A stretch of 64,000 nt of DNA from Psilocybe cubensis (GCA_017499595.2 CM039007.1:2976001-3040000), one strand, 5' to 3'; positions 1 to 64,000 are shown, counted from the first letter of the stretch. Translations and numbers: made by a program. The notes: generated by a model not told the origin, from the sequence alone.

Positions 1-1323
1 TTATGAAACGTATACATTGGCATATTTTGGCAGAGATCTGATGCACCCAATAGAAGTAGGATTATTGTATCTCGTCTTATAATATCTGTCCGTTGAGAGC
101 ATAGTTTAATCAGCGTGCTTGATCTGACAATAACTAGACTTACTACCTACCTACATGTGTTGTATTCAATATACAAGGTAATATCAAGCTACTCTAACTC
201 AAACAATATGCCTTCAATATAGGAGGAATTTCTGAGTCCTACTTGCAAAACTGTTCAATAATTCTTACCTTGAACGATTGGACTTTGGAAATTGGAATCG
301 CCCGTTTCTATAATTGTAGTATTGCAAGTCCGCCGCCCAGCCTCGGAGTAAATATGGAGAAACATGTGTGTGATGAGTCCACAAGTTGACATGATATGGA
401 AGCCCCAGAGTTGACTAGTGATGCCAAGTCTTGTTGGGCTTCGGTTTAATTTTGGCAGAGAACATTGAAATCATTGGCGTCGTTTCTGTCGGTGAAGTTT
501 CGATTAGCGCTGTATTCAGTAGAAATGAGAAAATTGTAGACTGAAAGACTATAAAGTTGCACACTCCAGCGGAGTTATATGCAATTAGCAATGTGGAGAA
601 ACGAGTTACAACCCGCGAAGATCTCTCTGATGTTGGACAGCCTTGCGAGTCGAGATACGCACTCACCAGGAGCATATGGAATCAACTAATCTTCTTGATT
701 TCATATGTGACAATTGGCTGGTATGGCGAACATGAGGACCAATGGAAGATACTATAACGTCTCGAAGGAGATGTAAGTAATATCTTACATTGAAATTGAG
801 CATCTGGTGTATCAGATGAGCAGGTATGCGCCGCTGGCATAACTGATGCACTAGCTATTAGCAATGTCTAATTATAAACATAGTGAGTCTCGGGATAAAA
901 ATATCCAGAAGAGAGTCGCCTAGACGCCCGAAAGCGTGGATTCTAACACAGTCCGGGTTTTACAGATGTTGGGTTGAACACATTAGCCGAAGATAGGAGA
1001 GAATAAAGGTGCTAGAACCTGAAAAGATCAGGTGAATGTATATTATGGTAGTGTAATTATTCCGACCTGGTATTCTGGCCCCGATCCCGACATCTCGGAT
1101 CAATATTTGTACGGACAAATATCAATCGGAACACATCCGGAGAACGCGGACATGGATCGGACCTCGAAAATTAGGATCACCGCGTGACCTCTGACCTGCG
1201 GAGTTCTAAATAGCTGAGTCAACCCGGGTCCCGACTCAATCGATTCCGGGAGAGAAGGGTACAAATAAGATTAACCACTTGAAATGTGAACGGTAAAATG
1301 CATTGATATTTCACCGTGACTAT

Positions 1324-3497
1324 TTAAGCTAGAACAATCTCTTTCCACACCCTCCCAGGAGGAAGAATGACATCGTCAAGGCAATCATTATATATGAACC
1401 CAATTCCTCGTCTCTCTGCGACAACCTTGTCATCTCCAATCCAAGAAATCAGCATAGCCCAAAAGAACGGCCGCTTATGCTTGATCTTATCGTTAAAGTA
1501 TCCTTCATATTTGTCCATGCTTGAAAGGAGTATGAGCTCGTGTGGCCCCTTCACCTTTTGCATCATTCGCGGGTTGTCTAGTTTGACCCCGCCACATTCC
1601 TTGCCTCTGTATCCTTTCAGAGAGTACACCATTGTCAATTCCTGCTGAGAGCCTGCGCGAAGCTTTTTTAAAGTTTCCACCATGACGGTGAACGCGAAGA
1701 AGTGCAAGAGGTGATAGTTGCGTTTGTCAAGCTCAGATTTAATGATCTCCTCACGGCGAGGATCATCCAGAGTTGGCTGTGTTTGAAGGCCGTCGAGAAA
1801 TGAAGGTTTAATACAACCGTAGGGGTCGTTGGGGGTAGGACGGTACGCAATGGTGTGCTCTCCAGGCACTCCATGAGCCTCTTGCGACGCGAGATCCCAA
1901 ATTAATTCCAAGTTGGCTGAATTTGGGCACCGCTTGAACCAAACTATATAAGTTTTCGTCTTCAGCCAGGAATTCGTTGAGTCGGGATCGCGTCCTGACG
2001 AACGCGCATATCCATCTTTAATTCCCTTCAAACCTGCCCATGACCAGCTTGGAAAGTTCTCTTGACGAACTGGCCGCTTAATGGTGTGAGGGAAGTTATC
2101 CCAGCATAAAATGCTGATATCAAATGACGATGTAAGCAGGCCTTCCAGAATGCCCGACTTTGCCTGGTGTGAGACAAATTGAAGAATTCCAGTAAATCCA
2201 TGGATAAAATCAGTGATTTTGGTAAGCTTTCAAGGTGCATACCGGAAGAGATGAGAGGTGTATGATGAGAGAGGGTGCTTATCGTTGTCATCGGCAAAAT
2301 GGATATCTCCTCCAGAGGAAAGAACCTTGTTGATTGCAGCTGGATAACAGTCGTAAAGGGTATCTTCCGTCCAGCAGTTAGATTGGCAGAGAAAGTAAAC
2401 TCTATCTTCAGTAAAAATCAACGTTCGGTGGGATAGTACGAACTCCTGCATACTGATTTCTTGTTGTTAGAAAACGATATGTACATAAATGGATACACTA
2501 ACGTCCACGCGCAGTCAGAGTGCGTTCCCGTCATCGCATTGTATACTCCATTAGTTACCGTCATACGTATTCCAGGTAAAACTTCGACGACTTCCTGATA
2601 CACATTCCTCGAATTTGGATGTATCCCAGGAAGTCCTGCGTTGGAATCGGATCCGTAATCTGCAATGATGGTACACAGAGAGCATTGATATACTAGATCC
2701 ATATGTGAAATCCCATCCATCATATCGTCGTTGTTGTCCTGAATAAGGCAGAGACTGTCAACCCACAAGTATCTCTGGCCAATCATCTGAACCAAATCCA
2801 TTGCGTCCCGGATTGTTACAGGGATCTTGTCACGATTGTCCTTGAATTCCCCTTTCTGAGTCAACATACCTATCGTGTCCTGTTGAAGTCGTATGAGGGG
2901 CATTACTGGGCCCCAGACGTAGCTAAGCGCTAGATACTGATCTCCGGGCCTTGCTTCAACGATGCACTGATCCAGGGTATCAATAAGACGGAGGATCTTC
3001 ACACCTCTGGGATTTTCAACCGTCTTTATAACATCCTTTTTTGGTGTGCATTTATTTCCATGGTGCTCTTCGCATAAACTGATCCATTTCCTCACAAGCG
3101 CAGGGTTGACAGTGTCCTTCACAAGGCGTCCAGATCCATAGGGGGACGTTGCAGTGTCCTCGTTCAAAAAGACCAGATTGCTTCCATAGGTGTCGAAAAA
3201 GAATCCTCCTCTATCCAGCCATTCAATGGATGCGGGTCCCGTCTCATATAAATATCCCACAGGCGAGTTATCAATGAAGAATTGGATTAATACGCAAAAC
3301 GGGCATCGCGGATGCTTCATTGCTTGTTTCTTGACGTCTTGCCATGTCCCAAGTGAGTATTCCATGGGTTTACGGTTGTTTGTATTAGCGAGGTTGATCT
3401 GCCTACAGATGTTGCATAACGGGGCGAGCTTTGCGCGTTGATTGGAGTATCAGTTATTTCATTCGCCTATGTGCTAGTTAATGCCCACCTTGGGCAT
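1324..3497 (-). pseudogene. HET (heterokaryon incompatibility) domain gene with one in-frame stop
   Basis: Motifs WISLCEEHH..C, LRLID, YLALSYVWG, TIRDAM, RYLWVDSLCLIQD, MDLVY, (R>C)AWT-MQE, FPSWSWAG. ATG at 3497, two short introns. Reading LFRYAP*KLTKITD shows TGA at 2230-2232 in an otherwise continuous frame to the stop at 1324. Confidence 0.85.
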
Positions 3498-3864
3498 AGT
3501 AATCTTGTATTTGTCTTGAGTACTGTCAGACGTGGCGTTCAATGTGAAACGGGGAATAGGTAGAAGGTGCCAGCAAGGTCCACCTTTGATATTTATTTTA
3601 TGATCACTAAATCTTATGTCAATTAGAGGTGCCAGTTTCTCACCGGGTTTATTTTTACTGTGTGAGACCGCAGGGGACCCTGGTATTGCTCTTGCCTTGG
3701 CCGGTGCTATAAATGATTGTTGATTTACCTCCTGTCTGTGACTTGTTATAAAGAATCAACTGCTCGCATAGCAAACACAAAAGCAATACAAACTCTAGAT
3801 CTTCCTCCGCCTCCACACATCCCCAAAACCAACGACTTGACAGTGCAACCCCCTCTCCGGCTCA

Positions 3865-4081
3865 TACCGCTGGCGCTCATACATATTTTCAAAGAAAATA
3901 AGACCCAGTAATTATGTTTCCTACATTTTTTTGACGTATTTTATTGGAATATAGGCTTCGGGCTTCCCTAGTAATTGGGTAACCCTGGACTCTATATACA
4001 AGAAAAATAAGTCAAAAACCAACAGGAAACATAATTACCAATACATATTTTTCTATCAAATATGTATCAGCGCCAGCAGTG
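3865..4081. mobile_element. MITE with long imperfect TIRs, CACTG-type end, 3-bp TSD (TCA)
   Basis: Left arm taccgctggcgctcatacatattt..gtaattatgtttcct pairs with right arm aggaaacataattac..aaatatgtatcagcgccagcagtg. TCA at 3862-3864 and 4082-4084. Confidence 0.7.
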
Positions 4082-4609
4082 TCAACGCCTATGTCCAATA
4101 CCCAGTTCACGACGCACGCACTAATTGGGATGAACTGTGCCAAAACACCCTACCAAACCCATTGGTGACTCTAACGACTTTGGGTCACCACTTCAATTTG
4201 ACCGGATATGTGTCCGTAGTCATAAACTCACGGTGGAGTGAAATCTACTCTAAGCCAAGAATTACTTCCATCTGGGTAGATTTGGCAGAGGCCGGGCCAT
4301 TTTGTTTAGGGAAGGTTGAAATTTGTGTATCCTGTTTCGAACCAGCTGCTCGCTACAGGGATTTAAACTCTCCAGCCTAGTCACTGCCAGCACCCTGCTC
4401 AGAAGAGAAGTGTGGAGGCAGCGTGACCTGTGCCCGCGGTACTGTAGTGCAACAACATGCCCCCAACTTTTTTGGCACAGTGCTGCAGAGTACAAAGGCA
4501 TTCTAACACGCCCTTGCAGCAGCCTATGCATCTGTGGCCCCGACTATGCCAACTCAGTAAACCCTGCTCACAGTTTGAGGAAATCCACACCATCCCCAGC
4601 TTCTTTCTG

Positions 4610-4820
4610 CCTTACCGTCCTTCCTCTTCCCTCTCACGCACCATACAAATAAGTTTGGTGAGTTTGCATATTGGGACGGTGGATAGGAAGAAAGGGGAAT
4701 GAGAGTGGTGAAGGGCGAGTTCGCGTAGGAATGGCACAAAACAAGGCAAAGATATGTCGTTTATGCGTCATCAAGATGCGCTGGAAAGGAGACGTGTCCA
4801 GACGGAGGAAGACGCAAGAG
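4610..4820 (+). repeat. Diverged dispersed repeat, second copy near 16657-16870
   Basis: Shared blocks cttaccgtccttcc, agtttggtgagttt, aagatatgtcgt and gaggaagac occur in the same order at both loci. Confidence 0.6.
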
Positions 4821-5420
4821 AAACCTTTATTCCTATGTATCTCTAAATCCGTTCATTACTACTGAACTGATACCGATTACTAAAAGTCTATCTGAGAAAA
4901 TCAATCACTGTTTCGTATTAGCTATTAATTTCATAGATGAATGTACTGAGTGCATAACATAACTTCTGCGCCAAAAAACAATGCATCGTTACTCTGCACA
5001 ATGGGAAGGGAGGACTGCAAGAGAGTCGGCAGACTTAGATATATAATTACTGCGCTGGATGATGTGTCAAGTAACAAAACCACATTCAAAAGAGCGGGTC
5101 AAAAAACTTGACAGACTGCATGCATGAAAGAGATATAGCAAGCAAAGCGGAAAGGTACGTACCCCAAATAATTACCAAAGTGGGACTTTGGAACCAGAAC
5201 AACGACATGAGCTAATAAGCACTTCATTCTTCGCAGGTATGTTATTTAGTTGGGGAACTCTAACTGTTACATTGTCATATTTTTCTCAGAGATTCCGTCC
5301 TCACATGCTAAAAATAAGAGCACCCTGTCCTACCCTACCCTCCATCAGACACAGATTGATATATACGCATTGTATATCAGAGCAACCAAAAGTTAATATT
5401 CGACGACCACATACTTCTCA

Positions 5421-7595
5421 TTAAGCTTCTCCAATCACATCATGTTTGGTGTTGTCGGGTGCGTCTTCGGTACATGTTGAATTGTCGTCTGCTTCTCCTT
5501 CTACCGTTTTTTGCTGGAATTGGATATCAATAAAATTGTGACTCCATCTCAAGACAATTCATAGGTACCAACCACGTGAATAAATCCGCCAAGGTTATAA
5601 AAGCAGTTATATGCCAGTAAGTTTGGGGTATTGGCCGCTAAAGAAAGTTTGCGTCACATTCCCATCCCCCTCGTACAACACAGGTTCGCAATTGTGAAAC
5701 TTACGGATGTTTGATAGCTTGCCTGCATGAACATACGCCCAAAAGTTTAAAGGTATATTTGATTCCGGTGAAATCAAACACGCGAGGAGGCCAGATATAT
5801 GTGGTGCTGCCTGCATGCCCAATTTACATTAGATTTCGAGGCAAATATGGGAGGAAGTGAACCAAGATTAGTACCATGGATGTACCTGATAGTACAGAGT
5901 TTCTTCCATTAAGCCAGGTAGAGTCTATCTCTTCTCCTATAGTGTTATGTTTTTATATATCTTGGTCTGTGACAGCATGTAGAATCTTGTTTACTTACCA
6001 GGAGCAAATACATTGACAACACTCCCATAATTCGACAAGGTATATCTCTTATCTTGAATGTTAGATGCACCTACGGTGATTGCGAACGGCGAGCGTGCGG
6101 GGCTGATGGTTTTTGCGTCCTTGTTCGAGTTTCCAGCGGCTGCTACGACAGGTATTTTGGCCCTGAAAAGCTAGCCATAATACATGTATGTAAGAGACCA
6201 TACGAGGCACAGATTATCGACGTCGAACAAAAAAACTCACCTTTTCTACTGAGTCGTCGATGGCTCGGGACTGTGCCGCACCGATGCTCAAATTGACAAC
6301 ACTCGGTCTCTTTGTGTTTCTAACGCTTGAAATAATCCAATCTAATGCACGTATGCTAAAGTTCCATGTGAATCAAAGTTAGACTATGTTTTGACGTGCA
6401 AATAAGAGCACTCAGGCTAACAGTGTGCTGTTATTGAACCTGCGGCAGTTCATGTCAGCAGTATATGAGTCTGCTAAGTCTAACAATGGCATGCGTACGA
6501 AATATACGTACCCATCGTCTCCGATCTTCACAGCAATCGCTGTTGCCGTCTTCGCAACACCGCTGTAGCAAGTGGAATAGTTGATTTAACTAGGGTATTA
6601 CACAGGGGAAAACTGTTGGGCAAATGCTTACTACAGCTTAGAAATTGCTGTCCCTGCGACATGGGTTCCATGACTGGAAAATGACAATGTAAAAATTCAT
6701 GAGAATTTCATGCAATTGAATCATGGACTATTACAGTATACCCTCACCCATTGAGATCCTTGTTGGGCTTCATCATAATTGGATTTATTTAATAAACCGA
6801 GAAAATAATGTTGTGAATGATCGTACAGTTCCTGCAAATGTTTTCCCCCACAAAGCACGTTTCTCGAAGGATGGCTGTATAAAGTTTCTTTACTTGCGCA
6901 AACAGTCCCACAAATCATTACTCGTAAACGTACATGACTTGTGTCAATCCCTATAATTTTGTTAACAACTACTGCATAATGGACAATGACTAACGACACT
7001 TACCTGTATCTGCATAATATTGACCATGAATAAATATTAACATAAATTTAACCAGTCGAAAGGGTCAACTAACCAACAATGTATATGTCCACCCCTTTAC
7101 CTGCCGGATAATCGTAAAAGTAGAAAAATTTGTTGGGTAAAGGTTTTGTTGATATCGGAAATGGAGAAATACGGCTGAGCCGCCCCAAGCCCCAAGGGGC
7201 ATTATTTCTAGCAAATATTCAAATGATACCTGTGATTTTGATGACTGAGGCAATACAGACACAATGAGGCTTACTGTTGGGCGAAGATCTCACCCACGGC
7301 ATCCTTTTCGATGTACTTGACATCAGGGTGTGCTTCAAATGCTTCGGCTTGGTTTTGATTGAACGTTCCTGGAAATATTATGTCAGTATTTGTCTCATCT
7401 AGAAAGAGGTATGAGTCCAAACTGCGCACCGCAAAACCCGTTCAGGACATCCTCGTACGTGTGCACGGCGTCCGCAGAGAAAGTCTTGAATGATTCAGAA
7501 TGGGCGTGCAGCGAGGCGAGAAAGGTTTGTGTAGATATACCGTCCTTCAGTACGACGATGTATGTTTGTGTCTCCGAATTGACAGTACTCGACAT
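5421..7595 (-). CDS. Subtilisin/proteinase K-like serine protease (S8 with I9 propeptide), many small exons
   Basis: I9-like YIVVLKD..LNGF..HPDVKYIEKD. Catalytic motifs across exons: DIYIV-DTG, HGTHVAGT, AAGNS, NVFAPG, GTSM-AAPHISG, then C-terminal NTPNLLAYN. 3' end is 5549 or 5421 depending on the last splice. Confidence 0.85.
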
Positions 7596-8562
7596 TGTGG
7601 TGCTTGTTAGAGGTTCTGCGAGTAGACTTGAAGTACAGAGAATACTGCTATGGATTCCAGGTATTGCGATAAGATTATATAAAGTTTCTTTGTGCCAAAA
7701 ATATTACATTGATATGATTATCGTTTTGGAGGTTTATGGACTCCACCTGTACTTTCAAGTGTAATTTTGGAGTTTCCTCAATTGGATTAGACCTCCTTTT
7801 TTTAGAATCATGTACCCAGGCTTCCGGTGAATTCCACCTCCGAGTCTGAAAATATATCTATTTGGCTCAGGTGTTAGTATATCTCCGTCGCCATTTTGGT
7901 CTGCGTGTGTATGATATTGGGGAATGTTGAACGTGGAGAGGATCTGCTCGTTCTTGTCTGGTCTTCAAAGCCGATAAGTGTCCATTTATCACAGGCTCAT
8001 TCGTCGATAAATTATCTATCATGTGGTGTTTACTGACCAATAGCATGTGGTTGAATGTTGGATAAGAATGGAATTTATTGACAGGTAAGAAGACAACTGA
8101 AAGGGCTTCAACTAGTCGGAATGAGTCGCCATTCAACGGTGAGACGGTTTCCATATTTGGATTGACTGCATACCTGTTTGTATATATATTTGTCGCTTGA
8201 TCGTCACATTTCTTCACGGAAAAAAAGGTACGTTCTCGATCTGGAACCCTCCCCCTACAAATGTGATGTTTATTATTTCCCTCAATACCAAGTAGCTTAT
8301 GGAGAGTGAGTCGAAAACAAGTCAATCGTATACGCCAGAAGGTCGACTGGTGTCCAGTATGAACGGGGTACCGTATGAGTACGGAGTTCGAAAGCAGGAC
8401 ACAGACTCTGGACAGTCAACTATACTCGCTGACACACCGGATGCATGCGCAGAGACACAGTCCCATGCTATTGATTTCGGTCCAGCACTTGACGACAATG
8501 GCTGGATCAAAGTTCATTGGACCGTTGGCGATGATAAGTGGATCGACACCGACGGACGCGGA

Positions 8563-10768
8563 TATGGCTGTCCGTTATGGCTGTCCGTTTGCACATTTAA
8601 TACCAATCTATAAACTTTTTTTCCCATACATAGAAGTCGCAATTATGCACAATTCCATATACATAATCTGGTGTCCAGTATAGAGAAAGATGATTTCCAA
8701 ACATATAAATCCAGTATCCATACATTCATAGGTTGCACCCTTGGATACAATTTTCAGTACCATACATATAGTTTTGGTGCCCACATATACAAATCACAAT
8801 CCCTTACATAGAGCAAACACTCCCTTTTATACATATTTTGTTCCCTCACTTATATCTGAAGGTTCCTCGTATGATTATTCTTACCTTTCTTCACCCCGAA
8901 GATATACAGTCATTTTTCGGCATTCTGTCTATGCCGTGCATGCCTAGACATCGTGAGAATCGGCAAATCTCGGCAAATAAGGACACAAATTACGGTTCAT
9001 TGCCTGTATGCCTGTCAACACACGCTGATTGAACATTTCAAAAAATTCACATTTATACAAGCAGTAAATATCCTCCTGTGAGTGCTGATTGCATAAGTAG
9101 ATTGTTTTTATAATGTGATACGAGTGCTTTGGCCACTCCCAGACGGCGTGCTAAGGCTTAAAAAGGCCTAACGTTGAGGTTGAAGACAGAAAATTGCATT
9201 GGAATAGCCTATATGTAGTCTTATGTTATTTTAATGTATAAAACAATGCTCCTAATGAATTGTATAATCTTGTAACGACCATCCTACTGTCTTCACAAGT
9301 GGCAATCCACTGCAAAGCGGGACGAAAGTCGAGTTCCCACGCCTCTACGGCACGGACGGCACGCATAATGTTCTTCTGGACAACTCTATATCTTCGGACA
9401 AAAATTAAGATACATGAGGAGAGGGCCACAGACTATGGTACTGAGTTTTTTATGTACGGGTAGCATACTCTTATGTGTGCAGCTCCCATTCAAACTGAAG
9501 GGCATGCAAAGACAATGATCCGGATAATTTCTTCTATGCTCGGAAACCATTTCTCTATAACCAGGACACCAAGGTATGTAGTTGAGTTCAATCAAAATTA
9601 CAACTTATATGTATGGGAAGAAAAGTTTATAGATTGGTATTAAATGTGCAAACGGACAGCCATAGTCCGTTTGCACATTTAATACCAATCATTAAACTTT
9701 TTGTCCCATACATATAGAGAACAGTTTTATACGATCCCCACTATATATATTAATGTCCCACTCATAGAGAGCTAGTTTCCGAGCATAGAGGAAATCATCC
9801 CGATAATTGTATTTACAGAATCTTCAACTTTAATGAATGGTACATACATATATACATCTCACCCCTATATATGACATCCCGTACCATACTTTGTAATCCC
9901 CTCCCCATATATCTAACATTTTTTCCAAAGACATAGAGTTGTCGAGATGACTAATACCCTGCGTGCCGGCACTGCCGAATCCGTGTGGGAATTATATTTG
10001 TACCCCGCTTTGGGGTGGATAGCTACTCCTGAAGCAGCTAGGGGAATACTTTAAGTTCAGATGTGCATTAAAAATTTCGAGTTTGATGATGAAACACAAA
10101 ACCTGTGCGTATAGCTGACCCTGAGTAGATTGACCACCTATAACTTCAACTTCAGGTGTATTTAACCTTAACCAAACTTAACATATCTGCTACTGGCTGT
10201 TATCACAGCGCTTGGCTCAGAAAAAACACTCAATAATGCTGTATTTAGCTTACATTATAGCATTCACAATCGGTTAGTATTTGAAACTGTGTCAGTGCTT
10301 ACTCTGCCTCTGCCTGTGTCAAGGTGAAAAACCAGCAATGTGCTGTGATTCGTCTGGCTGATTGCCGAGATATGCCGAATTCGCACGAAGGCAAGCTTGC
10401 CACGGCAGGAACGAATGTCGAAAATCACCTGTATTTCTTCGGGACGACGACAGGTAAAATCTAAGATTGCCGGAACCAGTAGATATATGTGGGGGAGCAA
10501 AAAATGTATGAAACGGCATGGGTTTCCTATGTAAGGGATTCTAATATATATATATATATGTGGGCTCCAAAACTATATGTATGGTACTCAAAGTTGTACC
10601 TAAGGTTGCAATATACAAATGTGTGGATATGAGATCTTTATGATTGGAAGCCTTTTCTCGATCTTCGGACACCATAAGATATAGTTATTGGAAGACTTAG
10701 TCCAAGACTTCTAAATATGGGACAAAAAGTTTAATGATTGGTATTAAATGTGCAAACGGACAGCCATA
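8563..10768. mobile_element. Outer non-autonomous TIR DNA transposon with TATGG..CCATA ends (IS3EU-like); left TIR split by a relative
   Basis: Left TIR reconstitutes as TATGGCT-GTCCGT(8563-8575) + TTGCACATTTAATACCAATCATTAAAC(from 9671). Right TIR gtttaatgattggtattaaatgtgcaaacggacagccata ends at 10768. No matching outer TSD seen. Confidence 0.75.
8576..9664. mobile_element. Inner non-autonomous TIR DNA transposon (IS3EU-like), 6-bp TSD GTCCGT
   Basis: TIR of over 40 bp, tatggctgtccgtttgcacatttaataccaatctataaac, inverted at about 9625-9664. GTCCGT at 8570-8575 and 9665-9670. No transposase ORF. Confidence 0.85.
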
Positions 10769-11606
10769 CATCAGATCCAGGGCAGTTGAATTGTGTGGCT
10801 GAAACAGGTTTACACATACTCACATATATTTAGCTGGGAAAATGGGAGCAAGCATGGCGGATGATCTCCACAGACGATACTCTCACACCGGCAAAAAAAA
10901 TTCTGTAAAACCTTCTATGCGACCCAGAAAAGGTTGATTCAAACCTTGTTCCTTCAAAGCAGGTAAACACGTCGTATGCACGCTTCAGGTGGGCAGGTGT
11001 AGGATGTGATGTCTTCATCTCCAGCTTTGATGAATCTAGGAATGTTGGGTTACGTGAAATAGCGGTGATTTGGCAGGCTGGGAAGCAAGATGATAATCCT
11101 TTAGGCGCGCGTTTGTATTAGGAGGTAGATGATGTGGAAAATGATGGAAAGGTGTTTAAAGTGCTTGAAATAACTTGCATACTTAGGTATACCTCCCTCC
11201 TCTCTACCTGACCTCCACGCTGCACGCACACATCACCGTTAGACGCTGCAAGAGGCTGCAAGCAATCCGCTTTCTCCAGTTCCATTCACATTGTGTCATG
11301 GCAAGAGGTAGACATCGGCTCTAACAATGTTCAGGGCGGTAAATAACTGAGAGAAGGGATCAAATGGCTTACTTTTGCACCCTTTGCTGCACACGCACAC
11401 ATGCGCGTCCCATAATGGTTGGACACTGCACAACCAACACTCCACCCAACCCACTGCCTCCAATTCCCTCCACATTTCAATGTTTCCTTTCAATGGTGAT
11501 CGAATGCCTGTTCTTGAGCTTGAGTGACATAATGGAACACAATTGAAAGAATCGGTGGCAAAAAAAGAAAGAGAAGTTGCGGTTATTTGTTTGAGTGTTG
11601 CGGTCG

Positions 11607-11864
11607 TGTGACGGCGGCATCCTAATCAGGAATGCCGAGCAGATCCGGCATGGACATGCCGGTGCGTCACAGTTTTCTATCGTTTTCTACAAGTTTCGTA
11701 TTTGATATTCTTCTTGCTCCTTTATCTATGACGTAGGTAGTACAGTAGGGTATATAAGGAGCAGGTAGAGTAGGTAGAAGGACAGGCCTTGAATAGACAC
11801 TTTTATCCAGTCTTTTTGAGGTTTCTCGTGTGCCGGGACTCGTGACTTCTCACGCCCCGTCACA
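11607..11864 (+). mobile_element. Solo LTR (258 bp)
   Basis: TGTGACGG...CCGTCACA termini, 5-bp TSD GGTCG at 11602-11606 and 11865-11869, TATATAA at 11751. Confidence 0.85.
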
Positions 11865-12271
11865 GGTCGGCCGGGAAGAACCGGGAACACAATTCAGGGG
11901 CGCGGCGAGTTCAACTTGGAGAACTTGATTTTTGCTTGAGTCGAATAATATCAGTATTTCTAGCTCAGTATAAGACTAGGAACTTCTAATGGAGGCCTGA
12001 TAAGTGACCGGTGTGTCCTGCAAAATTGTTTCGGGACCAGGTTTTTATTTTCTAATGTACCGTACGAGCGTTATTCATGCATCGTTGCAGATGAGGGTTT
12101 CTAATTCAAGTCCCATCGAGTGTCTTTTTACTGGCGCTGACAGGTTACATCTTGACATTACCGTCCCCGTAGGTAATTTCAACTATGAAGTTCACGGAGC
12201 GGTATGCCAAACATGTGGCAGGGAACTGGAAGACGCGGTGAAGCAGTATTTCCAGAATGTACTCCTACTCA

Positions 12272-12849
12272 TTAAACATCGATGTCAATAAAATGGAGGA
12301 CGCCACCCTCCACAAGAACGGGACTTCCATCGGTTCCGTCAATGTTGTAAATGTTGGTCAAAACAATGTTATATGGTGCATTAGCAACATAAAATCCATG
12401 AGGTATCTAGCAACAATAACACAATAATCAACGCTCATTCACAAAACTAGCACTGAGATATACTCACCGTAGTTGTGAATGAATCAGAAAGGGCTCCTGC
12501 GGGGATGGTACGTCGAGCCAGAACAATAGGCTGCTCGAATCCGTTATTGGCATCGGATGAAACCTCAATCGTAAAATCCAAAAACGACGGAATGATCCCA
12601 AAAGTCTTCACCCCGCAGGTAAAGTCAACAGAAATGTTGATCGTCTATTTTTCAAATAAATTTAGTCATATGTCAACTACGTTTCAACGCATCTTGTAGA
12701 AACCTTACATCACCCGGTTTGACTGTGGTTGGGTTAACAATAACGACACCGAAACGCGTGGCCTCTGGGCAGTTCTGACGACTTGCAATACTGGAAGCAG
12801 ATGCAAAGCCAGCCAGAGACAGGAAAGCGGCAAAAATGGAGAACTTCAT
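12272..12849 (-). CDS. Small secreted protein, 3 exons
   Basis: Signal peptide MKFSIFAAFLSLAGFASA, then SSIASRQNCPEATRFG. Two GT-AG introns. Last exon IPHGFYVANAPYNIVLTNIY..VEGGVLHFIDIDV*. Confidence 0.8.
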
Positions 12850-15187
12850 TGTTGAGTTGTTGTTGTTGGCTGAAGCGGCGAGTATAAATGGGTTGGATGT
12901 TTCTAAAGTCACCAAATCGCTGGTCATTGTAATGTCATTGTGCCCCACCTTTTATAATGCCTCACTGTACGGTAATTATAGTATGACACAATTATCCGTT
13001 GAAAATGCGAAGTGTCCGTCTTTAGACATCGATCAGTTCAAAAATAGCTAATGGGGAAGTAGTTGTTCCCATTAGTCCTAATCACCTATAGGGCATACCT
13101 GCCCGCAATTGTTACGGACACACTCTGTCAAACAACGGAGACATATATTTTCCAGTGTCAATGTACAATGTAGATAACTATCTTCAACAACGATATCACC
13201 AGCTGAACATTACACGATGCTTCTTTGTTATTTACGTCTCCGCAAAGCAGAAAATATCGCAATTCATGATATTGATGTGCAATGGAATGTGTAGCTGCCA
13301 CATCAGGTGCGTTATCATTATTTGAATTTCGGATGCACTTGATTCAAATATCCTTACCGCCTCTCGGAACCCACTCACCGCGAGGTTATGTGTGTAGTGG
13401 TATGGCTGTCAAGAATTTGATTGCGAAACTGATATGCCGAACACGCTCTTCATAATTTGTTCACATTTCACTTTCCACTTGAACTGACTTATCCCGTTAG
13501 CTTTCCTCGACATCATTTCCACTGGCTTCCCAACCACGACGCGTACAACGAAGAATTACCAACCCTCGCATAGATCCATTCAGATTTCTCACCGCTGACC
13601 TCATCTTCAAGTCGGCCCGACATCTAACAAGTCTGCGAACATCCTATCACATCTATCTACCTAATTCTGCTCCAAGCTTCGTGTTCCTTCATGGAGTTCA
13701 TTGACGCATCTGCCATCAGCGCATGTCTCTTGAAACCATCCATGCCAATCGCAATGTGAATCATGTACTCTCCGAGGGTCGCCCACTGTACAACGCCCGT
13801 CTACTTGCACGTCCTATCTCTTAAGTGATCAATTGCTCGTATGCCCCATAACTTTTGTGAGGTTTGAGTATGCACATATGCACATCTGAAATGCACATGG
13901 GCGCTTTGGAACCAACCACATACGCGTACAGGGTCTCGCTATTATCAAACCCTTTCCAAACTCGCAAATCCTCACAACCTGGACCACGTCTGAGACGCTG
14001 GACCTCCCGCCTTTCCTGCGCCTTCTAGTGCTATACTTTTCGCTCGCTCATATGTTCTGCTTTGCATAAGCACATATTGTACACTGCAGACCGGCCAATA
14101 TGCTGCACCATCACCCCTCCTTTACGTCGCCCCAAAGAACCCTTGATTTTACTAGTCAGCGTACGATTTGGCCGGTGTGCACTGATATATGCGCAATGAA
14201 AAGGAAAGGAAAGAATGAAGATGCAAAAACATAAAGAACGTTCAGTGATTTTGATATAGAGTGAGATGGGGGTACGGTCGTATCTCGTCATCGCGGTTAT
14301 ATCCTTATCTAACAGCACGTAGTGTATTTGAGGTGGCGTAAGAGGATAGAAATGGGACAGGGGACGGGGATAGATAGGTGGCGATGGACGTGGCAATGGA
14401 CATCAGAGTTCAGAGCCAGGCAAACGGTCGGTTAAAACTCCTTCCTCATCATTCGCATTGACTTGTAGTGCGAGCGAGGAGACAGACAACGGTATACAGC
14501 ATGCTTGACAATGATGGTCAAGGCTTGGTGCTAGCCAAGGTAGCAAAAACACAGAACAAGAAGCAGCACCAAAACGAGCAAAAGTAACAGGGCCCGGAGA
14601 GTGGCGAGCGAGAACAACATCCGGGATTGAGTATCGGTCCCTCTCTCTGCACGTTCCGCATCCCATTTCACATGGTGACACCTCCTTCATATCCACAACA
14701 CCTATCCCCCTGCTTACAGTCACTCCGAGGACCATCAACATGTATTAGAATCTGCTGGAATAGACCCTGTACGGTGCTGCATCAAGCTTAGAAAACAACG
14801 CCGGGTACTTGGGCGTATAAATGGGAAGGGGGTGTATTTCGTGAAGGCAGGGTTGAGGGGATAGGATCAGGGTAGTTGCGAGGGTTGTGGGGAAGAAGTG
14901 AGATAGGCAGCAGCAGCACTGAGATAACCGCAGCACCCAGCGAACAAACCACTCACCTGGACGTTCCTCGTCGTCGTCCTCCTCCTCTATTCCGCAACAT
15001 TTCCATCTCGCGTCCCATCTCCACAGTAACGTATTTCTCGAGTCATGTAATGTTTTTGCTGCCATTGAGTGGTTGAGGGACGCGATGGTGGTGGAAGACG
15101 ATGACAAGTATCGGGTTGTTTGTCCTTGCTGTTGTCAGGGACATTCAAACTCCGCTGCAGAGCACTCAGCACAGAAGCTTTCAGCCC

Positions 15188-15843
15188 GGTTTTCCGTTCA
15201 TAGGAGTGGGTGTCCCAAACAGGAAATGACCAAAAAATGGAGAGAAAAAGAGAGAGACTCACGATGCTTTATTTTTGTCAAAATTTTGAAGAGAAATTAC
15301 TTGAAATTACTCGAGAATATGTATGGATTTGTTACAAACATAAATTTTGTAAAATACCGTGTGAAACGAGAGGCAAATTTTCAAAGATTTCGCGCTGACG
15401 CGCGTCCGAGAAATGGTCCATGTAAACATGTACCTTTTACTTTGTCTGTACTCTAAATTTGTCTGATATTTTTTATCTGGGCATTATTTACTTTATATGT
15501 GATCTAGAATATCTCTCAAAGAGCCTCAAAAAATCAAACCAGGATGCCCGTCGAGCGTGAATTGAATACAGAAATGCGCAAATGTGGCTGTGTTGCGGCA
15601 CCTCGGCTGGCAGATAACATTGGGGGTGGCAGATAACATCCATACGTATTCTACTGATTCGACAGCACTTACTCAAATTTTAAAGGCACATATGTGTATA
15701 CACCTTCTTTACATACTTGAATGCATTTTTTTCATTGCAGTTCATCCAAAGTTTTATGGTGAAAAGTGTGAAAAGAGTAAGCTCGGATTATGCCGGGCAG
15801 ATAACATGGCAGATAATATACCCACACCTATGATCGGTAAACC
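15188..15843. mobile_element. 656-bp non-autonomous TIR element, copy 1 of a tandem pair
   Basis: Imperfect 26-bp TIR GGTTTTCCGTTCATAGGAGTGGGTGT / ATACCCACACCTATGATCGGTAAACC, preceded by TTCAGCCC at 15180-15187. Confidence 0.85.
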
Positions 15844-15849
15844 TTCAGC

Positions 15850-16505
15850 GGTTTTCCGTTCATAGGAGTGGGTGTCCCAAACAGGAAATGACCAAAAAAT
15901 GGAGAGAAAAAGAGAGAGACTCACGATGCTTTATTTTTGTCAAAATTTTGAAGAGAAATTACTTGAAATTACTCGAGAATATGTATGGATTTGTTACAAA
16001 CATAAATTTTGTAAAATACCGTGTGAAACGAGAGGCAAATTTTCAAAGATTTCGCGCTGACGCGCGTCCGAGAAATGGTCCATGTAAACATGTACCTTTT
16101 ACTTTGTCTGTACTCTAAATTTGTCTGATATTTTTTATCTGGGCATTATTTACTTTATATGTGATCTAGAATATCTCTCAAAGAGCCTCAAAAAATCAAA
16201 CCAGGATGCCCGTCGAGCGTGAATTGAATACAGAAATGCGCAAATGTGGCTGTGTTGCGGCACCTCGGCTGGCAGATAACATTGGGGGTGGCAGATAACA
16301 TCCATACGTATTCTACTGATTCGACAGCACTTACTCAAATTTTAAAGGCACATATGTGTATACACCTTCTTTACATACTTGAATGCATTTTTTTCATTGC
16401 AGTTCATCCAAAGTTTTATGGTGAAAAGTGTGAAAAGAGTAAGCTCGGATTATGCCGGGCAGATAACATGGCAGATAATATACCCACACCTATGATCGGT
16501 AAACC
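15850..16505. mobile_element. 656-bp non-autonomous TIR element, copy 2 of a tandem pair
   Basis: Apparently identical to copy 1 at offset 662. Spacer TTCAGC at 15844-15849, followed by TTCAGCCC at 16506-16513. Confidence 0.85.
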
Positions 16506-17796
16506 TTCAGCCCGTCCATGTGTTCTCTTCCTCGTCTATCCAGAACCAGAATGTCCATCAAAATCCATATGTGGCCCTGATTACGCTAGATGCTAGATAG
16601 GTATACTCTGCTCATGGTTTGGGAAAATTGACACCAGCCCCTGCTTTTTGTCTGGCTTACCGTCCTTCCCCTTCCCTATCAGGCACCCTCAGGCACCACA
16701 CGAATGAGTTTGGTGAGTTTTCGATGACGAAATGGGATGGGGAATGATAGTCGTGTAGGGCAAGTACACGTTGGAGATGGCGGAAAACGAGGCGAAGATA
16801 TGTCGTAATCGGTCATAAAGACGTGGGGGGAAGCAGACGACATGCCCAGATAGAGGAAGACACGCAGGAACAAGTACAGGTGCATGGGAGAACGCGTTGG
16901 ATCATGCAAGGTAGTAATAAGCGACACTTCACACCGCACTGGACGCATCTAAGAGAGGATATATGGAAAGACGTAAGAAGCATACCAACTACGTGCTATG
17001 CACACCACCGCGATTCAGGTATAGGTCGGTGTAGTTTCCACGGCGTCGGTTTCATCTGTGCGTCAGTACTGTGGGAAGGTGGCGAAGAAGAGGTGAGAGG
17101 TGAACCGTACACTAAAAATAAGCTCCCTCTCCTCCTGCACAATACACTAATGGATTCTCATCGAAAGCTCAGGTCATCTCCCCGCGTTCACGCGATTCCA
17201 GACTCGCGATTGAATTAGAACGTCGTCTCAATTTATTTTTTAAAGATATATTTGGCAAAACGGGTGCAGAAAGAAAAAAAAGGAGGAGAGAGTGCAAAGA
17301 CGGCAAAGCGTGTGGCTTGCTTGCAGGTACACATCTGCTTCTTCCATGGCCTCGCAATCGTATCTTGCTTAACACCACATAATGTCCGTGCGATGCTGAT
17401 ACTAGGTTACGCGGCGTGAGGCAGGGGATCTGATGAGGAACACGTGGGTATTTTCATCCTTGCCAGCGAGGTGGGCTTGGTGTGCTTGACGAGATTAGAG
17501 ATGGAGACGGCGTAGAGCCAGAGGGTAATCCAGACCGGGTTTGGGTCTTTCTCCATCGCATCAATACAGTCATTTTCTAACAAATGTGGCTGACTGTGAA
17601 AACATTTTCCAAGAATATATATATACAACGTTGGAGATTATGAACACCTTTTAGCCATGGGCCAATGTCAGCCAGATGCAGCATCATTAATTTGGTTCAG
17701 CGAGGCATGTGAGGACATGTTAGCACGATGGCTTGCAAGCACCAATCGAAGGACCATGGCAGTTGGAACAATCCCCTGAAACATCACCAACCAATG

Positions 17797-18883
17797 TTAA
17801 ACCACTAATATCACGATTAAACGCTCAGGATAACTCACCAGAACATTTTCAGCGACAGTGGCATAGGTTTCCAACGCAATCAAAGGGGATGTTACGTCGC
17901 TTAGCTGAGGAACCACTGAACAAAGGGCAACGACTATGAGAATAATCGAGTATATCGCGGATGTTTCGATAACTATAGTGAGGATGCGCATGTATCGGTT
18001 TCGTGAGCGGGAGATATCACGCGTGGAGCTGTATATTTTGTATCCGATAAGGATGGTTGCGTACAAAGTTGTACACAGGGAGGAAAGAAGTGTTGCGCCC
18101 GCAATATAGTTTATTCGAGCTTGGCCCTGTGCTGTATTGATTTCTGGTGTCATCCAGAGAAATACAAGGTCTGTGATGGAGAGGGCTGGCAATCGGAATA
18201 TATACTGATCAGCTAGTCAAATGGAATCTTGAAAGTTGATAAGTTATACCTGATTCTATAACCAACAGCGCAACAACGACCGTAATTACTTTCCATGAGT
18301 TCCCCCACATTCCATAGCATCTCCAAACCTGTTAATGTGCAAATAAGTTTTATTTGTAATGGATGACAGATATACGAACAAGTAACATATCCGCAACCAC
18401 AATTGAGATATTAGATATCAGCCCAAGACCCACGCGAGTCCATTGAGGAATCGTCAATGACGCTTGGAATATGGAATTCTGCGTCTCTCCACTCGTGATG
18501 ATGTTATGGTCAATTCCAATCCACTGAACAACAAGATTGAAGAATGAAAACACGTAAAGTACTGTAACCGCAGCCAACACCGCACGATGAGCCACGGTTT
18601 GTGGCCTTTTAGATACTGACAATATCGAAAATTTGCCTTCAGCGCCTATGTACAGTCTACATGAAAGTCCAGAAACACATACAGTAGAGATATGCAGTTG
18701 CTCCATATACGACTGTGTAGACCCCTGATAATCCAATGCTCGTGGACAATTGATCTATGCGTTCATAACATATCACGTCTAATCACCTGTCAAAAGACTC
18801 TGCAACATTATCGTGTTTAACTGAGTGATCCCAATCACATTTTCTTCGATCTTGTATGGGAAGTCGGAACTGAGGGGATCCAT
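17797..18883 (-). CDS. Multi-pass membrane protein of the 7TM-like type common in agaricomycetes; 3' end uncertain
   Basis: Hydrophobic exons with LQSLLTG, VADMLL|VWRCYGMWG, LYATILIGYKIY and ILTIVIETSAIYS, separated by GT-AG introns. ATG at 18883. Confidence 0.7.
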
Positions 18884-20416
18884 GGGTGCTACTTAATGAT
18901 GTTCGAGCTATATGTTAAGAGTATATGTAGAGATATCCTTGTTCTCACGCAACGAACAAAATGATGCTGATCCTGTTACTGTGGAGTCAACATTCACAGC
19001 ACGCCAGAAGACATGCTTACGCCCGTCAAAAAATCTGACGCATTACCTAGGCAGCGTGAGCTTCTGAAGTGATGTATCATTCATGTATAACAGTCATTCT
19101 ACTTCTTGGGATGCAGGTTGAGCATTCCAGATATTGTATCACTGGCGTTGACAATTCTAAGGTTGACGTGATCAATCCTGTTGTCTGTGGGATTGTGTTC
19201 TACTGGAAAAATCTGTCTCTTATAGCTAAAATAAAAACACGGCTGTGTTATGCTCATGATGATTACGGGAACATATTCTATTGTTTTGTTGGGATAAATG
19301 ACTTGCAGCTTTAAACCGGTGATGGAAATGATTCCTCTGGTCCACAGGTCCAATTCCATATTTGCATAGTCCAAACTCCTCTAGACAGCGGGAACGCCAT
19401 AGCTGCGTCCCTCAAACGGATTTACTGGAGACTGTTTACAATGTCTGGGATATCATACGCTATTGCTTCTAGTGGTTCGACTTTGGAGATGCTCAGGCTG
19501 CGCATTTGGGTACTCTTCTGTATTTCTCTTTCCGTTTTTTGCATTGCTGTGGTTAGAAACCTATCAGACGTGTATATATGCACATTTGAGACACATATCT
19601 GGATGTAAACCGTCTATTTTCAGGTTTTCTATGTTGTGGAGCTACCACCAATTCGCTCAAGTCATATTTCCTTCAGGCCCTTTAAAATGTTAGCAAGACT
19701 TACTGTGCATACACTCAGATGTGCTGTTACATCTCACTCGCCTAGGATGTGTATGTGGTGAGAATGCGTACCTAGCACCCGGCCAGCAGTGAGCGACAAG
19801 TCCATCCCATCGCACCACCTCGCTGACTCGGATCTGCTCTGTACTTTGGAACTGCGCAGGTATGTGACACGACTGGGACCAATTCTGGACACTGGACGCC
19901 GATTTATCTCTCCATCAAACGGTACCCCCTCGAACCGGTGGTGGCCAGAGTAACTACAATGTCAACGGCTGAGGACGCTGAGCGCGGAACAGCACTCACA
20001 CATATCAGTATTCCCTTCTAGAATTTGTAGGGCGGTGAGTCCAGTTGGGCTTGGAGAAGAACTCACACAGTATATGGCAGTCGTAATGAAGCTTTCCGCA
20101 ATGAAAGAGGATGCGTTGAGGTGTGCTGTGCTGTGGTAGTGTTGGAAGGGACGAGGTGGGTCATCCCTGATCGGAATTCCCGCCGAAGGTACTCCCGACG
20201 CTGCCAACGTCCACATCACTTTGTCGTTCTGTCAGCCTGTAGGCTCAATGGTGAGGTTCAAGCAATGCGACGACATGGATTTGTATGAAAGGAGATGTTT
20301 GAGGAACTGCACTGGGATGAGGTATGCGGGAATTTAATAGTGTTGACGGTGCTGAGGGTTACAAACACGGTCGGTCAATATCTTGGACAGTGTCTTGTGG
20401 TGCTGAGAACAGCCAG

Positions 20417-20647
20417 CACTGCGGGCGATGACTGCTGTAAGTTGAACAAACAGCCATTGTTTTACATGTTTTATGTAAGTTCAGCTGTAAGTTCAACATA
20501 CAGTCTACTTACACTCAAAAATAATCGCCTTTTATGGAAATTATTTGAGTGTAAGTCATGATGTATGTCGAACTTACAGCTGAACATACATAAAACATGT
20601 AAAACAATGGCTGTTTGTTTAACTTACAGTAGTCGTCGCCGGCAGTG
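20417..20647. mobile_element. Fold-back MITE, CACTG..CAGTG termini, 3-bp TSD (CAG)
   Basis: Arms of about 100 bp pair almost to the centre (ctgtaagttgaacaaacagccattgttttacatgttttatg vs its inverse). CAG at 20414-20416 and 20648-20650. Confidence 0.85.
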
Positions 20648-20802
20648 CAGACGGATGTAGGGAAAGGATAAATAGGTCGATATTAGCAAAGTATGGTACA
20701 ATGGCAAATTATATATATATAAATTATAATGGATGATATAGAGATGTAGAATGAAAAACAATAGTATAGAAGGAGGAGAAGGACTGAAAATAAAGAGAAG
20801 AA

Positions 20803-22791
20803 TCAGAGGTATACAGGAACGTCTTCGGCACTGTCTAAAATGTTTGCAACGCCTTCAAAGCGAGGAGTCAGCTCCACTCTGAATGCCTTTGGAGTACGAC
20901 CAGAGAATCCTTCATATTCATCCAGACTGATTGGTTCGTTTTGAATGGAATTGAAGTTGAATGACCAGAGTAATCGCGAGCAAACCAACCATAGCTCGCG
21001 TTCCGCCGTTTGAATCCCGGGGCATATTCTTCTTCTAATATATATATATTTATATATCACACATGAGCCAGTGTTCAAGGAGGACTTGGAGTCTATTTGC
21101 TCACCCAGCGCCGAATGTCCAATGATCACGAGCCATGGGATCGGAGAGTTTTGAGGATTCGTTGCTACTGAGACCGTCATTGAGATATCGCTCGGGATTG
21201 AACGAAAAGCTGTAGAGAGTAGTCAGGATCAGGATCTATGTGGTGCATGAATAATGTAGAAGAACTCACGGATCAGGGTATCTTGTCTCGTTGTGATGAA
21301 TGGTATAGCAGTTGAGTATCACGACGGTGTCTTTGGGTATATAGTTCCCCTTATAAGCGAAATCTTCGGTTGTGAAATGGGGGGTTGCATTCCAGAATGG
21401 TGCGTGTACGCGTTCCAACTGGTGATATGAGTCTTTTGTCAGAATGGCTTCGATACACGGAGAAATATGAAGATGACCTCTTTGATTATAGCTCGAACGT
21501 ATGGGAGGTTGAACTCGTCCTCGATGGTGGGCCAGCGATCACGTCCAATGACTCTGTCCAGCTCTTGTTGAGCTTTTACACAGATATCAGGATGAGAAAT
21601 CATAGTTGCAATGAACCATTGGATCATTACAGATACCTGTAGAGCATCGACGTTAGAGGGCAAGCTTGACTACAACAACTTATTCAACGAACCGAATGTA
21701 CTCCTCCCAGTGTGAAGACAGCTGATAGCATGCAGATGTCTTCCCAGTCAAGCTTCTCCGTCTCTTGATTTTCCAGAAGAGTTTTGATCAAGCAATCGGG
21801 AACATCCTCGCCGGCGAGCATCTTGTCCTTGAACTGGAGAATCATTGAGCCGTAGGTGTCAATGATGTCGGCGTATAGCTGATGTCCCCTTTTCTTTTTC
21901 GAAGTTGGGATATACTGAAGAATTGTAAAGAAGTCGATTGCATTTGCCCACGGTCCTATGCTTGCTGTGAGATTGGGCGCTTAAGTATTCTTGGGATATC
22001 ACACACCACTAAGTTCCATGAATTCCATGTTCAATTTCATCGCTTTTGCGATCAAAGGATCTTCAATTGACGTAGTTCGCATCCCAAAGGAAAGCATCAG
22101 CATGTTGCTAACATAAACCCGTCAGTTTCATTGATTTAGAATAGTGATGTGACCACAAACTTCAGTGCGTATCTTACAGAAGCTTGTGCGGGGCTTAATG
22201 GGGTTGTTCCTCGCTCGCTTTGCTCATATAGAGCCTTTATTAGCATATGAGCCTCGTAGTCCATGATATCTGCATGGTCCTCCATGGACTTCGGACTCAG
22301 GGCCTGAGAAGCAAGCCGCCGATGCTGCCTCCACTTCTCCCCATACGGAGAGCCCGTAATAGCACGACCTCTTAGAATAACTTGACTTTTCAAGAAGTAT
22401 CGCTTCCGGCTGGAAAATATCGCTCCGTTGGTGACGAGCAGATCTTTGGCGACTTGCGGGTCGGAGATGACTACAAATAGTTGATTGCCCATCCAAATAG
22501 AGAAGAGGTCTCCGTATTGCTTTGCCCAGCTGTCCAGTGCGCGCTCGGAGTATTTGCGTAGGTAGGCGTATCGTGTTGGGGGTCCGGGAGGGATGGTATT
22601 GCCATCTTTGTCCCTTACAAGACGACGAAGGGCGATGGGGCTTAGAAAATAAGCGCCGAGAAGTAAAAGAGATACGGTGATGAGCTAGAAACAGTTACGT
22701 TGTGAGTAGAAGCCAGTATATATGTGGCTGTAGAAGGCACCTGGAAGGTTAGAGCGAGGGAAAAACCCACAATAGATCCAACGAACAACAT
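20803..22791 (-). CDS. Cytochrome P450, multi-exon
   Basis: N-terminal anchor, PPGP hinge, WAKQYGD, WRQHRR, AQQELDRVIG, LPYVRAIIKE..ER, FNPERYL and heme motif FGAG|RRICPG. Confidence 0.93.
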
Positions 22792-23459
22792 CGGAGTCAG
22801 CAAAGAAATTGAAGAAATTATTTGGAATGTGATGTCTCTGTATGTTTTCTACTCTCTTTTATAATCATGATCTATACAAGAACATGTGATGAGATAACAG
22901 GAATGGGGAAATGCAGGTGCACTGTCTATCAATGCGAGAGCAATGCAAGATGGACGACATTGTAAGTACATGGCTCTGTACCTCGGAGAGGTTTTCAAGT
23001 CGGCCCCTAAATCGATGCGTCTAGTGTGCATACATGATGTCAACACTGGAGAATGATGCCATGTTCCGCTATGCAAGTACAGGAGTACTTGGTCGATATA
23101 TTGTTCCGCCATACAAGTGTAGAAGTACTTGGACACTGCCACGTTCCGCTGTATCAGTGTACTTGGCACCTATATTTATAGTGCCAGGCACAAAACATAA
23201 ATATGTGGGTGGTGCGCGCTTCTCCAAAGATTACTCATTCATTAGACCCCGCAGGCAAATGATAACCGGTATAGATAGCGGGCATGAGGCCTTGAAGATA
23301 AAAATCGTGGACAACGTAAGCCAAGGGACAACATGTGAGAGTGAGAACAAAGAAGATGATGCATATTATTACTTCTACATAGATCTTGGTATACAAGATG
23401 TTGGGTTGATATGTACGAGCGTTCATGTCAATGACGCGGCAAATGTGGGCTGAACTCAG

Positions 23460-24480
23460 GGGGAGGAGTGAATTCGTCTGTTCAATTGAGCGCACCCTTC
23501 CATGTTTTCCGGCTCACTCTCTTTTATCCCGACAGAACATTTCAACTGTACGCTTAATCCGTGTCAGAGCTCATCCTCATTCTTGAACCGATACTGCATA
23601 CATTCTTCAAGCAAGAATCGCCAAGAGGAACCATCACAGTTAGCAGGCTATCATCGGCCGGAGTTCCACGAACTCGTGTTCTACCTCTTCATCTTTCCCC
23701 GTCTCCTCCTCGCTCTCTGCCGCGCCCTCCCCGATGTACCTTTGTCAACTAAGCCCGCGTCCGCTCCAAAACTTTTATTCTGCGTTATTGTAGGTGTCGA
23801 TACCCAACACAAAGTTCACTTTTCTCACACGCTCTTTCCCTCAGCCTTTCTGCTCTCTCCGTCATCAGCTGGTTGAACAAGGGTGCGGCAAGAACACTTT
23901 TGTACAGCAATGGTTCCAGGATTGGATACGGCGTTGACAGCACTGGTTGCTCTCAGATCAATTCACGGTGCGCTGTAGTACCTAGTTCCATTGTTACCCT
24001 GCTGATAATGAACACCACCCTTGCCGCTCCAACCATTGACATCCGTGCCTATGCACCATCCTCGATGCATCCCGCTTCTTCACATAGGACCTTCGACTAG
24101 AACACAGCGCACTCCTCCCTCGTCCTCCCTCGGGTGTTCTCAACAGAAGCGCTCAAAAGCACATATTTTTCGATCACATCTCGACAGAATTCAGCGTGGA
24201 CATCGGATTTCATGGCAGCTTGGGAGCGGGAGTTGTGTGGGGTCGGGGAGAGTGACACTACCGGTCAATTTTCAGAGAGAACCTTACCGATTGCAGATCT
24301 AGAAATCTACATGGGGGTTTTCTGGTACGTGTTTACCTCTTCGTCTTCGTCCTCGTCTGCCACTTCCCCTTCCGCCTCCGCTTCCCACACCAACACCATC
24401 TCTATCTCTGTTCCTTCTTTTTCCATACCAATCCGGCCAACTCCCGTGCTCCGCATCACTGTTGTTGTTAAAGCTTGTCC
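23460..24480 (-). pseudogene. Degenerate coding-like relic, family not recognised
   Basis: Protein-like stretches (acidic runs, WFLLAILA, IKRTVEMFCRD) broken by several TGA/TAA stops. Confidence 0.25.
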
Positions 24481-26064
24481 CCACGTTCTCCTAAACCTCG
24501 TTTTCTAGTCTGTGGTATACGTGTGTCGTGTGCAACCCTACTATGTACACCAACTACCACTGTTACAAACATCTCATTTCCCGCCTAATCCCCGTCTTTC
24601 TTTTGTTTTTAATGGTTGCTTAGTTTTCAGTTAACTTGGAAGATGATGTTTCTCGAGTCGAGAAGCGCGGCTTAGTGGGAATGCAGGTACTGGTGTGGGT
24701 ATAGGAAAATTGGATAAGCTATAGATCGCGAATTAGTGAGTTCCTAGGTCGCTATCATATGTCGCTAATATTGACTTACTTTTCTCTCCATAACATCTCC
24801 CCATCCCCCCATCCTTATTTCATATTCCTTTCACATCCCACAACATCATTTTCGTTGGAATGACACTGTGCCTCTCATCCACCCTCTTCATTTTTACGTT
24901 ACCAATCTCTGGGCTCTCCGCAACCCACAACCCATCACCCACCACCTGCCATTTCATGTCCTCTAAGGCATCACCGCTTCGCACGGGCGCTGTACCTCCC
25001 AACATACCATGTATTGGCGTTACATGCACACGTCACCGCTTCCTGCCTACCTCTCAGCGCATGGTGAGCTCGTGCTAGCGCGTGTGCAGGTGCAGGAGTG
25101 TACGGTTGAAGGTGGGATGAGCGATGGCGATGCACGTTCATGTGTGTCAAACGGGCGCTACGCTCTTTAAACACGGTTTTTATTTCATCCAATCCTCTTT
25201 TGAACTTGCTTTTATTTAACTTTCATGCTCCTAGTCGACATATTGGGATACCTGCCTCTGATCTCATTTCATATCCGTCACGGTTATTACCGCGTCATGG
25301 TTTTTGTACACCTCTCCTCATCCAGGTCGCTTTTGAGTGCACGTTCTATTTGTCCTTGATCACACGCACACACATGCGCTGACCCTCGTGAGACTCTGGG
25401 CTATGCATCAGAACCTGTCGCATAGCCTTCTCATTGTTTAGCTGTGCATAATCCTGTTATCAAACCATGTATGTATATTATTTGCGCAGTCCACTTCACC
25501 ACTGTATTTGTCTTGCCTTTGTCATCATACCCGGTGATATGTTTGAACGTTAGAAATTCAAACCCGGTTAATGAAAACCCCATACGAAAAAACAGCAAGA
25601 ACACACCGCTGTCTCTGAATTGTGAGTAAACTCGGATATCTAGGTTCTCAGAGGACACTAGGACGCACCAGTGGCACTGATATGGCTGTGGAAATCCCAG
25701 TATCTAGCACCACCCATGAGGTCATGCGGTAAACACTGCTCTGGATTAAAATAGTTATTGCACAGCAACAGGAATGTCATTAAGAGTGTTATTTGAAGTA
25801 TATCTCCGGTCTTAACTCAAATGACCTCCATGCCGGTGACAAACAGGTCGGAAATGAGTGAGTTTAAATATACCCCCCCTGTACAGCATTGTCATATCAA
25901 AATACCATCGATAGTACACTGCTCTCAACGAAGGCTATGATGGAATAGCATAGCTTACCATGTTATATATCAATACACGAGTAAGATAGATTGGCCATAT
26001 AACTACTCTCCCTTGACTATCACTGTACCCCAACGCTTCCTCCTTACAGACCGTTCTGGATGAC

Positions 26065-29000
26065 ATGAATCAATTTGCTAACGCAAGCAATCTGCTGATT
26101 ACTGGAGGGTCATTTAGTCAGACTCAGAACAACTACGGCGTACAGAAAGACGGTGAGTGACAGAATATCATCACAAAAATCAGTCTGAATGAAGGAAACC
26201 AGCACTTTCCAACCTCGAGAAATACATAGCTGAAGATGCATCATTTGACTCTGCAGCAAGGTATCCGCCCGCTACATGCCATCCGGGCACCCGGGAGAAG
26301 ATCATCGAGACTATCCTGAAGTGGATCAAGGACCCGAATCCTGAGAAACAAGCCCTCTGGCTCAATGGCCCGGCTGGTTCTGGAAAATCTGCAATTGGGC
26401 ACTCAGTTGCGTCAAAGCTGAAGGACGAATTGGAGAGTCAAAAGTACGGCTCCACCTTTTTCTTTGCAAAGGGCGCTCCAGGGCGCGGAGACGGGAACAA
26501 ATTATTTCCCACCATTGCATACGAGCTGGCAACCATTTTCCCGGAATACCGGGCGGTACTCAACGCTGTCTTGCAGGAGAACCCTACGCTCCCCAGCAAA
26601 TCCATTCAGATTCAACTTCATAACCTGCTTATCAGACCTCTCCGAAAGGTATCCCAATGGCCCCGTCATCATCCCGCAGTCATCATTGATGGTCTCGACG
26701 AGTGCTCTGGAGGGATTAAAATGCAAGTCGCAATCCTCTCCACCATTGCCAACGCCATCATCCAACACCGCATTCCACTACGGTTTTTTATTATCAGCCG
26801 TCCAGAATACTGGATTGCCGATATATTCGAGATCGGGTGCTTCAGCCCTATAGTTACCCGCCTTTGCCTGCGAGACGACAATGAGGCTGACGCCGGAATC
26901 ACTGTTTACCTACGCGATGAATTTAAGAATATCTACGACAGGAACATCGATGTGATGCGCTCTATCCCTCAACCATGGCCCGAACAACATATCATCGACC
27001 GATTTGTCTGGTCCGCATCAGGGCAGTACATATACGCATCCACAGTCATAAAATTTGTTGGAGAGTCCGATCATTGTATTCCTTCTGAGCAGCTCCGCCT
27101 ATTGACTAAAGCAGGACCTCATGAGGCATCTGCGTTCTCCGACTTGGATAGGTTGTATGCCGCCATTTTATCGTCGTACCCACGCTGGGACCCTCTGAAA
27201 CGCGTGATTTCCGCCATCCTGTTGAACTGTTCAATTTCGGAGGCTGTGATGGAGCACATCTTTGATGTTCCTCAAACAGAGCTGCGTCAAATTTTGAGGT
27301 CAATGAGATCTTTGATTTCCAAAACGCAATTCAACAGTCCACCGCTTCTGCAGAAATTGGAACCAATTTTTGGTTCCCCGGCATACAAAAAAAATTGGCT
27401 ATGGTTTCATCACCTCTCTTTTAGGGAGTTCATAGAGAATGATTCTAGATCCGGGCGTTTCGTGGTTGACAAGCTTTCCACGGGGTTCACGGTGTGGTGT
27501 GTGTTTATAAGGCACCTGAGAGGTCTCCTGCAAGGTGACTCTGCTGTTCAACAAATACTTAAACAGTATGTATTTCATTTTCAACACAGTAATTTCAGTC
27601 GTTGACGTTTTTTTTGCAGTATTGGTGTATCGCAATATCGCCAGTGTCTAGATACAATGGGTCACATACTTCTGCCAAAGTACTTTAATCGCCCCACCAA
27701 GTACGGCACCAAGATCTTGATTCAAGAATTTGAAACCTTACTCGGTGGACTTGACATTGTGTCTCAAACAAACCCCAAAGTTCCCTACGCCAATTATGCC
27801 GTGTTAATCCTCGAAAAGCTCAAAAACTTCCTAAAGAAGTGCATGGGGCTACCTATGCGTCGAAGGAAACTTTTCAAAACACTTGGAAATTCGGTTGACC
27901 TGGTGCTGGTCACATTAGCGCAACAGGTCCTTGAGACCACAGCCATGGATGAAAAACTTTTCAGTAAACTGGTTACGGATACTTGGATTGATCGCGGTCT
28001 ACAATTCAGAATTGCAACATTATGCAAATATTCATATACGACTGAAGAGTCCATTGTTCCTGATCTCCAAAAGATGAATGGAGTGGTTACCCTATACTTC
28101 GACAGTGATAGTGATTGGGGGATTGAAATAGTTCTACACTTTGCCGAACATCAAACCCACACTGACCTGGAGACTGATTTACTTTTGGAATGGGAAGAGG
28201 AAATCCTTTCCATCCTCGGAACGATGTTTAGTGACAATTTTGACACGGACGACCCAGACATTGGGCATATGGTATATCTTACATGCTTCATATTAAATCC
28301 ACAAATATCAGACATCCGTAACCGTGATCGTCTGGAGAATGAAGACATGATGACAATACTCCGTGTTCTAGCTAGTCCAAATTTTCCTTCAGAACGGAGT
28401 TCTCATCATGCTCAATACATCTTCATGTCATTGCGCTGGACCATCCGACAATTAGTAAGCCTTTATTATTCATCCAGCTGGGGGCCTTTGGTTGTGTTGT
28501 TGCTCATTTAAACATAGTCAGGTTCTAATAGAAGTGTAATTGAGCAAACCAACTGCACGCTAATCGGAGAAATGGAGGCTGTTATAAAGGCCAAGTTTCA
28601 TGTGCTCGTTGATCTCTACGCTGCGCCAGCCACGGAAGTCATGTCTGACAATGTATTTGAAAACTTTCCTATACTGCCTCCCAGTCCGGATGGCAAATAC
28701 GTTTTCAAATATAGCATTCATGCTGATGGTTTTAGGTATAGCGGATTGACCTACTTCCTTGAGTTTGCGTCGGAGAATCTTCACGTTCTTCCCCCAGATA
28801 TATACCCCCATATTCCATCCTTCCTTCTTAAAGCGATTGTGATAGCTCTCTACAACATCGCGTATTCGAACGTCTTAGCCAGTTGGGAGGATGAACAGTT
28901 AGATGAAGTTACAGTGACAGCACCTCAGTTGTTCCAACTATTGCTCCAGTGGATGTCTTACGCGCTTCCAACAGAAGAGAACCTTAACACAATCAGGTTG

Positions 29001-29319
29001 ATGAGCTGTATATGGCATGAAATCATCGAAGGCAATTACGATCAACCAATATTTCCACCCCCCCTTTGTAATCTTATTATGGAGTTCCTGACTGTACGCA
29101 ATATTTTTTTTGTTCTTCGAGTATTCATTTGCTTACACTCTGGAGCAGAAATACAGCCCCTCTATGCTTCCCGGGTCAGAACTCGGTCATTTGAACTCTT
29201 GGCTGGTGAGACTCAGGGACACAGATCATCCTATGGAAAATGATTCCACAACAGACGAGGATAAATCCGATGAAGACGAGAATTCCGCATCAGACGAAGA
29301 GAGTTCAGGTGATGAATAG
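26065..29319 (+). CDS. NACHT-domain NLR-like protein
   Basis: CHPGTRE, P-loop WLNGPAGSGKSAI, FFF, LFPTIAYEL, Walker B VIIDGLDEC, FFIISRPE, SGQYIYASTVIKFV, LDRLYAAIL, FHHLSFREF. Short first exon from 26065, acidic tail, no obvious WD/ANK/TPR repeats. Confidence 0.9.
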
Positions 29320-29887
29320 GTCCATAATTGATTGTATTGCGCATATGAAAATTAAAACATACATTGATCTAAAAAACACTCTCTTGCAATCTTTGTAAGG
29401 ACAAAGAGACGGAGGAGACATGAACACAATGCATATTGTGGGTGACATAGGAGGTGGTGTTTTTCAAGAGTAAAAATGATGTTCTTATTGCAGAAACCAT
29501 TTTGCTAGCTTAAGATAATGGAGGAAGAGGTAGCGAGAGGTAACCGATGAGAAATGGGGCAAACACCAATACAGGACGGAGAAGACAAGCACAAGATTGA
29601 AATAAAGAACTGAATTTCTTCACCCTTGCGCGGAACTCGGCTGCTCAACCCTGACAAAGAGCATATCACATCACAGGAAATAACAACAACGATGGAAATC
29701 GCAAGCGAGGAAGCTAAGCTTATTCCCCCCCGAAGGGGGGGCCTTCGTTGCATTGGGTCTCCTGTTCAGAATTCCAGAAATCTGATGCCAGATTCGGATT
29801 CCTGGACCCCAAAAACCCCCAAATACACTTTCAAAATATTTTATTTTGTACATACGGAGGTGCTACGTAATTAAATGTGTAATTTAT

Positions 29888-30101
29888 GGAGGCCGGCCTC
29901 CAAATTGATGGAGGCCACTGGAGGCCGGCCTCCAAATTGATGGAGGCCACTGGAGGCCGGCCTCCAAATTGATGGAGGCCACTGGAGGCCGGCCTCCAAA
30001 TTGATGGAGGTCACTGGAGGCCGGCCTCCGTCTAAAAATAAATGCGTCGAGGCCACCAGAGGCCGGCCTCGATTCGTACGCGCGAGTGGAGGCCGGCCTC
30101 C
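29888..30101. repeat. Subterminal 32-bp tandem repeat containing the palindrome GGAGGCCGGCCTCC
   Basis: Unit ggaggccggcctccaaattgatggaggccact starts at 29888, 29920, 29952, 29984 and (partial) 30016, with further palindrome copies to about 30101. Confidence 0.95.
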
Positions 30102-33100
30102 CGCCTGTCTCCCGACGCCTGCGCTCGCCGTCCCGATGCCTGCGCTCGCCGTCCCGACGCTTGCGCTTGCCGTCCCGACGCTTTCCCTTGCTACCTGCCC
30201 GACGTCATTGCACCGCCACCCCGGGCCGCTGCTGCCACCGCCGCCTCCACTCGACGCCTGTTGCTGCTGCCGTGCCGCCTTCCTACCAGTAACGTGCGGC
30301 GAGTTGTTTGTCCATGCTGTTGTCATTGCATTCAAACTCCGCCTTTTACCCTTACGCGCACCGCAGCGACGTGTTAACATATTATGCACTTCGTATCATT
30401 GTCACATCCAGCTCCACCCTCACCCCACTGCTGTCATCCATGGCTCCTCTTCATCGGTTTAACACTGCAGCCGGAGGATGGTATAGCGAGGGTGGCAAAA
30501 CACCCCACCCTCAACGCTGATGGGCTGTATGCGCATGTATCAGCCATGATGTTGACAAATACGGATTCAACGACAAGTGGCGTGTAGACGCAGCGTCTGG
30601 CGGGGCCCGTTGAGCAGTGGTGTTCTAGTGGGTATACAGGTGCTCGTGTGAGGGTGTGGAAAAGTGTATGATGGGTGTGTGTGCGTGTGTGGACATGAGT
30701 GAGTAAATTTTGTCCTCCCCTCTATCTCTCTTCACTAATCTCCACACTTTCCACCACCACCACCATCACCCGTTCGCCGACGCCTCGCTGAGAATCAGAA
30801 TCACATACATATCTGTCCCAATCCCCACCCCTCAAAGCATGCTGTCGAAACAAGGTCCGAACAAGTGGCCCATGCCTCCTCCCGGCAGTGAGCGTGTCCA
30901 TCTGATTGTGACTGGCACTCACCAATGACGCCGTCGAAGTGCATCTTCAACAGCGAACACGGGTCATTGATAGTCGAGGTCATTGTTTCGAGGGGTTTTC
31001 TGTGCGTCGGACACATCTGTCGTGGACTACTCACCTCTAGGCATCATACCACACAATGACCTGGCATTCAAGAAGACCCTGGGAGGAACAGACACGTCGG
31101 ATTAGGTGAGTCAGTCAGCATGTTTGGTTTACTGTGACTTGGACTCAACCATAACAGCGCCCCGGCGCATCTTCACCAACGAGCGCGGTTGGTGATAGTC
31201 AAGGTGTCATTTGAAGGGTCTTGTGTGTTTCAAAGAGGCTTGCATGTGTCAACGTGGGATCGTCAATGTGAGTAGCTGGACATGTCTGTGCACGATTACT
31301 TACCTCCAATGGGTGTCAGACAACACAGATGCCGCTGACTGGAAGAGACACGTTGGGATGAGGTGAGTGGGCACTTCTTATGACTGGGACTCACCAATGA
31401 CGGTGGCACGGCACATTTGGGTGAAGTCATCGTCGTGTCGAGGGGCCTGTGTGGGTGTCAAGGTGAGTCGCTGGACGTGTCTGTGTTGGTTTGCTTACCT
31501 TGGGTCTTCACAGGTGATGACCTGGCATTCAAACAACAACAAAAAATCGTCAGTCGCAGCGGCAAACCCCCAGCTCACACGATGACGTTGGTTACCAGAG
31601 GACGCGGAGCGAAGAGGAGAAAATTGGAGAGCAGAGAAAAAAGGGGGGAGACCCCCTGAGCTGGGCAGAAGAGGAGGAGCGGGATGAGAAAAAGTGAGTC
31701 GATTCACGGTCCCTTTTATAGTCCCCAAACACGCCGCTATATGTACGCCCACTACGCTATGCATTTTCGGGTTGTACCGTGCTGTTTTCAGGGTTCAATT
31801 TTGGGATCAACAGATGATTTGAGGGCGAACCGAGCGTTAGCCGAGTGTATGTACACTGTGCTTCTGTGTTTTAGACTCCTGTATGTCTGTAGATTCCAAA
31901 TAAATTTCTTTTCCAGTTTCTTTCAACATTCAGATTGTGTATTTCAAGTGAATTTCAATGTTTTGTGCGAGGTCAAATCAAACAGTTCTCAACGCGCCTG
32001 TAACTCTGTACTGGATACCATTCCTACTCCCATCGCGTTAGAAAGCTACGTACATTGTCATTTTCAATGGAAACAAACTAATTCATTCAATTCCAGGATA
32101 TCCAACATCACCTTTCTGCTCAAACTTTTTTTCAAGACGCCGCTAGACCTTACGTTGACAAAATATCACCCAAATAGTACCCTGACGACCTAATTTCCAG
32201 ACGATTGAAACCGTGTTCTCTTGGAAGATTGGGACGGGGAAGGTGTGGTAGTGCCGTATCCCATTCATGCAGTCAAATTTCGCATCACCGTCCCCATGCA
32301 AACGCTTTCACACCCGCATATAATCACCCATATCTTTTTATTATTCAATGCATTCACATTTTGTTGAGGTATAGGCGTTTTAGTGCGACTCCAAAGGCTT
32401 CAGAGTAGCTCAGGGAAGCCAGTAAAATGTACTTTGAGGCTACCGTATCGTGACTATGTCTTATATGACATCAAACACCGTAGGTGAAGGAAACAATGTG
32501 TATCATGGTTAGTATCTGAATCGATTCTAGGACGGAGCATGGGCGCTTTGAAGATGATACGCGCTTTGCTATGGACTTCATTGACATCTACCATGGGTAC
32601 ACCTTATTTTTACCTTTCCTCAACATGACTTCGTCTCAACGCGCGCGCGGGTCAAGGGAAGTTAGTGAGGTTTAAACGGGTAGGGGAATTGATGTTGGTG
32701 AGTGAGTTGTTTTTGGTCTCATGTTCTGGTAGATGGAATGGACGAACAGACGAGCGTACCATCACCCTTTGCTGGTATACACACTACCTCGGTGTTCACC
32801 TTCCATTGGCACATTGTGGTATGCATAACATAATCATTGTGGCCCAGCATGTGATCTATGTGTACATTGTGCGCATTTCACACAGTTGGTATGCCGCCTG
32901 CGTTGTTAGTCACTGCTATTATGGCTGATATCTATTTTTTGTGTATTCCAATTGCCTCGCACTTGGACTAGTTCTTGGATACATTGTCTAAACTTTAATT
33001 TCTCCATGGTTGATGTGTTTTTCATACGTCTCTGTGTCGGCGCATTTGTATCAAATGTTAGCTAAAAATGTGTCTTACTGCCTAGTTGGGTTTAAATGTT

Positions 33101-33890
33101 ATATCTTCCGTACAATCGAGAATAACACCCCTGTAAAGATGTAATGTATCAAGGTATGCGCAATGGTATGAATGCATCACGGGCTCATTATAGCTGGAAA
33201 CTAGAGAGCTGATTCAGAGTGCTGAGAGATGTAAGCAAACCATCTTCCAGGACCAAAAAGCCGTTCACAGCAGGTGTCCCAGGGTCTCGTTGCTCAGTTC
33301 CGTGAGCTTCCAACTCTCGTTACCGACCAATCTGAGCAATCTAGACTAGCCTATTCCTGGAAGCGAGATAAATGAGATGATTTAAACGCGGAGTAATTAT
33401 GAATTGGGGCACGAGGAGAGCGTTTGCGCCATGGTTGACATACCATGCTACACTGGGGATACATTGTAATAGAGGTGAAATGTTACCGTAAATCACCTCT
33501 TCAATATTCACATGGAGGTCATGGCACGTCTACATAACCAAAACGTTAGATAACAAATGTGGTACGTCAGAGTACTCACCTTGACATTGCTGTAAAGATA
33601 TGGTTTCGGGCATACTCAAATCTAGCGACTCCTGAATCCCCAATGCACTAGTCCATTTCATTCAAAGCCAAAGAGTATGGACAGGCAAGACGAGATGTTT
33701 TGGTCCAGTGGGACACTGCAGGCCTGCATTTGAATAAAGTGAAAAGTTTCAAACACTTTTGAGTGAGTCTGTGAGATTAATGGCAACAAGAATTCAAAGA
33801 ACCTACTGGTATAAATATATCCAACACTACTCGCAAAGTTGAAACCCCGCTGGTGTTGTCGTGAATACACCACAAAACACATTTTAGCCT

Positions 33891-34075
33891 TGGTTGGGGT
33901 TAGGGATTAGGGTTGGTGGTGACCACAAAAATACAGATTAGGATGGTTTAGGGTTTAGTTTTTAGGGTTGGTTGGGATTCGATATACCACAAAAGCACAG
34001 ATTAGTCCGGTTAGGGTTGGTTAGCATTGGTTAGGGTTGGTAATTACAATTAAATATTTAGCTGGTTAGGATTGG
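33891..34075 (+). repeat. Degenerate interstitial telomere-like TTAGGG cluster (also about 61668-61852)
   Basis: Six perfect TTAGGG plus TTAGG/TTGG variants in about 180 bp. Confidence 0.6.
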
Positions 34076-36464
34076 ATTCCACGTTCGGGTGGCAATACAT
34101 GGTGTCTAATGTACTATAGCACCCATACTACGCAGCGAGGTTCTAGCAGACAAGAAGGTTGGGGATGTAGTTTAGATCATGAGGTCTTTGCATATTGTAG
34201 GCGAGTATGTATATTTGATGTTGAATTAGTAGGTAACATAGGTTATCGGACGGGGATGTAGCTAAACCCTATAATCCACACATGGAAGCAGGCCTGCATC
34301 CTTCTGTATACTTTCCTTCCATCGCAACACCCATCCAAACACCAAGGAAGGAGGTGGAAATAGAAGCGTCCACACAGCATCAAGGTTGTTATTAGCGAGT
34401 AACCCAGAGTCCGCATGGGCGATTGCCAACTTTAATATATGGACATTAGCGGTTTGCGCATATGGCATATCGAGACGCCCTGCGCAGAGTTGACGCGGCA
34501 CTGGGACAGGCACAGAGACGAGCGGGGGAGCTGTAAGTCATGAGTGGGTGGAGGGGGTCTGCAGCGGATTGTGCACGTATGACTTTTTGCAGCTAGTGTG
34601 TTGATGTTAATGTCGAAGTTGCCATTGTGGTCATGAAGGGAGGTTGGGGGGGATGTATAAATTGTGTGTGTGTTTGGAGGCGGGTTTGCTTGAAAATGGT
34701 GCAAGAGTTGGGCAACAGTGTTGAGCTGGACACAGTTGGTTGTGGTTACGGAGTGGGATTAAGATAGGAGGATGGGAATACGCACGATTGAATGGTACCC
34801 ATTACACTCGTATCATCCTCCTCTGTCTTCAGTCAATTTTGCTTGCGTCTTGTGAGTGTTGACTTATTGGTTGTCAAATTGGTGGCGGATGTATCCGGTA
34901 TCCGTAGGAGAGGATCTGCGGGGGGTGGTTGTAAAAGGGGGAGTTGGTGAGGTTGTATATGGCGGGAGTCAGTGATTGTGACATTGTGGAGTAGACGGAG
35001 ACGGATGTGATGGTAAATGTGGAAGTGTACGTACCATTAAAGCGTGATATGTAAATCGAGGAGGTGTCCGTCACCACTTCAGCTTGAGTATAGAGGCCGT
35101 TATTGAGCTGCTCCGCGGATATTCAGATGAGGGGCGGTGTGATATGGTTGCGGTAAGGAAGAAGACGGAGGAACTGGCCATGGCCGTGCTTTCGACATGC
35201 AGTGGCAGTAGGGAGAATGTGTCAAAGGGCAGTATTTGAAGTGCGGAGGCTTGACGAGGATTGGAGATAAGCCGCGTCTTCTGCTGCTGCTTCTAAAAGC
35301 CTCTCGGGACCCATTCTTGCACTTTCATAAAAGACGACATGGAGACGAGCGAGAGACGACCGTGAATCTTACAAGTCCGTCGATTGCTGCCAGCAAAACA
35401 AGGACAAATACGCGAGACACTCGTCACCTGTAACGCTTGCCCTTCTCCACGGAATGCGTTCACCCACCTTGCTCCAATACATCCCAAGAAGCGCAAGCCC
35501 ATACTCCTAGTTAGGGGCTGTATTACAATGAAAAACACGTATTCTAGGAAAAATGTTATTTGCAACAATGCACAATCTCGACAAACGTAAATGACACGCA
35601 CCTGGAAGAAAATATCCAACCTACCAACGATCTATGCAGACGTCAACGTCATCATTACAAGTCGCGAAAACGTCGTGGAATTGACGTAGAATCCGCACTC
35701 GATCCCCCGGGTACGTATGCTGCTTATTGCAAATACACTGGGTCTTCTGAAGTTGGTCTCATTTCCCAGACCTTCTAGGTCGTATATCGGAAGTCTAGTT
35801 GAGCCGAGTAGGTTCCTGCTAGTGCCCAAGAGGACCCGCGATGAAAGGAGACGTTGGAATTAGCTTGAAATTGCGAATTGCGCGAGGGGGAGGATGTGGA
35901 TATGTACGTGAGTCGAAATTTTCGAGAAATTTTTCGTGATTGCGTGTTGGGATGGATGCTTTGAGTGTTGTAGGGTGTACTGCATAGTCGTATAATATAT
36001 TACGGTTTGAAAACGCAGTATTCTTGTACTGCCTTCTGATTTGTATTGAGAGCGCGTTCGGGCGCTTAACGTTTTTCGACATGTCCAACTTTTCTCAATC
36101 TACTTTCACTCAAAATTCGTATTTTAACAGGTAGTATTAATACCATTTTATACCTCCAGTACCGTGTAAAAAAGAAGAGCAAGACAAGAACTTACTGAAC
36201 GGTGTGGCTCAAGGTCAAGAGTGGTGACCGTGCACATCAACAATGGTTGTTTGGCACAGCCAAACACACAAACGGGGCATGGCGGCGGATGGACAGACAT
36301 GCTGAAAGCATGGGGGCATAACAATCTGCTGCTACACATTCAAAACGAGTCAGCTCAATAAATCCCAATGCTTCTCAAACAAATTCAATTCAAACTCGAC
36401 GATACGCACGGAGACTCGGCCCATCTCCCTCTGGTACGTGCTTTGTTTGTTGACTGCATCCCCA

Positions 36465-37371
36465 GCCATAATAAAGGAGGTAAAAATTGACCATTTTATC
36501 CGTCCGATTAAACTATGAGCTGATTTGTATGGTAAGGTACACCGTTTGAGATCAGGCGTACCTCTAGCAATTCCTCACGCTGCGGTGGACGACTGTCAGG
36601 TATGAAAACTTTCTGGAATCTTAAAGCTATGACAAACTCAAGCTTGTAATCTAAGTATCGTGAATATACTATCCCAAAAGGTGCTCCTATTCTCATGAAC
36701 ATCTGTGCGTTCATTATTGTAACCTGCTTTACATTGTTTAATAATACATCAGGGGGTATATTCCATGATCCAGGTATGCGAATGGCGATAATCTGATGTC
36801 TGCTTGAATCAACATGAAATGTACAGACCTATTTGAGCGCCCTGATGAGTTCTGGCCAGAGAGATACTTGCTGACTCCGGATGGTACAAATCCGGGACAT
36901 AAAAAGAGCTACACGATTCGTTTAACGTTACCCTTTGGTAGCGGGAAGGTGACATGACTTGTTTATCCAGGCGGTACATAGGAACTCATCTATTGATAAC
37001 ATTTAGAGGATATGCCCAGGAATTCATCTCGCAAATACAAATGTGGTATGTATACACATATATTCGTCCATTCTCAGAACGCATTAACGCGTCCTGAATG
37101 TAGAACGTAGCCGTCATGCGGCTCATTTGGGCGTTTGGTTTTTCTCGAGTGGATAGGCCGGCTACAAGAACAACAGAATGGAATATATCAGATGAATATG
37201 ATGATGTGAGTGTAGTAAATTGTCTACCTGTGTAACATTTTGCAATTGAAGAGTCTCCAGTAGGGTATAAGTTTGACTCCAAAACCATTCAAGTGAAAAA
37301 TAACGCCACGAAGTCAAGAAAAAATGGATATGATCGAAGACTGCTACAAACACGTCGTGCATCATGGGTAA
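36465..37371 (+). pseudogene. 5'-truncated cytochrome P450 fragment with introns
   Basis: AIIKE|VHRLRSGVPLAIPHA, TIPKGAPIL, FWPERYL, LPFGSGK|RICPG, RLIWAF, PKPFK*. No upstream P450 exons; internal stop near the end. Confidence 0.85.
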
Positions 37372-38714
37372 TGTGTTATACATGTCTTGAATTCGAAGGG
37401 GCACGGACATAAGTGTAAACCCTACGCTTGTACACGATATACTACATTCCACTGTATGTATCCAAACCAAAATATGAGGCTTTTGTGACTCCATCGACGT
37501 TTGAAAGGTTTCGACGACGCTGTAAGGTCTCTGACCATCTTTCGTGAGCAATGTAGTAAAGTTGTGCGACGCATGAGCAGATGGGTGATCCCGACTCGGA
37601 TTCTCGCAGAAGGAGATAAGCTGTGAATTTAATTAGCGATGAAAAGGCTTACCATAATCTCGGTCTGAAGATTACTGTGTCCAGCAATAACTCTCAACCA
37701 TGAAATCCAACGGAATCATCCATCATGTATACTGGTGGCTGGGTGGGGAGGTCTTCTTGAGGTCCCTGTGCGCCAATAAGTGGGAAATTCTGGCGGCACT
37801 AACAAATGTGATGTCATGTTCTCGAGTTCGGCATGTTCGACGGTTTAGAAGACCTCGAATTGACTATGGTACATAATATAATGGGCATCACTAGTTTGTC
37901 TGGATATGTGATGATATATTTGCTTGTTCCGCCACAACCACAAAGTCTCTTTGTGAGCGATGGGCGTAGAGAGCGTCTTTTGCTAAGCCACACAAAGCAT
38001 TCATTGCGACTGCGTTAAACACTGATTTTAAAATTTTAAATGGGCGGTTTTTGGGTCAAGCCTCATGGACAGTGATGAGATATGCACCGGGTGACTCTCA
38101 AGCCACTGAGCTCAGCGTTGCGCGCTTCGATGCTCTTTATTTCTTTGAACAATCAAAGGTACTTCCTACAAAACTAATTCAATCAACTATTGTACACTAT
38201 TTCCTAATGCATATAAACATACTCAAGCACTTGTGATCTTTGTGTTGATTGAGAAACCCATATGATACCTTTGTCTTTCCCTCGTGTCGACGCGCTTCAA
38301 AGACGCGTGCAGTATCAATTTCAATCTCCGCTCGAAATACATGCGGCAACCCTTTGATCACGGAACAACCACGCTGTTCGCACTCTGACCCATCCTCGAC
38401 ATCCATGTTCGCTCTCTTCCTCTCTTCTGACCATTGGATCCCAAGGTAGATGGCTGTAGTCTCATGAATTATAATGCAAGGTTATAGGTGCACATTATAT
38501 GAATTTTGAATACACCTGATTCAAGTTTGCCTCCCACAGCTCGGATTTCACTACACCTCTATCTGCTCAAACAATCGACATTCGAATGCATGGCACCTAC
38601 GAGTGGCTCAAAAGTCCTCTATTGTCCAGACGTGGCTAATGGTATGGTGGTCATGAGTATGATTGCACGGGGTGAACAGGCTCTTTGTAAGTCATTCAAG
38701 TTTCACTTTCGACC

Positions 38715-39050
38715 GCTCCCTTTGGGCATACACCATTGCGATTATTGTTTCCGCATTTGCTGGAAAGTTTGGAGGGTGCAAACTTGCAGCCCATTATGCT
38801 GCTGGATTCAATTGGCGCGAGTCTACTACCATCGGGTCACTCATGAGTCGCAAAGGGTCTGTAATTTTTTTGCTGAACACCAGCGCCTAACCGATATATA
38901 CTTCCTATAGGTTAGTCGAGTTGATTGTCCTCAATGTTGGCTTGTCAGCTGGAATTCTGTCACCCGTGAGTCTATCTCCCTTCATTATATTTTTAGTTGT
39001 CAAGCTGAGTGTCTCTGCCTACAGCATGTTTTCTCCATGTTTGTGGTTGG
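38715..39050 (+). pseudogene. Fragment of a Kha1-like CPA2 K+/H+ antiporter
   Basis: WAYTIAII..AGKFGGC..GFNWRESTTIGSLMSRKG|LVELIVLNVGLSAGILS..FSMFV, introns retained. Confidence 0.75.
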
Positions 39051-39054
39051 AGCG

Positions 39055-39500
39055 CGGTGGTGGATAGCGGTGTGCCGCTGATTTTGGCGACGAGTGCGAA
39101 TGCGAATGCGGTGTATGGTGCTGTGGGCGTTGAGCCTGCAAGTGATGGAAAGTGTGCGTGGACTTGTTTAATTTGGCTTCTGTTTTCTGTTTGCTTACGA
39201 GGATATGCGGTATAGATTATATTCCATGCACTACCCCGCTCAACTTGACATTCACGCTCGATACTCGCTCTGAATTGCCCATACACCCGCTGGATCTCAC
39301 TACTCTCGCCGACCCCTCCTCCGCCTCGACCTACTCCCCATCGACATCAACGTGCGTCGGGATCATCCAGTCAGCAGATGCATTCCTCGGCCCAGGGTCG
39401 AATAGTGGTATCGGGGATATGATCCTCAATTCCCATTTCTGCGAAACGTGTACACCGTCATGGCATACGTTGCACCAGGCAAAGAAGGCTCCTTCCCTGT
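39055..39500 (+). pseudogene. C-terminal fragment of an A1 aspartic protease
   Basis: AVVDSGVPLIL, YIPCTTPLNLT, IHPLDL, CVGIIQ, GDMIL, then frameshifted PFLRNVYTVMAY. Confidence 0.7.
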
Positions 39501-39734
39501 AGGCAGTGGAAGCAGCAACACCGGCGGAGACGTCAAACCGCGTCATTGCCGTCTGAGCGGGCCTCCAGTGTACGTGCCCTCCGAAGTCCTCTCGGTGTGT
39601 CCATCTCGTCGGCAGCCGTTCCCGCTGAGCACGATGTCATGGTGAGTGGTAAGGCACAATTTTTCATCCGAAGCGCTGGTGCTAACCCCGTTCCTTGCTG
39701 CACAGTCGCCCATTGCCCACCACGCAGAATGGTG

Positions 39735-40450
39735 ATGATGCACCTTGACATCACGTCCTCCCGACTACCCTTGTCTGCTGTGTGTCCACAGAATGCGACG
39801 CCATGGTGAGTTGATTCATAATGTAATGGGGTTGGATTGATGTTGAACGCGTCGAATGCATCTGAAGCTAAAGTACACTGGGAGCACGACAGTACGCAGG
39901 CGCGCCAGGATTAGGCGCGCCAGGATTATCGTAGACTTCGCTAACGAACCTTGCCAGAATATCCCTCGCCACGACGTTGGGTGTAAGCAACCCCTTGCCA
40001 ACGAGTCGGGGATTTTATGCCACTGTCGTCTGTGCCGGAATTATGGCGTGTGGGTGTTGGAATGACGTTGGATGCTAAAAAGAAGGCAACACGGGTGGAT
40101 TGAATAAAATGGTAAGTAGCAGCACCATGACTGTAATGAACAGCATTGACGCACCTTGCCAGAACATCCCTCGACACCGCGCCGCAAGTTGATGCCGACA
40201 CCTGCAAGTAGGCCGCGTCACTCCCCTCTCGTCAAGTTGTTGATTCGATACTACCTCGACCTAGTCATTGATCTCGGTGAGCATACAGCGTACGCGTGGT
40301 GATCCATGATATGTGGGTTTTGAATTGTGATGGGATGCCAGAATAAACACGGTGATTATTATGGACAGCGCTGACGCACCTTGCCAGAACATCCCCCAAC
40401 ACCGCGCAGCGTGTACAGAAACATGATGCCGTCAAACGGTGAGTCCATAC
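39735..40450 (+). repeat. Diverged tandem repeat of about 200-225 bp
   Basis: Motif (gc)accttgccagaa(c/t)atccc recurs near 39948, 40152 and 40377, with a weaker copy near 39740. Confidence 0.55.
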
Positions 40451-40616
40451 AACCCGTCGTTCCTTGCGAAGGTGAATTAGACAGTAGCTTGCAAACTATG
40501 ACAACAGCCTGTCGTATAGACGCTCACACTATAAACCCTAAACCCTACACCAAACTCAACACCAGCGCCCCATCCACCCGTACCCAAACCCCAAAACCCA
40601 CCCAACCCTCAAAAAA

Positions 40617-43065
40617 ATGGGTCTCCCAACATCCACCACCACCACCACCTCCACCACCACATCCGACGACCCCCTATCAACCCTCCTCCTCCCCCCACCC
40701 AACGAGACCCCCCTCGAAAGAACCGCACGATTGGAGGCAGAGGCTGCTGCGCGGAGAGTGAGTGAGATGATTGATGAGGAGTTGAAAGTTGAGAGAATGG
40801 AGAGGAGACGGAGGGAGAGGGGGGTTGTGAGGGTGCTTTTGTTGGGGCAGAGTGAGAGTGGTGAGTTTTTTTTTGGTTTTGTGGGTTTTGGGTTGGGGGT
40901 TGGGGGTTTTTGGGAGGGGGAGCTGACGTTTTTTTTTTGGGATTTTTTTGGGATATGATGTGCGATTGGGATTGGGATTTGATGTGCGCTCGTGATATGG
41001 ATGTGGTCGTTGGTGTGGTTGTGATGGTTAGGCAAATCGACGACGTTGAAAAGTGCGTTGTATTATCTTACCGTGTGGGCTTATACTGACTTCTTTCCCT
41101 TTCCTCTCTCCTCCCAACCCAACCCACCCACCTACCCACCCGATACTCCCACCCACCCACGCGACACAGACTTTCGAATGAAATACGCACGCGCAGACTG
41201 GGACGCCGAGCGCGCGTCATGGCGCGCTGTGATCCAGCTCAACGTGATCCGCTCGATCATTACGATCGTAGAGGCGCTGCAGGCCGAGATGGACGGGGAG
41301 CCCGAGGGCGAGGGCGATCTGCAGCACCCTGTCAGTCCTGCGGGGAGTAGCAGTGCAGGTGGCGGGGGGGAAGCGAGTGGGAGTGGAGTGGTGGGAGGAG
41401 GCACGGGGAGGGAAGGGGGTAAGGCGTTGTCGACGCTGTTGACGGGTAAACACCAGGTGTTGAAGATGCGCCTCGGGCCGCTGCGCCGCGTCGAGACTGA
41501 TCTGAAGAGGCGGCTTGGCGCGGGGTCGGATGAGGATATGGGGTTGCCCTTGCCATCGCCAGCGCCTGCTGCTGCTGCTGCTGCTGCTGCGACGGGTGAT
41601 GGCGCAGCGACGAATGTGCTGGGCGGAGCGAGTCTCGGCCCGTTAAGTCTCGAAACGGAACCGCAGGGTCTGGCGCGCCCGCTTGGTGCTGCGTCAGCGC
41701 AACGCGAGTTTGGAGTTACGCGGCTGCAGGAGGCGTTGCAGCGCGGGCAGCGCTTAGTGCGGAAGGGCTCGGCGCAGAGTGTGAGGAGGCAGGCGAGGGT
41801 GGGGAGTGGGCGTGCGACGCCCGTTGGTGAGGATGGGGAGGGGGAAGGAGAGATGGTGGATGATGCGACGGAGATTCTGGCGAGTTGTTTGGACGATATG
41901 AAGGCGCTGTGGACGGACGATGTTGTGCGTGCCGTGCTCAAAAAGCGGAGGATACGGATCGAAGATACAGCTGGGTTGTACGTCCGCCCTTTCTCTCTAC
42001 AGTGTGTGTGTGCTGATGGACGAGCAGTTTCCTGGACGACCTGGACCACATCGCCCAGCGCGATTACTCGCCGTCAGACGATGACGTCGTCCGCGCACGA
42101 CTCCGCACGCTCGGCGTGCAAGAGTACCGCATCAGACTGGACGACGGCCCGACTAGCATCTTTGCGGGCGGTATCGGCGGCGACGCAGGTAAAGAGTGGA
42201 TCTTGTACGACGTAGGTGGATCGCGGACTGTGGTATGTCCCCCTCTCCCGACTTGTTTCGACCCTGGCTCACATAGTCACAGCGCCACGCGTGGTTGCCG
42301 TACTTTGATAATGTCCAAGCTATCATATTCCGTGCGTCCCCCCCCTCCCCTCCCTTCGCATTCATTAACACAGCTGATACACCCCAGTGGCGCCCGTATC
42401 ATGCTTCGACGAGCGCCTGACCGAAGACGCACGCGTCAACCGCCTCGAAGACTCCTTCCTCCTCTGGCGCACCGTCTGCTCCTCCAAGCTCCTCGCCAGC
42501 ACGACCATGATCCTCTTCCTGAACAAATGCGATTTGCTAAAGAGGAAGCTGAAAGCGGGTGTGCAGGTGCGCAAGTATCTGCCTAGTTATGGTGAACGTG
42601 CGAATGATGTGAATACTGTTGTGAAATGTGCGTTGGAGCCGTTTTTTGGATTTTTGATTGCTGATGGTGTTGGTAGATTTGAGAGAAAAGTTTAAAGAGC
42701 AGTTGAAGGAACACTCGCCTACACAGCGCGCGAGCTACTTTTACGCTACGTCCGTCGTCGTACGTCCTTCCCTCCCTCTCTCTCTCCCCTTCTCTCTCTC
42801 ATCCCTGATGGATTAATTTACAGGACACAAAAGCTACAGCGACGACTATAAAAGCTGGTAAGCACCACTCTCCTCCATCCACTTTATGCTACTAAGCTGA
42901 CGTGCGGGTTATGTATAGTCAAAGACAGTATATTGCGGGACTACCTCAAAAACGCCGATTTCGTACGTCCCTTCCTGTTCCCCTTCCCCTTTCCCACTTC
43001 TCCCCCTCCCCCCCTCCCCCCTCCCACCTGTTCTTGTGCTGAATTATGTTGTTCAGTTGTCGTGA
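40617..43065 (+). CDS. Atypical heterotrimeric G-protein alpha subunit, multi-exon
   Basis: VLLLGQSESG|KSTTLK, RARLRTLGVQE, YDVGGSRT, ILFLNKCD, TSVV|DT. Long Gly/Ala-rich insert in the helical domain. Confidence 0.9.
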
Positions 43066-43199
43066 TCCCAGCACACTTGTGCGACGAGCATACGTGTATA
43101 CTGTACATATATGCGCGCGTCAGTCGGTCGGTCGGTCGATGTCGATCTATACGTTTATATAGTTGTTAAAGGTCTCATTACTCCGTTTTTGTGTATATA

Positions 43200-43850
43200 C
43201 TTGCATAGTTAGTTAGTTAGTTAGTTAGTTAGTGAGTGACGTTTGTTTTGGTCTGTTTCATCGCTATTTTATTTTATTTTATTTTATTTTATCCAATTCT
43301 ATCTATCTATCCAATTCTATCCAATTGTGTTTAGGATGCCGTTCCCAGTTGTGACCCCGGTGCCATCTGACTCTCTGACTCTCTGACTCTCTTACTCTCT
43401 GACTCTGACTCTCTGACTCTCTGAATCTGAACATGGCTTTAGTTCGACCACCACGATGTTCTACGCAAGCACGGCAAGACGATCAGGATAGGTGGTCGAC
43501 CATCGACTATCGAGTCCCGACTCTCGACTCTCGACTCTCGACTCTCGACAGTGGACAGTGGACGTGCTAACCACGTTCAGGTCAATTTGTCGCCACTAGT
43601 CTAACTAGACGAGACGAGACGAGACGAGACGAGAGTCGAGTGCTGTGCAGTGTAAATGTCTCAGGATCAAACCTCGATGAATTTAGTAAATGAGGCGAGA
43701 CGAGATGGAAGGCGTGAGATGAGATGAGACGGCGCGTACGCCGTGATGAGACGGGTTCAATGAACGAGACGAGACGAGACGAGAAAAGACGAGTGGATTG
43801 AAGTGGCGAGGCGAGGTTGAAGTCGAAGTAAGCGAGAGAGAGAGAAAGCG
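43200..43850. repeat. Microsatellite-rich tract
   Basis: (TTAG)n, (TTTTA)n, (GACTCTCT)n, (GACTCTC)n and (GAGAC)n runs. Confidence 0.85.
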
Positions 43851-45319
43851 GTATCGGATGTATAGACGTACGACTTCAGCTTCAGGCTTCAGGAGTTTAA
43901 CATCGAAGCACTATTATAAGCGCGCGCACGGTTTGGACGAGGTAATTCGTACGGATATGAGTGGTTGGTAGAGTTGCTAGATTTTGTTTAGCGGCCGGAT
44001 AAGCTTGGAGAGCATTTAACGGTCTATCCGTCAATGATATGGGTCTTTTCAGGATCATGTAAACGTTTTGATATACTGATTCAGATACACACTGTAGGGA
44101 TATTTCCATGACACATATAGCCCTTCTAATAGTGCTCCAAGTGGTGTAGCGAGTAAACTGCTTTTGTATCTTACTTTACGTGGAAAGACAGAAATGCATG
44201 CGGGCTATGAGGTGGTAAAATGGTACTTCTTCGGGTGACGGAATGGAATGGAGGATGGTCGAAGAGATACTGTTTCCAAAGCAGATATAAAACCAAATAA
44301 AGGTTTTGAGAGTCAAGGCTAGGGTACAGAGATCTATGGGTTTTTCGGGTAGACGGATAATGGTCCCAATATAGGAATGCCCGTCGGTCCATCGGCCGCC
44401 CCCGAGACCTGCTCAACTCGGGTGCTCCGATGGGACTTTCGACTCCCTCGCAGCTGTGACGTGGTGCCCGTTGCCGGTCATTGATCTCACTGGTCCGGGT
44501 GGTCTCAAGCCAGTTGTTGTTTATCCAGGTTTTTACTGTAAGAAAGCTGTTTGTGTGTACATATAGATTATTACACGCGATTGGCAAGTCTTTCCACCTC
44601 TACACGTAGCTGTTGAAATGTCTGTGCTTCGCGTGCAATGACGTTGGAGCGAGCAGGCGAAGGCCTGGACAGCGTATTAACTCGGGCGACTAGAGTGTTG
44701 ATTCCGGTGTAGGCGCGGAAGAGGCGGCCGTTGATTTCCCTCAGTCTAACCTCCACCTCTGATTCCTGCCTCCGTGCCTCCGCTATCAAGCGTCACGAGC
44801 ATCCTGAACGCGTGGCCTAGTACAATCCGACCCCCATCGCTGTCTTCGGTGTCCTCGTCTTCGGACGTGTCTGTAGTTGCGTCAGACGCCTCCCATGGTG
44901 GGGGAGACCAGTATTGCGCGCCCGCGGTTGCTATTCATAGGGAATGAGGAGATGACCGCACGAGCAGGCATTGGTGTCGTATAGTGTAGCCTTGTCCCTT
45001 GGGTATGCCTCTTCAACCCTAGGCTTATTCCCCCCCGAAGGGGGGGCCTTCGTTGCATTGGGCCTCCTGTTCAGAATTCCTGAAATCTGATGCCAGATTC
45101 GGATTCCTGGACCCCAAAAACCCCCAAATACACTTTCAAAATATTTTATTTTGTACATACGGAGGTGCTACGTAATTAAATGTGTAATTTATGGAGGCCG
45201 GCCTCCAAATTGATGGAGGCCACTGGAGGCCGGCCTCCGTCTAAAAATAACTTTTGACAGGCACTGGAGGCCGGCCTCCGTCTAAAAATAAATTTTTGAC
45301 AGGCACTGGAGGCCGGCCT

Positions 45320-46610
45320 CCCGCCTGTCTCCCGATGCCAGCGCTCGCCGTCCCAAAGCTTGCGCTCGCCGTCCCAACGCCAGCGCTCGCCGTCCCAAAG
45401 CTTGCGCTCGCCGTCCCAACGCCAGCGCTCGCCGTCCCAACGCTTGCGCTCGCCGTCTGCCCGACGCCTGCGCTTGCCGCTGCATGTTGTTGCGCTGCCA
45501 CCTCCGGGCCGCTGCTGCTGCCGCCACCTCCACTCGACGCCTGTCGTTCAGCCGTCACCGCGTGTCATCCCGCCGTCGCCGCCTGTCGTCACGACGTCAC
45601 CGCGCGTCATCCCGCCGTCGCGTCTAGTCGCCGCCCACCACAACACGCACTCTGCTGCGTGTTGTTGCGCCGCCACACCCGTGCCGCTGCTGCTGCTGCC
45701 GCCTCTCCTCGTCCCCTGTCATGCCGCTGCCGCCTTCCCTCGCCGCCTGTCATTCCGCCGTCAGCGCGTGTCGTCCCGCCGTCGCCGCCTGTCGTCCCGC
45801 CTTCGCGTCCACTCGCCGCCCACCACAACACGCACTCTGCTGCGTGTTGTTGCGCCGTCACACCGGACCGCCGCTGCCACTGCCGCCTTCCCTCGCCGCC
45901 TGTCATTCCGCCGTCAGCGCGTGACGTCCCGCCGTCGCCGTCTGTCGTTCAGCCGTCACCGCGTGTCATCCCGTCGTCGCCGCCTGTCGTCACGACGTCA
46001 CCGCGCGTCGTCCCGCCGTCGCGTCTAGTCGCCGCCCACCACAACACGCACTCTGCTGCGTGTTGTTGCGCCGTCACACCGGACCGCCGCTGCCGCTGCC
46101 GCCTGCCTCGCCGCCTGTCATTCCGCTGTCAACGCCTGTCGTCCCGCCGTCGCCGCCTGTCGTCCCGCCGTCGCCGCCTGTCGTCACGACGTCACCGCGC
46201 GTCGTCCCGCCGTCGCGTCTAGTCGCCGCCCACCACGACACACACTCTGCTGCGTGTTGTTGCGCCGCCACACCGGGCCGCCGCTGCCGCTGCCGCCTGC
46301 CTCGCCGCCTGTCATTCCGCTGTCAACGCCTGTCGTCCCGCCGTCGCCGCCTGTCGTCCCGCCGTCGCCGCCTGTCGTCCCGCCGTCGCCGCCTGTCGTC
46401 ACAACGTCACCGCGCGTCGTCCCGCCGTCGCGTCCACTCGCCGCCCACCACGACACGCACTCTGCTGCGTGTTGTTGCGCCGCCACACCGGGCCGCCGCT
46501 GCCACTGCCGCCTCCCCTCCCCGCCTGTCATTCCGCCGTCGCCGCCTGTCGTCCCGCCGTCGCCGCCTGTCGCTGCCGCCGCGCTGCCTCTACTCGCCTC
46601 CTGTCGCTGC
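45320..46610. repeat. GC-rich nested 21-bp and roughly 190-210-bp tandem repeats
   Basis: Units gccagcgctcgccgtcccaa(a/c) and ccgtcgccgcctgtcgtcccg, with a recurring block ccac(a/g)acac(g/a)cactctgctgcgtgttgttgcgccg. Confidence 0.9.
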
Positions 46611-46851
46611 CATTTCGCTGTTTTGTCTTTGATACACCTCGGCCTTGCTGTACTGTAATTTTGTTAGATTTTTTATAACTAGTCATCTTACCCTGATATC
46701 AACTTGTATATATCTCACGCGAGCTCTCTTGTGTAGACACCAAAAAATAAATTTATATGACATTTTGAACAAAAAAACACGCATATATCTACATATTTTT
46801 GTTAGAATGGGCTATTCTTAAAATGAAAAAACACTTACATTGACAATGTAA

Positions 46852-49800
46852 CTACAGGCCTGGGCGAACACGATAAGTTGGCACCACCGGTACGTGCCCG
46901 TTGACAAAGGCCTGAGCTCGTTGAGACGCTGCCGCCAGAAGCTTCCTACTGGGAGGAGTGCCGCGCAATATTGATTTCCATTGCACTCTTGTTAATGGCT
47001 GGGCCTGCCGAGTGCGGATGTCTTCTACGCGTTCACGGTACCATGCCTCGTTGGCAGGCGTCCATTCCACCCATTGTGATCCGTTCATGCTGGGGGGCAC
47101 CTGCCACAGGTTCGGGGGAGGGAACCACGATTTTACAGTTATTTGACCTTTAGTAGCTGAGAAAAATGTTGTTAGTGCATAAAATTGAGAATAAACAAGG
47201 AAAACATACCTGTGTACAGCGTGTAGGTGCCGCATATAATGGACAGCTCGTTCTCCGTGAGCTGGTCGTTGCAATAACACCAAGTCGTGTCGCCAGCTGG
47301 CACGATGAACCCCTGCCGGTTCTGAATGATTTCCTTAGAGGGGCCAGCCAGCCCATCGTCGACGCTCAGAAACTCACTGGCTATCCTACCCACCAATCCA
47401 CCCCTCAGCAAGGCAGCCCGACCGTGTTGTTGGTGTTTGATGATGTTCTCGCATTGCAATCGGTATGCTTCGAAGTCATCAACGCCAAATTTGTACGCTG
47501 ACGGGCGGACAGATCGAGGGGTGTATGGCTCCTGGACAGTGGAGCAGCGACCCGACATTTCAATGCCCATGAGAGTGCGACAGGGCACACCTCTCTCCAG
47601 CAGCATTTTTGTCAGGGAGTCGATGGGAGCCCAGGAGTGCTCTAACCTGAGCCGACACACGTAAAGGGCGATCTCTGCCGTTTCAACACCCAACATCCAC
47701 TCGTGTTCCTCTGAACGAGGTTCTGAAAAAACAAACAGATTTTCATGGGGGCGGTGTATTTGCGAGAGGTCCAGCAGACGAGACAGGGATGTCAGGCTGT
47801 GCGTGTTGAGGTCAGAGAGGGCGGCCGGCATTTCTGTGCTTGTGGGTTCAATGCAAGCCAGATAAAACTGTTTGATGTGTTGTCGAGCGTCCAGGGTAAC
47901 TTCTGGGGTAAGTAACTCTGTAAACCCAAAGGTTTCGACCAGTTCATCCCAGTCTGCAGCGGCACAGGGCGTCGTCGTTGTGCCAGGGAGGTAGCCGTAA
48001 GATTGGCGCAGGCATCTGACCATATCGTTGTCGGGTGTAATGGGCTGGGGTTGCACAACATCCGTGGCGGGCGCGTCCATGGTCATCTCAACATCCGCAT
48101 TTTCATCCTCAACAGATGGGCCTGGTTCCTCCATCTCGAAATCTTCGACGACGGCAGGGGGGCTCTGTTGGACCCGCGACTCGCTCTCTGGGGAACGACG
48201 TGCTCGTGGGCGAGAGCGCGTTGCAACCTCTGGGGGTGTTGGCGAGCGACTGCGCAGGCGCCGTCCTAGCGTGGGCCGTGGGGGTGTTGTGGGTGCGCGG
48301 CGGGGTCTATCTCGCGATGACGAGGGTGTCGGAACCTCAATGACAGGCGGGTTGTTTGGAGGCAAAGGGGGTGGGGAAGGATTACGAGCGGGGGGAAGGG
48401 CCGACGTTGAGGCCACCGGCGCATCGGGGTCAGGTTCAATGGTGTCGTACCAGGGTACGCCTTCCCACTCTTCCTCGGCAGGTGCTGGTTTCGGGTGCTG
48501 CCTGGGTTGTTTTGCGGGACGTACACCTCTACCGCGGCGATGCTGGCCTCTAGCAGGCCTTGTCTGTGCCTGAATGCACTGGTCCAACATCGCGGATGCG
48601 CCTGCCAACTCGGCTGGTGGTTCCAAATCTCGACAGAGATCCCATTCGTCTGTCACACCGTTGTAGACCTTGCGGTGTGGGCGAAGTTTGGCCTCCTCGA
48701 TGCTGTTTCGTGACGTTGCGATGTGTTCGCGCATGTAAACGCTGGCTCCCTCTGTGGACACCAGCGTTTTCCAGACAAATACTTTGCTACGTACCACCGA
48801 TGGGTTGTTCTCTCGGTTCAGGCGAGCCTGTCTAGCTTCTGGCGTCTCTTTGGCCAGAATCCGTCGCCGTTCTTCCACCCTTGCAGCCCAGTAAGCGTCC
48901 CAGTCATCGTGCACAGAGGTCAGCAGCTTGTGGTTTTCATTCGCCAGTTCGATCATGCGCAGCGTAGGCAGGTTGGCGCTGTCAATGGCGAGCTGACGCT
49001 GTTCCTCGTCTCTCTTTTGGAGCTTTTTTTCCAATTCTTCATATGGCTGGGACATGTGCTGATCCAATGCCTCTGAGTTGTGGGCGAAATCGTTACTGAG
49101 GATAGAATACACCAAAGTAGTGGAGTACTCATCTCCCAGCGACTTCATCGTGAGGCCCTCCGTCGAATGAGATTTATTAAAAAATTTGCGCGCAAAGGCG
49201 GCTGCGAGAGACACGTCCATAGACTTGAACAGGTCGGTAAGTGTTGCCGCCAACAAGTCGCGCGGGGGGCGAAGCTCGAGATTGAGTATTTTGTGGGTGA
49301 GGAAGATTTCCTCTTCCCGCATCCGCCACGGATAATAGACTGGAACATGGTGTTCCAGAAGCCATTCGATGGGAGGGCGTGTCGCGTGGGTGCTGCTCAA
49401 CTCGTAGACCATGCCGACACGAGGGGTTCTGGCGTTAAACGAAAATACGTTGGAATGATACAAGCCATCCAGCCATACTTCTGAGATGTCAGGATGCTCA
49501 GCGCGGAGGCGTTCATGCCATGCAGGGACGGGGCTTTTGGGATCGTGCTTGATGTGCTTTGAATAGATCTCGCGACGACTTTGGGCGACGAGATACGACA
49601 GGTAGCCCATCCACAGGATAAACGCGTTTCGGGTGGCCTCAAAGCTCCTTTGCGCGTCTGCTTCAGAGCTATACCTGAGATCATAACCGAAGCTTTTGGG
49701 GCTAGGAGGTGGGGTTCCAGGAACGCGACACCATAAGCGGATCTTTTCGCACAGAAGGGTGATGTTTTCATCCAATTGGCGCCATTCTTTTACGCTGTGC

Positions 49801-50192
49801 CACTCCATTTCATACGTGGCCGGAGACTTGTGCGGTTTATTGCGCAAAATCTTTGGAGACCAGCACAAAAAATTAAACGGCAAGGACACGAATGATGGCG
49901 CCAAGGGTATGAAGGCGATCCACCCGTACTGATCGTGCCAGCGCACTGGCTGTTTGACGCCCTCTAAATCCAGGTCTCGTCGCCGAGGTTCTGCTCGTGT
50001 CGCCTTTTGTTCGAAGGGGTTGGTGACGTCGACCTCAGCGGGTGGGATGATGACGACACGCTTGCAGTTGGGGGACACGTATATGGTGCCCTTCTGGACA
50101 AACGCGGACCCTTGGGCCCAATCGATGTGGGTTTGCTGGGACATCTGCAGCAGAGTAAGTAACAAGCATATGTGGGCAACGAACGTGAACAC
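46852..50192 (-). CDS. Large protein of unknown function (over 1000 aa), element-associated
   Basis: 1006-codon open frame plus a spliced last exon (YT|ATKGQITVKSWFPPP..WTPANEAWY). Trp-rich N- and C-terminal blocks (GWIAFIP, WLDGL, GRAALLRGGLVGRIA, LTENELSIICGTY) flank a Pro/Arg-rich linker. True start uncertain. Confidence 0.85.
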
Positions 50193-50208
50193 TTACGGTG
50201 GGGGCAGA

Positions 50209-51530
50209 GCAGAACGGTTAGGACGATGGCGATGGCCTTAGATGACTGCAGAAGAGCTTCTGCAGTCGCCTCAGATTGCTACAGAAGATCTTCTGTAGTT
50301 TTCAGAGGTCGGGGGTGTTGGTGTCGGCGACGCGTCTGGCAACAAGGGCGGAGGAGAGAGCGAGGGTGGCTACAAGCAGAACGGTTGGGATGGTGTCAAT
50401 GGCCTTAGATGCCTGCAGAAGAGCTTCTGCAGTCGCCTCAGATCGCTACAGAAGATCTTCTGTAGTTCTCAGAGGTCGGGGCCGTGGGTGTCGGTGGACG
50501 CGTTTGGAAACAAGGGCGGAGGAAAGAGCGAGGGCGGCTACAGAAGAGCTTCTGAAGCCTATCTCGGATGGCACACGCGAAGTCGAAAATGGGGGTGGAG
50601 GGAAGAACGAGGCTGGCTACAGAAGAGCTTCTGTAACGATTCTCGGACGGCTGACGTGAAGTGTCAAACGTCGGGGCAGGGAAGAGCCAGAGTGGCTACA
50701 GAAGAGCTTCTGTAACCTTTCTGGGATGGCAGACGCGGCGTGCTACAGAAGAGCTTCTGTAGTGTGCGTGCGTGCTAAAGAAGGAAGTGGACTTAGCGTT
50801 GGAATGTTGAAAAAACGCCCAGAGCGGAGTTTCAATTAATCACGTGACCGCTCGCGGGCCCTGTTGATCGCAACCCCAGAGTGTTCCTGTTCTCCATCCA
50901 CCTCCAAAGCTCTTTGGTCGTGGATCGTGGGCGAACAGTACCAAAGCTCTTTGGTACTAGTTAGTCCATCCTTCTCCGTGTCGCACCCCCCCTCACGGTG
51001 CTCTGATCCTCAAGAGATCTCAGGTTCTATCCACCTCCAAAGCTCTTTGGTCGTGGATCGTGGGCCAACAGTACCAAAGCTCTTTGGTACTGGTTAGTCC
51101 ATCCTTCTCCGTGTCGCACCCCCCCTCACGGCATTTCGATCTTCAAGAGATAGCGGGTTCTGTCCACCTCCAAAGCTCTTTGGTCGTGGATCGTGGGCCG
51201 TCAGTACCAAAGCTCTTTGGTACTGCCTTGTCCATCCTTCTCCGTGTCGCACCACCCCTCACGGTGCTTCGATCTTCAAGAGCTCGCTCCTGCCAATGCC
51301 CCCCCACATATCCATCCGCCTCCAGAGCTCTCTGGTCGTGGTTCCCCCCAATGCTGCAAACCAAAGCTCTTTGGTTTGACTCCACTTCGTCCAACGATTC
51401 CGTCGGCCTGGGATACGTGTGCCAGTCGACCTCCTACCTTGATTCTGTGATTGTGAGTCGATATACCCGCCTCCAGAGATCTCTGGTCGTGGGCTGTCGC
51501 GTTATTGTGCAACCAGAGCTCTCTGGTTTG
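50209..51530. repeat. Intergenic array of short inverted-repeat motifs within ~167-bp and 133-bp tandem units
   Basis: Eight CAGAAG-A(G/T)-CTTCTG motifs at 50246-50762. Ten CCA(A/G)AG-(C/A)T-CT(T/C)TGG motifs at 50904-51528. 133-bp units start at 50897, 51030 and 51163. Confidence 0.9.
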
Positions 51531-52071
51531 TGCGCGTTACACACGACCTGGCCTCCCGATATGCTTGCGCACAACGCCTTGCCGCCGTCGATTGTGTCGG
51601 GCGCGATTTTTGATTGGGACGCCTTCGGACTGTCGTGCACTCCGGCGTCTGATTAATTCAGCCCTTTCCTCTTATCGGAACGACAGTCAATTAACTATCG
51701 ATCTCTTCTTTACACCCCTATACGTCTTCTGGAGGGCAAATATTCTCGCCTTCCATCGCAGAGCGTAGGGCGTCGTTCTCAGATATAGACCCCTTCCACC
51801 CCCAGCGTCGTTAGTGGGCCTAACCTGTTCCCTTCCCTCACCCAGACACCAAACTTCCAAGCATTTTCCAACAAAAAACGGGGATGGAAGGTCAGTAGGG
51901 TGTTTTATAGCGGTTACATGTACTAACCGTTTGATTCCAGATCCATCTGAACCAGCGAAGCGACGCAGGAGGGAAACAGAAGACGATGGTGGACGTGAAG
52001 GGCGTGCGAGGCGAAAAGATAACCAGCGATCGGTCACAGTAGGCGATACAGTCGTGCCACGCAACGCCGAC

Positions 52072-55000
52072 ATGAAATTTCCGTGCACACACTGCCGCAA
52101 GGAGTACAGTACGCCCTACAGTTTACAGGTGAGCCAGTTTCCAATGTGTTTTGATTTTTCACGCTAAATCCATACTACAGCGTCACTTTGCTGATTCGCA
52201 CGCAGAACCGTCGTTGGAGGTTCCCCAGCAGACCTCAGACAACGAGCGATCGTTATCTCCACCGTCGCCGGAGCCCATGTTTCCATCGCAGCTCCCTCGC
52301 CCATCTTGGGGAGCCGCACCTCCTACAAGAGCCGCACCTCCCGCTTCACAGCTTCATCCGCCATCTACGCGCTTGTTTCTTATCCCGCACGCTCCCAGCA
52401 GGCAAGTGTTGCCGCGTCCCTTGGGCTCGAGGGCAGGATCGCCCCCAACAATGATTCCTGCGCCGGTAACACCTGCGGCGAGTCGGCCATCTACGCGCAC
52501 GTTTCTTGGCCCGCGCGCTATCAGCAGCCAGGGGTCGCCGCGTCCGTTGGTCTCGAGCCCAGGATCGCCCCCAACGATGATACCTGGGCCCGTTTCTCCT
52601 GCGCCACTGCGCAACGTATCTGCGCAGAGGATGACACCGACACCTCCGGGCATGCATCAGCCACCGCCTATTCGCGCCACGCCCACCACTGCGATGGAAG
52701 TAGATGTTTCGCTCTACGACATCGTACCCGATGACCACACAGTGATCTACGACAATGCGCACAATCTTCCGGCCCTTGGAATTGTTATCAACACTTTTCT
52801 CAAGATTGTTATCCGCATAGAATGTGGGGAAGCGATTGAGCCGGCGTCGGTGTGCGCACACGTCAAGCAGCACAATGCACACTATACACCAGGCCCCACA
52901 TTGCTCGAAGATCTTCGGCGGAAATACGGGATCGTGTCGCTGGCTGAGATAGCCTACAGCGCTGGACCAATCCGTCCGATTTTTGGGATTCCTATCGAGG
53001 CTGATCAGCTCCATTTTTGTTCCAAATGCCACCGCGGCTACAACTCGTTGTTGAGCCTGCGGGGTCACCAGTCTAACGGGCAGCGTTGCCAAGTGCCTAT
53101 CACGCAGCGCGCTTGCTACACGATGTACGGGCAGATACTTACAAAAGGCCCAAGCAAGCGGTATTTTCCAGTGGACACCTCTTGCCTCTCGCTTCGCCAG
53201 GACATTCCCTTTGCATACTCGACTGTTTTTGGAACAACAATGCCGCCTCCACCCGATTACACACAGTTGCCCGTCCAAGACATTGAGGACCCGCAAAATC
53301 TGTCCTCGTTTCTCTTCCGCGAAGGATGGCTTGACGCAGTGAAAGGGTTGACCCCTGTCGACATCCAGGAGGTTACCAGGCTACCAGACGCCAAGACCGA
53401 GCCATGGGGCAAACAACTCCAGCTCGCAGCCCATCGCGCACTGGCCAGTGTACAGCTACTGGTGAACGAACACCATACGTTCGGGATGACACATAATATT
53501 GCTCAGTTCAATCAATCGTGAGTTTATTTCCATTAAAACAACGCTGATATTAACCCCACACGGTAGAAGCAACATGTCGTCCAACAACTTCAACCACATT
53601 CAACCCAAGACGCAGCAGCGATACGGAAACATTATTGTGCGGCTTATTTTCAACGTTTTGCGCACCATGGACCCCGCGTGGACATCTCCCGTGCGCTACC
53701 CCTCTCTCGACGCATCTCAGAAAGTAATTTTGCTAGAGCTACGAGCCAAACTGGATGGCGCAGACAAAAAGCTCATCGACGAGGCATATCAGAAGGCGTG
53801 CTACTCATTATTTGCACACGAGCGACGCCAGTACCCGATCAGCTCTAAGCTGCGAAAATTCTTCTCGCCCGTCATCTTGTTCGTCGTTTTCTACTCTCTG
53901 CGCGCGAACGGGAGCTTCCGCTTGGCGTCAGAGATTACGGGCATATGCGCCGCCGTTGAATACTGCATTCGGACGACAATGCTCTTTGAAATCGAAAGGA
54001 TATCCGAAGAATCCAACGTTTCGTCATTCGAGTAAGTTCCTTACTTTTTTCATGTTCATTTGTTAATATATTGTTCCTAGCGCTCTCAAAAAGGTGGAAA
54101 GGTACATCTCAACGGGGCAGGAGACGCCAATGGCGTTTATTTACAATGTCCACCGTGTTCTCGCATCCGTGCGCTCAGACGAAGTCACCGCCTCCCAGTT
54201 TCGTTTCACGGACAAGAACGGAAGAGAGGTTAGCTGCAACGGCCACCTCATATCTCTATCGATGATCAAGAAAATGCACGACGAGGAGCATGTTCGGTAT
54301 GAGAACATGGTACAGGATCGTCTCTTTTTTGGCGAAGACATACCCAGCGATCTCTTCCCTGAACTCGACCTCGAGAGCATAGTCGACAGCGCCAACAATA
54401 CATCTGCTGGCTATTGCTTCCTGGACGACCCTCGCAACAATTTTTCTGCTTATCGGGACTCTTACGGACGTTGGTTGCTCTCCGACCCTGTGCGAGCCCA
54501 GCGTTTCGTTTATATGCATGAAGGCGAGCTCGTTTGGAAGCCTTCTGCCGCCCTTGACCTATTGCGGCGCATGGAACGCGTACGCGAGGTCCTAGCGCCG
54601 GGGGTTTCCTACTCGACTCTTCTGCAGGTTCGGGGGTCGGAATTTGCACGCGCGTTACTCAGGAACACACCCGCAGCCCTACGAAACCTGCGGTTTGAGA
54701 TGCACTTGCTGGCGCACGTTGCGTTGCAGGACAAGACATCGCATCTACATCTCAAGGATCGCCACATTCCTCACGTCATTACCCGCGAGTGGGCAGAGTC
54801 CCTCATCCGAAACCTTGCTGTATTTCGCCCGTTTGAAGAAGTTCTAGTGGCGAAATTCCTCAACCCCGAAGCACTTCATCGCTATCGCGTTCAGCTTTGG
54901 CCGGGCATCAAATCGACGATGACGTCTGAGGCATTCAGTGCTCGATGTGGCGACATGACAATGCGCTATCTCCTGCAGCCGTTCAAGCCTCTTCGCTGGC

Positions 55001-57494
55001 GCTCTCTGATCACGGCGTTTGCGCGTTTCTTGCCGGATTCTCGCTCATACGAGTCGCAAAAGGAGTTTTTTGTCGACACGGCCATGATGCACTCAACGGC
55101 GATGAGCAACAATCGATACGGGCGACATTCTGACCAGGCATTGCAGTCCGACTTTCGTACAACCATTGGGTGCATCCAGGCCGCTTTAGACATGCAGAAG
55201 CATGTTGGGATTGGACAGGCGCGTCCGTTTACGCTCACTGTACCGTCCGAGGTACCTGAGACTTCCACTGGCGGCGCTCAAGGTCAGTGGCATAACTAGA
55301 CCGCAATTTATGCGTTATTAATTTTTTTTTAGGAATTGTACACGACGTTAGCTCGCTGGAGCGCATAGCGCGGTCAGCTATGCTCGAAATCACAGGAAGT
55401 TTGGAGGATCGCGTGAAGGAGACCATCCTCGACTCTATGGCGGTCGTCATGGCGCAGATTTTGCCCAAGACACCTCGTCCGCTCAACGAGAACAACCTCC
55501 GCCCTGTTGCAGACATTGACCCCCACCCCTCGCGCCTACGCTCTCTGCGTCAATTCCTCAAGCGGCCTGCAGCGAACTTTAGCTGCCCCGAGCAGGCGCT
55601 CCTCCTGGAGCTCATGTGCCGCGGGCAGCAGAGCGTGCTGGGTATCTTGGGCACGGGCAAGGGAAAGACGATGCTAGTCTTTCTCTATGCTTATTTATTC
55701 GGGAGCTGTGGCATTACGGTTGTCATTCTTCCGCTGTCATCCCTCCGCATCGAGTACAGCCGGCGCGCACAAGAGCTGGGTATCTCCTCGTCAATCTGGA
55801 CGCCAACGGCGAAGCACAATTTGGACGTTCAGCTGCTGTGTGTCTCGATTGAGCACGTCAACTTTCACGACTTTGAGAGGTGCGTTACATGCCCAAGTAT
55901 TGATTTTAGTTATTGACTTGATTTTCAGTGATCTCGCGTCTTTAGAGCACCAGAAGCGTCTGAACTGCATCATCTTTGATGAAGTTCACAAGGTGGTCAC
56001 GGATATCACCTATCGGCCCTCGTTTGAGAAATTCTGGGTTCTCAACAAGGTAAAGGCGCCGATATATGGGCTTTCTGGATCTCTGCCTCCGTCGACAATG
56101 GCAGAGTTCAATCAGCTTACGGGTACCACATGGAAGGTCGTCCGTACGACTTCAAACCGACCTGAGCTCGCCTATAGGATCATCCACGTCACCGGCGACA
56201 TGCTGAAACGGCTCGTTGAAGATATCGCAACGTACATTGCGAATTATGGACCCCGCGATCGTCTAATGGTCTTTTGTCGCACCAAAGAAGATGTAACGGC
56301 GCTGTCCGACGCTCTTAGAGTGCCTGGTTTCACCTCGCACACCGCCGAAACCAACGACGACACGTTGCGAAAATGGCGCTCCGGTGAAAACATTGTCATT
56401 GTCGCCACAAGTATTCTGGGCTGTGGGCTCGACTACCCAAGCGTTCGCCATGTCCTACACTGGGGCATTGCGCACTCGATGGTTGATCAGCATCAGCAGG
56501 AGTCTCGCGCTGGCAGGGACGGGCAGCGTGCTGAAGCCATCACATACGTGGCTTCTCCTTCTCGTCGTTACTCCAAATCTGCGACCGCGCATGGCCTTTC
56601 AGAGCTCGAAAAATGGTCCTCGTCAACGGATATGTGTTTGCGGGCCATTCCTAGCTCGTATCTTGACGGCGTTCCCATCACATGCTCCTTGCTCCCGAAC
56701 TGTGAGCTTTGTGCCTACTGCTTGGAACAGATGCATCAGGCTCCGCCTCTGCGAGTGGCCTCGATCTCCCACCTCATCAGCGACCCAGTTTCTGTGCCAG
56801 CTAAGCCCCAAACAACCCCGATTCGCCCGCCATTCCGTGTTTTTGTCCCTCCAAAAACACCTATCACCCCCGTCATACAGTCTGGCGAGTCTACGCCTGC
56901 CTCGGCCGTTGATTTGACGTCAAGGTAAGTCTCCATGTTTGACTTGAAGTATTTTAACAACAATTATATTTCTAGTTCTGCTTTTTGCCAAGTTTCATCA
57001 CCATCGACTCTAGTTGCTGGGGCCAGCGACGACAGCGGGACCTTTGGTACCACAGCTGGCTCTCCAGTGTCCCCCACCTTCCACTCTGCGAAGCGCGTGC
57101 TTCCGGAAGACGACAACACGGCCAGTAAACGCTTGCGGCTGTCGGACCCAACCTCAGCACTTCGAGCAAAGCCCGCCACTGTTCCAGCCCAGCCTCGGGC
57201 GACAAACCGCGTGCTTCCGGAAGACAATAACACGACCAGTAAACGCTCGCGCCTGTCGAACCCACCGTCAGCATTTCAAGCCAAGGCCTCTACTGTCCCA
57301 GTCCAGCCTCGGGCGACGGTGGGTTTAGTAGCACGTATAGATCATGCCGCTGTTCAGGAGGCCGCCAAACGCTTTACTCTGGAGGTTAGACAGCCCATTA
57401 TAAACGCACTGAACCTGATCCGAGGAAAGTGCGTTATCTGCCTCATGCTTCATAGAGCGGACTGGGAGACCCACCACCATGACGACTGCCCTAA
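52072..57494 (+). CDS. C2H2 + DUF3505-like + putative tyrosine-recombinase domain + RecQ-like SF2 helicase (telomere-linked-helicase-like); 3' end interrupted
   Basis: CTHC..LQ|RHFADSH zinc finger; ECGEAI..CAHVKQH and CSKC; RGSE..DKT..WR..MHS..RYG; helicase motifs GTGKGKT, IIFDEVH, LSGSLPP, NRPEL, VFCRTK, ATSILGCGLD, QESRAGRDG and a Cys cluster. Frame runs into the element end at DDCP-K. Start may lie further upstream. Confidence 0.85.
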
Positions 57495-60400
57495 GCTTAT
57501 TCCCCCCCGAAGGGGGGGCCTTCGTTGCATTGGGTCTCCTGTTCAGAATTCCAGAAATCTGATGCCAGATTCGGATTCCTGGACCCCAAAAACCCCCAAA
57601 TACACTTTCAAAATATTTTATTTTGTACATACGGAGGTGCTACGTAATTAAATGTGTAATTTATGGAGGCCGGCCTCCAAATTGATGGAGGCCACTGGAG
57701 GCCGGCCTCCAAATTGATGGAGGCCACTGGAGGCCGGCCTCCAAATTGATGGAGGCCACTGGAGGCCGGCCTCCAAATTGATGGAGGTCACTGGAGGCCG
57801 GCCTCCGTCTAAAAATAAATGCGTCGAGGCCACCAGAGGCCGGCCTCGATTCGTACGCGCGAGTGGAGGCCGGCCTCCCGCCTGTCTCCCGACGCCTGCG
57901 CTCGCCGTCCCGATGCCTGCGCTCGCCGTCCCGACGCTTGCGCTTGCCGTCCCGACGCTTTCCCTTGCTACCTGCCCGACGTCATTGCACCGCCACCCCG
58001 GGCCGCTGCTGCCACCGCCGCCTCCACTCGACGCCTGTTGCTGCTGCCGTGCCGCCTTCCTACCAGTAACGTGCGGCGAGTTGTTTGTCCATGCTGTTGT
58101 CATTGCATTCAAACTCCGCCTTTTACCCTTACGCGCACCGCAGCGACGTGTTAACATATTATGCACTTCGTATCATTGTCACATCCAGCTCCACCCTCAC
58201 CCCACTGCTGTCATCCATGGCTCCTCTTCATCGGTTTAACACTGCAGCCGGAGGATGGTATAGCGAGGGTGGCAAAACACCCCACCCTCAACGCTGATGG
58301 GCTGTATGCGCATGTATCAGCCATGATGTTGACAAATACGGATTCAACGACAAGTGGCGTGTAGACGCAGCGTCTGGCGGGGCCCGTTGAGCAGTGGTGT
58401 TCTAGTGGGTATACAGGTGCTCGTGTGAGGGTGTGGAAAAGTGTATGATGGGTGTGTGTGCGTGTGTGGACATGAGTGAGTAAATATTGTCCTCCCCTCT
58501 ATCTCTCTTCACTAATCTCCACACTTTCCACCACCACCACCATCACCCGTTCGCCGACGCCTCGCTGAGAATCAGAATCACATACATATCTGTCCCAATC
58601 CCCACCCCTCAAAGCATGCTGTCGAAACAAGGTCCGAACAAGTGGCCCATGCCTCCTCCCGGCAGTGAGCGTGTCCATCTGATTGTGACTGGCACTCACC
58701 AATGACGCCGTCGAAGTGCATCTTCAACAGCGAACACGGGTCATTGATAGTCGAGGTCATTGTTTCGAGGGGTTTTCTGTGCGTCGGACACATCTGTCGT
58801 GGACTACTCACCTCTAGGCATCATACCACACAATGACCTGGCATTCAAGAAGACCCTGGGAGGAACAGACACGTCGGATTAGGTGAGTCAGTCAGCATGT
58901 TTGGTTTACTGTGACTTGGACTCAACCATAACAGCGCCCCGGCGCATCTTCACCAACGAGCGCGGTTGGTGATAGTCAAGGTGTCATTTGAAGGGTCTTG
59001 TGTGTTTCAAAGAGGCTTGCATGTGTCAACGTGGGATCGTCAATGTGAGTAGCTGGACATGTCTGTGCACGATTACTTACCTCCAATGGGTGTCAGACAA
59101 CACAGATGCCGCTGACTGGAAGAGACACGTTGGGATGAGGTGAGTGGGCACTTCTTATGACTGGGACTCACCAATGACGGTGGCACGGCACATTTGGGTG
59201 AAGTCATCGTCGTGTCGAGGGGCCTGTGTGGGTGTCAAGGTGAGTCGCTGGACGTGTCTGTGTTGGTTTGCTTACCTTGGGTCTTCACAGGTGATGACCT
59301 GGCATTCAAACAACAACAAAAAATCGTCAGTCGCAGCGGCAAACCCCCAGCTCACACGATGACGTTGGTTACCAGAGGACGCGGAGCGAAGAGGAGAAAA
59401 TTGGAGAGCAGAGAAAAAAGGGGGGAGACCCCCTGAGCTGGGCAGAAGAGGAGGAGCGGGATGAGAAAAAGTGAGTCGATTCACGGTCCCTTTTATAGTC
59501 CCCAAACACGCCGCTATATGTACGCCCACTACGCTATGCATTTTCGGGTTGTACCATGCTGTTTTCAGGGTTCAATTTTGGGATCAACAGATGATTTGAG
59601 GGCGAACCAAGCGTTAGCCGAGTGTATGTACACTGTGCTTCTGTGTTTTAGACTCCTGTATGTCTGTAGATTCCAAATAAATTTCTTTTCAAGTTTCTTT
59701 CAACATTCAGATTGTGTATTTCAAGTGAATTTCAATGTTTTGTGCGAGGTCAAATCAAACAGTTCTCAACGCGCCTGTAACTCTGTACTGGATACCATTC
59801 CTACTCCCATCGCGTTAGAAAGCTACGTACATTGTCATTTTCAATGGAAACAAACTAATTCATTCAATTCCAGGATATCCAACATCACCTTTCTGCTCAA
59901 ACTTTTTTTCAAGACGCCGCTAGACCTTACGTTGACAAAATATCACCCAAATAGTACCCTGACGACCTAATTTCCAGACGATTGAAACCGTGTTCTCTTG
60001 GAAGATTGGGACGGGGAAGGTGTGGTAGTGCCGTATCCCATTCATGCAGTCAAATTTCGCATCACCGTCCCCATGCAAACGCTTTCACACCCGCATATAA
60101 TCACCCATATCTTTTTATTATTCAATGCATTCACATTTTGTTGAGGTATAGGCGTTTTAGTGCGACTCCAAAGGCTTCAGAGTAGCTCAGGGAAGCCAGT
60201 AAAATGTACTTTGAGGCTACCGTATCGTGACTATGTCTTATATGACATCAAACACCGTAGGTGAAGGAAACAATGTGTATCATGGTTAGTATCTGAATCG
60301 ATTCTAGGACGGAGCATGGGCGCTTTGAAGATGATACGCGCTTTGCTATGGACTTCATTGACATCTACCATGGGTACACCTTATTTTTACCTTTCCTCAA

Positions 60401-63400
60401 CATGACTTCGTCTCAACGCGCGCGCGGGTCAAGGGAAGTTAGTGAGGTTTAAACGGGTAGGGGAATTGATGTTGGTGAGTGAGTTGTTTTTGGTCTCATG
60501 TTCTGGTAGATGGAATGGACGAACAGACGAGCGTACCATCACCCTTTGCTGGTATACACACTACCTCGGTGTTCACCTTCCATTGGCACATTGTGGTATG
60601 CATAACATAATCATTGTGGCCCAGCATGTGATCTATGTGTACATTGTGCGCATTTCACACAGTTGGTATGCCGCCTGCGTTGTTAGTCACTGCTATTATG
60701 GCTGATATCTATTTTTTGTGTATTCCAATTGCCTCGCACTTGGACTAGTTCTTGGATACATTGTCTAAACTTTAATTTCTCCATGGTTGATGTGTTTTTC
60801 ATACGTCTCTGTGTCGGCGCATTTGTATCAAATGTTAGCTAAAAATGTGTCTTACTGCCTAGTTGGGTTTAAATGTTATATCTTCCGTACAATCGAGAAT
60901 AACACCCCTGTAAAGATGTAATGTATCAAGGTATGCGCAATGGTATGAATGCATCACGGGCTCATTATAGCTGGAAACTAGAGAGCTGATTCAGAGTGCT
61001 GAGAGATGTAAGCAAACCATCTTCCAGGACCAAAAAGCCGTTCACAGCAGGTGTCCCAGGGTCTCGTTGCTCAGTTCCGTGAGCTTCCAACTCTCGTTAC
61101 CGACCAATCTGAGCAATCTAGACTAGCCTATTCCTGGAAGCGAGATAAATGAGATGATTTAAACGCGGAGTAATTATGAATTGGGGCACGAGGAGAGCGT
61201 TTGCGCCATGGTTGACATACCATGCTACACTGGGGATACATTGTAATAGAGGTGAAATGTTACCGTAAATCACCTCTTCAATATTCACATGGAGGTCATG
61301 GCACGTCTACATAACCAAAACGTTAGATAACAAATGTGGTACGTCAGAGTACTCACCTTGACATTGCTGTAAAGATATGGTTTCGGGCATACTCAAATCT
61401 AGCGACTCCTGAATCCCCAATGCACTAGTCCATTTCATTCAAAGCCAAAGAGTATGGACAGGCAAGACGAGATGTTTTGGTCCAGTGGGACACTGCAGGC
61501 CTGCATTTGAATAAAGTGAAAAGTTTCAAACACTTTTGAGTGAGTCTGTGAGATTAATGGCAACAAGAATTCAAAGAACCTACTGGTATAAATATATCCA
61601 ACACTACTCGCAAAGTTGAAACCCCGCTGGTGTTGTCGTGAATACACCACAAAACACATTTTAGCCTTGGTTGGGGTTAGGGATTAGGGTTGGTGGTGAC
61701 CACAAAAATACAGATTAGGATGGTTTAGGGTTTAGTTTTTAGGGTTGGTTGGGATTCGATATACCACAAAAGCACAGATTAGTCCGGTTAGGGTTGGTTA
61801 GCATTGGTTAGGGTTGGTAATTACAATTAAATATTTAGCTGGTTAGGATTGGATTCCACGTTCGGGTGGCAATACATGGTGTCTAATGTACTATAGCACC
61901 CATACTACGCAGCGAGGTTCTAGCAGACAAGAAGGTTGGGGATGTAGTTTAGATCATGAGGTCTTTGCATATTGTAGGCGAGTATGTATATTTGATGTTG
62001 AATTAGTAGGTAACATAGGTTATCGGATGGGGATGTAGCTAAACCCTATAATCCACACATGGAAGCAGGCCTGCATCCTTCTGTATACTTTCCTTCCATC
62101 GCAACACCCATCCAAACACCAAGGAAGGAGGTGGAAATAGAAGCGTCCACACAGCATCAAGGTCGTTATTAGCGAGTAACCCAGAGTCCGCATGGGCGAC
62201 TGCCAACTTTAATATATGGACATTAGCGGTTTGCGCATATGGCATATCGAGACGCCCTGCGCAGAGTTGACGCGGCACTGGGACAGGCACAGAGACGAGC
62301 GGGGGAGCTGTAAGTCATGAGTGGGTGGAGGGGGTCTGCAGCGGATTGTGCACGTATGACTTTTTGCAGCTAGTGTGTTGATGTTAATGTCGAAGTTGCC
62401 ATTGTGGTCATGAAGGGAGGTTGGGGGGGATGTATAAATTGTGTGTGTGTTTGGAGGCGGGTTTGCTTGAAAATGGTGCAAGAGTTGGGCAACAGTGTTG
62501 AGCTGGACACAGTTGGTTGTGGTTACGGAGTGGGATTAAGATAGGAGGATGGGAATACGCACGATTGAATGGTACCCATTACACTCGTATCATCCTCCTC
62601 TGTCTTCAGTCAATTTTGCTTGCGTCTTGTGAGTGTTGACTTATTGGTTGTCAAATTGGTGGCGGATGTATCCGGTATCCGTAGGAGAGGATCTGCGGGG
62701 GGTGGTTGTAAAAGGGGGAGTTGGTGAGGTTGTATATGGCGGGAGTCAGTGATTGTGACATTGTGGAGTAGACGGAGACGGATGTGATGGTAAATGTGGA
62801 AGTGTACGTACCATTAAAGCGTGATATGTAAATCGAGGAGGTGTCCGTCACCACTTCAGCTTGAGTATAGAGGCCGTTATTGAGCTGCTCCGCGGATATT
62901 CAGATGAGGGGCGGTGTGATATGGTTGCGGTAAGGAAGAAGACGGAGGAACTGGCCATGGCCGTGCTTTCGACATGCAGTGGCAGTAGGGAGAATGTGTC
63001 AAAGGGCAGTATTTGAAGTGCGGAGGCTTGACGAGGATTGGAGATAAGCCGCGTCTTCTGCTGCTGCTTCTAAAAGCCTCTCGGGACCCATTCTTGCACT
63101 TTCATAAAAGACGACATGGAGACGAGCGAGAGACGACCGTGAATCTTACAAGTCCGTCGATTGCTGCCAGCAAAACAAGGACAAATACGCGAGACACTCG
63201 TCACCTGTAACGCTTGCCCTTCTCCACGGAATGCGTTCACCCACCTTGCTCCAATACATCCCAAGAAGCGCAAGCCCATACTCCTAGTTAGGGGCTGTAT
63301 TACAATGAAAAACACGTATTCTAGGAAAAATGTTATTTGCAACAATGCACAATCTCGACAAACGTAAATGACACGCACCTGGAAGAAAATATCCAACCTA

Positions 63401-64000
63401 CCAACGATCTATGCAGACGTCAACGTCATCATTACAAGTCGCGAAAACGTCGTGGAATTGACGTAGAATCCGCACTCGATCCCCCGGGTACGTATGCTGC
63501 TTATTGCAAATACACTGGGTCTTCTGAAGTTGGTCTCATTTCCCAGACCTTCTAGGTCGTATATCGGAAGTCTAGTTGAGCCGAGTAGGTTCCTGCTAGT
63601 GCCCAAGAGGACCCGCAATGAAAGGAGACGTTGGAATTAGCTTGAAATTGCGAATTGCGCGAGGGGGAGGATGTGGATATGTACGTGAGTCGAAATTTTC
63701 GAGAAATTTTTCGTGATTGCGTGTTGGGATGGATGCTTTGAGTGTTGTAGGGTGTACTGCATAGTCGTATAATATATTACGGTTTGAAAACGCAGTATTC
63801 TTGTACTGCCTTCTGATTTGTATTGAGAGCGCGTTCGGGCGCTTAACGTTTTTCGACATGTCCAACTTTTCTCAATCTACTTTCACTCAAAATTCGTATT
63901 TTAACAGGTAGTATTAATACCATTTTATACCTCCAGTACCGTGTAAAAAAGAAGAGCAAGACAAGAACTTACTGAACGGTGTGGCTCAAGGTCAAGAGTG
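57495..64000. mobile_element. Large apparently non-autonomous element, copy C (runs off the window), inserted in the helicase gene
   Basis: Near-identical to 29718-36223; begins after CCTAA inside a coding exon. Confidence 0.9.

Follow-up and report, generated by a model that had tools for sequence, protein, structure and literature searches.

A repeated terminus in Psilocybe cubensis as the likely inner edge of a subtelomeric repeat unit with a RecQ-type helicase and a partner gene

A boundary element common to three units

The window analysed here, a stretch of 64,000 nucleotides of Psilocybe cubensis DNA (GCA_017499595.2 CM039007.1:2976001-3040000), contains three units, A, B and C, which open with the same sharp end at positions 29714, 45019 and 57491, respectively. 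These positions follow from a repeat-family search of the window, in which the 300-nt copies of the end form one repeat family (D4). Behind this end, B carries two long divergent genes, as the preliminary description had proposed: a minus-strand gene (gene 1) and, from 51940, a plus-strand gene for a helicase. By alignment and script, homology between the three copies starts at CTA[A/G]GCTTATTCCCCCCCGAAGGGGGGG, and the 20 nt to the left show no relation among A, B and C. The earlier claim of one terminus in three unrelated flanks is thereby upheld, with starts 4 nt to the left of the 29718, 45023 and 57495 then given. A script counts 3 mismatches within the first 220 nt, past which the copies vary in repeat number; the match of B to A and C extends for about 530-565 nt (78% overall), which agrees with the earlier observation that A and C resemble B over the first ~500 bp only.

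The anatomy of this boundary element was delineated by repeat search and alignment, complemented by motif searches for copy A (29714..30261, plus strand) and by reads for copy B (45019..45544, plus strand). In A, the sequence CTAAGC is followed by a C7-GAA-G7 hairpin, then by the 14-nt palindrome GGAGGCCGGCCTCC, present in six perfect copies and one degenerate copy, and finally by 21-nt repeats. Copy B starts with CTAGGC, directly preceded by AACC, and has the same hairpin and four copies of the palindrome, while copy C starts with CTAAGC right after ...TGCC, so that its junction reads CCCTAA. The palindrome arrays are confined to the three ends, with 18 matches in the window against 0.13 expected. 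The folding energy of the hairpin is ordinary compared to shuffled sequences (z -0.4 to -0.7), and a search of the end against plasmids returned no match.

Unit A (29714..36223, plus strand), which carries neither the helicase nor gene 1, has a near-identical twin in C (57491..64000, plus strand), a second A-type unit that runs past the window edge. An ungapped alignment of the two shows 8 differences over 6510 positions and reaches the end of the window, in accordance with the near identity over 6.5 kb reported before. Reads suggest that A and C have a common part up to about 36272, beyond which a two-copy region carries on from A to about 39.0-39.5 kb; of the loose end at 36272, a 14-nt piece does not occur in the window. 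Both units contain a degenerate TTAGGG-like tract (33880..34070 in A), whose plus strand is G-rich and which the reads show to be multicopy; in A, it lies ~4.2 kb to the right of the CTAA start. Unit A itself sits 15 kb proximal to B, and ORF Pfam scans and reads place a single-copy G-alpha gene (at 40.4-43.2 kb) in between.

What, then, could such a boundary have been? Its start motif, C(C)CTA[A/G]GC, keeps four bases of a C-strand telomere unit in A, six in C and seven of eight (7-8) in B, and the loose ends of raw reads are divided over two adjacent positions, with 104 reads at 45018 and 107 at 45019 (X11). These features would fit a linear DNA that was once capped by telomere repeats and joined to broken ends via eroded (CCCTAA)n, in which case the unit would be an end-healing cassette and the boundary a former physical DNA end. 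The orientation of the TTAGGG-like tract of A matches this idea. Moreover, in the part of the Magnaporthe oryzae account drawn on here (PMC1635262), the inner boundary likewise starts with the reverse complement of the telomere motif, CCTAACC, and diverges at its first or second cytosine, and TLH-containing regions of F. oxysporum are described with telomere repeats on both sides (10.1101/2024.02.27.582403, as far as drawn on here). However, one telomere unit is retained at most, with statistics that are post hoc, a terminal telomere on this arm would be expected to run the other way, the consensus of the read loose ends at the boundary is non-telomeric, and no extrachromosomal form was seen. 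As such, we consider a formerly linear DNA highly improbable.

The partner gene and the helicase

In unit B, a tandem-repeat block (45330..46611, plus strand) with periods of 21, 42 and about 194-215 nt separates the boundary element from the 3' end of gene 1, and gene models elsewhere in the genome extend into these same repeats. Gene 1 itself (46855..50144, minus strand), delineated by gene prediction and relatives, encodes 1079 aa in two exons (50144-47208 and 47169-46855), the first of which matches JR316_0011177 at 100% identity across 978 aa. Its family comprises 1495 cluster representatives, in which D778, D890, D959, D960 and E966 are near-invariant; PF28437 is a precomputed annotation on gene-1 relatives, and one paralog adjoins a Plavaka transposase. 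A profile search of the PDB yielded no match at E up to 1, Pfam assigned no DDE transposase family to the protein, and an Atlas search returned only rows with a score of 0.82, which is at chance level. Fold searches with the predicted structures (pLDDT 79 and 88), covering the whole protein and its C-domain, gave no match either (best Foldseek E 0.71 and 1.4), and with best VIA Z values of 4.8 and 4.5, no solved transposase, nuclease or recombinase was matched. Judging from these models, gene 1 would encode an orphan protein with a confidently predicted structure for which these searches gave no solved counterpart, where the lack of a match does not amount to a new fold.

Between the two genes lies a divergent intergenic region (50145..51939, assigned to neither strand) with tandem repeats of 167, 79 and 133 nt that bear palindromes, e.g. 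CTACAGAAGA(G/T)CTTCTGTAG. It is followed by the helicase gene (51940..57490, plus strand), which has several exons and was delineated by Pfam, relatives and PDB matches. By sequence, its product is a telomere-linked (TLH/tlh1) RecQ-type helicase of superfamily SF2. Pfam recognizes DEAD and Helicase_C, the helicase core occupies residues about 1150-1500 of the predicted protein P0168, the closest relatives carry the name 'ATP-dependent DNA helicase tlh1', and the top PDB relatives are RecQ1, BLM and RecQ (E 8.4e-20). Towards the N-terminus there are weak signals for zf-C2H2_4 (E 5.7e-4) and OrsD (E 0.013), both below the Pfam cut-offs, and Atlas features show a likeness to OrsD families at 0.85-0.88; these C2H2 and OrsD signals fit the make-up of TLH proteins as far as it is described in the account drawn on here (10.1101/2024.02.27.582403). 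A recombinase domain, such as the tyrosine recombinase of Crypton and Starship elements (e.g. DUF3435), was not found in the helicase by Pfam, even at E up to 5, and the Atlas feature score to DUF3435-bearing clusters (0.77-0.79) falls within the chance range. The idea that a 'recombinase-helicase' moves the element thus finds no support, the protein being a TLH/tlh1-type RecQ helicase with no detectable recombinase.

At 57490, the start of C interrupts the reading frame of the helicase, some 75 or more conserved residues short of its Cys-rich tail, and no other part of the window encodes what is missing. Because of this cut, the right end of B does not lie at 57494, and the proposed 12.5-kb autonomous form does not have its limit there.

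Transposon hallmarks, copy number and chromosome position

As the preliminary description had stated, the locus has no recognizable DDE transposase, reverse transcriptase or HUH Rep: Pfam found none of these families in sets of 12, 45 and 21 ORFs, together 78 scanned ORFs across the window, and none of the 78 encodes a RepHel (HUH Rep plus PIF1-type helicase). An inverted copy of the end, of its palindrome or of its hairpin occurs nowhere in the window, leaving the unit without the terminal inverted repeats (TIRs) of DDE cut-and-paste transposons (CACTA/Plavaka, KDZ, Academ). Furthermore, a second end of the unit was not found in the window, so there is no pair of flanks to compare for a target site duplication (TSD), and palindrome and hairpin are absent from the rest of the window, though the right end of A should fall inside it. 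At A, no joint skipping the unit appears among 15 listed of the 31 read joints. Without a second end, TIR, TSD or empty site, transposition is therefore not demonstrated.

The lack of TIRs is shared with Helitrons, and read on the minus strand, the boundary does resemble a Helitron 3' end: the hairpin, with its 7-bp G/C stem, is followed by AATAAGC and then by CTAG in B or TTAG in A and C, which places it 11 nt before a CTRR-like end. This resemblance weighs against the subtelomeric reading preferred below. It would make the unit a Helitron-derived element on the minus strand, with the shared end as its 3' terminus and a RepHel elsewhere in the genome; the genes of B and the bodies of A and C would then be captured or read-through DNA. 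Different bodies behind one common end, arranged head-to-tail, are what rolling-circle read-through could leave, and in Botrytis cinerea all 14 of 14 subtelomeric TLH genes are flanked by an element called 'Helitron-like' in the part of the account drawn on here (10.1101/2022.03.07.483234). However, the window holds no Rep/HUH or PIF1 (SF1) helicase, the helicase present being RecQ (SF2); the putative 3' end is followed by G, G and C instead of the canonical T; A and C end in TTAG rather than CTRR; and, as noted, the hairpin energy is unexceptional. Taken together, we regard a Helitron origin as very unlikely.

Copy number can be estimated from the raw reads, in which the B-type end is present about 14 times at an identity of at least 95%. 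These copies join many different flanks, with a flank consensus agreement of only 0.42-0.45. The two genes are likewise found paired: in five of five NCBI helicase models (90% cluster), a gene-1-family model lies at accession +/-1, and the helicase of the window is 99-100% identical to the model adjoining JR316_0011177. The earlier proposal of an autonomous and non-autonomous family therefore stands in part, inasmuch as there is a multicopy family with one sharp end and a conserved two-gene module, next to a helicase-less form, duplicated recently, that has nothing but this end in common with it; the absence of a second end, TIR or empty site, and the apparent position of the copies at contig extremities, do not support it.

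A DNA transposon of a kind not yet described, conserved at one end and variable in its body, moved by gene 1 and the helicase, and with A and C as its non-autonomous partners as first suggested, would account for several of these observations. The end is sharp to the nucleotide in all three copies of the window and joins many flanks in the reads, the 14-nt palindromes are arrayed at the three ends only, as transposase-binding sites would be, and A and C are barely diverged. Moreover, the two-gene module is kept at five of five loci, and gene 1 belongs to a large family with near-invariant acidic residues and a paralog beside a transposase. Against this stand the missing second end and TIR, the lack of an A-skipping joint among the 15 of 31 read joints listed, and a gene 1 that matches no solved transposase, nuclease or recombinase structure. 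In addition, the copies are apparently confined to contig extremities, and the varying number of telomere-like bases at the boundary (4, 6 and 7-8) is unlike an enzyme-cut end. A transposon thus seems rather unlikely to us, and more of the anatomy is accounted for by subtelomeric spread through recombination.

Where do the copies lie? Going by protein identities, the window belongs to a contig of 3.08 Mb. In Psilocybe cubensis, locus tags go up as contigs get smaller, and two copies on one contig are 822 tags apart on a contig of 3.08 Mb and 889 apart on one of 3.34 Mb. Such spans take up roughly the whole contig, which would therefore have modules at both extremities; the same arithmetic puts one module at the start of a 3.52-Mb contig. 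We infer from these tags that the two-gene modules appear to lie at the extremities of chromosome-scale contigs. Some modules are array-like (tags 0011177/78 and 0011181/82), and a contig of 171,784 bp has three gene-1 copies, four tags apart.

Based on the above, the repeated terminus most likely forms the inner border of a repeat unit at chromosome ends that carries a telomere-linked RecQ helicase and a partner gene, and we favor, at somewhat better than even confidence, a unit similar to Y' that spreads by recombination. B would then be a subtelomeric TLH unit of Psilocybe cubensis, comparable to yeast Y' and to 'TLH region I' of Magnaporthe, with, from the centromere side, the boundary element, tandem repeats, gene 1 on the minus strand and the helicase directed toward the chromosome end, while A and C would be helicase-less units that share its boundary element. 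Homologous recombination, without a transposase, would carry the units from one chromosome end to another and build up local arrays, either through break-induced replication from eroded ends or through unequal exchange. The cut helicase tail at 57490 may be what a terminal truncation left behind, to which C and, past the window edge, a further two-gene module would successively have been added. The helicase probably has a role in end maintenance upon telomere failure, as judged by analogy to S. pombe tlh and to Y'-Help1 of yeast. Anatomy, copy number, gene families, pairing and truncation are observed here, while chromosome-end position, mode of spread and function are inferred.

Several observations sit uneasily with this subtelomeric reading. 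The position rests on locus-tag arithmetic, and the window shows no telomere repeat array, only two 12-mers with one mismatch, inside A and C. The junctions are free of the TTAGGG-oriented repeats expected of Y'-type arrays, the remnant being C-strand oriented, and with the single-copy G-alpha gene between A and B there is no continuous terminal array. Furthermore, a boundary at the same nucleotide next to many unrelated flanks looks like a transposon end, and recombination alone does not obviously yield it.

Known systems and the meaning of the locus

A mobile-element origin has long been suspected for the Y' elements of Saccharomyces cerevisiae. As far as they are described in PMC1635262, these are helicase-bearing (Y'-Help1) subtelomeric units of 5-12 kb with sharp ends, present at some chromosome ends and sometimes in tandem arrays, all of which is reminiscent of the locus studied here. 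Y' units are parted by TG1-3 tracts in telomere orientation, though, whereas here one telomere unit at most is found, in opposite orientation, and the gene content differs. Closer in anatomy is the TLH subtelomere of Magnaporthe oryzae, for which the same account describes a multicopy RecQ helicase gene with its 3' end facing the telomere, tandem-repeat blocks on its flanks and upstream of it, a palindrome in the boundary repeats, and some copies truncated within the ORF, as in Psilocybe cubensis. Unlike in what is described for M. oryzae, the helicase here is separated from the repeats by a second conserved gene, the divergently oriented gene 1, the boundary recurs in units that have no helicase, and a single-copy gene is located between units.

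Compared by description, Agaricus bisporus var. burnettii (PMC7473861) and Botrytis cinerea Vv3 (10.1101/2022.03.07.483234) also have many near-identical subtelomeric RecQ copies, complete and truncated. In both fungi, presence of the family depends on strain or variety, and in the latter (BcTLH) each copy is flanked by a Helitron-like repeat. In the portions of these two accounts drawn on here, TLH copies sit among genes of unknown function, and, unlike at the present locus, neither a conserved partner gene nor a nucleotide-level boundary is part of the description. At present, the locus mainly adds one more example to a known type of fungal subtelomere.

A bolder view is that TLH modules are a self-propagating two-gene selfish cassette, made up of the acidic-cluster orphan-fold protein and the RecQ helicase, that joins to broken or eroded chromosome ends via its hairpin end. 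The end that starts with a telomere-unit remnant would then be the recognized or physical DNA end, and unrelated DNA of the A/C type would sometimes be carried along. We deem this distinctly unlikely. If true, fungal TLH and Y'-like elements would form a class of their own within mobile DNA, one that targets ends, and gene 1 would have a catalytic role.

Telomere-linked helicase repeats are widespread in fungi, and the present locus offers three testable handles on how they spread and on what sets their sharp inner boundary: a boundary defined to the nucleotide, with hairpin, palindrome arrays and a telomere-unit remnant; a conserved partner gene from a family of about 1500 sequence clusters; and helicase-less units that share the boundary alone. 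Together, these could help decide between mobile DNA and recombination as the origin of Y'-like elements.

Three units with one left end

Three copies of a single 300-nt repeat family, located by a repeat search of the window at 29714, 45019 and 57491, open the units A (29714-36223), B (from 45019) and C (57491-64000). In the alignment, homology starts at CTA[A/G]GCTTATTCCCCCCCGAAGGGGGGG, and the sequence leftward of this point is unrelated among copies. As such, the repeat family, self-BLAST and alignment bear out the terminus with unrelated left flanks proposed in the preliminary description, which had the sites right but placed them 4 nt too far to the right. The near-identity of A and C over 6.5 kb likewise held, with 99.877% identity over 6510 nt, up to the window edge (self-BLAST), and eight mismatches without gaps (script). 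B matches both over ~565 nt at 78% (self-BLAST), and its first 220 nt differ from those of A by three mismatches (script).

Within the end, a hairpin is followed by the 14-nt perfect palindrome GGAGGCCGGCCTCC, and the palindromes by 21-nt repeats. With up to two mismatches allowed, the palindrome has 18 matches in the window against 0.13 expected, every one of them inside the three ends, to which the hairpin motif is also confined in a motif search of the window. The folding energy of the hairpin as DNA is no better than that of shuffles (z -0.4 to -0.7), and the repeat search returned no inverted copy of the end anywhere in the window. Beyond the 21-nt repeats, B carries a 1.3-kb tandem-repeat block with periods of 21, 42 and ~194-215 nt. 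The order of repeats followed by gene 1, the partner gene of the helicase in B, is conserved, since the gene models JR316_0010360 and JR316_0009465 at two other loci extend into the same tandem repeats.

Four read runs were mapped over 28200-45250, two of which, X11 and X12, are raw-read runs with single-copy flank depths of ~36 and ~30. The depth of its bin implies ~14 copies of the end of B, and read depth gives ~2.5 copies for A-type ends. Loose read ends pile up left of the end of B (X11, 104 at 45018 and 107 at 45019; X12, 104 at 45019); their consensus, which is non-telomeric, has an agreement of only 0.42-0.45, and this low agreement means many different flanks at this end. The 670 nt to its left (44348-45018) run at ~2x single-copy depth with a loose end at 44348, which means that the left flank of B recurs elsewhere, perhaps ahead of the next module of gene 1 and helicase. 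The body of A is covered at ~2x at 30.5-35.0 kb and nearer 1-1.5x at 35.0-36.2 kb; depth is ~2x again at 36.2-39.0 kb and back to 1x by ~39.5 kb. From loose ends at 36272 and 36164, the part common to A and C seems to stop just past the window end, and 36164-~39300 to be another repeat. In run X6, 36164-39300 has ~10 times the flank depth, so this stretch probably belongs to a repeat family of its own that borders on A or is inserted in it. None of the 15 joints listed of 31 skips A.

Directly left of A lies a NACHT/NPHP3_N NLR-type gene (26193-29243), present as three consecutive ORFs split by stops and either spliced or decayed. Farther left, the minus strand carries a HET-domain ORF (2418-3449) and a P450 fragment (22136-22684); such content is typical of variable regions. 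An inverted-repeat cluster, whose arms reach 286 nt and include a perfect 46-nt pair at 9665/10716, and a direct duplication (670 nt, 99.7% identity) occupy 8576-10768 and 15180-16511, and probably represent further small mobile elements.

A truncated helicase and its partner gene

Gene 2 of B is a multi-exon helicase gene on the plus strand from 51940, whose apparent in-frame stop is due to a GT...AG intron at ~56925-56975. Its relatives bear the name 'ATP-dependent DNA helicase tlh1', Pfam assigns DEAD and Helicase_C, and 74 solved-protein sequences match at E ≤0.001, the closest being RecQ1, BLM, E. coli RecQ, RecQ5 and WRN (E from 8.4e-20). The N-terminal 1150 aa give only C2H2 and OrsD signals, both sub-threshold in Pfam, and resemble OrsD families in the Atlas (0.85-0.88); the scores to DUF3435 clusters (0.77-0.79) are at the level of chance. 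What had been called a recombinase-helicase is instead a RecQ-type tlh1 helicase, with no recombinase found by Pfam and Atlas comparison.

Orthologs from Hypholoma and Crassisporium align with gene 2 throughout the C-terminal region to ...CVICLMLHRADWETHHHDDC, beyond which they run ~110 residues further, with a conserved Cys-rich tail that is also kept in Flammula and Gymnopilus relatives. In place of this tail, the window helicase frame enters the start of C, leaving gene 2 short of at least ~75 conserved residues that are encoded nowhere else in the window. B can thus not be taken as an autonomous form ending at 57494; therefore, either C interrupts B, or a truncated B had C joined on.

Gene 1 (50144-47208 and 47169-46855, minus strand) encodes 1079 aa, in which a Pfam version without PF28437 detects no family; PF28437 is a precomputed annotation on its relatives. 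An exhaustive HMMER search found 1495 cluster representatives at E ≤0.001, 149 of them at E ≤1e-30. Of eight relatives looked up, seven had an organism name, in each case that of a gilled mushroom (Psilocybe, Panaeolus, Hebeloma, Coprinellus, Flammula), and a Pfam scan of 20 relatives yielded WD40 in one and no family in 19. The AlphaFold model is a confident one (pLDDT 79 overall) with domains at 1-527 and 704-1076, and a C-domain homolog modelled alone reached pLDDT 87.8. Neither model matched a solved structure (best Foldseek E 0.71 and 1.4; best VIA-align Z 4.8, a helical bundle, and 4.5). The near-invariant residues D778, D890, D959, D960, E966, R831 and R920 hint, by conservation, at a candidate active site. 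Outside the window, a paralog of 35% identity is the immediate neighbour of a DUF6830-bearing Plavaka transposase gene, and in one gene model the two are fused; the helicase is therefore not the sole partner of the gene-1 family. The divergent promoter region between the two genes (50208-51291) holds tandem repeats of 167, 79 and 133 nt, in which 20-nt palindromes, CTACAGAAGA.CTTCTGTAG, look like putative repeated factor-binding sites.

Inferred chromosomal position, boundary and proposed mode of amplification

The window gene 1 is 100% identical to JR316_0011177 over 978 aa, and the helicase matches KAH9477259, the model next to it, at 99-100% identity. The two models lie on a 3,083,130-bp P. 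cubensis contig on which a second module (JR316_0011181/82) follows four tags on, past the right window edge. Each of the five NCBI helicase models in the 90% cluster is accompanied by a gene-1-family model under the next accession up or down (pairs 77258/59, 77262/63, 85929-30/31, 78126/25 and 79028/27); the cluster has three further members, namely a model present only in UniRef, a Logan fragment and a stray bacterial entry of 57 aa. A 171,784-bp contig carries three gene-1 copies spaced four tags. Locus tags go up while contig size goes down, and the distances between same-contig copies (822 tags at 3.08 Mb, 889 at 3.34 Mb), and between the first copies of the 3.52-Mb and 3.34-Mb contigs (985 tags), match whole contigs at ~3.6-3.8 kb per tag. 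From this arithmetic we infer that the modules sit at contig extremities, in which case the helicase would be transcribed toward the chromosome end.

Similar arrangements are described in earlier reports. In M. oryzae, most chromosome ends carry a TLH (telomere-linked RecQ-type helicase) gene flanked by tandem-repeat blocks, with its 3' end toward the telomere, some copies truncated within the ORF, and a 23-bp palindrome in one boundary repeat (PMC1635262). Its boundary and that of P. cubensis are a close parallel: the latter reads (AAC)C/CTAGGC in B, CC/CTAAGC in C and G/CTAAGC in A (slash, boundary), thereby keeping 7 of 8 bases of the C-strand telomere unit in B, 6 in C and 4 in A, and reads divide there between two adjacent cytosines. 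TLH regions of F. oxysporum are single or arrayed and have telomere repeats to either side, in many cases as one unit only (10.1101/2024.02.27.582403). Agaricus bisporus var. burnettii has 19 subtelomeric RecQ models that var. bisporus lacks (PMC7473861). In Botrytis cinerea Vv3, a 15.5-kb 'Helitron-like' element, with a helicase domain as the sole one recognised, flanks 14 of 14 subtelomeric TLH genes (10.1101/2022.03.07.483234).

We consider it fairly probable that the P. cubensis system is a subtelomeric TLH unit of the Y'-like kind, accompanied by a partner gene, and that recombination amplified it both between chromosome ends and within local arrays. The cut helicase would then be a healed truncation, and A and C would have arisen when a unit lacking the helicase was recently duplicated in place. 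Both contain a degenerate TTAGGG-like tract (33880-34070 in A, ~61657-61847 in C; variants GGTTAGGG, GATTAGGG and TTTAGGG), G-rich on the plus strand and of raised read depth, that may be left over from an interstitial telomere or earlier chromosome end.

What recombination leaves unexplained is why the boundary holds its position to one or two bases in all copies. A genuine transposon, one end of which is recognised, would address this exactness, and is an unlikely reading. So would an end derived from a Helitron, an origin that we find quite doubtful. On the minus strand the hairpin stands 11 nt ahead of CTAG, but no RepHel was found in the window, the flanking base does not fit, and TTAG replaces CTAG in A and C. 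A former telomere-capped DNA end would also address the exactness, and we regard it as highly improbable.

A literature search of limited coverage found no Psilocybe paper on such a TLH system. The subtelomeric TLH unit that we favour is a type of system already known. New are its partner gene, which is conserved and has an orphan fold, the description of the boundary to the nucleotide in an agaricomycete, and the presence of this boundary on units that lack the helicase.
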